Shown here piece after piece: positions 1 through 64,000 of a stretch of 64,000 nt of DNA; position 1 is the stretch's first letter; each line of letters opens with the position of its first letter. The translations under genes were made by a program, and so were the position numbers. A model generated the notes under the pieces. The model saw only the letters and a list, made by a program, of their open reading frames with translations. It did no database searches and was not told the origin of the DNA. This stretch comes from Tubiluchus corallicola (Eukaryota; Animalia; Priapulida), in contig JAQGDQ010001052.1 of NCBI GenBank assembly GCA_030141605.1, positions 1 through 64,000 on the forward strand. Direction: 5' to 3'.

Positions 1-1159
1 AATATTAGGAAAAATGGCTTCATCAGATTCGCCATTTCTATTTACTTTTTCTGCCTGGTGCTTTTGTAGCATCAATTTTACCCTATTATCATCTACAAAT
101 AATCCAAAACAATGCGTAAGGGAATTAATAATACTATTTTTGTTTTTAATGAATCTTGTTACCGACTGTGTAATGAAAACCAGTTACCGACTATAGTATA
201 ATAATCACGAAGTTCAGATTATCGAAATTTTTTGATTTTAATGTACAGGTTTCGTTTATGTTGATTCGAAAGAACAATCTTGAAAATCTTGAATTTTGAA
301 CAAAAATCTTCAACTCGGCTAGTTAACACCGACTAACCAACAGAGTAATTATTTTAACGAGCCAAAACTGGAATCTATAAGCTATAATTAAGACGTTTAG
401 TAGCTATTGCATGCCTGCAGAATTCCGTGCTTATTAGTAATTCTATCATGAGTGGTAGCACTTACTGTATTTTTATGTATATTAGAGCTGTGTAAGCACT
501 TTAAAGGTTTTGCTAATTCATCCCACGACTAATTTTCCCGTAAACACAATTAAACACAAAGATTTACTCAGCTAGAATAACAGAATTGCCAGAGTGAACC
601 GCAGAAGTGCCATAATTTCAAACATGTCCGCCGCGATGTTTAGTGGAAGATAAGAATAATTCAAATTTCTTTTGCATTTTAACCAAGGCATTTTATGCGT
701 AGGTTTGCGTGGTAATTCAATATTCTTTCTGTGCGTATTGAAATTCAGTGCACATTGTCAAGCGGTTAGTTTTTCTTTAAGAAACAAGATGATGTTGCAT
801 TTCATTTTTAGAATAATTTATGCTAGAAACAAGGTGTATGAGTGAACACGTTCATAGCGAGTGAACGTTCATCACCTAAATCTACAATATGAAGAGAAGA
901 GTAAATGTGTGTTTGCAAACCAAAATCGTTCATAAGTCGGCATTGTTAAAACTATGTTGTGATGTAAAGTAGAATGCAGCAAAAATTTCATCAAATGTCA
1001 AATGTCTGTATTAACAGATGGGCTACGTTTTTATACTAACATCAAAGCATCAGGGAAATTGTTTAGACTCAATCCCATTTTAATTTACTGTCCAAAATAT
1101 GCATTTTCTTACCTATAAAAGATAACAAATGTTTCTTATATTTGAATAATTAGCTTAGA

Positions 1160-1596
1160 AAGTTAATTAATGGCAACCGAACGCAGCTATTGCTTACGTC
1201 AGAACTAACCACAGTTTGTGCAATGGCGGGCATCTTCCCTTACGCTTCAAGCACACTTGCATAGGTGTTACAGTACAGTTTAAATGCATGATGTCATGAA
1301 AAATGGGCTTTACATCATATCACGTCATGAAACTAGCACTGCAGTTCATGATCATGGTTATCACAGTACCGCCTTCTATTTCTCGGCTACACGCATGTGA
1401 CAAAAAGGCGCCGTTGCCAATCTTAGTAGATTCACTGAGCCGCGCGTAGCTTTGAAAGTTTAAAGAAATTTGAGTATCCGAGGTAATTAATATTTAATCT
1501 AAGCTTTGATTTAAAATAAGCTATTATAGTTTTCAATATTTTAGAGCATTCTTTATTCTGAACTCGTGTTTACACAATCATCCGGTTCTCCTTTAA
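1160..1596. mobile_element. Dispersed repeat ending CCTTTAA (Kolobok/T2-MITE-like end); second copy at about 13880-14296
   Basis: Two collinear copies of about 430 bp, both ending TCCTTTAA. Confidence 0.55.
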
Positions 1597-1654
1597 GTGA
1601 CTTTTATCACACAAAAGCTGCATTATAACAGAGACAAAACTAAAAAAACACGTT

Positions 1655-1660
1655 TTTATT
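1655..1660 (-). promoter_or_regulatory. Candidate MINDY3 polyadenylation signal AATAAA
   Basis: TTTATT on the + strand, about 240 nt past the stop codon, followed by T-rich sequence on the minus strand. Confidence 0.4.
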
Positions 1661-1897
1661 TGAAAGTATTACAAAGTACAATTAAAGTTTTAAACTTTTA
1701 ATTAATTAAATTTATTAATTTATACAGTAAAGCTGCAAGTGCATAGAAGCGGCAACAACAAACATGCGTTACTTTGAAAGTTGCCTACATAGTTAAGGTA
1801 GTTTCACACCCAGACAAAAGAAACAGAAATTTTCACACCTGATATTGTTTCTTTTATAAAATCTGCTATATACAAGGTGCCTAAGAAACCCTAAATG

Positions 1898-4800
1898 TCA
1901 ATTTAATGATGGATTTGCACCGTTTTTCCAATGAACTTCTATATTATGCCACTTTGTCTGCAGACAGGTGAGAATGGGTGTGGAGTCCTGGACGCAGGGC
2001 ACTTCAAATTCTGACACGCAAGCTTCACCTTCGCTGTACGCAACCTGTAGGTAAAACAAAGTGTTAAAATAAAGGAAGATTAGCTGTCATTCAGAAAAAA
2101 ATTATAATGTGTGCTTGCGTAGCAAAATCATCCATAAGTTGGCAATTAAGCTTTTCTAGTTATTCACATATCCTGAGTCTCCATTTCATGAGGATCATTT
2201 TGATACCAAGTTCATCACTTTGCATTATTTATAAGCTGAGATAATCTACATTGAAGTTGAGGTGCAGGCTGCTCATTCAAAAACATAATATTGAGAAAAT
2301 CACTGTTAAAGTCAGCCATTGTTTTTTGCCACGTTTCTACAAACACTTAGCAACCGCGCAAATGTTGGTTGCTATGGACTTTACAAGAACACATTGAAGT
2401 TATGTTTAAATCCAGTAGATGGCTCTTCCTGATGAAGGTCTGGGGTTATCAGCAGAAAAAACCCAAAGCAAAATGGCTGCTTCCACACAAGCTACTATCA
2501 GAGTTTGAAAATACAAGTTTTTAACAATTGCAGTACTAGCTTTTAGCCAGAGAAATGGATATGGGGTTATAAAAGATCAATTTTTAGTATTTTCTAAACA
2601 ATTTCCTGATGTTTTGATGTTAAAATAAAACGTAGCCCATTCTGTTAATACAGATGATTTGACATTTGATGAAATTTTTGCTGCATTCTACTTTGAAGCA
2701 TCACAACATAGTTTTAACAATGCCGACTTACGAACGATTTTGGTTTGCAAACACACATTTACTCTTCTCTTCATATTAGAGATTTAGGTGATGAACGTGT
2801 TCACTCGCTATGAACGTGTTCACTCATACACCTCTTGTTTCTAGCATAAATTATTCTGAAAATGAAATGCAACATCATCTTGTTTCTTAAAGAAAAAACT
2901 AACCGCTTGACAATGTGCACTGAATTTCAATACGCACAGAAAGAATATTGAAATTACCACGCAACCTACGTGCATAAAATGCCTTGGTTAAAATGCAAAA
3001 GAAATTTGAATTATTCTTATCTTCCACTAAACAAACATCGCGGCGGACATATTTGGAACAAAATGGCGGCACTTCTGCGGTTCACTCGGCAATTCTGTTA
3101 TTCTAGCTGTGTAAATCTTTGTGTTTAATTGTGTTTACGGGAAAATTAGTCGTGGGATGAATTAGCAAAACCTTTAAAGTGCTTACACAGCTTAAATATA
3201 CCTAATTACACAGTAAGTGCTACCACTCATGATAGAATTACTAATAAGCACGGAATTCTGCAGGCATGCAATAGCTACTAAACGTCTTAATTAGCTTGTA
3301 GATTCCAGTTTTGGCTCGTTAAAATAATTACTCTGTTGCTTAGTCAGTGTTAACTAACCGAGTTGAAGATTTTTGTTAAAAATTCAAGATTTTCAAGATT
3401 GTTCTTTCGAATCAACACAAACGAAACCTGTACATTAAAAATGCAAAAATTTCGATAATTCAACTTCAAGATTATTATACTATAGTCGGTAACTGGTTTT
3501 CATTACACAGTCGGTAACAGGGATTCATTAAAAAAAACAAAAAATAGTATTAATAATCTCTCATTTACTGTTTTGGATTGTTTGTAGATGATAATAGTAA
3601 AATTGATGCTACAAAAGCACCAGGCAGAGAAAGTGTTTATGTTGGCATGGTAACCCGATTAAGCCATTTTTCCTTAATAATGAGTCGAGAGCATGAAGTG
3701 ATCACGTGTTTAAATTAATTTTACTAATTACACTTATCACAATTTTACTGCTGAAACTTTCTAACATTTCTCACAATAAGCTCAACTTTTCCGAGACTTG
3801 GCTTTTGTCTTGAAAACGTAACATCTACTACGAGTGACTATTAATGTTTAGTTAGCAGCTGTAGAGTTTGGCCTAATAGAAAACCTATTAGCGGTAAGTG
3901 CAGCATAGATACATACCTTTCTATTTTGACAAGCACGAGGCTGACCGTTGTAATGAAAGACCTTAAACGTTTCGTCGTTAGAGAAATTGGCCTTGTTAGG
4001 AAAGAAATTTGTGAGAAAACTCTGCAAAGTGATGACACCAAGTTGCTCCGGATCCAGTGTTTTCTTCATCACATCTACACTGCAAGTTTAATATGTTACA
4101 TTTATTATGAGCTGCGTGACCTTGATGTGTGACCTTGATGCATGACCTTGATGTGTGACCTTGATGCATGACCTTAATGAATGACCTTGATGTATGACAT
4201 TGATGTACAACCTTGATGTGTGACCTTGATGTATGACATTGATGTACAACCTTGATGTGTGACCTTGATGTAGGATGTTGATGTACAACCTTGATGTGTG
4301 ACCTTGATGTAGGATGTTGATGTACAACCTTGATGTGTGACCTTAATGTACGACCTTAATGCACGACCTTAATGTGTGACCTTGATGTAGGATGTTGATG
4401 TACAACTTTGATGTGTGACCTTGTTGCACGACCTTAATGTGTGACCTTGATGTGAGACCTTTATGGACAACCTTGATGTTTGACAATGATGCACAATCTT
4501 GATGTGCGGTCCTGATGTATGATCTTGATGTGTTACCCTGATGCACGACCTTAATGTGTGACCTTCATGTGTGATCTTAATGTGTGACCTTAGTGTGTGA
4601 CACTGATGTGTGACATTGATGTGTGACCTTGATAAATGACCTTGATGTAAGACCTTGATGTGAGATACAATGAGATCATACGTTCTACTCTTTTACACGT
4701 TCCACATGAATAAATTTGCTGTTGTAACATTTGGTAAGAACATAAAAAACACCACAAATCACAGTAGAGTTACTAGAGTATGAATTAATCTAATAGTAAC

Positions 4801-7800
4801 ACTACATTAATAACAAAGTCTGCCCTTCCCTTCCTTCGTATGGAGGATCAGAAACAAGATCCAATGTACTTAGTACATCTCCAAGTACTACTACAGAATT
4901 GTCAGTGCTACTCTATAAAAAGCTGATACAGCTAGAGAATAACAGGAGATGACAGATCAGGTACTTACTATGGAGGATCAGAAACAAGATCCAATGTACT
5001 TAGTACATCTCCAAGTACTACTACAGAATTGTCAGTGCTACTCTATAAAAAGCTGATACAGCTACAGAATAACAGGAGATGACAGATCAGGTACTTACTA
5101 TGGAGGATCAGAAACAAGATCCAATGTACTTAGTACATCTCCAAGTACTACTACAGAATTGTCAGTGCTACTCTATAAAAAGCTGATACAGCTACAGAAT
5201 AACAGGAGATGACAGATCAGGTACTTACTATGGAGGATCAGAAACAAGATCCAATGTACTTAGTACATCTCCAAGTACTACTACAGAATTGTCAGTGCTA
5301 CTCTATAAAAAGCTGATACAGCTACAGAATAACAGGAGATGACAGATCAGGTACTTACTATGGAGGATCAGAAACAAGATCCAATGTACTTAGTACATCT
5401 CCAAGTACTACTACAGAATTGTCAGTGCTACTCTATAAAAAGCTGATACAGCTACAGAATAACAGGAGATGACAGATCAGGTACTTACTATGGAGGATCA
5501 GAAACAAGATCCAATGTACTTAGTACATCTCCAAGTACTACTACAGAATTGTCAGTGCTACTCTATAAAAAGCTGATACAGCTACAGAATAACAGGAGAT
5601 GACAGATCAGGTACTTACTATGGAGGATCAGAAACAAGATCCAATGTACTTAGTACATCTCCAAGTACTACTACAGAATTGTCAGTGCTACTCTATAAAA
5701 AGCTGATACAGCTACAGAATAACAGGAGATGACAGATCAGGTACTTACTATGGAGGATCAGAAACAAGATCCAATGTACTTAGTACATCTCCAAGTACTA
5801 CTACAGAATTGTCAGTGCTACTCTATAAAAAGCTGATACAGCTACAGAATAACAGGAGATGACAGATCAGGTACTTACTATGGAGGATCAGAAACAAGAT
5901 CCAATGTACTTAGTACATCTCCAAGTACTACTACAGAATTGTCAGTGCTACTCTGTAAAAAGCTGATACAGCTAGAGAATAACAGGAGATGACAGATCAG
6001 GTACTTACTATGGAGGATCAGAAACAAGATCCAATGTACTTAGTACATCTCCAAGTACTACTACAGAATTGTCAGTGCTACTCTATAAAAAGCTGATACA
6101 GCTACAGAATAACAGGAGATGACAGATCAGGTACTTACTATGGAGGATCAGAAACAAGATCCAATGTACTTAGTACATCTCCAAGTACTACTACAGAATT
6201 GTCAGTGCTACTCTATAAAAAGCTGATACAGCTAGAGAATAACAGGAGATGACAGATCAGGTACTTACTATGGAGGATCAGAAACAAGATCCAATGTACT
6301 TAGTACATCTCCAAGTACTACTACAGAATTGTCAGTGCTACTCTATAAAAAGCTGATACAGCTACAGAATAACAGGAGATGACAGATCAGGTACTTACTA
6401 TGGAGGATCAGAAACAAGATCCAATGTACTTAGTACATCTCCAAGTACTACTACAGAATTGTCAGTGCTACTCTATAAAAAGCTGATACAGCTAGAGAAT
6501 AACAGGAGATGACAGATCAGGTACTTACTATGGAGGATCAGAAACAAGATCCAATGTACTTAGTACATCTCCAAGTACTACTACAGAATTGTCGGTGCTA
6601 CTCTATAAAAAGCTGATACAGCTACAGAATAACAGGAGATGACAGATCAGGTACTTACTATGGAGGATCAGAAACAAGATCCAATGTACTTAGTACATCT
6701 CCAAGTAATACTGCAGATATGAATCCATTTCCTGCAAATATTCAAATCACAACTACAGTCGGTAATACAATGTTCACGGGATGCAAATATTTTTACCTAT
6801 TAAGCGTGTTTCGTACTATCCATTACGTATATTCCTACTAATGTTTTTTCAACGATAAAATAGCAGTTACACATAGGGTTATCATACGTCCGGATTTCCC
6901 CGGACACATCCTCTTTTTGGGCCTCTGTCCGGGCGGGTTTTCAAAAAATCGGCAGTTTGTCCGGGTTTTGCCTCAATCCGTAAGTATGTACGAACGTTAC
7001 CAACTGCAGAGGCGTACGACAGGACGAGACAAAGAAAAGCTCGTTAATTTTCAATACAAGATGTTGCTAACATCTCAAAATGCAACCCTTGTAAAAGCTT
7101 TGTGTACGTATTTACTGAACAAGAGTAAGCGATGCGCACATCGCTACGTGTCACACGAGTGACTTCGGTCTTCGGAAAAGCAATTCGGTCTTTGGAAAAG
7201 TATTCTTGGTCTCAGCCTCGGGCTCAGTCAAGTTCAAGCCTAACTGTTTCTGAGAGCCAAGAAGAAGCAGGCGACTGACAGTTGCAGTGTGTTAATGTTT
7301 TTTGCAGTATAGCCATTTGGTATTGCTATTAGAATACATGTAGGCCTATTTGTATAATTTGAATTTTATTTTGCATTGTTTTAATAGACCCTAGACTGGT
7401 CATTTTTGCCTACTTACAAGTGTGCGAAAAACTGTCCTCTTTTTCAACTCGGACAATATGGTAACCCTAATTATACGACACCTGCAGCCTTTACATTGGT
7501 TACCTGTTAATCCGAGAACATCATTTAAGTTAGTTTAACCCCCTCTTTCCCACAAGTACAATGTTGTCAGTTGGTGTAGTACAGTAGTAACAAGCCTGCA
7601 AGCAAGAGGGTTAGTGGTGCCAGAGAGTCTGCAGTATACAGCTTTCTGCTACTTTAGTATTACATGCAGGCAGTAAGAAAAATAGGTGATTTAAACTACG
7701 TAATGGTAAATTGCAATCAGAGTGGGAAGCCAAAGTCTTTTCAAAAACTAATAATTCCAATTGGCGCAAGTGGCAAAAAGGCAGTTTTCTAGGTGATCAC

Positions 7801-10800
7801 TCATCCAATTGCTGACCAAACTCACCACTGATTAACTTGAGTCAATACGATCAATCGGGGCCACCCAGCTGTTTGTAATTGCGCCCAGTTTAAAAAGATT
7901 TTATTGTCACTTTATGTCAACTTTCCGTGTGAAATATCATAGGCGAGTTGTGGTGATTCCCAGACAAACAACCCGAGTTCAAAACCGGCTGGCGCATTTT
8001 TTTGCCAATCATTAATTCTTTTTACTTAAAAGAGAGTAAATTCTTCGAAGTTTCTCTAAATTTCAAAGGAAACTACAGTCGCCTAGAATCAATCTATGAA
8101 ACAATAAAGAAGCAATTTACCTTCCGGATCAAAACTTTTGAAGACTCTTTTAGCTGCTTCTTCTGGAGTTTCTGGAGCTACAAGAGATTTGTCCTGAAGA
8201 AAAAGAGGCAACATTTCATGATGACATTAAACTGAAACTGAAACTTGACGACTTGGCAAGCAAGAGGAGGCAAATTAGAGTATGTGATTAGTAATGTCCC
8301 AGTGAGATGATTGTATGCAAGATTCTTTGTGTTACCTGCTCAATTCACCTTTGATATTTACCTGTGTAATGTCATGTGACTCGTTAGTATCAGAGCTGCA
8401 AGTCTTTACATTGTGCGCGCTTTTGTTGTGCACATGGCAGTTGCTGTAGGTCAAAGGTTAAGTGTACCACATCAACGAATCTTAACTACAACTGTCACGT
8501 GATGTGTGGGTAAAGCGAAGCTGTCTGTCGTATCAGTTCAGTATCTTCAGTTGTTTTACGTGGACTTTACTTAATTACGCATTAGTCTGTGCACAGAGTG
8601 ATTTACTAGCAGGATCTTGCTTGGGAACAAGAAAAATGAACTAGGTAAGGTTCTAGCTAGCTGTTAAACTGTTACTATTACAACAGCATGGAGTGCGAGG
8701 CTTTGCCAATTGTGCACACACACTGTCCGGTACACTCAACCTTTGACCTTTTCATGATCATCATCAATCGCTGAACCTGTGAAAAGGCTTATTGTGCAAT
8801 GATTCAAGGATTTAACATCAAGAATCAAACAAAAAAATCTTTGACTAAATTTTGCAATACCCCAGACACAAGAAATTACTGAATGAAGCAAAGTAGGATT
8901 GTTGTTAGCGGTAGGGTTAGGGTTGGGAAACTATGGCCATATCACATTGAAAACAAAGGTTCTCGTCTGATCACCGAAGTTAAGCAACGTAGAGCCTGGT
9001 TAGTACTTGCATGGGTGACAGCCTAGGAACACCAGGTGCTGTAGGCTTGCGGGAAGCCCACACTGTATCTCGACACTAGGCGGAGGAGCTACACAAGCAG
9101 CCAACGGCTAGAGGGCAGAGGAGGTCAAGTGACCCAACGGTCATGTTTAGAGGAGTAAACCTTCCAAATCAGGAGTGGACTCCGGCACCTCTTGCAGCCA
9201 ACCTGGTGCTAAACGTATCGCTCCGCTTTCCTCTGGACTACACCAGGGAGGAAGAGAGGGGGTTCCTGTTGTCTGGGCAACTCAGGATCTCCATACACCT
9301 TGCCCAGGCTTGCGCCCTGGAGACGTTCAAGGATCGCACTGCTCAGCCACAGTCGACGCTGCAGCTCCATCAATGTGATCAATAACTGACACTCTTGGCG
9401 CACACTCCATTGTCTTCCGAGACAGAAGGATGCCAACAACAAGGGTTAGGGATGGTGTTATGGTTACAAATGGGTTAAGGTTAGAGTATTTATATTGTGT
9501 GGGGAATTGTAAACTCCTTCAAAATCGTTTAAATGATAAACGTTTAAAAAAACCGTAATTCTTCTACTGAAAAATCACTGTTCCATAAACAAGGAAGCAG
9601 TTCTCACTAAGCAGCAAGATGGACGTGCTTACCTCAGAAAACACGATGGTCAAGTGCGTTTCACTTCCCATCAACCAGATTGGAAACTTTGGACACTTGA
9701 GAAACCAACCAACCTGCTTAAACGTGAATGAAAACATCAAAGTCAACTTAAAATCCAACTCTCATTACGAATATTCAATTCATTTTATCATAAACTTTCT
9801 GTAAAACTTGTTTCTTTTGGTTTTTTATCACTTCCTTGTTAGCGAAATTAAATTTTTACGAACTGCAATTTTCGTTGTGCGACACGACTGACGTAACGAG
9901 TACAGTCACGAGGTCACCAAAGATCGGTAAACAAACATCGGAAACTAAAGACGCTTTCTGTACCTCATACGTCATTCTCGCTGACTCGCGTAAAAGACGC
10001 CAAACACGGCAATCTTTATGACTTTCACGCGTTCGAAATTCGACAGAAAAAGGTAAGTTATTTAATTTGTAAGTTTCTTTTGCTTAATAATAACTATGAA
10101 TTCTTTGTGTAATCATAATTATGTATTAAAAAACTTTAATGTGTGTTTGATATAGGCATTTAAAATGAATGATGTTGCAATCAACAAACAACACAGTATT
10201 GTCTAAATTGTGTATCTCATAATTATACACTAATACATACAATCATTGTTTTTACCTCGCAATAACGTAAGTGTTCCAGCAGTGTGAGAAAACCAACTGT
10301 TGATTGTCTAGATATTCCTCGCAGCTCTGTAAAAAAAATCAATAAATTCCAGCAAATGCTTTTATTTTCCAAGGTTCTTGGCAGCGTGAACAAATGCGGG
10401 GTGCTGCACCACCAAGAAACACATGCTTTTAGTATGAAAATGACAGAAAATCATTTCATTTCGTACCAGTCGCAGCGCGCAGCTAAAATTACTGGGGGGG
10501 GGGGGGGCTGTTTCAGAAACTGCTTCAGTACTGCTTTAATACTGTGTAAAACAAAACAGACGTGAAATTTTATTGTTGTAATTTTAGTGAACAAACATAT
10601 GAAAATTTATACATGAATTTGACAAACTTGTAAACAAAAAGCATTTTTTTCTTACGAATAGCCTAAATTGTCACAGTTGAAGAATATGCTGGTACACGGA
10701 TTTAAAGCACGTGACAACTGACAACACATACAGCGTGTTATCTCAGACATACACTCATGGCTGCATACCCACAACAGCCAAATACCATGGTGCTCGAGCT

Positions 10801-13800
10801 GTGAGCACCAAATACACCACTGTGCTGGGCTGTGAAGCAAACAGTACTACCCTCACGCGCTCTGGTTTCGTACAACTGCAAAACACACTGCACTGGGCTG
10901 TGAAACAAACAGTACTACCCTTACGCGCTCTGGTTTCGTACAACTGCAAAACGCACTGTGCTGCGCTGTGAAGCAAACAGTACTACTCTCACGTGCTCTG
11001 GTTTAGTACAACTGCGAAACGCACTGTGCTGGGCTGTGAAGCAAACAGAACTACTCTCACGTGCTCTGGTTTAGTACAACTGCGAAACGCACTGAGCTGG
11101 GCTGTGAAGCAAACAGTACTACTCTCACGTGCTCTGGACCGTACAAGTATAAAGAAAGAACTAAAGAAAAAAGACTTATTATATTGAATATTATATCGAC
11201 AATATTGAGTGAAAATAGGGGGGACTGCAGTTCCATACAGTACCTATACACGAGCCACCACTGTTTCATATGAAATCACATATGAAACACAAAACTCGTA
11301 GAATTGAAATATAGAAAACTTACTAAGGCCTGAAATATCTTTCTCGTTGTCAAACACGTGAGCAGCTGCTTGTCCTGTCAGTAACAAATTTATTAAACTT
11401 TGGCTACCATGTCCATGGATAGGATCAATTAAAGGTTGACTAGTATCTTCTCTTTCATTGTTTATATTCTCCACACCCTAAAAATCAATAATATTAGTTC
11501 ACCAAAACTGTTTTAATTTTTAAAATGGTAATACTCCTTCAGGACAGTAAGCGTTTGCTGCATTTTGCACGGGTTCATGAAAAACTGCTCTCTCTAAGCA
11601 GCGATCACGTTATATTTGATAATTTTTGCAAGTTTCTACTCCTCACACAACGGATTTTCATGCAAAATTACATATCAAATGCATTTGTTTACCTTAAACA
11701 AATTAAAAATCAATTTTTGATGAAAAAATTGAAAAATGTTTCAGTAACTGCAGTGTTTGCACTGTAACAATGTACAGTATCACTTGTGTGAAATCAGCTA
11801 ATGTAGAAAATTTCAACTATCCAGACACAACACTCTGATAAACATTGACCTCAAGTCTACTCTATTGTTAAGGAGAAATTCCTGTTAAAAATGAAATGGC
11901 CTTAATTGGTCTTTCACTGATCGTTTGGTTTTTCCTGGAATAGCAGCAGAACCTTGCACAGCATGGACTATAGCAAGTAGGCGATCAATAAATCAGTGTG
12001 TACGATCACGCAAGTGTACACCAGACTAAGCTACTCAATAAGCTAGGTTAGAGCGCCTGAAAAGGGTGTGTTTTTCTTAATTTTATCCAATTAAATCACT
12101 TATAAATGTTTAAACTAACAGCATGATTGGATAGCCGATATTCTCCTGAATAGAAAAGTATCTAATTTGTAATCATTTAGTTATGTCTGTGCTCATACAG
12201 TAGCAGAAAAGTCATAGGTCTTGTAACACGTATTTTGAATAGTGCAGTGCTGAAGGAATTAACATTTTTTACAAACTTTGAATGAAAAACATATAGCCAG
12301 TTTTATGTTATTTAATTGTCACAGTAACTAGTACAGTCGTCGTACCTTTGTCAATAATACTGAATAGAGGAAGAGAATAACACCGCATGGTCCCTGTAGA
12401 AGCTGCAACTTTTCTTTCAGCGCCGACTTTACATTTTCCAGAGATCTATAGCTGCACATGCTACAAAAATTACAATACATTCTGCACATGTTACAAAAGC
12501 AACAATCATTTCACAATGAACCATCAATAAGTCTTTTCACAGTCTTAGCGGCTGACAATAATCGTGGAAAGGTCAAAGGTTAAGTGAACCAGACAACACA
12601 CTTGTGTACACTTGACAATGCCTCACAGCCCGTGCTATTGTAATACCAACAGTTTTAACAGCTAGCTAGAGCCTTACTTTTCATTTTCTGTTGTTCCCAA
12701 GCAAGATCCTGTTAGTAAATCGCTCTATGCACAGACTAATGCATAATTAAGTAAAATACACATAAAACAATTGAAGTTACTGAACTCCTGCAGCTGACGG
12801 CTTTGCTTTACCCACATGTGACGTGACGACTGTACTTAAGATGTGTTGCTGTGGTATACTTAACCGCTGACCTACAGCAACGGGGAGTGCACACAACAAA
12901 ACTGCGAAGAGGCTTATGGCGGAAAATGACAAGAGCATTTTGGCAATTTTCTTACTTTCAGGTTAGCAAAACATCAACTAAAGCAGTGAAAAATATTCCA
13001 GTATTAGATTTTCATTAAATTTTGATCCTAGCCCTAATCCTGGCCTACCAACTTATAAGAATCCACAGAATCCACTTATAATGACTAGAAATGAACATTA
13101 ATATTATAAATTATATTTAATTATAAGTAAAAATGAACATGATTAATTCACACCTAAGATTAGCATGGAATTGTGCCTGAGGTATGTTAACGAGTTTGTT
13201 ACTATTCGTAGAAGGTATGATCTCGTTATCCTCATCCTCATTTTGAACAGAACTCAGCGGACCGGTGTACCAGATGAGAATGACTTGCTCACGGTAGACC
13301 TGTTCCAATATGTCACACATTGCCATGATAAGACGTTCACACACTTCTTCACCTAAAACACATTTGTTCAAATCAGAGCATTTTTTTATAATTGTTCATT
13401 TACAACCATTTAGACAGGATCTTACTTGACATATTAGACAGTTCAACATCGCATATATATTTAATTTCCTTTTATCATGTATATTTTGTTGTCCATTATT
13501 AATTCATCAATTATAATATATTTTCTTCTTTGGTTTGACCTGATTTGTTTATTTATTTTTTAGTTTAATCAATTACTTATATAATAATTTACTGATATGG
13601 TTGAGTACCGTTGCATATTTTCACTTTATTACGTTGTTCTCCAACCATGTAGTCTATTTAGTTAGCTTGTCTTTCATACATAATTTGTTCTCTTATTGAA
13701 CTTTCAGTGACAGTGATTATTCTTCTACTCTGTATAATAATAACACAGCAGCGCTATGAAATTTGCTTATAATTTACATTAATCTGAAAGAGGTAGGAGA

Positions 13801-16800
13801 ATTTTATGACCAATTGTTCCTTCGCTACCCTTTCTCTTGCACCCCCTAACATTTTCCTTTACGTATATTTTTATCGCAATTGTTAATTAACGACAACCGA
13901 ACACAGCTGTCGCTTACATCACAAACTAACCAGTTTTGCGTAATGGCAGGCATCTTCTCTGTGCGTCAAGCACGTTTGCGTAAGCAAAGATCATTACAAG
14001 ACGCTGATGTGATGTCACGAAAATGAGCTCGACGTCACAGACAAACACTGCAGTTCATGATCATGCTTATCACGGTACCACACCTATTTGTCGGGAATTT
14101 GACGAAAAGGTGCCATTGCTAGTCTTAGTGGATTCGCTGAGCTGCACGTAGCTTTGAAAGTTTACAAAATGTAACTATCCGAGGTAATTATTATTATTTA
14201 ACCTAAGATTTGATTTAAAAAAGTCCAAGTTTTCAATATTTTAGAGCATAATTTATTTGAACTAATGTCTACACAATAACTCAGTTTTCCTTTAACATTT
14301 TACTTGATATTACATCTTATGAATGACGTTTAATTTGGCCTTGTACTGTAGGATTCTATTGCAACCATAAACCTTTGTCTTTTTCCATTACTTACACTCA
14401 ATCTGCATTGCTTCAGTTTGTTAATTTCAACATGAAGAAACTTTTGCCACATATTTCATTCTTCATTCTGTTTTAAATCGCTTAACAGTAAACAATCTTA
14501 CTATCAAAACTCGTTACAACTTTGAGCAATTGTGTTTTTTACGTACCGCACGTGTCTCGCCATCCCTCAATGAAGTCACATGCAAACATTATGTTCTTAA
14601 GCAAAAAGGCTTGCACGGGAGCGATCACAGCACATGGACCACCGTCATACTGTACCAATGCTGTAGGCTCGTTCTCGCTAAACACGAAACCTGAAATATA
14701 ATATTTAATAGTATAAATTTGAATTGAAATAAATTGTTAGAGGACAGCCATGTACGTACTAATCTTATACATGCGTACTTTAAACAACAAATGATCTAGA
14801 ATTACGAAACAGCAAAAACTTCAATGGATATTATAATTCACAACTCAATACAATCACAATTAATGCACAGTATTTTGGCTGCCGGGTTTATGAAGCAGCT
14901 GCAATAGAATAATAAAAGTTCCACAAAAATCAAAATGACATTTTAAATGTTTATGGTAAACAAAAGCTTTGCAAACAATGATAGTTACTGCACAGACTGC
15001 ACAGACTGTGAAAGACAGGATTGGTGGTGGTACAGTAAATAATCAATAATCATTACATCTACTAGGGTTTGTAATGTTATACCTGAACTGAACAATCATT
15101 TATCAATATAAGGGCAGCTGATGTACTGTAACTACTGTTAATGTATACAACTTTATGCAACCAGTCTGTGATGAATGAAGCCATGCTTATGTACTGTAAC
15201 TACTGTTAATGTATACAACTTTATACAACCAGTCTGTGATGAATGAAGCCATGCTTATGTACTGTAACTACTGTTAATGTATACAACTTTATACAACCAG
15301 TCTGTGATGAATGAAGCCATGCTTATGTACTGTAACTACTGTTAATGTATACAACTTTATACAACCAGTCTGTGATGAATGAAGCCATGCTTATGTACTG
15401 TAACTACTGTTAATGTATACAACTTTATACAACCAGTCTGTGATGAATGAAGCCATGCTTATGTACTGTAACTACTGTTAATGTATACAACTTTATACAA
15501 CCAGTCTGTGATGAATGAAGCCATGCTTATGTACTGTAACTACTGTTAATGTATACAACTTTATACAACCAGTCAGATGATATTACTTTATGCATCTGAA
15601 TTTTCTTCACAAACATGCTTATCACTGCGCTAGCCACAAATGAAATGTTTAACTATGAAGACAGCGATTCGTTCTTTTTACTCAAGTGGCTTAGCAACTG
15701 CTTGTAGCACCGGGGGGCAAAAAACTTCTGGCGCCCTGCCCTTTTTAATGTTTTGAACATTTGTTTCGTGGGTGAAATCACAAAATGTGCGTGTTTTTGC
15801 ATCTCCCACCCTGACCTTCCCTTTTTGACATGATGGGATAAAGATAAACGAATTTCTTCAAAGATCACCCAGAGTTTGATTTGTGGTACTGCAGCAGAGT
15901 AACTCTTTTCTAGGCATTAGTTGCTCATAACAGTCCTTAAACATTCAGCTCCAACATTAAAACATGCAAAGATTATGAAAGATACAGAACACTACAGGTT
16001 TTCACAATAATACAATCTGCATTTAGAAGAATGTCACCGTTTCTTCCAAAATTATCTATCAGCCACACGACATCTTACACATTAGCACTTTTTTCTAGGC
16101 TGTATATACATGTAGTAAGTAAGTCAGCTACGATGATCTCTGACTAGGTAATTTTGTTATAGTTTGAAAATTTTTGTTAATGTTGGATTAGTAATTAATA
16201 GTTAACAGTCATTGAGCTATACGTAGGGTGCCGAGTAACACACTAGCTGAAGTAGGACACTTTCGGTAAAACGCATGTGCTAAATTTGTGGAAAAGCAGT
16301 GTCGTACATGGGCAGCCCAAGTAGGGCACTAGCGATTTCTGTCGAGAATCGAGATCTATGACATAATAAAACATAAAACTAAATTTGTTTTAGAAAAAAG
16401 TAACTTTATAATAATGATGGATAGTCCTTGACAATTTACTTTTTACAACAATATCATCATTATTATTTGCTCCATTAACAATTATCATCATAACATTAAA
16501 CTAAGCATCTAATGCTTTAAAGAGAGAAACTACGTAGTTCACATAACTCGCTAACCCATTTACTTAGTAGAAAATAATTATTTGTCCAAGAAGGCGTGAA
16601 AGGAATCACCTGTCTGTGAAGGAAGATAAAATAAAAAATGATATACCTTAACCAAATGTTGGAATCACCTAAAAAGTGCGCTTATTTCACTTCAAGGAAG
16701 ATTAATATTGGCAAAATTATACTAATTCAGAATAAAATTCGTTTATTTTATCAGATGTATAATAAATTATTCAACATGTATTGACGTGTTTAATTATTAT

Positions 16801-19800
16801 TATTACATAAAAAGGACAATGGACGGTGCCAGTGCGATTAACGCCTCAATTCGCGACCGCTCTCTAGTGTCCTATGTGGGCAGCCCATGTAAGATGTGTC
16901 CTACTTGGGCTAGCCCATGTGTGCCAATTGTCCAACTTCGGTTAGTGGATTACTCGGCGCCCAACACTATAGATAGATTTTGCGTCCTCTCACCCTAGCA
17001 CCCTGCGCCCCACCTTGTCACACCTCTGTTTTACTCAGCAGATCAAAATTGCATTAGTTCATTAAAACTATTGTTTAGATAGATGAATATCCGACTCAGT
17101 AACTTATAGAAATGCAACCGCAGTTCCAAAGTGTCACTTAATGCCAAATAAAAAACAGGTATCACCGTTTCATTAGTCCGTCCATAAATGGGCAAAGTGA
17201 GACATTTTCAAAAACTGTAGTTATCGTCGTCGTCGGCGGCTTTCACTCGTTTCCGAGTATTGTCCTTTCGGTCGAAGTTACTAGCTGTGGTGGGCACGTT
17301 AGTGTTAACAGCCCGATCCTTGCTCGAAACATTCTGGTGCATTTGTCACATTGGATGGTGGGAGTTACCTGAGGTTGACGGGCCTTCTCTTTCCTTCGTT
17401 GACGTTTGGCTTCAATTGCTGCTCGTCTGGTTGTTTCAAAATGCTCAGTCCCTTCCTGGATGACTCTTCTCCACTTTGTTCGCTGCCGCGCTGTCTGTTC
17501 CCAGGTTTCTGGATCGATCCTTGCTGATTGCAGGGTTTCTTTTAGTTGGTCCTTGTAGCGGCGCCTAGGGCGGCCCAGGGGGCGTTTTCCAGTGCTCAGC
17601 TCACTAAAGAGGATCCTTCGGGGAAGTCTGTTTTCGTCCATACGTGCTACATGACCTGCCCACCTTAGCCGATGTTTCGTAATCATAGCTTCTATACTAG
17701 TGGTGTTGAATCTCTCGAGAACTGAATTATTGGTGACATAATCATCCCATCTGATGTTGGAAACTGAGCGAAGCTTTTTCTGGTGGAACCGTTCGAGTTT
17801 TTTCAGGTCTTGGCGGTACAGAGTCCATGTTTCACATCCGTAAAGGAGTGTGGAAACGACAATAGCATTATAGACCATCAGCTTGGTTCGACGAGTTAGA
17901 TGAGCATTACCAAAGACACGGGTTGAGAGTCTGCCGAAAGCGGCATGGGCAGCTCTAAGCCTATTTTCCACATCCTTTGTTGAGTTGCACTGGACGGAGA
18001 GTAGACTGCCCAGGTACGGGAAATGTTCAACACATTCTAGACCTGCACCATTAATGGAAACGTTACATACTGGTGTGTCTGCTTCAGGTGATGGTTGGAC
18101 AATAACTTTGGTTTTTCCTATGTTGACTGTAAGGCCAAAGCGAGAATATGCGTCACAGAAGTTGCTGACTGATTGTTGCAGGTGATTGGCTGAGTGGGCT
18201 GGTGCCGCATTATCATCCGCATATTGCAGCTCTGTCACTCTGAAGGTTGTGGTGCAGTTCCTGGCTCGAAAACGCGACAGATTGAAGAGCCCCCCATCAA
18301 AGCGGCATCTCAATTCCACCCCTGGATTGTCTGGTGGAAGGTCATGAAGCATAGCAGTGAGATAGAGTGAAAAGAGCGTTGGTGCGAGAACACAGCCTTG
18401 TTTTAGTCCACAAGTGATTGGGAACTCTTCTGAGATAGTGTTTTGGTTGATAACACGTGCCGTCATACCATCATGCATAGCTTGTATCATCTTGATGAAG
18501 TCATCTGGAAGACTAAAACGTTGCAGGACAGCCCACATGGCTTCTCTCGGAACGCTGTCATAGGCTTTTTCTAAGTCATAGAACATGAGGAAGAGAGGCT
18601 TCCGCTGCTCACGGGCCTTTTCCTGCAGTTGTCGCGCACAGAAGATCATATCAATGGTCCCACGTAAAGCTCGGAACCCACACTGAGATTCAGGTATGAT
18701 CCTTTCTGCAACCTCCTGAAGACGGTTCAAGATAATTCTTGACAGAATCTTTCCGGCAATTGAAAGCAGTGATATCCCCCTGTAGTTTCCACACAGGTTG
18801 CGATCCCCCTTTTTAAAGATAGTGACAATGAGTGCGTTTTTCAGGTCATCTGGGACTCGTTTTGCTTCCCACATTTGAAGCATCAGGTTGAACAGTCGGT
18901 TCTTGAGAGCAGGTCCACCATGACTGATGAGTTCCACTTGGATATTGTCGGGTCCAGCAGCCTTCCCTCGAGGCATACGCTTAATGGCTGTTTCAAACTC
19001 AATAAAGTTGGGTGGAACCGATAACTGGGGTTGCAGGGGATGCTGTGGAACATTCCTTAGGAAGTCAGCTGCTGTCGTTGAGTTCCGGTTTAGCAAGGTA
19101 TTAAAGTGCTGTTTCCATCGGTCAAGAATATCTTGGCTCTCGGTCAGGAGGGTGGTGTTGTCGGCTGACATAAGAGTTCCCACTGATGTTCTTCTAGGAC
19201 CATAGATCTCCTTGGTGCCTGCGTAGAAACTTCTAAGGTCTCTGCAATCTGCATGATGTTGAAGATCTTCTGCCTTCTGTTGCCACCAGTTGTTTTGGAG
19301 CTCCCTCATTCTGGACTGACATTGGCTTTTCAGTTGTTGGAACCTGACTTTCTTCTCGAATGACATGGGATGCTGCTCATGGTCTATGAAGGTCTATATA
19401 ACTGTATAACTGTATAACTATATAACTGGTCTATATAACTGTAGTTATATATACTACACATTTCACTGGAGTGGTAAATATCAGTTGGTAACCCATGTAT
19501 ATATATTATCTTGTTTGCAAGCGAGTATTTAAAAATATCTATACAATCACAGTTTTATACTATTTGGAATTATGACCTCTTAAAACGAGACTAAGCATGT
19601 ATGTAAAAAACATTAAATTGATGGCCTAAATAATTAAGATCAGGACACATTTTGCGACTAGTTTTAAATTACAATCTAGTTTCTAGAGCCAAGGTTGTAG
19701 TAGTCGATGGTCAACCAAAAGAGCAACCGGTCTTTTTTCAGGTCACACATACATCACAAAAAGCAGTAACATTGTTTGGGACCATTATAATGATCATTAG

Positions 19801-21122
19801 CACAAGTTAAATACAGTTGCCAATAGGCATGGCTGCAGTTATGGAAATAATCATAACAAACGTTCTTGATTTCATATATTTGACTCGAATTCAGAAATCA
19901 GACGAGTCTGCCACTACAACATCAGTCACTTATCATGTCGCACCTATATTTGCCGTACAATATGATACAGATAGCAATTCAAGTGTGCCAAGCCTCTGAA
20001 TTTAGGAAGCCTATAATTTAGCATGGTTAATACCAATTAGTATTGTTGGGAGCCGAGTGGACCACTGAGCCAAGTAGACCAATTGGTCTACTTGGGCTGC
20101 CCAAGTAGGACACTAGAGACAGGTCGCGAATTGAGTCGTTAAGTGTACTGACACCGTCAGTTGTCCTTGTTTATGTAATAATAATAATTAAAAACGTTAG
20201 TACACGTTGAATAATTTATTATACATCTAATAAAATAAAAGAATTTTATTCTGAGCTGGTAGAACGGAAATATTAAATTTGATTTCGATATTAATGTTGT
20301 TAAAGTGAAAAAAAAACACTTTTTTGCGAATTCAACATTTGTTTAAGGTATATCACTTTTGATTTTGTCTCACTTCACAAACAGGTGATCCGTTTCACTA
20401 CCTCTTGGGCAAATAATTGTTTTCTTATAAGTAAACGTTCTAGCAATCTATGTGTCCTACATGGGCTAGCGAGCCATGTAGGACAGTGCCCTACATGTTA
20501 CAATACTACTGATAATATTAAAACTAATTATCCTTGCTTTTCCTAAATGTTAAAAATTACTTTTTGGTGTTGTGAAGGCTTAGCAGCATCTGTCTCATTT
20601 TTAAATTTGCAATTATTTCTGTAATAACTGTGTGCAGAATTTCTCTCTTTGAAGCATTAGATACTAGTTTTAATGTTATGATATATTAATGGAGTTAATC
20701 ATAATGATGAAATTAATGTAAGAAATGCATTTGTAAATTGCCAAGGAATATCAATTTCTAAAAGAAATTTTGTTTTATGCTTTATTGTGTCATAAGATTA
20801 AGAATACTTATATTATAATTATAAACAATGGTACTAATATGAACTGGAAACAAGTTTTGCCAGAGCAAGTTTCTCGACAAAAATCGCTAGTGTCCTACTT
20901 GGGCTGCCCATGTAGGACACTACTTTTAGCGCATCGGTTTTACCGGAAGTGGTCTACTTGGCTCAGTGGTCCACTCGGCTCCCTACAAGTATAACTATAC
21001 CCACCTTGGCACCATCTTTGAAAAACGTCTTCCTTCATAAGAGGTCCCCAAACCAATTCTTTTAGTATCTTAAGAAGGTCCGCTGACACGGCTATACTAT
21101 TTTCACTAGAGTGCGATGCCAT
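1898..21122 (-). CDS. MINDY3: Ubiquitin carboxyl-terminal hydrolase MINDY-3 (FAM188A), complete. 11 coding exons in transcript order: 21005-21122, 14547-14690, 13154-13352, 12346-12460, 11324-11477, 10256-10326, 9633-9713, 8121-8193, 6659-6731, 3917-4079, 1898-2044
   Basis: All introns are GT-AG with consistent phases; the exons sum to 1338 nt (445 aa plus stop). Recognised motifs: FQRWCQGFVFSENEPTALVQYDGGPCAVIAPVQAFLLK (catalytic Cys), GVILFLYSVLLTKG, PLIDPIHGHGSQSLINLLLTGQA, VGWFLKCPKFPIWLMGSETHLT (catalytic His), EF-hand-like FDPEGNGFI, and C-terminus CLQTKW...PSLN. Confidence 0.95.
2108..2765. repeat. Dispersed repeat; second copy at about 61872-62495
   Basis: Collinear blocks such as AAAATCACTGTTAAAGTCAGCCATTGTTTTT and AACCGC(G/A)CAAATGTTGGTTGCTA. 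Confidence 0.7.
4116..4664. repeat. Degenerate 13-bp tandem repeat (GTGACCTTGATGT), about 42 copies, with 39-bp higher-order blocks
   Basis: Direct periodicity. Confidence 0.9.
4839..6716. repeat. 130-bp tandem array, about 14.4 nearly identical copies, overlapping the MINDY3 exon 9 donor
   Basis: TGGAGGATCA recurs at 4841, 4971, 5101 ... 6661. Confidence 0.97.
6874..7469. mobile_element. hAT-type MITE, same family as 41720-42103, opposite orientation
   Basis: TIR TAGGGTTATCATA / TATGGTAACCCTA and shared internal segments (GGATTGAGGCAAAACCCGGACAAACTGCC). The TSD is degenerate. Confidence 0.75.
8450..8749. mobile_element. About 300-bp MITE-like repeat; inverted copies at about 12570-12873 and 53345-53605
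   Basis: Inverted ends GGTCAAAGGTTAAGTGTACC / GGTACACTCAACCTTTGACC and shared core GATTTACTAGCAGGATCTTGCTTGGGAACAA. Confidence 0.65.
8929..9048 (+). rRNA. 5S rRNA-like sequence (SINE head, probably not a functional 5S gene)
   Basis: CTATGGCCATATCACATTGAAAACAAAGGTTCTCGTCTGATCACCGAAGTTAAGCAACGTAGAGCCTGGTTAGTACTTGCATGGGTGACAGCCTAGGAACACCAGGTGCTGTAGGCTT follows the invertebrate 5S pattern with several substitutions. Confidence 0.7.
8929..9442 (+). mobile_element. 5S rRNA-derived SINE (SINE3) with an RTE-derived 3' part
   Basis: 120-nt 5S head with no oligo-T terminator and a roughly 390-nt body. The tail encodes SRIALLSHSRRC and ends CCATTGTCTTCCGAGACAGAAGGATGCCAACAACAA. Imperfect flanking duplication agggttggga / agggttaggga. 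Confidence 0.8.
9745..10160. repeat. Dispersed repeat; longer copy at about 48547-49370
   Basis: Shared AACTTAAAATCCAACTC, GAGGTCACCAAAGATCGGTAAACAAACATCG and TACGTCATTCTCGCT. Confidence 0.65.
10818..11137. repeat. 68-bp tandem array, about 4.7 copies
   Basis: TGTGAA recurs at 10831, 10899, 10967 and onward. Confidence 0.85.
11531..12263. mobile_element. TTAA-flanked (piggyBac-like) MITE; further copies at about 44200-44930 and 57777-58509 (reverse)
   Basis: Ends ACTCCTTCAGGAC...CTGAAGGAATTAA; shared internal blocks such as CTATCCAGACACAACACTCTGATAAAC across three copies. Confidence 0.7.
15120..15574. repeat. 68-bp tandem array, about 6.7 copies
   Basis: ATGTACTGTAAC recurs at 15121, 15189, 15257 and onward. 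Confidence 0.95.
16226..16962. mobile_element. Diverged inverted copy of the 20048-20983 MITE
   Basis: Ends GGGTGCCGAGTAA...TTACTCGGCGCCC; internal segments align in reverse with 20048-20983. Confidence 0.7.
17225..19395 (-). mobile_element. 5'-truncated RTE-clade (BovB-like) non-LTR retrotransposon in MINDY3 intron 1
   Basis: RT ORF, short 3' end with a (GAC)n tail, and a 12-bp TSD AACTGTAGTTAT at 17213-17224 and 19437-19448. The endonuclease domain is missing. Confidence 0.93.
17243..19366 (-). CDS. Reverse transcriptase ORF fragment of the RTE element (707 aa, N-terminally truncated)
   Basis: Motifs GKAAGPDNI, NYRGISLLS, QCGFR, DLEKAYDSV, GLKQGCVLAP, LQYADD, YGCETW, RLRWAGHVARM and terminal CDKC...RIGL zinc-finger remnant. 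Confidence 0.9.
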   Translation of the reverse strand: MSFEKKVRFQQLKSQCQSRMRELQNNWWQQKAEDLQHHADCRDLRSFYAGTKEIYGPRRTSVGTLMSADNTTLLTESQDILDRWKQHFNTLLNRNSTTAADFLRNVPQHPLQPQLSVPPNFIEFETAIKRMPRGKAAGPDNIQVELISHGGPALKNRLFNLMLQMWEAKRVPDDLKNALIVTIFKKGDRNLCGNYRGISLLSIAGKILSRIILNRLQEVAERIIPESQCGFRALRGTIDMIFCARQLQEKAREQRKPLFLMFYDLEKAYDSVPREAMWAVLQRFSLPDDFIKMIQAMHDGMTARVINQNTISEEFPITCGLKQGCVLAPTLFSLYLTAMLHDLPPDNPGVELRCRFDGGLFNLSRFRARNCTTTFRVTELQYADDNAAPAHSANHLQQSVSNFCDAYSRFGLTVNIGKTKVIVQPSPEADTPVCNVSINGAGLECVEHFPYLGSLLSVQCNSTKDVENRLRAAHAAFGRLSTRVFGNAHLTRRTKLMVYNAIVVSTLLYGCETWTLYRQDLKKLERFHQKKLRSVSNIRWDDYVTNNSVLERFNTTSIEAMITKHRLRWAGHVARMDENRLPRRILFSELSTGKRPLGRPRRRYKDQLKETLQSARIDPETWEQTARQRTKWRRVIQEGTEHFETTRRAAIEAKRQRRKEKARQPQVTPTIQCDKCTRMFRARIGLLTLTCPPQLVTSTERTILGNE
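20048..20983. mobile_element. MITE with about 34-bp TIRs, immediately after the MINDY3 exon 1 donor
   Basis: GGGAGCCGAGTGGACCACTGAGCCAAGTAGACCA and its exact reverse complement at the other end. Confidence 0.8.
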
Positions 21123-21419
21123 ATGGCCTTTATCATTGGCCCGCTGGCCAAAAATTTCCTAAAATTTTTGCAAATTTCACCAGTACGTCGCCATTTTAAT
21201 TTACGAGAAAGCACAGGAAAGATTGTTTTAATAAAAAATAAAATTCTACAAAAATGGCGCAGAATACTCTTGAGTATCAACCAAATTAAAAAATATTTAA
21301 AACTTGTTACATTGACATACAAATTTTTTTTTAATTTGGCAATACTAATATTTACGTTTTTTAGTTGAAAACTTTCGTCACAAGCAACGCTCAAAGACGT
21401 GTGTATATGGATTGTTACA

Positions 21420-21990
21420 CGTTTTCTAGCAACAGGCGAAAATATATCAATAAGAAAAATTTTAGCATTAGCAGCATATTCCAAATTTAAAAAAATTGAG
21501 AGTAAGAGAATCAGTCTAGAAACAAAATTAAAAATCGTTGCTGCACTTGTAGAAACTGTGTTCTGTACAACTCAGATTGTGGACAATCAAAGTACATCAG
21601 AAATCGTTGCAAGAAGAAACTGTAGGAACATTCTGGGAATAAAATTGCCAAAGAAAATAATAAACTAGGATCTGTATAATAAAGTCAAGGTAGAGATTGG
21701 ATAGAGGAATTGACAATTAAAATCAAAAGGAGAAGATTAAGATGGATAGGACCTGTTATACGAGTACCAGGTGACAGTCCGTTAAAATTAGCTTTCAAAG
21801 AAGCACTGCAGGAGAAAAGAAACCACAACGAGGACAACTGATGGCTTACATCAATTTCATCCAGAAAAGTCTTATCAGCCCAACATTAGATATCAAAAAT
21901 ACAGAGACACGGAAGGTTGCGGGTGACATGGTTCAAGTAATAGCAAGAGTCATGTCAGAGGACGTGTGACTCCAGAGATGATGATGATAT
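21420..21990 (+). pseudogene. Decayed RTE-like LINE 3' fragment between MINDY3 and LCMT2
   Basis: Interrupted peptides ISLETKLKIVAALVETVF, RNILGIKLPKKIIN*DLY and RRRLRWIGPVIR, then a (GAT)n tail. Confidence 0.6.
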
Positions 21991-23020
21991 AGATAGATAG
22001 AAAATTATTAGGTAGTAAATGGCCTGACAGAATAAGTGGGTGATATATTTTAATTGTATACTTGTTGAATTTGAGTAGATGGTCAAGGTCACTAGTCACT
22101 TAAATCTGCTTTCTACACAAAAACTGGCTTCTTTCTTTTAACTAATAACAGAATTTTAACTACAAGCTTCCCATTTTGGAAACCTAAGTGTTGCCTAATG
22201 TTAATTTATTTTAGGTTAGGCTGGAAAGAAATAGTGGCAACATTGTTTGATGTCTATGGATGTGACCTTGTAAGACATTGATGCGTTTTATAATCTGGCG
22301 GTCATGACAACACCAGTAAGTATGATTGTTTTTGGTAGTGGTAAAATGTTGCTGTTTCCACTGCTTCGGAAACAGGAAAAGAGAAGCGTTTATGGAACGT
22401 ACGGCATTGCTTAAAGGAAAGAACAAGTCACTTAGTATGTTGGGTTTATTTTACTGTTATCAGTTAAAAATATAACAAAGAAATTTGCAAAGAATTGCAT
22501 AAATTTAAAATATGCTACCTCTGAATAGAAATTTTCGTGCCCGATAGTTGCCGCTATTCTCTTGAAAGTCATGATGTAACTGGGAGGTTTGTGACTTGTC
22601 GTAAATGTGCCATCGCTCTGCTTCAAATTCAAACTTCTACAGCTTACCTAATGTTCATACAAAAATCTTACAAAATTTTTTGTTTTGTAAAAACTTAATA
22701 TACTTTTGGTGAAGATTGACAGCGCTACTTTTCTTCAAGACGAATGACATCACTGGAAGAAGAATTGCCATTGAAAATGGGAGCGCCCAAGCATGAAATG
22801 ATCGCGAATTTAAAGTGATTCTACTAGTTACACGAAGCACACTTATCACACTTTTATTAATAAATCCTTCTAACATTTTTTGTGAACGTTAAAATAAGCC
22901 TAACCTCCTAGAAGGCTTGTTCTTCCCTTTAATAACTAATTCCTTAACTATGTTGTCTAGAAATGCATTAGTGTCATTGTATTACACATTGACCTGTCTT
23001 ATATAATCTATTGCTTTAAG

Positions 23021-26000
23021 ATTCAAGGCACTAATGATTCAAGCACGACAAGCAAGTGTTCGATGTCACGAGCTGGGTATTTTGATGATGACATCATTTC
23101 CCTTTTTGTTAAAAAGTGCAAACGTCGGACACCCTTGATAAACAGGTATGTCAATAGACTTGTATCTTAAGCCAGTGTAACCACATGTATATCAGCATTT
23201 CACTTAATAACTCATAATGAGATTCAGATGACTTGTCAGCCTATCTGAGTCAGAAAATATGTTGCAAAATCTAACCTGTGTAGCTCTAGTAAGTTTCGTG
23301 CTCCAAACTTTGGCTAAAGTTTACAATTTTCCACACGCAAGAAGTTAGTTTGTGAATCGGATTAGGTTGACGGTCAGGATTATGCTTAGGGTTAGTGTTA
23401 GGGTTGGATTAGGGTTAGGATTGGGTTAGGATTAGGATTAGTGTTAGGGTTGGATTAGGGTCAGGGTTCGGTTATGATCAGGGTTAGTGTTAGGGTTGGA
23501 TTCCAGCATTTAAATTGTGGTTTGGAATTGTAAACTCCTTCCCTGAGTTTAAGAAACCAAAGTACTTCTGAATATCAAATATTTTGTTGTTTAATTAATG
23601 GAATAATTGCAAAGACTATTATATTTCTTTGAGCTGGTTGATTAAACATGACTTTTTTAGTTTTTATTTCGTATACAGTTATTACAAAAATATGACACAT
23701 AATAATAAGAAACTAAAGGCAGCACAACAATATACATTGCGTAAATTTTTTGGAAAATAGTTCGACTTTAGTGTAAGATAATTGTGTGTATCCTATAATT
23801 TAAAATATTTTGATAGCTAATATAGTAGGCACCGTATATCAGACTTATAGTAATGTACTATCAATCACGAAACAACGGACTATGTCTATAGTATACAGGA
23901 CTTCTAACGGTCCGGATTTTGTCCGATTTTTCCGATATCCATGAAAACGAGGTCCGGCTACCCAAGATATGAGTGTAGTAATACCATTGTGAAGCAGTTA
24001 TGTAACAGTAATATTAGGTACAAGCCAAGTAAACATACTAAATGGCGATTAATCTTATATACATGATTATTATTTTATTTTATTTATATTGTAGGCAATA
24101 AGGTTATAGAACGTTTAAAAGTTTTTAGCACGTGTTTGTAAATATATATTTAAGATTTGTGTGTGATTGGATGTGTTATGTTATACACTGACAGAGCATA
24201 CAAGTCTTTGATGTGTTATAAGTAAAATCGTTCAGTGCAATACGTTGTTTTTGTTCTAGGGGATATTATGTGAGAGTGAAAACTATTGACAGCCTCATAC
24301 GCAAGTTTCTCCGTATGTTTCAAGACTCGACACAAGTGCAGATCGTTTCATTTGGTGCCGGATTCGATTCTTCGTTTTTTCGACTTCACAGAGACAATCT
24401 GTTGAGCAACACGACTTATTTTGAAGTAGATTTTGTTGACGTATTAAAAAATAAAATCAACCTCATTCGTGAAGCTGAAACATTACAATCTGCAGTTAAG
24501 GACTGGAAGAGCATCTGTAACAATTCTGAGTTACTTGGTAAGTGCAAGCAGTAAAGTAGTTTTTGTAGATGAAGTCTTGTATCAGATGCAGCATTAAAAA
24601 CCTCAAAAATGTTGTTTGGTTAGAGTAATCCAACTGACCGTAATTTCTGGCCGTTGAGTAGAAAAATTTTATTGACATTACAGCTTCAAAAAAACTACTT
24701 TCCATGAAAAGTAACAAAAGAACAAATTTATAGCACAAGAAACATTTGATGACCTAAAACAAGTAAAGATGACAGATTTTTAAAGGACAAGAAACATTCA
24801 ATGACCTAAAACAAGTAAAGATGACAGATTTTTAAAGGACAAGAAACATTCAATGACCTAAAACATGTAAAGATGACAGATTTTTAAAGGACAAGAAACA
24901 TTCAATGACCTAAAACAAGTAAAGATGACAGATTTTTAAAGGACAAGAAACATTCGATGACCTAAAACAAGTAAAGATGACAGATTTTTAAAGGACAAGA
25001 AACATTCGATGATCTAAAACAAGTAAAGATGACAGATTTTTAAAGGACAAGAAACATTCAATGACCTAAAACAAGTAAAGATGACAGATTTTTAAAGGAC
25101 AAGAAACATTCGATGACCTAAAACAAGTAAAGATGACAGATTTTTAAAGGACAAGAAACATTCGATGACCTAAAACAAGTAAAGATGACAGATTTTTAAA
25201 GGACAAGAAACATTTGATGATCTAAAACAAGTAAAGATGACAGATTTTTAAAGGACAAGAAACATTCGATGACCTAAAACAAGTAAAGATGACAGATTTT
25301 TAAAGGACAAGAAACATTCAATGACCTAAAACAAGTAAAGATGACAGATTTTTAAAGGACAAGAAACATTCGATGACCTAAAACAAGTAAAGATGACAGA
25401 TTTTTAAAGGACAAGAAACATTCAATGACCTAAAACAAGTAAAGATGACAGATTTTTAAAGGACAAGAAACATTCGATGACCTAAAACAAGTAAAGATGA
25501 CAGATTTTTAAAGGACAAGAAACATTCGATGACCTAAAACAAGTAAAGATGGCAGATTTTTAAAGGACAAGAAACATTCGATGACCTAAAACAAGTAAAG
25601 ATGACAGATTTTTAAAGAACAAGAAACATTCGATGACCTAAAACAAGTAAAGATGACAGATTTTTAAATTACAAGAAACATTCGATGACCTAAAACAAGT
25701 AAAGATGACAGATTTTTAAAGGACAAGAAACATTCGATGACCTAAAACAAGTAAAGATGACAGATTTTTAAAGGACAAGAAACATTCGATGATCTAAAAC
25801 AAGTAAAGATGACAGATTTTTAAAGGACAAGAAACATTCAATGACCTAAAACAAGTAAAGATGACAGATTTTTAGAGGACAAGAAACATTCGATGACCTA
25901 AAACAAGTAAAGATGACAGATTTTTAAAGGACAAGAAACATTCGATGATCTAAAACAAGTAAAGATGACAGATTTTTAAAGGACTAGAAACATTCAATGA

Positions 26001-29000
26001 CCTAAAACAAGTAAAGATGGCAGATTTTTAAAGGACAAGAAACATTCGATGACCTAAAACAAGTAAAGATGGCAGATTTTTAAAGGACAAGAATATCCTT
26101 TGTTTGTATAAAGCTAAAAATATATTTCTACATGATGTGATATTGCACTCAGAGCTTGTGTTTGTAGTAACGCTGTATAAAACTTGAAATTTGAACCCCT
26201 CCTATAACAGTTAGGTACATACATCTTTCAAACTGGTATGTGTACTGCTAAGTAATATAACTTTACATAGAAAGCTTTTTTGATACATGCTTTAAAATTT
26301 TCCTTTTTCCCCTATAACGATGTCATTTTTGTCCTTCCAACAGAATAAGTCCAATTTGAAGCACTTTACTTTAATCTGCTGTCTGAATGGAATAATTGAA
26401 GCCATAAAAGTTATTTGTTTGCTGATTTTGCTACATTTTTCTATAATCTGCTTTTCTATTTTCTATAAAACAGTAATAGTAGTTAGCGCACGCTATACAC
26501 TCACATCTTGGTTTGCCGGACCTTGCTTTTACGGATTGGAAAAATCGGACAAAATCTGGACTGTTAAAATGTCGCGCATACTATAGACACAGTCCGTTGT
26601 TTTGCGAGCTTACCGCTAGTTGGCAGGCCGTCACTTTGTTTACATGAGTGTAACCAAGCAGCGTGTAACGATACGTGTGTAGCTTGTATGTCAGGAACGG
26701 CCCATACTAGACATTTCTGAGACAATTAGGCGATTGATAGTACATTACCGTGAGTCTAATACCCGGCGCCTACTGTATGAGCTCAGTATCAGTAAATACA
26801 GACAATCAGCAAATTCAGACCGACGTCTCCCAGTCCAGCAACTCGAGATGTGAGTGTATTTACCATGATTAAAAAAACAGAAATGATTGAAATCCTACGT
26901 TCTGACCCATTGCACTTTTTTAAGCGTCACCCTAACCACACATATTTTTGTTTGTCCTAGTTAGATTGTGTGAACATTGATTTTGTTTAACTCTTGGCAA
27001 TTCTCAAACAAGACTTGATTCTAGTGTTTTTAATGCAATATTCTAGTTTAACTTCTAAAACGACTGTATTCGTTCATGCATTTTCGTAAACAATGGTTGA
27101 ACAAATTGGTTTCGTTATCACCTAAACGCACGTGACTACTTTCTTAACTAATTTGTGCAATTAACGGTTTTATGCATTTTGTTTAGTGTTGAATTCACGA
27201 AACTACAAAGCAGTTGGTGCCGATCTTTGCAATTTGAAAGAACTACAAGCAGCTTTGTCTGAGGCCGGATTGAACGAGCAACATCCTACTTTGTTCCTGT
27301 CTGAATGTGTTTTGACTTACGTAGATGTTCCAAGGTAAGAGCTGTATTCGTTCTCTTCCCAGCATGCAATGGGGTATTTCTATTCAGACACACAGCTCAC
27401 CATGTGTTCAGGTTCTCTCGGGTGTAATAAATGAATGCTTGTTGTTAACATAGCAGTGCAGTTAGTTAAAATGTACCAATGGTTGTTTTTATTTTTGAAT
27501 ATAAATGATTACAGTTTCTTCACTGCCGCAGAAGCTTAACAATTGGGTACCCGGGTATAAGGAGAAGGGTACCAGTCTAATTTTTGTTACCTGTGTGTAA
27601 CTGCAATATGCATAACGACACTTATTTATTGGAAGGTGCTGCCCTCTACGAGCAGTGTGGAGAGGAAAGGATAGGAGGAGAACAATGATGGTTGCGCTCT
27701 TATTTACAGCAATGTTTTTTTATCGTTGTTGTGTTATAGTTAATAACAGCGTTTAGTTATTGCCAAATTTGTACCTTGAGAAATTTTATATCTTGACGAA
27801 GAGCCAACGATGTAAGTTACATGAATTTAAATAATTTAATTAAGTTTATGAATTTGATCTCTGAAATTTGAGAAAGTACTTTTACCAATAAGTTGACTTC
27901 TTCTTAATTATTAAGCTTCTGTTTTCATTCTCTTTATTTTTCCTACTTGTTAATGTTCTCTTTATTATTCTCTTTAGAATAAACGACTTTGGAACTTGAA
28001 TGAAATAGTGAAGGCTTTCTGTACGTAACACTGTGTAAACACTATTTACCCCTGATCATTTGTACTAAATTGATAAAAAGGAGTAGGGTACCAGTCTAAT
28101 TTCTGTTACCTTGATAAATGTTTCTATTTGTAGGTCATCTGCAGTAATTAGATGGACGGGTAAGCAGTTTCCGACGTCTGTTTTCATCACCTACGAACAA
28201 GTCTACCCTAATGATGGTTTTGGTCTATGCATGAGGCAGCATTTCGTAACCATAGCTTCTGAGCTAAAGGGTATTGAAACGTTTCCAACTCCTGCTGCAC
28301 ATGAACAAAGATACTTATCTTTAGTACGTCTTATTATTTTATTAGAATTATTCCTACTCCACGTATCATTTCTTTAGATATTTTGATTTTTTGGTTTGTT
28401 TATGCCCTCTATTTTACTGGCAAGACATTTTGCGTGAAAGCTAAGAATATTAGTTATAAATAAATCATGTATTGTGTCACTTTTGCACCTTGTAACTTTG
28501 TGTTGCAGTAGTAACTTAATTGTTTCTGCATTAGTGAGAATTACATTGTGTCGTTTTATGCTGTTTACACATTGCAATAACTAAATAGTTTTACTACAAG
28601 TCGTAGGATTATGCATGTACATTCGTATCTCGGTTTGCCGGACAGAAGTGGGGAGACGTCAGTCCGAATTTGCCGATTGTTTGTATTTACCATTACTAAG
28701 CTCATGCAGTAGCTACCGTGTATTAGACTCACGATAATGTAGAATCCATCGCCTAATTGTCTCAAAAATGTCTAGTACGGGTCTCTCATATGCAAACATG
28801 CAAAAGTGTATAAAAACTGTCAGCAATTGACTCAAATAACTCTGCTAATTAAAATCACTTAAACAAGCTGACATACAAGCTACACACGTGTCGTTACACG
28901 CTGCTTGGTTACACTGATGTAATGATGTAAACAAAGTGATGACCCGCCAACTAGCGATAAGCTCGCGAAATATCGGACTGTGTCCGTAGTATGCAGGACT

Positions 29001-32000
29001 TTTTAATGGTCCAGATTTCATCCGGTTTTTCCGCTGTCCATAAAAGCGAGGTCCGGCAAACCAAGTTATGAGTGTATTGGAAACATTCGTTACTTTGTTG
29101 TTACTAAACTACTTTATTTCTGTCTTCAGGGCTGGCAGGAATGTAGAACAGCCAATATGTGCTCATACTACAACTCATTAGCTGCAGCAGAGAGATGCAG
29201 AATTGAAAATTTAGAACCGTTTGACGAATATGAAGAATGGCACCTTAAGTGCAGTCATTACGTCGTGACGGTAGCGGCAAACGGAAACGGCTGTTCGTTG
29301 CTTCATGTAAGTTCTGGTAAGAAAGTGATCAGTTATCATGAGTTTTGGTTTGTTCGTTGCTTCATGTAAGTTCTGGTAAGAAAGTGATCAGTTATCACAA
29401 GTTTTGGTTTGTTCGTTGCTGAATGTAAGTTCTGGTAAGAAAGTGATCAGTTATCATGAGTTTTGGTTTGTTCGTTGCTGCATGTAAGTTCTGGTAAGAA
29501 AGTGATCAGTTATCATGAGTTTTGGTTTGTTCGTTGCTGCATGTAAGTTCTGGTAAGAAAGTGATCAGTTATCACGAGTTTTGGTTTGTTCGTTGCTTCA
29601 TGTAAGTTCTGGTAAGAAAGTGATCAGTTATCATGAGTTTTGGTTTGTTCGTTGCTGAATGTAAGTTCTGGTAAGAAAGTGATCAGTTATCATGAGTTTT
29701 GGTTTGTTCGTTGCTTCATGTAAGTTCTGGTAAGAAAGTGATCAGTTATCACGAGTTTTGGTTTGTTCGTTGCTTCATGTAAGTTCTGGTAAGAAAGTGA
29801 TCAGTTATCATGAGTTTTGGTTTGTTCGTTGCTTCATGTAAGTTCTGGTAAGAAAGTGATCAGTTATCATGAGTTTTGGTTTGTTCGTTGCTGCATGTAA
29901 GTTCTGGTAAGAAAGTGATCAGTTATCATGAGTTTTGGTTTGTTACTAACTGAAGTTGTAGCTTAAGCGACATTTCTTCTGCTGTCTTGATTCTTCCTTT
30001 TGTTTCTCTTCTTTTTGTTCTTGTTCTTGTGATTGTTCTACTTGCCGTTCTGGTGATTTATTTACGATACATTTCAATGGATTTCAGTTCGTGTTTTAAA
30101 CCTTTTTTGGAAGCCTTTCCTAGATGCTTTCTTCGCAATATTAATTTACTAAATGTTTTTTTAATAAATAAACTTTTTATGTCAGAATAATAGGTGTGCG
30201 GTAAAAATGGCACAGGTAAAAATGACACCAAAAAATACACAAATGGAAAAGTAAGGAAAAATATGTGTCACGTATATTATTTTGATGCAAGTGATTTCTA
30301 TAATAAAACTAGAATGTGCTCTATAGATCTCTGCCAAAGCTATACAGTTTTAAACTTATTCTTCTGATTCTTTTGATAAAAAAATTAACACACACACATA
30401 TATATAAACAAGCAAACATACAAGAATGTATCTGTATTGGTATTATATAGACTAGCAAAATATTTGTTCATTAAATAGATTTATAATCAATAATGCGTAA
30501 ATATTCCACGTAGTGTTTAAAATATCTATCTTTTTCATCATTGATTTCCGCCATGGTAATAGACTGACAGATACATACATACCAAGTTAACTTATAAGGC
30601 TATACAAATTATTAAGCAAAGGTTATAGACTGTGCCATTTTTACCGTGGCAGTTTTTTCCTGTGCTCTTTTTACCTGTGCCATTTTTACCTACATTTGTC
30701 AGAATGGATTTTTTTTCTGATATTAACGCTTTTATTGTTGCATAAATTCATCATATCGTCTCTTTCATGTATGTTTTTCTGTACTGCACTGGTATGTTAA
30801 TTGTGTAAGTTTTGCGCTATCTAAATGTTTGCAATTATGGCTAGTTTTATGCTCTATAATTATTTCATGTATATTATTTCAGGAAATTCCTCAAACTACT
30901 CTACTAAATTATGAGCCATACACAGAGAATAAACTCCAGAGGTGGCAGTTACGTAGTCATTCGGAATTTCAAGCAAAAATGTTTGGCCACTGCAGCGTAG
31001 AGATTGATGGGGTAGCATTCGTTGTGGGTGGCTTTGGAACTGTGGGGTCTGATAGTGAAAAACACCAGAGATTATCTAATGTATTGGCAGTGGAAATGCA
31101 AAGTGGTTCTTGGACCAACTTGAGTCCTCCAGTAAGGGAATGTGGTATGAAAATCAACTGTTCTATAGTTAAAGTCCCGTCTAGACTATCATGCACGCAG
31201 GATGATATGTTGCGCATGCGAGTGAATGACACTCAAAAGCGAGGATGTTGACCTGCCCGAATGACGGCTTTCCATGATACCAGTGAAATTCAATGTGCAC
31301 ATGTGTTCCCGATAACTTTTTCCCAGTTAAGATTTGCCCAATCAGAGGCCCAAACTTTGTCACATGACTATTAATGTTGTTGTAGAGTTCTGTTTTCAAT
31401 TTGGATAACCGATTAGTCTAAACGCAGGATTCATATAATAATAACAATAATAATAATAATCTTTATTTAAAGTCGGCTTTTGGGTCAACAATTAACATTA
31501 GCTCAAAGAGCTATCATCGCCGACTGTAAATAACAACCTACATCTACATAACAGAGACTATTATTACCCCACTTTTTACCCTAAATACCACACGTCAGGC
31601 AGGGCAACAGCAGGTACCATTTTTGAAGTTTTTGGTATGACCCGGCCGCTGGTTCGAACTCACGACCTCCCAGACGGAAAGCAGATGCGTTATCACTAGA
31701 CTAAACCGTCTGGTCAAATCATCAGGAATGCAAGATATGCAAGAATGATAACTTTGAGTGTCACTGACTCACAGTTTTAACACGTGGTAGTCTAGACTAG
31801 GAATTATTTAAGAATTCTGAAACAACGTCGCCGTAGAAAACAAAACTAGTAAACTGAAGTTTTGTGCTTGAACGTTTGAAAATGAAGTTTCGTTCAAAGT
31901 GTTTTTGTGTTTTATTTTCCAGAATTTGCCACGCTTACAAAGTTGTGTGAAAACTTAATACTTCTGGGTGGACGAACGTCTCCGCTTAAACCTCTTGTCA

Positions 32001-35000
32001 CTGTGACATCTCTGCAAGCTCAGCAACTTTTATCTGACTATGCTGTGAAAAGATTTTGCAGTGTTGCCTGCGAGAAATCCTCCTCGCGTTTTACTCGTGA
32101 TAGGACGCAAAGTAAAAACGTTGAAGTTGAAAATCCATGTAAAAATCATCAAAAAGATAACGGATGCGCGGTTTCCATGGTAACTTGTGACTTTTATCCC
32201 AGGTGGCGACACACGGCGACTGCCGTTTCTTACGACGGCGAGCCGTGCTTGTTCGTTTACGGTGGAAGAAGTATAAACAAAGGACACCATGACGGCGAAA
32301 AATGGAATTTTCCCTTGGAAAAAAGGGATAGAAAATATTTAGTGTTAGAAGATAGTTTACTGGCAAGAGTTGTTGCAAATAAAGTCAAGTGGACAAAGGT
32401 CAGTTTAATTGAAAGCCTCTTTCTGTTGACTTTGAATGGATTTAGCTATTATTAGGTGGCGAATAAACTTAACTGCCTAATGGTTAATCCACTTCTAGTC
32501 AGTTCATACTTTAACCCTTTCACTACGGCAGGTGATAAATGCTGCTTGTTTTTCATGCATGGGTCGGAAGATGGTAGACTGCCACCCAAACTCAGCACTA
32601 AGCGCAGACATCCAGGTCTGTTTATTTCACTGCTAAGGCCATGCAAAACATTGTAGAAATGTTTAACAGCCGTGGGATTGGGGTTGCTTTGCACCAAGTA
32701 ATGCTAACTGGCCAATCAGCATCTGAAGCCAGGTGCATTCCACAATACTGTACTGTATGGTATGTTCCCATACAAAATAATTTGTGCATTGTTGATGAAA
32801 CGCATGTTTAGTTGATTGTTCTGCATTCTTATAAAATGATTGAATATTATGGATTAGTATTGTCTTTTGTGAAAACTGGTTTCTAAATATAAGTAAGTAC
32901 ATGCTTATTTATGAGGGTGTGCACGTGTGTGTGTGCGTGCGTGTGTGCATGCGTGTGTGTGTGCACATGTGCGTGCATGTATGTGTGCTCGTATGTGTGT
33001 GCATTGTGGAGAAATAAAGCTAATATTTAATATTAGTACTCAATAACAAACAACTATTTGTTTATTTACAAGGTTTGTTTGCGTAACACACCACAAGAAG
33101 TTATTGACAAATGTACAAAAGTCAATGTGGCCCAATTAAAAAGCAACTGTGTAGTGAAACTGTTAATGTATTCACTTTGGATAGCTCATTTTAAACACGT
33201 TTCTATACTGTTTACTTTAGTTTATCGCAGTTGGAGAAAGTCCGGGACCAAGATTCAGTCATACGTGTTCTCATTGGAATGATAAACTTGTGCTGGCATG
33301 TGGACTCAATGAACATTATCAGCCTCTTGGTTCCGTATTCATTTTAGATTTGTCTAGGAAAGAATGGCGTGAACTCAAAGTTTTTCCGAAGTTGAGACCC
33401 AGGTCAGTAAACTGTTTTTACAGGTAGAATTAATGGTGATAGTAATTAGTGCAAGGTGCAAAACTGAATAATTGCTGTGTGTGCTTAGAGACACAAGTTA
33501 AGCAATGCTAAATCTGTTGAATAAACTGCAGTAGTTGTGTATGTTCTGAGTAGTTTTGTCTGCCACGCTGCCTCTGGTTGGAGGATATTTATGCTGTCCG
33601 AATGTTGCTCAGTCGAGACCGATGCTCGTGTAGTGTTTCTTAGGGTTTTTATTCATGATAATCAAATACATCCTGGTCCTTCCACAACTATCTATATTGA
33701 CTATTTTTGATTGCTGGATAAATAAATAACATGTGGTATTGGGAATGTGCTGGTTTGAGTGCTTCGTTGTGAATGATTTTTCAGTCATGCCGTTATAATA
33801 ATGTTATTTTCTTCATGTTAGGAGCAGTGCAGTCCCTTCACAGAACTAATCTGGCCCCGTTAGTCGTTAAAATAAAGCGATTTTGTCTCTAAGAACTCGA
33901 GAGTTTAGGGGATTTTATCTGCCGACATCAGTAGGATTAAAAATCATTTTAGTGGGGGTGCTTGTTTAGAAAATTGTTGACCATTGTTTTAATATTGCAT
34001 AAAACGAAACAAACATATAAAAGGAAAATTTAGTTATAAAGAAACACTAACTCACACTTGCACAACAGGGTCGGCACTGCATGAGCGACAGTGCTTTTTC
34101 TACCTAGCATGCAGCTTATCTCAGACAAGTGCACATGGACGCATGCACACAACAGCCAAACACTGTGTCGCTGGAACTGTGAAACGCGCAGTTTCGTACA
34201 AGAATTTTTGTGAATTTTTTCATGAACTAATGGCTACTGACATTAAACTTAAAGATTATATAATGTACGACTATAAAGAAAGAATTAAAGAAAAAGACTC
34301 GTATTGAATGTCATTTATCGCATCAAGTGAAAATAGGGGGTGCTGCAGTACCGCAGTACCTATACACGAGCCACCGCTGGCATTGTCATGTAGTTTTGTT
34401 TTTAAGGTTTTATGTGTAGCCTATCTATTATTCAATTTTTGTAGGTACGAGACTATAACTAACTGGGTAGTATTCATTTTAATGAAAGTTTGTATTTTTA
34501 TGCAACATTTTTTTTACATTTAGGTATTCACACACTGCACACGTTGTACATGGATGTTTAATATTAGTCGGTGGAGTTAGTACAGACTGTGAGCATGCTC
34601 CCGGTGTAGCAATAATAAATCTAGATACCGGTCGTCATCAGGAATTCAAACTGCCTGTGAGTACGAAACAAAAAATCTGTCGCTTTTTCACTGTTAATTT
34701 TGCCACTAAATCTGGATCGTTCGGGGACTTTAGGGTTTTTAGGGTTGCATTGTTGGAACCCATTTTGCAAATTTTTCACGTTGAAAGAAAAGCTAACCCT
34801 GCATTGTTGGAACCCATTTTGCAAGTTTTTCACGTTAAAAGAAAAGTTCACCGTGCATTGTTGGAACCCATTTTGCAAGTTTTTCACGTTAAAAGAAAAG
34901 CTAACCATGCATTGTTAGAACCCATTTTGCAAGTTTTTCACGTTAAAAGGAAAGTTAGCCATGCATTGTTGGAACCCATTTTGCAAGTTTTTCACGTTAA

Positions 35001-36665
35001 AAGGAAAGTTAGCCATGCATTGTTGGAACCCATTTTGCAAGTTTTTCACGTTAAAAGGAAAGTTAGCCATGCATTGTTGGAACCCATTTTGCAAGTTTTT
35101 CACGTTAAAAGAAAAGCTAACCATGCATTGTTGGAACCCAGTTTGCAAGTTTTTCACGTTAAAAGGAAAGTTAGCCGTGCATTGTTGGAACCCATTTTGC
35201 AAGTTTTTCACGTTAAAAGGAAAGTTAGCCATGCATTGTTGGAACCCATTTTGCAAGTTTTTCACGTTAAAAGAAAAGCTAACCATGCATTGTTGGAACC
35301 CATTTTGCAAGTTTTTCACGTTAAAAGGAAAGTTAGCCGTGCATTGTTGGAACCCATTTTGCAAGTTTTTCACGTTAAAAGGAAAGTTAGCCGTGCATTG
35401 TTGGAACCCATTTTGCAAGTTTTTCACGTTAAAAGAAAAGCTAACCCTGCATTGTTGGAACCCATTTTGCAAGCTTTTCACGTTAAAAGAAAAGTTAACC
35501 GTGCATTGTTGGAACCCATTTTGCAAGTTTTTCACGTTAAAAGGAAAGTTAGCCGTGCATTGTTGGAACCCATTTTGCAAGTTTTTCACGTTAAAAGGAA
35601 AGTTAGCCGTGCATTGTTGGAACCCATTTTGCAAGTTTTTCACGTTAAAAGGAAAGTTAGCCGTGCATTGTTGGAACCCATTTTGCAAGTTTTTCACGTT
35701 AAAAGAAAAGTTAACCGTGCATTGTTGGAACCCATTTTGCAAGTTTTCCACGTTAAAAGAAAAGTTAACCGTGCATTGTTGGAACCCATTTTGCAAGTTT
35801 TTCACGTTAAAAGAAAAGTTAACCATGCATTGTTGGAACCCATTTTGCAAGCTTTTCACGTTAAAAGAAAAGTTAACCATTCTGTAAAGTTAGAAATGTG
35901 CAGGAAAAATGTTAGAAGTATTTAGTAATAGAACTGTGGTAAGCATCTTTCGTGATTAGTGAAATAACTTTAAACTCATGATCATTTCACGCTTGGATGC
36001 TTCCGATTTGAATGTCATTCATCGGTTGAAAAAAGGCAGCACACTATTAATTTCCGTCAAATGTATAAGTTTCTCCTAGAAATTAAATAACTAATCTTGT
36101 GGTATTTTTGGATGAGCATTAAGTAGGCTGCAAAAGTGTGAATTAGCTTTACGCTTTACAAACTGTTTTTTGCAAGTTTTTTTGTTATATTTTTCTAAGT
36201 TTGAGTGATAATAGTAAAATAAACCAACATGTTTAGTGACTTGTCCTTTGCTTTAAGCCTCCATTGCCTGTTTATTATAAGTTGCAGTTGAGCTTGTATG
36301 CAAAATAAGAGTGGCCTGTAGTAGATACTGTATAACATTGATCATTTTTATTGAATCACTTAAGAAGCATGAGTCACAACAAATCAAATTCTCCCGCACA
36401 CGAGTGTTCAGTGGATAAGAATTCTGTTTCGCTTGCTGGTTGCTTTTCTCGTGTGTGAAAACAACTGCAATATTTTCATCTTTGTTTTCAGGAGCAAGAA
36501 GATTCACATCCAGTCTTGCTCCACGGACACACTTCTCATCTCCATAGCGACGGGAAGCTGATTGTCGTAGGCGGTGGTGGCAACTGTTTCTCATTCGGCA
36601 CACATTTGAACTCATCCCCGTTGCTGATGGATTTACGTCCTTGCTTTCAGTCAGTCGAACTTTGA
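23021..36665 (+). CDS. LCMT2: tRNA wybutosine-synthesizing protein 4 / leucine carboxyl methyltransferase 2. Exons: 23021-23145, 24260-24537, 27187-27334, 28134-28323, 29130-29306, 30883-31144, 31923-32398, 33221-33402, 34524-34656, 36492-36665. The short start exon is not fixed; one candidate is ATGACAACACCA|gtaagt at 22304-22315
   Basis: LCM methyltransferase domain (IQGTNDSS..SK, RRTPLINRGYYVR, QIVSFGAGFD, FLSECVLTY, EPFDEYEEWHLKCSHY) followed by kelch-type repeats (GGRTSP, PRWRHTA, PRFSHT, PRYSHTAH) and C-terminal GGGGNCFSFGTHLN. GT-AG introns with consistent phases. Confidence 0.92.
23315..23540. mobile_element. Short TIR element with degenerate TTAGGG-like internal repeats; relatives at about 8900-9520 and 47270-48270
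   Basis: Ends AGTTTACAATTTTCCAC / GGAATTGTAAACT around (GGGTTAG/GGATTAG)n. Confidence 0.55.
24735..26093. repeat. 52-bp tandem array, about 26 copies
   Basis: Unit ACAAGAAACATTCGATGACCTAAAACAAGTAAAGATGACAGATTTTTAAAGG. Confidence 0.97.
26498..26856. mobile_element. TA-flanked (Tc1/mariner-like) MITE
   Basis: TA|CACTCACATCTTGG...CGAGATGTGAGTG|TA. Confidence 0.7.
28620..29074. mobile_element. TA-flanked MITE, same family as 26498-26856, inverted; a partial third copy at about 23810-23976
   Basis: TA|CATTCGTATCTCGGTTTGCCGGAC...GTCCGGCAAACCAAGTTATGAGTG|TA. Confidence 0.7.
29292..29943. repeat. 59-bp tandem array, 11 copies, overlapping an LCMT2 donor
   Basis: GTTCGTTGC recurs at 29293, 29352 and onward. 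Confidence 0.97.
31436..31715 (-). mobile_element. tRNA-derived SINE with (TTA)n-type tail
   Basis: On the minus strand: A-box-like TTTAGTCTAGTGA, B box GAGTTCGAACC, then GGTCATACCAAAAACTTCAAAAATGGTACC, AATAAA and a TTA-repeat tail. Confidence 0.75.
34746..35881. repeat. 54-bp tandem array, about 21 copies
   Basis: Unit TGCATTGTTGGAACCCATTTTGCAAGTTTTTCACGTTAAAAGGAAAGTTAGCCG; gives 18-aa repeat ORFs. Confidence 0.97.
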
Positions 36666-36688
36666 TTGAAAGTGCTGAGTCAATTTTC

Positions 36689-38570
36689 AGTGAGATGTTA
36701 GAGCTGAATTTGTCATCGTTGGTGACAACAGTGAGTGTGAGATGTTAGAGCTGAATTTTTCACTATTGGTGACAACAGTGAGTGTGAGGTGTTAGAGCTG
36801 AGTTTGTCACCATTGGTGACAATAGTGAGTGTGAGATGTTAGAGCTGAATTTGTCACCATTGGTCACAACAGCGAGTATGAGATGTTAGAGCTAAATTTG
36901 TCACCATTGGTCACAACAGTGAGTATGAGATGTTAAAGTTGAATTTCTCACCATTGGTGACAATAGTGAGTGTGAGGTGTTAGAGCTGAATTTGTCACCA
37001 TTGGTCACAACAGTGAGTGTGAGATGTTAGAGCTGAATTTGTCATCATTGGTCACAACAGTGAGTGTGAGATGTTAGAGCTGAATTTGTCACCATTGGTC
37101 ACAACAGTGAGTGTGAGATGTTAGAGCTGAATTTGTCACCATTGGTGACAACAGTGAGTGTGAGGTGTTAGAGCTGAATTTATCACCATTGGTGACTACA
37201 GTGAGTGTGAGATGTTAAAGCTGAATTTTTCACCATTGGTGACTACAGTGAGTGTGAGATGTTAGAGCTGAATTTGTCACCACTGGTGACAACAGTGAGT
37301 GTGAGATGTTAGAGCTGAATTTGTCACCATTGGTCACAACAGTGAGTGTGAGATGTTAGAGCTGAATTTGTCCCCATTGGTCACAACAGTGAGTGTGAGG
37401 TGTTAGAGCTGAATTTGTCACTATTGGTGACAATAGTGAGTGTGAGATGTTAGAGCTGAATTTGTCACCATTGGTGACAACAGTGAGTGTGAGATGTTAG
37501 AGCTGAATTTGTCACTATTGGTCACAACACTGAGTATGAGATGTTAGAGCTGAATTTGTCACTATTGGTGACAATAGTGAGTGTGAGATGTTAGAGCTGA
37601 ATTTGTCACCATTGGTGACAACAGTGAGTGTGAGGTGTTAGAGCTGAATTTGTCACCATTGGTGACAACAGTGAATGTGAGGTGTTAGAGCTGAATTTGT
37701 CACCATTGGTGACAACACTGAGTGTGAGGTGTTAGAGCTGAATTTGTCACTATTGGTGACAATAGTGAGTGTGAGATGTTAAAGCTGAATTTCTCACCAT
37801 TGGTGACAACACTGAGTGTGAGGTGTTAGAGCAGAATTTTTCACCATTTGTGACAATAGTGAGTGTGAGGTGTTAGAGCTGAATTTTTCACCATTGGTGA
37901 CAATAGTGAGTGTGAGATGTTAGAGCTGAATTTCTCACCATTGGTGACAATAGTGAGTGTGAGGTGTTAGAGCTGAATTTGTCACTATTGGTGACTACAG
38001 TGAGTGTGAGGTGTTAAAGCTGAATTTCTCACCATTGGTGACAATAGTGAGTGTGAGATGTTAAAGCTGAATTTGTCACCATTGGTCACAACAGTGAGCG
38101 TGAGATGTTAGAGCTGAATTTGTCACCATTGGTGACTACAGTGAGTGTGAGATGTTAGAGCTGAATTTGTCACCATTGGTGACTACAGTGAGTGTGAGAT
38201 GTTAGAGCTGAATTTGTCACCATTGGTGACTACAGTGAGCGTGAGATGTTAAAGCTGAATTTGTCACCATTGGCGACAACAGTGAGTGTGAGATGTTAGA
38301 ACTGAATTTCTCACCATTGGTGACAACAGTGAGTGTGAGGTGTTAGAGCTGAATTTGTCACCATTTGTGACAACGGTGTGTGTGAGGTGTTAGAGCAGAA
38401 TTTTTCACCATTGGTCACAACAGTGAGTGTGAGGTGTTAGAGCTGAATTTGTCACCATTTGTGACAACGGTGTGTGTGAGGTGTTAAAGCTGAATTTCTC
38501 ACCATTGGTGACAATAGTGAGTGTGAGGTGTTAGAGCTGAATTTCTCACCATTGGTGACAACAGCGAGTG
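36689..38570. repeat. 47-bp tandem array, about 40 copies, with an internal palindrome, starting about 25 nt after the LCMT2 stop
   Basis: Unit TGAGATGTTAGAGCTGAATTTGTCACCATTGGTGACAACAGTGAGTG. Confidence 0.97.
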
Positions 38571-38744
38571 TTGTGACCTATGTCTCATTAGCTCAATTAA
38601 ACTTTGGATATGTGAGTCATTAAACAGGAGCTATAGAAACACTGTTACCTTAAAATTACTACTCGAGCATTGAGTTGTCACTTAAAGCAAGTGTTCTTCT
38701 GGTGATAAACTAAATTTAAAGCTTTGGTCATTAATAAGATTTTT

Positions 38745-38750
38745 AATAAA
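38745..38750 (+). promoter_or_regulatory. First AATAAA after the LCMT2 stop codon (candidate polyA signal; a second at about 38769)
   Basis: No AATAAA seen between the stop at 36665 and this position. Confidence 0.4.
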
Positions 38751-39429
38751 ATTAATGAACAAGCCTGTTAATAAACTGTTTTGTCATGTGATGGCTGTAC
38801 GTTGTCATTGCAATTGTGTATTTTCTGAGATGAGTGCAAGTGTTGCTGCATATTATTATTATCTGAAATTTTTTTCAATATTGGTTCCGTACTAATTGAG
38901 GACGTTTAAGAAACTAGGCAAATTACGGAATTGTAATTTATTTGTTGTAATGCATTTTTACTGTAAATATTATTTATTTGTTTGGTTTATTTAGTGGAAT
39001 TTTGATTAATTATTTTGTTTTTAGAAAAAATGAATTATTATCCGTATCAACTGTGCAATTATTGATCATATGAAAATCGAATTTCATTTAAAGTCAGGTT
39101 TTACATAAACATTAAAAACACTCCTAACAGCTATAAACACTCCACAAAGCTAGTCTACTGAAATAAAAAGTTGGTTAAATCGTAAAAACATCTTACAATT
39201 ATACTTCTAAAATAATTTGGAGCCTAGCAGACATTAAAATGGATACTTAGATAAAATGCTAAAATTAACTGTGTTTCTTTAATCGAGTATAATCAATTGA
39301 GCTAAAGTCACATTTCAGAACAGCTTATATTTTAAATGTACAGTGTAATGAGAAAATGTAAAACATCAATTCAAGCGATATGCAGTACATATACATTCGT
39401 CATCTTTCCACAAGTTTATCATAGGGGTT

Positions 39430-40810
39430 TTTAAACATACCATAGCTAAATGCATTTCGTACATCGTTTGGCAACTTATTTCACAAAACTGCAGCTGAAT
39501 ATCAAAAAAGAATTTAAACGGTATTTAGTAGATTCAACCTGTGGTACATTTTCAATTTTATCATATCGGAAAGACTGTCTTAATTCTATAATTGCTACAA
39601 GGTCACGTAAGTAGCTAGGTCCTTCTTTGTTTAGACTTCTAAATGTTTGTAAGGCTAATGTTCTTATGTGACTTATGCGCAGAGAAGCCATTTTTGATTT
39701 GTTTAGCAGGATTTCAACTTGAGCCATAATTGCTGTATGCCAATGACCTTTTTTGAATTTTTTCAAATTTGCTCGTTACTGCATGACTGCTAAAATGCCA
39801 AACAAATGACAGTAATTAAGGTTTGATGTATATACAGGCTGCATAAGATTATGGATATCCATAAAATAAGACCAAAAATCAATAAAATAAAATTTGAAAA
39901 ATCCATAAAATAAGAAATGCATAAAATAAAAAAACATTTTTTTTGTGATGTTTTGTACAAAATAAGGCAATCAAAACTGAATACAGGCATTGGATCGGAA
40001 ACTTCAGCCTAGAGGGCATTCTACATTCGTACCACATAGATGAATTATTTAAACTGAAGTGATGAATTACAAGGCATTGTCTCGTAAAATTTGATTAAAT
40101 TTGAAGTGATATGAAACCGATAAAATTAAAACGAAACTGATAAAACTAAAACTAAGTCCTGCGTGTTTAAAAACACGTTTCAAGCACTCCTGTTTTTACT
40201 TTTTAATTTATTTCCCCCTGGGCATCTCGTTCCAGATATAGTCTATTTCTTATTTTATTGATATCCATAAAATAAAATTTCAAAAATGCATAAAATAAGC
40301 TATTTTATACATATCCATAACCTTATGCACACTGTGTATATAGTATGAAAGAATGATATATTATTGTAATTCTTCTGCTTAGAGTTAGGCATCTCCCATT
40401 TGTTTTTTGTTTTGATTCTTTTTTTTTGCTAATATGTGAGATGTGGGTATCGAACTTTAATAGATTATCTGCAATGAGTCCCAAGATTTTTATTTGATTT
40501 TACATGTACCAACGTTGAAGTCTAGATTTAGTGCTTTTGGTTCATTTCGAAACAGCAATAGCGTGAACTTTTCTGGATTAACTTTTACGCATTTATCTTC
40601 AAACCATTTGATCTTTTTGTTAGATTATAAGTTTCTAACACAGGTTTAAGGTTTGTGGCAGACTCTGCACTGCATGATAGCAGGTGACAGTCAGCGTAAA
40701 ATATATATTTTTCCATTGCCAGTAAATCTAAAAATATCATTAATAAAGACGTAAAATAATATAGGCCCAAGAATTTACCTTTGTGGGACGCCTTTAGGAC
40801 CTGTTGATAA
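39430..40810 (-). pseudogene. Decayed CR1/L2-type LINE reverse-transcriptase relic
   Basis: Frameshifted remnants GVPQ...ILG, FYAD, KILGL and LLNKSKMASLRISHIRTLALQTFRSLN...PSYLRDL. Confidence 0.55.
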
Positions 40811-41719
40811 TTTTAGCCTGCATTGTTTGTATTATTACCTGTATTAATGAATACTACCACAGCATGTTTAATCCTTATTTTTGTAAACAGTATATTGTCA
40901 CAGTAATCACGAATTCACAAGATATACATTCCAGACTCGAGAGTGAATAAAAAGAAAGCCACATCCACTATGGGACAACAGCACAAAATTTATTCCCTGC
41001 TTTTCAAACGAATTTGTGCTTTGACGTAGCCGTAATTGAATTGCGGTAAAATTATGCTTTATCGTGTTTCAATGTGAGCTGTTTCGACACTATACTACAA
41101 ACAGTAGCATCTACTGTCTATTTATTAGTAACATTTATCCAGTACAGCCTCACTGGTCATCCTGCTCATTGACAATAAAGAATTTCTGTTTCTTTTCGTA
41201 CTGTTCCTTTTCTTTTCTCTCTCATCTTGTGTCACAGTTTGCAAATACTGGTCGTTCGCTGCGATTGGAAATCACATGTGATCGCGAACTTGTTTGAAGA
41301 TTTCCATGTTTTTTTCTACGCGCTGATTTTCACGTTTTTTATAACAAAGCAGTTTTCTAAAGATTTACTTAGCTGTGCTGGAATCTGAAAAGTGAGCGCT
41401 ACGGAATGATTTATACTATTAAATAATTTGATTTTTAAATCATACATATTAATTTCGGTGGTTTCTGGATTTATATATAAGATTCGAGGCTACAGCTCCG
41501 ACGACGGCACCATTTCGGCGATCTATGTAATTATCAAACGAAAGTCTATCTAGTGTCGATATCATCGCAAGAGCGAAAATCTTCGCAGCCGGCAAAAATG
41601 TCGGCTAGCTCGACTCGTATCACTGAGCAGCTGGCGTGACTAAAGTTGGGTCTCTTATCGGCTAGGTCAACCGTAGAAATAAACCTGCTGGCGCGGCTCT
41701 TACTTAGTCTGTGTATAGC

Positions 41720-42103
41720 TAGGGTTACCATATTGTCTGAGTTGAAAAAGAGGACCACGTGTTGAGCATTCGGCTTCCTAGTAAACACGTGTACTTGGCT
41801 TTCATTTCATCTGTAAATGCACACTGTCGTTTCGGCATTGCTACTTTCTAATTAACTTTTACCAGTGCTCAAAACAGTGAAACTGTACAAATTTAAAGAT
41901 ATTCACATAAAAACAAACAAAATGACTCCCGGAAGCTGACGTCATTTTAAATCTTTAGCGAATATGAGCTTTTCTTTGTTTCATACTGTTGTACGCCTCT
42001 GCAGTTGGCAACGTCTGTACATACTTACGGATTGAGGCAAAACCCGGACAAACTGCCTAAAAAGAGGACGTGTCCAGGGAAACCCGGATGTATGGTAACC
42101 CTA
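41720..42103. mobile_element. hAT-type MITE
   Basis: TIR TAGGGTTACCATA / TATGGTAACCCTA and a perfect 8-bp TSD TGTATAGC. Confidence 0.85.
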
Positions 42104-42402
42104 TGTATAGCCAGTCAAATGGGAAGGGTTGGCGAAGAACATACGTTATCGAATTAGTCTATTTATAATTTTTTTGCATGAAGAGCCAATGATCACTGAT
42201 CAAATATAATAATTTTGAATTATATACTGTAAAAGACATTAGGAACAAGTCTTCATGTCTAAATGAGCAAAAACAAAAAAAATGTACTAGCATGCCAAAT
42301 ATGACATAATTTGCATGTGGCTTTAATTTTAGTAATAACTCAATAAACCAAAAAACTAAGAAAAATAAGGAAACATGCATTTTATGAACGTATTAAAATG
42401 AT

Positions 42403-42771
42403 TGTTGTGTTTTGTTTCTCTCGGAAGGCTCGTAGAGAAAACCAGAAAACACTTCATCAAATTAAACTAGTTTATTAAGCGAGAATTCTACAACACAAAA
42501 GTATGAAGGAACACGAAGTGATTACACTAAATGTGAAAATCTGCAAAACGTTTAAGTGTATCCCAAATTACAAGTATACAAGAGAAAGTGTAAGTGGCGT
42601 CCGTGTGAATCTGTGTGCCTCTGTCAGCGACCTGCTTCGCCTTATATAGCGTGCCCCAGAAGCTTCTAGAAGTTTTGTTCCCGAACATTCTACATGGTAA
42701 GACGATCATTCTAACGGAACATTCTACAATGTGCTATGTAATTCTGATAGATGCCAGCGATCTCCACAACA
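42403..42771 (-). mobile_element. Solo LTR
   Basis: Ends TGTTGTG...CACAACA with a perfect 5-bp TSD ATGAT. Minus-strand TATA-like CTATATAAG and AATAAA occur in LTR order. Confidence 0.75.
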
Positions 42772-42954
42772 ATGATGTAAACCAAAAATTTATGTAAAAT
42801 CATAACCAAATATAAATGCAATAAATCATGTTATGAAATACGTAGTATGCAAACTATTGATACAGATGATAACAAAAACAAAACAAAACAAAACAAAACA
42901 TAAATGATTAAATATAGTAATGTAGCGTGGCAGAATAGCACATTAATTATATGA

Positions 42955-43752
42955 CTAGCAAAGGCCCCGCAAAAGATTTTGCGTAAAAATCCACGTATAA
43001 TCAATAACACGCGAACATCCTACACAGTCCTCATGTATAACGCAAAGCCCGTAACATCCTGCCTACTTACCTAACGCAAAACCTGTACTCGTGCCTACTG
43101 TATGTTTAACTAACGCAAAGCAGCTTTTTGCTGAATTAAAGCTATAAGCAATAATGGATGACGTCAGCACAATGGAATTCGTCACAACAGTTTTCTAAGC
43201 GAAAATCGCCGAAAATAGAACAGCTAATTAACTCGTCGGTAATCCTCTCGGTGGACCTGCCCTAAAATATAACCCACATCATCGTGTAGCCCTGTCCTTC
43301 CTCTTTGTAAAGAGCTATATATCTCCTTCCGAGAGTCCCACTGGGCGACGCTAGAACATTTTTCCCGCAGGCTGTTTGGTCAAAATTTCGAAAAAGTCGC
43401 GAGTTGGGTCCGGGAAAACGCCCGTTGCGGGACGCCGTGGCCCTCTCGGGAATTCTAAATATGCCTACTACACCCACCGCTGAACGGGCTATCTATCCAT
43501 ACCCAGCACTACCCTCGGCCCGTTCCCGTTCTCTACATCTCAGCCGTATAACTTTTGCAAAAAACGGCCGAAAAATGGCCATTTTCGGAGGTTTTTCGTC
43601 CCCCGTTCCTCCCGGTGGGCCCGATTCGAAAAATAAACCATCAATGGCACGACACTAGATCGAGACCTTTCGTTTGATATATAGATCGCCGCAAATGGTG
43701 CCCTCGTCCGGGCTGTAGCCTCGAATCTTATATATATATATATATATTAAGA
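42955..43752 (-). mobile_element. Non-autonomous Helitron
   Basis: Minus strand reads A|TC at the 5' end and CTAG|T at the 3' end, with hairpin CGCAAAA-TC-TTTTGCG about 10 nt before CTAG and no TSD. A short inverted 5' fragment of the same element lies at about 41470-41540. Confidence 0.8.
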
Positions 43753-44018
43753 TACCAAGAATATTAATATAATAGTAGATTGATTGAAAAATAAAACAAT
43801 TTTATGCATGTAATGTTTATGTGTAAATTGATTCTGTAACCATATATAAAGTAAACATTTACCTGAAATATAAGTCAACAGAATTTCAAATAAGAAAGGA
43901 ACATTTAATTTTAAAAACGAAAATCTCATCACCATGACAATTGAGACACGTTTGTAAAGGCTGCCGATTTAAGTTAAAATTGATTTAATCTTTTTTAAGG
44001 TTTTTGATTTCGTCTAAT

Positions 44019-45698
44019 ATGAAGGCTCTTCCGTCGTCCACAGTTCAACTTATTGGAAGTGGACAGGTCATCACAACGGTCAGCAGCATTGTGAAGGAAT
44101 TATTGGAAAATTCTTTAGATGCACAAGCAACCACTATTGAAATAAAATTGGTATGAGCACCGGAAAATTTATTAAATTTAGAGATAAATTCAGCTAAACC
44201 TAACTCTTGGACCACTTCACTCATAATAGGTCACATAAGACCTCTGACTTTTCTGCTATGGCATGAGCACAGACATAACTAAATGATTATAATTTAGGTA
44301 CTGTTCTATTCAGGAGAATCTCGGCTATCCATTCTTGCTGTTTGATTTAAACATTTATAAGTGACTTATATTGATAAAATTAAGAAAAACTCGCCATTTT
44401 CAGGCACCTCAACATAGCCTATTGATTAGCTTAGTCTGGTGTACACTTACGTGATTGTACACACTTGATTTATTGATCACCTGCTTGCTACAGCCCAAGA
44501 GAACCTGCTGCTGTATAGAGTTCCAGGCAAAACCAACTGATCAGCAAAACAGAAATTAAGATCGATTCGTCTTTTAACAGGAATTGGACCTTAAAAATAT
44601 AGTGGACTTGAGACCAAAGTTTATCAGAGTGTTGTGTCTGGATAGTTGAAATTTTCTGCATTAGCTGATTTCACACAAATGATACTGTACTTTGTTACAG
44701 TGCAAACACTGCAGTTACTAAAAGCTTTTTTTTTAAATTTTCAACAAAAATCGATTTTTAATTTGTATAAGGTAATCAAATGCATTTCGTACATAATTTT
44801 GCATGAAAATCCGTTGTGTGAGGAATAGAAACCTACAAAAATGATCAAATAAATGATTTGTATCAAGTAATCTTTGCTTTGTGCAAGTGGTTTTTCATGA
44901 AGCCATGCTTTTACAGTCCTGAAGGAATTTTAACGCGAATGCTTGAATTACCCATGGAGATAATTATGCTAGTATTTATTAATTTCGAGCACTAATTTCA
45001 TTTCATTTACTGACAATTGCAAATCTTTATTGTAGGAAAATTTTGGTTTTGATAAAATTGAAGTAAGGGATAATGGAAGAGGAATTAAAGCTTCTGACAG
45101 GGAGTACATGGCACGGAGTAGATACACTTCAAAAATCTCTTCACACTTAGATTTACTACAGCTTCATACGTAAGTAAAACAAACAGCTTATTGGTAATAT
45201 AATAATAATAATTCATTTTGTTATGAGCAGTACATTGCGTTTCATCACTCGTTACAATAAAACACAATTAGTTGTAAATTTAGGAAATTAAAATACTAGT
45301 AAAAATGCTACCTATGCAGGTTAAAAGCGGAAAAGCAAACATTTCAAAAATAGTAATGGATTACCTGCACATTCGAAAATTTCTCAAATAGATTTTTGAT
45401 TCTTTTTTTTATATTATTAACATATTTTTAACTTATTAGTAACGTATTTTTAATGGCAAGAATAGTGATAATTACTAACGAAGAAGCCGTTTCGAAAAAT
45501 GAAGAAAAACACCATTTCAAACCACAACTGTCATTTACCTTCAGGTGGGAAAAAGAAAAAAATCACTTCAAATAAGTGAATACAGATTTTTTTGTGTTTT
45601 TTGTATTAAAATATTGATTTTTTGACAAGTTTATTTAAAGTTGATTATTTACGTAAAACCGTGAACACTGAAAGCTCTTTACTGACTTAACACTTTAA

Positions 45699-45736
<38 letters not shown>

Positions 45737-48700
45737 GTATGAGTTTATTTCGCATAAAAATATATAGCTTATAAAGACAACAGGATGTTAGTAAAGTAAC
45801 GCATCTATAGAAATTCAGCTTTGTAATGTCCACTCATTTCAGTACTGTTGTAATTACATTACAATATGCGATGTTGCAAGTATCTATAACAGGTATCTTA
45901 GGGCGTAATCTTTAAATGAGTTGTTTGCCTTCAGTAGTCTTGTAATTACATTACAATATGCGATGTTGCAAGTATCTATAACAGGTATCTTAAAGCGTAA
46001 TCTTTAAATGAGTTGTTTGCCTTCAGTACTCTTGTAATTACGTTACAATATGCGATGTTGCAAGTATCTATAACAGGTATCTTAGGGCGTAATCTTTAAA
46101 TGAGTTGTTTGCCTTCAGTACTCTTGTAATTACATTACAATATGCGATGTTGCAAGTATCTATAACAGGTATCTTAAAACGTAATCTTTAAATGAGTTGT
46201 TTGCCTTCAGTACTCTTGTAATTACGTTACAATATGCGATGTTGCAAGTATCTATAACAGGTATCTTAAAACGTAATCTTTAAATGAGTTGTTTGCCTTC
46301 AGTACTCTTGTAATTACATTACAATATGCGATGTTGCAAGTATCTATAACAGGTATCTTAAAACGTAATCTTTAAATGAGTTGTTTGCCTTCAGTACTCT
46401 TGTAATTACATTACAATATGCGATGTTGCAAGTATCTATAACAGGTATCTTAAAACGTAATCTTTAAATGAGTTGTTTGCCTTCAGTACTCTTGTAATTA
46501 CATTACAATATGCGATGTTGCAAGTATCTATAACAGGTATCTTAAAACGTAATCTTTAAATGAGTTGTTTGCCTTCAGTACTCTTGTAATTACATTACAA
46601 TATGCGATGTTGCAAGTATCTATAACAGGTATCTTAAAACGTAATCTTTAAATGAGTTGTTTGCCTTCAGTACTCTTGTAATTACATTACAATATGCGAT
46701 GTTGCAAGTATCTATAACAGGTATCTTAAAGCGTAATCTTTAAATGAGTTGTTTGCCTTCAGTACTCTTGTAATTACATTACAATATGCGATGTTGCAAG
46801 TATCTATAACAGGTATCTTAAAACGTAATCTTTAAATGAGTTGTTTGCCTTCAGTACTCTTGTAATTACATTACAATATGCGATCAGTGATACTTGATAT
46901 ACAGCAGCAGTATCAACTGATTCATTCTTGCTAAATTCAAGCCTTGATCTCTATTCCCGCACTGTCACTATGTGCAGTATTTTGTTTGCTTCGTGCTACG
47001 AAACTTTCATATTTTTTTGCAAGGTATGGTTTTCGAGGTGAGGCCTTGTATGCCCTGTGTGTCCTGTCCGATGTTACGATTACCACAAAGACAGCTGACG
47101 ATTCGGTTGGTTTTAGCTACACTCTGGATCACAGTGGCTACATAATTGGCAAAAAACCTTCACACCTGGAGACAGGTAAAATTATCAAATTTTGTATAAT
47201 GCTGTAGTGAAATTGTTTCTAACATGTTAATTTGCTCTTCTTTGACCAGTCCAATTGCGATAAACAGTTTGTGCAAAAGTTTACAATTCTCCACATCATT
47301 TAAATATCCTAACCCCAATCCCAGGGTTCATCCAACTCTAGTTCTAATCCAGTCCAATTGCAATAAACAGTTTGTGAAAAAGTTTACAATTCTCCACATG
47401 ATTTAAATATCCTAACCCCAATCCCAGGGTTCACCCAACTCTAAATCTAATCCAGTCCAATTGCAATAAACAGTTTGTGAAAAAGTTTACAATTCTCTGC
47501 ATGATTTAAATATCCTAACCCCAATCCCAGGGTTCACCCAACTCTAAATCTAATCCGGTCCAATTGCAATAAACAGTTTGTGAAGAAGTTTACAATTCTC
47601 CACATGATTTAAATATCCTAACCCCAATCCCAGGGTTCACCCAACTCTAAATCTAATCCAGTCCAATTGCAATAAACAGTTTGTGAAAAAGTTTACAATT
47701 CTCTGCATGATTTAAATATCCTAACCCCAATCCCAGGGTTCACCCAACTCTAAATCTAATCCGGTCCAATTGCAATAAACAGTTTGTGAAAAAGTTTACA
47801 ATTCTCTACATGATTTAAATATCCTAACCCCAATCCCAGGGTTAACCCAACTCAAGTTCTAGTCCGCTTCACGAACTAAGTTCTTGTGAATGTGATAGGG
47901 TTGAGACAGTTAACCCTTTAACCGACTATTAACTGATGTAACTGTTTTGAAAATCACTAACCGTTTAACCGTTACTTAGCCAAGTTTTCTACGTATCCGT
48001 ATCAATGAAACCTTGTATGTTAATGAACCCTTGTATGTTTTCTCAGTTGGTGTACGCAGTTAGCAATGTCCCGCTTACGTAAAATTCTGCTATTTACAAC
48101 ATTGTTTCAATTAATTCGGTTGCCTAAGAAGCATCTAAATGATAAATTGCAAAAAGTTTTGCACTCGTGTATGTTACGAGGAACCAGTCAACCAATGACA
48201 ATTAATAACGGTCAAACAGTTTAAAAGCCTAATCATCTCAGCTCTGCTGTCGAGAATTGTAAACTTTTGCCATAGTTTCATATCCAGGCCTGTGCATGTA
48301 CGCGTAAAATAATAATTTTTTCTATATAGGCGATCGAGTCTTCACTTGTCAAAAAAGATTTCTGATGTTGCTTCAGCCTGTTGTGAATTCTGTAGACTAA
48401 TTCTCTCCCGCTAAACTGATAAGTAAGCCGTATTCATAAGATCCTGAAATCTGCATTTATCTCCTTTCTAGCTACTCAATTAGCTTAGCTTGGATATTGA
48501 AATTGACTGTCGCAAACTAAACCCTCACTATAATATCAGCTTTTACAACTTAAAATCCAACTCACATATGAATATTTAATTTAATTTATTATAGACTTAA
48601 TGTAAAACTAGTTTCTTTTGATTCATTATCACTTCGCTGTTAGCGGTGTTAAATTTGTAGAACTGCGAGACAAAGGATGTTATGAGGTCACCAAAGATCG

Positions 48701-51700
48701 GTAAACAAACATCGCTAACTAAAGATGCTTTCAGTAGTGTTTGGGCTTTACGGTGACAAAAACAAAGTCATCATTTCTTGCTTAGCATAACAGTTTATTG
48801 TTTGTATACAATCTTCACGTCATGTGCCCCTTAGTCATTTACTTCATATCTGACACTGAGACGCCATTACCCAAAATTATACATTTTATCTGAAACGAGA
48901 TATATGAATTTCTTTAATAAACTAATTCATTTCTTATCAAAAGATCGATTACGATTACGTGAAATTAATGAGAGACTTACAGTAAATAACTAAATAAAAT
49001 TTACATATATCGTTGGCATTAAATCGTGAGTTACACAGAAACACGTCATCACATGAACACATTGAAACTTGAATGACCGAAAATTGACTAAGATGCAAAT
49101 ATTGAAGCCAGATGTCGCCACTTGTAACTGTAAAACACTATATTAAATTTAACAAACAAAAAACCTTGACATGTAGGCTGTACGTCATTCTCGCTCACTC
49201 ATGCCAAAGACGTGAAACGTGACGATCTTTACGACATTGCAAGCGTTCGAAATTCACCAGAAAAAAGTTTGTTATTTAATTTAAAGCCTCTTTTGTTCAA
49301 TAATAACTACGAATTCTTTGTATAATCGTAATAATGTGTTAAAAAAGTTCAGTGTCTGTTGGGTCTATATAGATGTTTAAGCATATATTCTTGGAGAAAG
49401 AGGTGGCAACAGAATCTGTCTCTGTTTTTTACCAGGAACGTGTGTACTGGTCACCAGGTTATTCCACAATCTTCCCGTAAGAAAACAGTTTTGCACAAAC
49501 AAACAGAATTTGTATTTGTTTTTTACCAGGAACATGTGTACTGGTCACCAGGTTATTCCACAATCTTCCCGTAAGAAAACAGTTTTGCACAAACAAACAG
49601 AATTTGTATCTGTTTTTTACCAGGAACGTGTGTACTGGTCACCAGGTTATTCCACAATCTTCCCGTAAGAAAACAGTTTTGCACAAACAAACAGAATTTG
49701 TATCTGTTTTTTACCAGGAACGTGTGTACTGGTCACCAGGTTATTCCACAATCTTCCCGTAAGAAAACAGTTTTGCTCAAACAAACAGAATTTGTATCTG
49801 TTTTTTACCAGGAACGTGTGTACTGGTCACCAGGTTATTCCACAATCTTCCCGTAAGAAAACAGTTTTGCACAAACAAACAGAATTTGTATTTGTTTTTT
49901 TACCAGGAACGTGTGTACTGGTCACCAGGTTATTCCACAATCTTCCCGTAAGAAAACAGTTTTGCACAAACAAACAGAATTTCTGTCTGTTTTTTACCAG
50001 GAACGTGTGTACTGGTCACCAGGTTATTCCACAATCTTCCCGTAAGAAAACAGTTTTGCACAAACAAACAGAATTTGTATCTGTTTTTTACCAGGAACGT
50101 GTGTACTGGTCACCAGGTTATTCCACAATCTTCCCGTAAGAAAACAGTTTTGCTCAAACAAACAGAATTTGTATCTGTTTTTTACCAGGAACGTGTGTAC
50201 TGGTCACCAGGTTATTCCACAATCTTCCCGTAAGAAAACAGTTTTGCACAAACAAACAGAATTTGTATTTGTTTTTTTACCAGGAACGTGTGTACTGGTC
50301 ACCAGGTTATTCCACAATCTTCCCGTAAGAAAACAGTTTTGCACAAACAAACAGAATTTCTGTCTGTTTTTTACCAGGAACGTGTGTACTGGTCACCAGG
50401 TTATTCCACAATCTTCCCGTAAGAAAACAGTTTTGCACAAACAAGAAGAAACGAAGCACAGAATTGAACAAGGTCATAGAGCTTCTTCGTGCTTACGGTC
50501 TGGTTTACCCGCGAGTTCGTTTAATTCTGAGACACGACAGGGACGTTGTTTGGCAAAAAGATGTTTTTCACGACACGCGATCGTCACTATCGTCGTTGCT
50601 TGGTGTTGACCTGGCAAATAGTTTAGAGCATGTCAAACTGTGCAGAGATCAGGTTTGTAATATTTGATCTCATTGAGGTAAGATTTGAGTTTGGCTTGTC
50701 GTCAGGTAAGGAAGTACAATAGGTGACATTTATTAGACTCACGGTTAATTGACTCAATCGCTTAATTGACTCAAAAACATCTAGTACGGGCCGCTTCTGT
50801 TCAAATGTACATAAAAACTGTTGGTAATTGACTCAATATTTTTACTTCATATACTTAAAATAAGATACTTGTGTGTGCCCAAAGAGCTTTTATTGCTTGC
50901 ATATCATCTTTATATTGATTTTATGTATTAAATATTGACTATAATATACATATAAACAGTCATGTTAAGTACAGCTTTGTTTGTAAGCAGATACAATACG
51001 TTTATCACATGCACTAATATGTTAGCTTAGCGGGTTTGCTTTGAATCTGTCACCCGCTTGTCCACTGCAATTAACCTCGTTGTTTCTGGAAGCTAAACAT
51101 TTAATCACTTGACCAGCGGTTTGCTTTGAATCTGTCACCCGCTTGTCCACTGCAGTTAACCTCGTTGTTTCTGGAAGCTAAACATTTAATCACTTGACTA
51201 GCGGTTTGCTTTGAATCTGTCACCCGCTTGTCCACTGCAGTTAACCTCATTATTTCTGGAAGCTAAACATTTAATCACTTGACCAGCGGTTTGCTTTGAA
51301 TCTGTCATCCGCTTGTCCACTGCAGTTAACCTCGTTGTTTCTGAAAGCTAAACATTTAATCGCTTGACCAGCGGTTTGCTTTGAGTCTGTCACCCGCTAG
51401 TCCACTGCAGTTAACCTCATTGTTTCTGGAAGCTAAACATTTAATCACTTGACCAGCGGTTTGCTTTGAATCTGCTACCCGCTTGTCCACTGCAGTTAAC
51501 CTCGTTGTTTCTGGAAGCTGAACATTTAATCACTTGACCGGCGGTTTTGCTTTGAATCTGTCACCCGCTTGTCCACTGCAGTTAACCTCATTGTTTCTGG
51601 AAGCTAAACGTTTATTCACTTGACCAGTGGTTTGCCTTGAATCTGTCACCCGCTTGTCCACTGCAGTTAACCTCATTGTTTCTGGAAGCTAAACGTTTAT

Positions 51701-54700
51701 TCACTTGACCAGTGGTTTGCCTTGAATCTGTCACCCGCTTGTCCACTGCAGTTAACCTCATTGTTTCTGGAAGCTAAACATTTAATCACTTGACCAGTGG
51801 TTTGCTTTGAATCTGTCACCCGCTTGTCCACTGCAGTTAACCTCATTGTTTCTGGAAGCTAAACATTTAATCACTTGACCAGCGGTTTGCTTTGAATCTG
51901 TCACCCGCTTGTCCACTGCAGTTAACCTCATTATTTCTGGAAGCTAAACATTTAATCACTTGACCAGCGGTTTGCTGTTGAATCTGTCGCCCGCTTGTCC
52001 ACTGCAGGTAACTTCAATGTTTCTGGAAGCTAAACATTTAATCACTTGACCAGCGGTTTGCTTTGAATCTGTCACCCGCTTGTCCACTGCAGTTAACCTC
52101 ATTGTTTCTGGAAGCTAAACATTTAATCACTTGACCAGCGGTTTGCTTTGAATCTGTCACCCGCTTGTCCACTGCAGTTAACCTCATTATTTCTGGAAGC
52201 TAAACATTTAATCACTTGACCAGCGGTTTGCTTTGAATCTGCTACCCGCTTGTCCACTGCAGTTAACCTCATTATTTCTGGAAGCTAAACATTTAATCAC
52301 TTGACCAGCGGTTTGCTTTGAATCTGTCACCCGCTTGTCCACTGCAGTTAACCTCATTGTTTCTGGAAGCTAAACATTTAATCACTTGACCAGCGGTTTG
52401 CTTTGAATCTGTCACCCGCTTGTCCACTGCAGTTAACCTCGTTGTTTCTGGAAGCTAAACATTTAATCACTTGACCAGCAGTTTGCTTTGAATCTGTCAC
52501 CCGCTTGTCCACTGCAGTTAACCTCGTTGTTTCTGGAAGCTAAACATTTAATCACTTGACCAGCGGTTTGCTGTTGAAGTTCCCGCTGCTTTTCACAGGG
52601 GAAACAAGGTCATCACTTCAGCTCAAGCACTAGGTGACTAGGTGTTTTGAGTGAATATGTACAGTATACAGTAACAGATTTTCAATGTTTTTATCATTAT
52701 GAGAATTTCATAAACCAACTTCTTCGTGAAGAAATGAAGTAACCGACCTTGCATGAAGTTTTGTAATTTTTAGTGCGATTTTTTAATCAAATTTTTGCAA
52801 TTTTTTTTATTTCTTTATTAATTCACTTATATAAATTAATTTTCTTATATAATTGCACATAGGAATTTTGTTATTAATTCGTTTCTAAAATTCATTTAAA
52901 TCCTTTCCAATGCATACTAACATGAAGAATGAAGGCTCATTTTTCTACAGTAGTAGTGGGTTAAAGCCTTCAGTTAATTTGGTCAAAACACTTGCATCCC
53001 AAAGCGAGTCTATTAAGGGGTGCCTACTGTATTTCGAATTGTCAACAACAAAATTTGCTTAGAACTATTGAGCACTAAGTGCATGTTGAGATCTCTAAAA
53101 ATATTCCTCAGTTTTCATGTTTAAAGGAAAGGAAAACACTTCATAAATGAAGCTTGGAAAATTTGTATCACTCACATGCTGTCTTGCTGCACACAGGGCT
53201 TGCAGTAGCAGTAACGGTGTATAAAACTTAAACTTCTGTGATGACCATTAGGCACAGACACTTTAACGCTAAGTCATTTGAAAGGAGTTTTGATTACATT
53301 GCGTACAGTTTGAAAAAAAATAATCAGCGCGCGATTCACTAACTACTGTAATAGTAACAGTTTTAACAGCTAGCTAGAATCTTACCTAGTTCATTTTTCT
53401 TGTTCCCAAGCAAGATCCTGCTAGTAAATCACTCTTTGTACAGACTAATGCGTAATTAAGTAAAGTATTAAATATAAATTAGTAAAGTCCACGTACAACA
53501 ACTAAAGGTACTGAACTGATGTGCCAGATGGCTTTACTTTACTCACACGTGACATGGCGGTTGTAGCTAAGATACATTGCTGTGGTACACGTAACCTTTA
53601 AACCTACAGCACTTGTGCTTGTGTACAACGAAACTGTGAAAAGGCTTATTGAAATTTGATTTGCAAATAATGGCATCACAGAGTTGTGTGTTTCTTATAA
53701 CACCAAAAGAGACATTACATGATAACTCGTATTATTAATTAATTATTCTATAAACAGGTAACGATGGAAGCTTTTTTGCCAAAGCCCGACCCAACAGGTA
53801 GATTTCTGCAATCATCTGATAGCAAAACCTTCATGTTTGTCAACAACAGACCCGTGGAATTAAAAGAATTTTCTGCTGTAGGTATTCTTAACGAACTTCT
53901 TTCTTGGTACGGAGGATGTTCAAGTTTTCTGCCCATGTTCTAACATCACTAAGCTTTATTAGATTACGTTTTGCTCCATAGTATCAGTCCTGTCTTAAGG
54001 ACTCCCCATTTAGCGACAGTCTGTTTTAACAACGCTGAACATTTGACATCTTTTCTCGCTTGACGACGCACGTTTCATTTAAATTTTCATTTTATCAACA
54101 ACATTTGTAACACTAAAGCAGCACATATTGCATCATTCTGTTCTATGAAAAAGACTAGTAATTAAAATAGTGTAGTTATTTATCTATGTTTTTGCTGTCT
54201 TACTGACTACTACATGCTAGTCATTTGCTGATTATTTAATTAATATGCAATCAACAACTGTATCTAGATATTAATATCTATATTCTTTTGGGTTAAACAC
54301 TTCTCAGAGACTAAGGAGTGAGTTCAGAATGCTTTAAGGACAAGATACATTTCATGTCAGCAACGTTGCAAGCTTTGTATAGGCTTCACACTGAATACGT
54401 TTATTCAAACATTTCGAGAGATTTAGGTATACGCTTCTCTACTGAATACTATGCTTTAAACACTTCTCAGAGACTAAGGAGTGAGTTCAGAATGCTTTAA
54501 GGACAAGATACATTTCATGTCAGCAACGTTGGAAACTTTGTATAGGCTTCACACTGAATACGTTTGTTCAAACATTTCGAGAGATTTAGGTATACATTTC
54601 ACTACTGAATGCTATGGTTTAAACACTTCTCAGAGACTAAGGAGTGAGTTCAGAATGCTTTAAGGACAAGATACATTTCATGTCAGCAACGTTGGAAACT

Positions 54701-57700
54701 TTGTATAGGCTTCACACTGAATACGTTTGTTCAAACATTTCAAAAGCTTTTAATGAAAGTTTCATAAGGAAACCATTTGTTTAAGCATTTCAAAGCTTTC
54801 TAGAATACATCTGACTAATCTTGAACAAAACGAACGTTTCTAGTACGGGTTGTTCACACTGAATATGTTTACTCGTGGATTTCTAAACTTCCAGTTTAAG
54901 TTTCACAGCGAAAACGTCTACTTTCAAATTTACTGTTCATTGTTGTGCAATAATTTAGCTTTGACGTTGAGTAACAACTCAAGACATTCTACTGGATAAA
55001 CGTTTAGTATTAATTTATTGAATTTTAAGCACCTGGGTGCAAACTTTTCTGTGCAACCTGTAGATCGGTAGTTAGACTAACATGTCGTTAATTAAGTTTT
55101 TAACTTATTATTTAATTATTAGAAATACTTTGGCATTATCGTATGTGTTAAAATATATACATTTAACCATACTTCAAAATGATATGAAAAATCATCCTGT
55201 TTTGCTTTAAATGTAATAACTTGCTTGCATTGAAAATCACCATAGATACAGGGATGAGAATTTTCCGTGGATACGCGGAATTCCGAGTTTTTGGAAGACC
55301 AGTAGTGCCACTTTTGTAAATCGCGTAAATTCGTTGAGAAAATTTTTACGGACCCAGTACATTATTTCGCAAGCTGGCCGCTAGGTGGCAGGCCGTCACT
55401 TTGTTTACATCACGTACATCAGTGTAACCACGTGTATATCTTTATGTGTAAAAATATAGAATCAATTGTGTGGAGTTATTTGAGTCAATTGCAGACAGTT
55501 TTTATAAACTTTTGCATAAGAGCAGCCAGTACTTAGGCGTTTTTGAGACAATTAGGTATCATGTATCCTTGATAGTTGGATATTTTAAATTATGCATGAA
55601 ACAAGGTAATTGATATTGTAAGTCCACTTAGAGGCTCTCTATGGCCACAAAATTGCAATTTGTTGCTGGTTCCAAGGGGGTTTCCCTTGAACCCCATTGG
55701 GGAAGGCCCCCAAACCCCCGGCCTGTTTCAGAGTTTTTTGCAATTTGTCATTCTCATCCCTGTAGATGTTGAAAATGGGTGAAATTGATAAAAACCCATT
55801 ATCTTTAAAATCTTGTATCTAATCCATTCCATGAACTTAAATAAATATTCATAATTTTAGGCGTTAAAGCGGCACTTTTTCTCAGTTCACTCGTGCAAAG
55901 TAGGTAGCTCTTTGCGACATCCCGTTGCGCTACTTTTCATCACAGTGCCACCTGCAGGCGTGGACGTGAACTTAGAACCGAACAAAACTAAAGTGCTTCT
56001 TCAAGAAAAGGTAATGTGTTGGACTATTAAACGTTCTTGCATTTTCATAAGCACAATTGTTCATAGTGTTCTAAGTGTATTTTGCTTGATCAATTTGGCA
56101 TTTGATTGGTCGGTTTGTTGATTAGCTTGTTTATACATTAAAACATATTGTAAATATAGGTATTAGGATAAATAGATAAAATAGATTGAGAAAGTATGCT
56201 AACTAATTTGTTAAAATAGATTCTTCTTTCGATGAGTTTTTTTATTACTGCTAATTGTAAATTATTTTATGAAATTTGTTTTGTACTGATAAAGTCCAAT
56301 CAGTGAAAATGAAGCAAAATTTTCACTTAGGTGCGTATTGATGTATCTCAGAGTATAAAGAGTCAAGAAAGTTGGTGAAAAGGCACCAGTTCTTTGAAAA
56401 CATGCTCAGGGGAGCAGTTGCTCCCCTTACTCCCCCTTAATAGCTACGCCCCTGGTATAAACTGCAGCAAGGAACTGTTACATTATTAGCGTGGCATTGA
56501 AAATGATGATTTTGTTACAGGACGGTGTTTTTGCTATGTTTGAAGAATGTTTAGTCAAAGTGTATGGACACCCTGCTGTGAAAACATCTGTGCAAGGTGC
56601 TAGAGCAACTTCAGTAGAAGTGGAAGAAGCCACTTTCAAGTGCAGTGCATTTAGTTTGAGTAGTGACCACACTGACCACACTCTCCGGGATGATGCAACT
56701 ACTAGCAATGATGTCGAGGCAGGTGCTAGTGTTCAAAACAGAACCGACGTTACACGGTGTGATGTTGCGACCGCTATAGATTTGCAACATGGTGTCGAGG
56801 CAGGTGCTAGTGTTGAAAACAGAACCGACGCTACACGATGTGATCTTGCCACCGCTAAAGATTTGCATAATCTTGTTGAGACAGGTACTAGTGTTCAAAA
56901 CAGAACCGACGCTACACAGTGTGATCTTGCCACCGCTAAAGATTTGAAAAATGTTGTTGAGAAAAGTAGTTCTTTGAATAACGCAAGCAGGAGAGAAGAG
57001 AATCGACAATCGTTATGCAAAATTGCACTTACAGACTCTCACACGGATGCGAAAAAATATGAAGTTGACGAATATAGACCACTCTGTGATTTTCCGTGCA
57101 GTTTTGACGACGACTTAGTGGAAGATTTGACTCTAGAAGAAGATGATTTATTGAGAAACGTGTCAGACGTTCTCGAAGAAGCAGCGTATTTTGAAAAACC
57201 TCGTGCTGAGATGACGGAAAATTGTGCAGGCGATATTGGTGATGTTTATGCTAGTGGGGCAGCAACTGAGTGCGAGTTTCATAATAGCATTAAAAATACT
57301 GAAGTAATTAGTGATGCTTATCACAGTGGTGAAGCCAGGTTCAATGTCCAACTAAACACAACTAAAACATCCTCGCATTCGTTAGCAGATTCTGAAGCAG
57401 CAGCCCCCGCGCTGTCGGTTGACCTTGAATCTTGGACTTGCGGACGTGCATTTGTGGATCAAACTAAGCAACCAGTGGAGGTATGAATAGTTTTTGTAGG
57501 AACGTGTGAAGATGGACATGATAGAGACGAAACCACTTTGATGGCTTCTTTTCTCACCTGTATTTAGGCTTGTTACTGAACAGCAATGCTTCCATACATG
57601 GTGATATGTACCTGTATCATTATAATATGGATAATTAATATTTACATGCTTGAGCATTTGCTGATAAAAGAAATGTGAAATCATTGAAGCGTACAGTAGA

Positions 57701-60700
57701 TTGTACTGTAGATACGTAACAATCAATGCAGCGAGCGTACCATTAGTTCACTTAATGAGCTAAATCAGCAAAGTGTTAACTCTTTCGGGACAGCACCATT
57801 CAAAATTGGTCTTATGAGACCTATGACTTTTGTACTACTGTATGAGCACAGACATAACTAAATGATTACAAATTAGGTACTGTTCTGTTCAGGAGAATCT
57901 CTGCTATCCAATCATGCTATTTGTTTAAACATTTATAAGTGATTTAATTGGATAAAATTAAGAAAAACACGCCCATTTTCAGGCTCTCCAACTTAGCCTA
58001 TTGAGTAGCTTAGCCTGGTGTACACTTGTGTGATCTCACACACTATTTTATTGATCACCTGCTTGCTACAGTCCAGAGAAATGTCTGCTGTACAGAGTTC
58101 CAGGAAAACCTAACCGATCATCCTAGGAGAAATTAAGATCATCTCATCTTTTAACCGGAATTTCTAATTAAAAACAGAGCAGACTTGAGGTCAAAGTGTT
58201 TCAGAGTGTTGTGTCTCTGGATAGTTGAAATTTTCTGCATTAACCAATTTTGTACAAGTGATACTGTACATTGTTACAGTGCAAAGACTGCAGTTACTGG
58301 CAGATTTGTTCCATTCTTTGTCAAAAATCAGTTTTAGTTTGTCTAGGATAAGCAAATGCATTTCATATATAATTTTGCATGAAAATCCATCGTGTGAGGA
58401 GTAGAAACCTACAAAAGTTATGGAATATAACGTCATCGCTGCTTAGTGAGAGCACTTTTCATGAACCCGTGTAAAATTCAGCAAACTCTTACAATCCTGA
58501 AGGAATTAAAAAAGGCTGACCTGTAACGTGAATAAGTTAATTAGTTAACTACATTTTTGCATATAAACTATTGAAATGATAAACCTGAATCTGAAAATGC
58601 AATAGGATCTTTTAATTTAAAGTATTGAAATGGTTTGCTTTTCTGATGGATTACGCTGTAAACTTTACACACTAATGAGTGAAAATTGAATACCATGTTG
58701 AGTTTTTTAGCATTTACCATTCACAAAATTGATTGTCGACAAATATATTTAGCATTTTATTTATAAAGCCTGCATAAATTAACTCGCGTATCGTGATACA
58801 TATCATATCATGAGGTTCGTATCGTGATACATATCATATCATGAGGTTCGTATCGTGATACATATCATATCATGAGGTTCGTATCGTGATACATATCATA
58901 TCATGAGGTTCGTATCGTGATACGTACGTGTGTCATGACCTAAGTGTATCGTTACAGTCTTTAGACAGGGACTAATTTATTCATTTTTTGTTTATGACTT
59001 AGCCTGTTAAAGTTTTCACTTCGGATGCAGCGCCAATCAAACGTCTTCCTTCGTCTCCGTCTGACGGGAACGCTTTGAAGAAACAAAAGATCAATCGAAG
59101 CCAGACAACTTTGTTTGAGTCGTTTAATAGAGAAAGTATCAAGCAGTCTCCGTCGTCGTACATTTCGTTTTGCAATCATACCCGTCGCAAAAGTACGTTT
59201 ATTTCTAAAATATCTCAGCATCAATTTCTGTACGTAGAGCTTCCGTATTAATATTCAAGTAATGCAAGTCCTCGCTTAACAACGCTAATGGGTTCCAACA
59301 AAATGTGATGTTAAGCAAAACGTCATTAAATGAAGCCAAGACTTCCGTAGAAAGTAATGTAAAACAATTGGGATACGTTCCGGAGACAAAAATCAATCCT
59401 GCTTGACTCATATTTGTTAAACATTCTATGAGTTTTATTCATATTTCTACTGATTAATGTCTTCCTGTTTGCCTAAAACCACCTATATATTTTACTTACC
59501 AATACCTAGCTATAGCGGTTTCTATAGTAGGTTAACGTTTAAGCCTAGCCAGGGGTTAAACAATAAACACTGAAGAGTCTAACCCTGGTGTGACCTTGAG
59601 AATTTTACCTACATACTTAGTCTGGTTGCTATAGCAACAGGTTGCAGGCAAAACTGCCCGCTGGTCACTTGATACTTGATACAAACCGCTAGTAATACAG
59701 TAGTAACATAAGCAGTCAGTAGGGAAACAAAAACATGTATAATAATTGCTCTGTTTACGTTATTAGTGCATTTCTAGAACTGAATAATGCGATAGGTACT
59801 GTTTTAATGCATCAAATTAGGTAAAAATTTTGTTGCTCAAATAAAAATTTGCCTTGAACAAAGTAAAAAGTTCGTTGTTAAAGTGAGACGTGTGTCGTTT
59901 AGTGAAAAAAGGGGTCAAATGATCGGCGTCATTAAAACGAAACATCGCTAAACGGGCAGTCATTAAGCGAGGACTTACTGCAGTCATCTTGTAAATACTT
60001 TCATTTGTTAATGCATTTTCTAATTTCTTTTAGGGATTCCAGCTTCCAACGCTTTTTTTATTTATGAAAATCCTCTAACTACACATTGTAAAATCAATTT
60101 GCCACATTGCTAAAACACTTGTCATTTATTTATTAGTAATAGAGGAAAACCTGGGTGCCGACTTCAAACAAATCGGAAATCTTCTGAACAAAAAATGGCA
60201 AGAATTATCCGACGATGAAAGAAAGTCTTACAGAAATTTACCCAGCCAAGGCTTGCCAGGGTGAGTACTGTTCACATGTGAAGTGATGCCGGGGTGAGTA
60301 CTGTTCAAACGTGAAGTGATGCCAGGGTGAGTACTGTTCAAACGTGAAGTGATGCCGGGGTGAGTACTGTTCAAACGTGAAGTGATGCCGGGGTGAGTAC
60401 TGTTCACATGTGAAGTGATGCCAGGGTGAGTACTGTTCACATGTGAAGTGATGCCGGGGTGAGTACTGTTCAAATGTGAAGTGATGCCAGGGTGAGTGCT
60501 GTTCAAACGTGAAGTGATGCCAGGGTGAGTACTGTTCAAATGTGAAGTGATGCCAGGGTGAGTACTGTTCAAACGTGAAGTGATGCCAGGGTGAGTACTG
60601 TTCAAATGTGAAGTGATGCCAGGGTGAGTGCTGTTCAAACGTGAAGTGATGCCAAGGTGAGTACTGTTCAAACGTGAAGTGATGCCAGGGTGAGTACTGT

Positions 60701-62747
60701 TCAAATGTGAAGTGATGCCAGGGTGAGTACTGTTCACATGTGAAATTTTAATGTTGGTGTACGCAGTTATCAATGTCCCGCTTACATAAATTTCTACTAT
60801 TTACAACATTAATCTGCTTGCCCAAGAATCATCTAAGCGGTAAATTGCAAAAACTCTTTCTCTCTCGCGTATGTTACAAGAATTCCGCCATGTTGGACAT
60901 TCTTGCTGGCGTGTGCTAGATTTGAACCACGCCTCTTACTCGTGTAATACTTGGAGTTTGCACACTTGGTGACTCCAAAATGTGTGAGTAAACGTGATAT
61001 GATTCGGAGGCGATAATTGTCTCGTAGCTCTTTCTTTAAAAATTGAATTTTGTTGTTCAAAAACTTCTTCAAACATTCAAAAGGGTTCATCATTTATTCA
61101 CTTACTGAAGAAATACAAAGTTGAGTGAATTGCTATGATGATATAACGGGTTTAGAGTTGGGCAATTTCTTCATATTAGTTCATCATGTATATTTGATGT
61201 TTTGTTATATGTATGACGTCACCGGGAACGGTTAACCTGCCACATTTAATAACATTTAAACGGTTAGCTGAAAAGCTTAACCATCTCACCTCTAAGATGA
61301 GGCGGCTTTCTGGGTGTTAACAAGATTTTTTGTTTGTTTCACAGCTGCAGTAAAAAGAAAAGTCGTACTCCGACCAGCACAAAGTTACTTAAACAGAAGA
61401 ATTCTAAGAAAGCGCCACCTGAACATGTAACAGAACAACTTATTTTACTTTGATTACAGTTTTTGTGTTTGAATAGCAATAGGTTTAGACCGTGCGCTAG
61501 AAATAGATCTCATAAACAAAAATTATGTTGTTAATCAAATAGTTATCTCTATTTTGAAGATAACTCCTTCACTTTTGACTCATCTTTGCATCTAACTTTA
61601 TTATTTTTGCTGTTTTTGAGGCTTTCATTTTGGTAGCCCTCGTGTAAGGAACCAAGTACTGGGTTATATCAAATCTCTAAACAAACTTTTTGTGGTACTT
61701 GCACTTTAACTACCACGATTGTAATGGTTTGATACATTATATACAGCATATATACAATTTTACACCTACGTAGAGCAAAAACTTGGGCATTTATAACTAA
61801 GGGCAGTAGTATCATCATGTAGAAAAAATTCAGTGTTTGTAGACATGTTTTTCATGAATCTGATCTGTATTTGTGTGCTTGAATAGCAGTATCGTCCACA
61901 AGTCGGCAATTGAGTTTTTCTAGTTATTCACGGTATCCTGAATCTCCATTTCACGAGGATCATTTTGATGCCAAGCTCATTGCTCTATGTTGTTTCTAAG
62001 CTGAGATAATCCACGTTGAAGTTGAGGTGCAGGCTGGGCACTGAGAAACATGATCTTGAGAAAATCACTGTTAAAGTCAGCCATTGTTTTTTACTTAGCA
62101 ACCGCACAAATGTTGGTTGCTACGGACTTTGCAAGAACACATTGAAGTTACATTTAAATCCAGTAGATGGCTCTTTTTGACAAAGGTCTGGGTTTGGCAA
62201 CAGAAAAAACCCGAAGCAAAATGGACTGCTTCCACGAGCTACTTCACATTTGAAAATACAAGTTTTTCACAATTTCAGTACTAGTTTCTAACCTGAAAAG
62301 TGGGTACAGGATTTTAAAATTTGATTTTTAGTGTTTTTTGAACATTTTCTTGATAATTTGATCCTAGTTTGTTTTATAAAAAACAAAAAAGACATTTGAC
62401 CAAAGTTTTGGTTCATCCTACTTTCAAGCATCATAACGTAGTTTTAACTATGCTGACTTACGGACGGCTTTGATTTACAAGCACACATTTCGTTCTTCAA
62501 TCACAAGTGATAATTGATAAATATGTTTTAGAAATATTTCTAACATTATCTTTAATATTTGTTTCAGTGCTAATTAAATTTTATTTTGTTGATTTTAGAG
62601 AGGAACTAGACCGATTATCGATTTACTCAAATCTGCTGCAAAGACTGGTCAGCCAATCGCAAACAAGTCACTGCTTCGAAAAGTAATCAGCATTCCATTT
62701 TTCGCGGTCAGCTTAAGAGAAAGGTTAAAAGAACATTCTAGTCGTCG
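44019..62747 (+). CDS. PMS1: PMS1 protein homolog 1 (MutL family, HMG box), 3'-partial. Exons: 44019-44150, 45036-45169, 47024-47175, 50378-50652, 53758-53877, 55861-56010, 56521-57480, 59003-59192, 60137-60260, 61345-61426, 62599-62747; the gene continues beyond the window
   Basis: [104 protein letters not shown] box ([13 protein letters not shown]...[16 protein letters not shown]) is typical of PMS1 rather than PMS2 or MLH1. The last two exons are less certain. Confidence 0.92.
44200..44930. mobile_element. TTAA-flanked MITE copy in the first coding intron of PMS1
   Basis: Collinear with 57777-58509 (GAGCACAGACATAACTAAATGATTA..., GTCCTGAAGGAATT). Confidence 0.65.
45838..46884. repeat. 92-bp tandem array, about 11.4 copies
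   Basis: TAATTACATT recurs at 45851, 45943 and onward. Confidence 0.97.
47245..47870. repeat. 103-bp tandem array, about 6 copies, spanning a TIR-element end plus flank
   Basis: AGTTTACAAT recurs at 47278, 47381, 47484 and onward. Confidence 0.93.
49409..50443. repeat. 94/95-bp tandem array, 11 copies, overlapping a PMS1 acceptor
   Basis: TTTTTACCAG|GAACGTG recurs from 49436 to 50378. Confidence 0.97.
51029..52578. repeat. 85-bp tandem array, about 18 copies
   Basis: TCCACTGCA recurs at 51061, 51146 and onward. Confidence 0.97.
54291..54741. repeat. 163-bp tandem repeat, about 2.8 copies
   Basis: AAACACTTCTCAGAGACTAAGGAGTG occurs three times at 163-bp spacing. Confidence 0.9.
55249..55762. 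mobile_element. MITE with hAT-like TIR CAGGGATGAGAAT
   Basis: Perfect 13-bp terminal inverted repeat; no clean 8-bp TSD. Confidence 0.6.
56710..56960 (+). repeat. 81-bp coding tandem repeat (27 aa x 3) inside the large PMS1 exon
   Basis: [27 protein letters not shown] and two variants; GTCGAGG at 56713 and 56794. Confidence 0.9.
57777..58509. mobile_element. TTAA-flanked MITE copy
   Basis: TTAACTCTTTCGGGAC...TCCTGAAGGAATTAA; aligns with 44200-44930 and in reverse with 11531-12263. Confidence 0.7.
58787..58923. repeat. 31-bp tandem repeat, about 4.4 copies
   Basis: Unit CGTATCGTGATACATATCATATCATGAGGTT. Confidence 0.9.
60254..60744. repeat. 33-bp tandem array, about 15 copies, overlapping the PMS1 HMG-exon donor
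   Basis: Unit GCCAGGGTGAGTACTGTTCAAACGTGAAGTGAT. Confidence 0.97.
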
Positions 62748-62886
62748 GTAAGATTTAAACCATACACAAAAATACACAAAACTATTTATAGTTTCAAAAA
62801 GTACTTGAAAAGGACCATTTTTGATTTATACTTATAATACCTCTATGTAAATTAAACATACACTGTGGTCGTTTCTTCTCCTCTTT

Positions 62887-63796
62887 TCCTTCTTCCTATC
62901 CCTAATCTTACTATTTTTTTCCATTCCATCATGTCTACTAACCCTAACCATTCTTTCATTCACTCATCCTCCCCTCCCTTCCTTCTTCCTATCACTAATC
63001 TTACTATTTTCTCCATTCCGTCATGTCTACTAACCCTAACCATTCTTTCATTCACTCATCCCCTCCTCCCTTCCTTCTTCCTATCACTAATCTTACTATT
63101 TTTTCCATTCCAGCATATCTACTAACCCTAACCATTCTTTCATTCACTCATCCTCCCCTCCCTTCCTTCTTCCTATTCCTAATCTTACTATTTTCTCCAT
63201 TCCATCATGTCTACTAACCCTAATCATTCTTTCATTCACTCATCCTCCCCTCCCTTCCTTCTTCCTATCCCTAATCTTACTATTTTTTCCATTCCAGCAT
63301 GTCTACTAACCCTAACCATTCTTTCATTCACTCATCCCCTCCTCCCTTCCTTCTTCCTGTCCCTAATCTTACTATTTTTTCCATTCCATCATGTCTACTA
63401 ACCCTAACCATTCTTTCATTCACTCATCCCCTCCTCCCTTCCTTCTTCCTATCCCTAATCTTACTATTTTTTCCATTCCGTCATGTCTACTAACCCTAAT
63501 CATTCTTTCATTCACTCATCCTCCCCTCCCTTCCTTCTTCCTATCCCTAATCTTACTATTTTTTCCATTCCATCATGTCTACTAACTCTAACCATTCTTT
63601 CGTTCACTCATCCTCTCCTTCCTTCCTTCTTCCTATCCCTAATCTTACTATTTTTTCCATTCCATCATGTCTACTAACCCTAACCATTCTTTCATTCACT
63701 CATCCTACCCTCCCTTCCTTCTTCCTATCCCTAATCTTACTATTTTTTCCATTCCATCATGTCTACTAACCCTAACCATTCTTTCATTCACTCATT
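62887..63796. repeat. 92-bp pyrimidine-rich tandem array, about 10 copies
   Basis: ATGTCTACTAACCCTAACCATTC recurs at 92-bp spacing. Confidence 0.95.
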
Positions 63797-64000
63797 TCTG
63801 CCACCCTAACAAGCCAAGCTTTCAAGGTGTCATACAGCAACTCTTTTATTTGGTTAATTTGACTTCATCAACGTTTTTTACCCATACTGTTTCTTTTTGT
63901 TTCAATAATATTGTATGTTGATGTATTGTATATGTATTGCTGGAGTGAAATAAATTGATTGATTGATTGATTGAACCAGGCTTCATAGACTTACACAACC

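What the first reader, a model, noticed from the sequence alone, without database searches (positions are those of the whole stretch)
49409..50652. PMS1 acceptor ladder: 10 extra 3' splice sites, each forming a possible mini-exon and mini-intron
Seen: TTTTTACCAG plus the first about 66 nt of the [19 protein letters not shown] exon is present 11 times, and only the last copy (50378) continues into the ORF. Each unit also carries a consensus-like donor (CCC|GTAAGA), defining 41-nt pseudo-exons separated by 53-nt GT-AG segments. Each also has an AG|GT site (CACCAG|GTTATT). Splicing from that GT in an upstream copy to the AG in the last copy would rebuild the same mRNA as a 22-nt exon plus a new intron, which is the tandem-duplication model of intron gain, though GTTATT is a weak donor. 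A 377-bp higher-order block recurs (49792 and 50169), suggesting secondary expansion. Inference: the spliceosome must bypass ten near-identical acceptors in a DNA-repair gene.
Basis: partly seen in the sequence, partly recalled or inferred. Interest (0 to 1): 0.8.

Follow-up and report, generated by a model that had tools for sequence, protein, structure and literature searches.

The report
Splice-acceptor "mirage" minisatellite in PMS1
The last 28 bases of an intron plus the first 66 bases of the next exon of an animal DNA-repair gene (PMS1) are repeated eleven times head to tail; this kind of repeat is already described in lancelets as a "mirage", and the cell likely splices only to the last copy, so it is probably harmless clutter in a repeat-rich genome.

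Summary
A 94-bp unit (28 nt intron end + 66 nt of PMS1 exon 4) occurs 11 times at 49408-50444, all acceptors are intact, and a 377-bp block is repeated exactly. Read-contig depth fits about 9-11 copies, so it is not an assembly artefact. This scan has noted mirages before in other genomes (8 notes, unchecked). The window holds two more, donor-type, among 17 long arrays; 3 of 13 in-gene arrays cross a splice site against 1.5 expected (P=0.18). All 10 upstream acceptors give premature stops if read through. Acceptor 7 is identical to acceptor 11 for 392 nt upstream and 67 nt downstream, so any choice between them must come from downstream, likely exon definition. The two internal donors are ordinary coding sequence, present in the real exon too. 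The precise intron-gain route lacks a pyrimidine tract. Which acceptor is used was not observed. New member of a known kind; low interest.

The parts
49408..50444 (+). 94-bp minisatellite, 11 copies; unit = last 28 nt of PMS1 intron 3 + first 66 nt of exon 4 (acceptor-type mirage)
   Evidence: TRF; unit table; 6 variable columns plus one 1-nt indel
49408..49501 (+). Copy 1, joined to unique intron sequence; carries two private variants in its intron part
49609..50444 (+). Higher-order duplication, period 377 (4 units), exact over 459 nt; makes acceptor 7 a twin of acceptor 11
50350..50377 (+). Intron end of copy 11, the acceptor that keeps the reading frame; likely the one used
   Evidence: use inferred
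50378..50652 (+). PMS1 exon 4 (275 nt), MutL ATPase region with the NLPVR motif; contains the native internal GT sites at 50400 and 50419
47024..47175 (+). PMS1 exon 3 (152 nt), donor CAG|GTAAAA
44019..62747 (+). Host gene PMS1 (PMS1 homolog 1), manual model of about 10 exons; exons 1-9 read open, later exons uncertain and the gene likely runs off the window
   Evidence: tblastn; model and blastp; names; Pfam
60254..60744 (+). Second mirage in the same gene: 33-bp unit x15 copying the donor at 60260
29292..29944 (+). Third mirage, in the upstream LCM-domain methyltransferase gene: 59-bp unit x11 copying the donor at 29306

Best explanation
This is an 11-copy minisatellite of the 'mirage' kind that duplicates the intron 3/exon 4 border of PMS1; it likely arose as one of this genome's many random tandem expansions and is likely near-neutral because splicing would pick the last acceptor. 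Shown: unit anatomy, 11 intact acceptors, secondary 377-bp duplication, presence in read contigs, premature stops from all 10 upstream acceptors, and identity of acceptors 7 and 11 from -392 to +67. Inferred: a 94-bp slippage or unequal exchange seeded the array and later exchanges expanded it. Inferred: the last acceptor wins by exon definition, because only it is followed by the rest of the exon and lies 275 nt from the donor at 50652 (the others 369-1217 nt). Inferred: occasional use of upstream copies makes stop-containing RNA that nonsense-mediated decay would remove.
For: Same anatomy as BflGb6 in amphioxus (3' intron end + 5' exon part), where RT-PCR suggested normal splicing (PMC3087553; PMC3902484 passage). 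17 long arrays cover 23% of the window; 3 of 13 in-gene arrays cross a splice site against 1.5 expected, P=0.18, so nothing singles out this border. 10 of 10 upstream acceptors give stops at codon 186-311. The exon 3-copy 11 junction is open and aligns without insertion to Nematostella PMS1, 49% over 339 columns. Nothing upstream can tell acceptor 11 from acceptor 7, and predicted accessibility of the pyrimidine tract is equally low in all 11 copies. Depth per assembled copy is 7.4 against a unique median of 7.8 in X1, and 139-146 against 166 in X2.
Against: Acceptor use was not observed; neutrality rests on analogy and reading-frame logic. The gene has a 960-nt exon in my model, so exon length alone does not exclude the 369-935-nt products. 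16 of 110 single-cassette products stay in frame. 5 of 7 mutation events fall in the 28-nt intron part (post hoc P=0.03), which hints that the exon part is held constant across the array, by selection on the last copy plus homogenisation or by use of other copies.
Confidence: 0.8

Rival explanations
1. Leaky decoy array: upstream acceptors capture a real share of splicing events, the products carry premature stops and would be degraded, so copy number tunes PMS1 output.
For: All 11 acceptors are intact and nearly identical; pyrimidine content is 14-15 of 19 in every copy. Copy 10 gives a 369-nt exon, within the window's modelled range of 82-960 nt. The tract is predicted to be the least accessible of 19 modelled acceptors (post hoc, about 1 in 19), so discrimination may be fragile.
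Against: Amphioxus mirages were reported not to disturb splicing (PMC3087553, section 16), and human F7 donor pseudo-sites normally stay silent (PMC1557585, abstract). With only 7 mutation events in the array, intact AGs say nothing about selection to keep them.
Confidence: 0.11
2. Exon birth in progress: an upstream acceptor pairs with the GTAAGA donor of the next unit, giving an in-frame 135-nt cassette exon (45 extra residues in the ATPase domain) followed by a new intron of up to 807 nt.
For: 7 such 135-nt products are among the 16 open products of 110 tested; four leave introns of 525-807 nt, within the window's range. A potato RdRp gene gained an intron from the same kind of duplication by activating a cryptic GTAAG (PMC4974935, section 5). 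CCC|GTAAGA matches 6 of 9 consensus positions, as do several modelled donors here.
Against: The same donor is in the real exon, where its use would delete 78 codons, so it must be largely silent. 16 GT sites of equal or better match lie in 4086 nt of modelled exon. The insertion would fall in a region that aligns without gaps to a distant homologue.
Confidence: 0.05
3. One reading: an upstream acceptor is used, then CAG|GTTATT is spliced to the CACCAG of copy 11, rebuilding the same mRNA with a 22-nt exon.
For: The route rebuilds the mRNA exactly on paper. AGGT lies in the unit, as the Rogers model needs (PMC3443670, section 8). The donor matches 7 of 9 consensus positions, and the gene's modelled donors include weak ones such as TAG|GTATTC.
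Against: The CACCAG acceptor has 3 T in 11 positions against 5-8 in 19 of 19 modelled acceptors and lies 22 nt behind a strong AG. Splicing to that AG instead adds 22 nt and a stop at codon 224. AGGT occurs in 8 of 18 modelled exons, so its presence is unremarkable.
Confidence: 0.02
4. Assembly artefact: the array is absent or much shorter in the animal.
For: X2 depth per copy is 12-16% below the unique median. X1 and X2 are one sample, possibly the source of the assembly.
Against: X1 holds a 124-nt contig, one full unit plus 30 nt, at depth 58.6 against 5-11 for unique pieces. X2 unit contigs reach depth 1312-1442 against 120-188. The units carry structured variants.
Confidence: 0.02

Closest known systems
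Amphioxus 'mirage' minisatellites: globin BflGb6 (acceptor type), BflGb9, Adh3, troponin C, PGBD5 (PMC3087553 section 16 read; PMC3902484 one passage; Canestro 2002 not held, known only through these)
   Same: Tandem units made of the intron 3' end plus the exon 5' part; splice signals copied; block-wise turnover; a divergent boundary unit; same proposed intron-gain potential.
   Different: Another animal and gene; 11 copies of 94 bp against 3-6 copies of 150-160 bp in BflGb6; higher identity (97% against 81-100%); no RT-PCR here.
Human F7 intron 7 37-bp VNTR (PMC1557585, abstract read)
   Same: Minisatellite spanning an exon-intron border with identical pseudo-sites that normally stay silent; direct match for the two donor arrays in this window.
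   Different: Copies the donor, where the first site wins; the acceptor array needs the last site to win, so that scanning rule does not carry over.
[quoted passage not shown]
   Same: AGGT within the duplicated unit; in potato the duplicate also comprised intron end plus exon start, with a cryptic GTAAG donor.
   Different: Those cases have RNA or experimental evidence of a new intron; here there is none, the AG of the AGGT lacks a pyrimidine tract, and the 41-nt exon shifts the frame.
Variable internal tandem repeats at exon-intron boundaries of human segmental-duplication genes (PMC2812944, passages)
   Same: Repeats at exon borders that can alter splicing.
   Different: Those are in recently duplicated paralogues and have transcript support.

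Membership tests
Mirage minisatellite | Head-to-tail minisatellite-like tandem repeat | tested here: met
   94 bp x 11.0, 97% matches
Mirage minisatellite | Unit spans an exon-intron boundary of a host gene | tested here: met
   28 nt intron + 66 nt exon 4 of PMS1
Mirage minisatellite | Copies carry duplicated splice signals | tested here: met
   11 of 11 copies keep the T-tract and CAG
Mirage minisatellite | Regular splicing is not disturbed | not testable with these tools
   Needs RNA that covers exons 3-4; only reading-frame logic was available
Mirage minisatellite | Length instability or turnover of the cluster | tested here: inconclusive
   An exact 377-bp block duplication shows past turnover; no second haplotype or individual was resolved; depth is 0.84-0.95 of the 11-copy expectation
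Mirage minisatellite | Boundary units excluded from homogenisation (reported for BflGb6) | tested here: inconclusive
   Copy 1 has two private variants, but copy 11 is identical to copy 7
Precise intron gain by tandem duplication (Rogers model) | AGGT inside the duplicated segment | tested here: met
   CACCAG|GTTATT in 11 of 11 copies
Precise intron gain by tandem duplication (Rogers model) | Pyrimidine tract in front of the AG that would be used | tested here: not met
   3 T of 11 against 5-8 in 19 modelled acceptors; a stronger AG lies 22 nt upstream
Precise intron gain by tandem duplication (Rogers model) | New intron shown to be spliced | not testable with these tools
   Needs lariat or nascent-RNA data
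Recursive (ratchet) splice sites | Strong acceptor AG followed at once by a donor GT (definition recalled, from no call) | tested here: not met
   The repeated acceptor reads CAG|GAAC in 11 of 11 copies; the AG|GT site has no tract
PMS1 homolog 1 (MutL family, HMG box) | Closest named homologues are PMS1; ATPase + mismatch-repair domain + HMG box | tested here: met
   14 of 20 looked-up hits are named PMS1 and none PMS2 or MLH1; PF01119 above cut-off, HATPase_c_3 and HMG_box below cut-off on single exons

The most novel reading that the evidence does not exclude
The array is an active splice decoy whose copy number sets PMS1 output or adds an in-frame 135-nt cassette exon. A hairpin pairing each pyrimidine tract with exonic AGAAAACAG would weaken all copies, so that only downstream exon definition rescues the last. 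A tandem repeat would then tune a mismatch-repair gene whose mouse homologue is reported to be needed for CAG/CTG repeat expansion (PMC12493176, passage), a possible feedback in a genome full of long arrays.
Probability: 0.08. Interest if true: 0.6.

Novelty: new member of a known kind. Interest (0 to 1): 0.2.

Why it matters
As it stands it is a tidy extra example of mirages outside amphioxus. Its one useful property is the twin acceptor: copies 7 and 11 are identical from -392 to +67, a natural control for whether downstream exon definition alone selects a 3' splice site in an invertebrate. If upstream copies proved to be used, it would be exon or intron birth caught in progress, or repeat-length control of a repair gene.

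Tried and rejected
No RNA holder listed for 46900-50800. The guessed-RNA run X6 showed no depth in the bin holding exon 3; that is no evidence on expression. Runs X4 and X5 showed no piece inside the array; a hole proves nothing. No whole genome is held, so the mirage count could not be taken genome-wide. Two word-index protein searches (exon 4 and an exon of the upstream gene, longer proteins only) found nothing. The HMMER search found 222 relatives of exon 4; among the 150 listed, identity was at most 53%, so no same-species protein was at hand to show the junction. Pfam on exons 3 and 4 alone gave no family. Recursive splicing was rejected (AG|GA). Folding does not single out copy 11. The unit hairpin is not significant: RNA z -0.8 to -1.05, DNA z -1.4 and -1.6, and the 16 arrays tested show no general hairpin trend. 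Enrichment of arrays at splice sites was not found (P=0.18). Paper searches: priapulid + minisatellite + intron gave 0 papers; a PMS1 + repeat + acceptor search listed no paper on such an array among 10 of 11 shown; two searches for experiments on duplicated acceptors gave no direct test in their listings. The organism was not pinned down: no priapulid was among the 20 hits looked up.

Full report
Observation. The sequence and TRF show a 94-bp array at 49408-50444 with 11.0 copies and 97% matches. The motif TTTTTACCAG occurs 11 times in the window, all here. Each unit is 28-29 nt of intron end plus 66 nt of exon. The +22 (CAG|GTTATT) and +41 (CCC|GTAAGA) sites are in 11 of 11 copies, and the GT-AG segments are 53-54 nt. 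The 377-bp period is exact over 459 nt. Six variable columns and one indel sort the units as a unique first copy, two more units, then a four-unit block twice.

Is it in the animal? Read contigs of one sample hold the unit at high depth. X1 has a 124-nt contig (one unit plus 30 nt, as expected for a loop of 31-letter words) at depth 58.6, and X2 has unit contigs at 647, 1312 and 1442 (18 pieces listed, 20 not shown). Dividing by the word multiplicity in the assembly gives 7.4 (X1) and 139-146 (X2), against medians of 7.8 and 166 for the 8 long pieces listed per run. That fits about 9-11 copies. X1 and X2 are the same sample and may be the source of the assembly, so this tests the assembly, not the population.

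Host gene. Exon 4 matches MutL-family structures and 222 proteins. Of 20 hits looked up, 14 are named PMS1 homolog 1 and none PMS2 or MLH1. tblastn with 45 long hits maps the exons. My manual model reads open through exon 9 and aligns to Nematostella PMS1 at 49% over 339 columns, with no insertion at the exon 3/4 junction. The organism is an animal; earlier scan notes call it a probable priapulid, which I could not confirm.

Context. Seventeen long arrays cover 14.7 kb, 23% of the window. Two others copy splice sites: a 33-bp unit x15 at the PMS1 donor 60260 and a 59-bp unit x11 at donor 29306 of the upstream LCM-domain gene. With arrays collapsed to one unit, 13 arrays in gene spans and 38 modelled splice sites give 1.5 expected crossings; 3 are seen (P=0.18). 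This is a small sample on hand-made gene models, but nothing points to targeting of splice sites or of this gene.

Splicing logic. Read-through from each of the 10 upstream acceptors meets a stop at codon 186-311, including the four whose added length is a multiple of three; only acceptor 11 is open. Acceptor 7 is identical to acceptor 11 for 392 nt upstream and 67 nt downstream, so branch point, tract and near-exon sequence cannot separate them. Local folding does not separate them either. The cue must lie downstream: the unique exon body and the donor at 50652, 275 nt from acceptor 11 and 369-1217 nt from the others. Exon definition, backed by nonsense-mediated decay, is therefore the likely mechanism; both are inferred from general knowledge and not observed here. 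A 960-nt exon in the same gene model shows that length alone is no absolute bar.

Both internal donors are coding sequence of the real exon. Sites of equal or better consensus match are common in the window's exons (16 in 4086 nt), and AGGT occurs in 8 of 18 exons. Single 22- or 41-nt exons shift the frame; 4 of 14 combinations of up to three are open. Introns of 53 nt would be a tenth of the shortest of 18 modelled introns (510 nt). The precise intron-gain route works on paper, but its acceptor has 3 T in 11 positions against 5-8 in all 19 modelled acceptors, and the strong AG 22 nt upstream would give a frameshift. The repeated acceptor reads AG|GA, so it is not a recursive site. A more plausible variant is a two-unit 135-nt in-frame cassette ending at GTAAGA: 7 of the 16 open products among 110 single-cassette products, four with introns of 525-807 nt. 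A potato gene gained an intron in a similar way (PMC4974935, section 5). I give this about 5%.

Weak hints, both post hoc. The tract is predicted to pair with exonic AGAAAACAG (z about -1) and is the least accessible of 19 modelled acceptors, though the array itself supplies extra partners. Five of 7 mutation events lie in the intron part of the unit (P=0.03).

Comparison with what is known. Ebner et al. 2010 (PMC3087553; passages, section 16 and reference entries read) describe the same structure in amphioxus BflGb6, name it a mirage after Canestro et al. 2002 (not held), report regular splicing by RT-PCR and propose intron gain from it. PMC3902484 (one passage) adds troponin C and PGBD5. Human F7 (PMC1557585, abstract) shows silent donor pseudo-sites. 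PMC3443670 (passages and section 8) and PMC2812944 (passages) cover intron gain by tandem duplication. PMC12493176 (passages) links PMS1 to repeat expansion in mice. No supplements were read. I reached the mirage reading before consulting earlier scan notes (the term was recalled and searched). Eight unchecked notes from other genomes read the same way and are not independent support.

Verdict. A real, young or recently homogenised acceptor-type mirage in PMS1: new member of a known kind, likely neutral (0.8), interest 0.2. The structural features of the class are met. Undisturbed splicing could not be tested.

Noticed in passing
window 60254-60744: Donor-type mirage in PMS1: 33-bp unit x15 copying AGG|GTGAGT; use of a later donor reads an in-frame TGA.
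   Followed up: partly
window 29292-29944: Donor-type mirage in the upstream LCM-domain gene: 59-bp unit x11 copying CAT|GTAAGT; later donors give frameshift or stop.
   Followed up: partly
window 23021-36665: Leucine carboxyl methyltransferase gene (PF04072), likely LCMT2/TYW4 from its C-terminal kelch-like exons (label recalled), with at least 10 exons; a possible in-frame 21-nt micro-exon at 26215-26235.
   Followed up: partly
window 56707-56961: 81-bp in-frame repeat x3.1 inside the 960-nt PMS1 exon, giving 27-residue repeats in the linker.
   Followed up: no
window 17243-19393 (-): 716-codon open frame that looks like the reverse transcriptase of a non-LTR retrotransposon (label from recall, not searched).
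   Followed up: no
window 200-700 and 2630-3600: Long inverted arms seen by eye (the start of the window mirrors about 3000-3600; about 700-1040 mirrors about 2630-3000), suggesting foldback or MITE-like elements; similar dispersed repeats reach very high read depth elsewhere in the window.
   Followed up: no
window 8926-9045: Sequence resembling a 5S rRNA gene or 5S-derived element (seen by eye, not searched).
   Followed up: no
window 23386-23502: Degenerate interstitial TTAGGG-like array in an intron.
   Followed up: no
protein P0003: A partial catfish PMS1 record carries a 43-residue tandem duplication starting at the same NLPVR motif; from a 1.6-kb contig, possibly an assembly effect.
   Followed up: no
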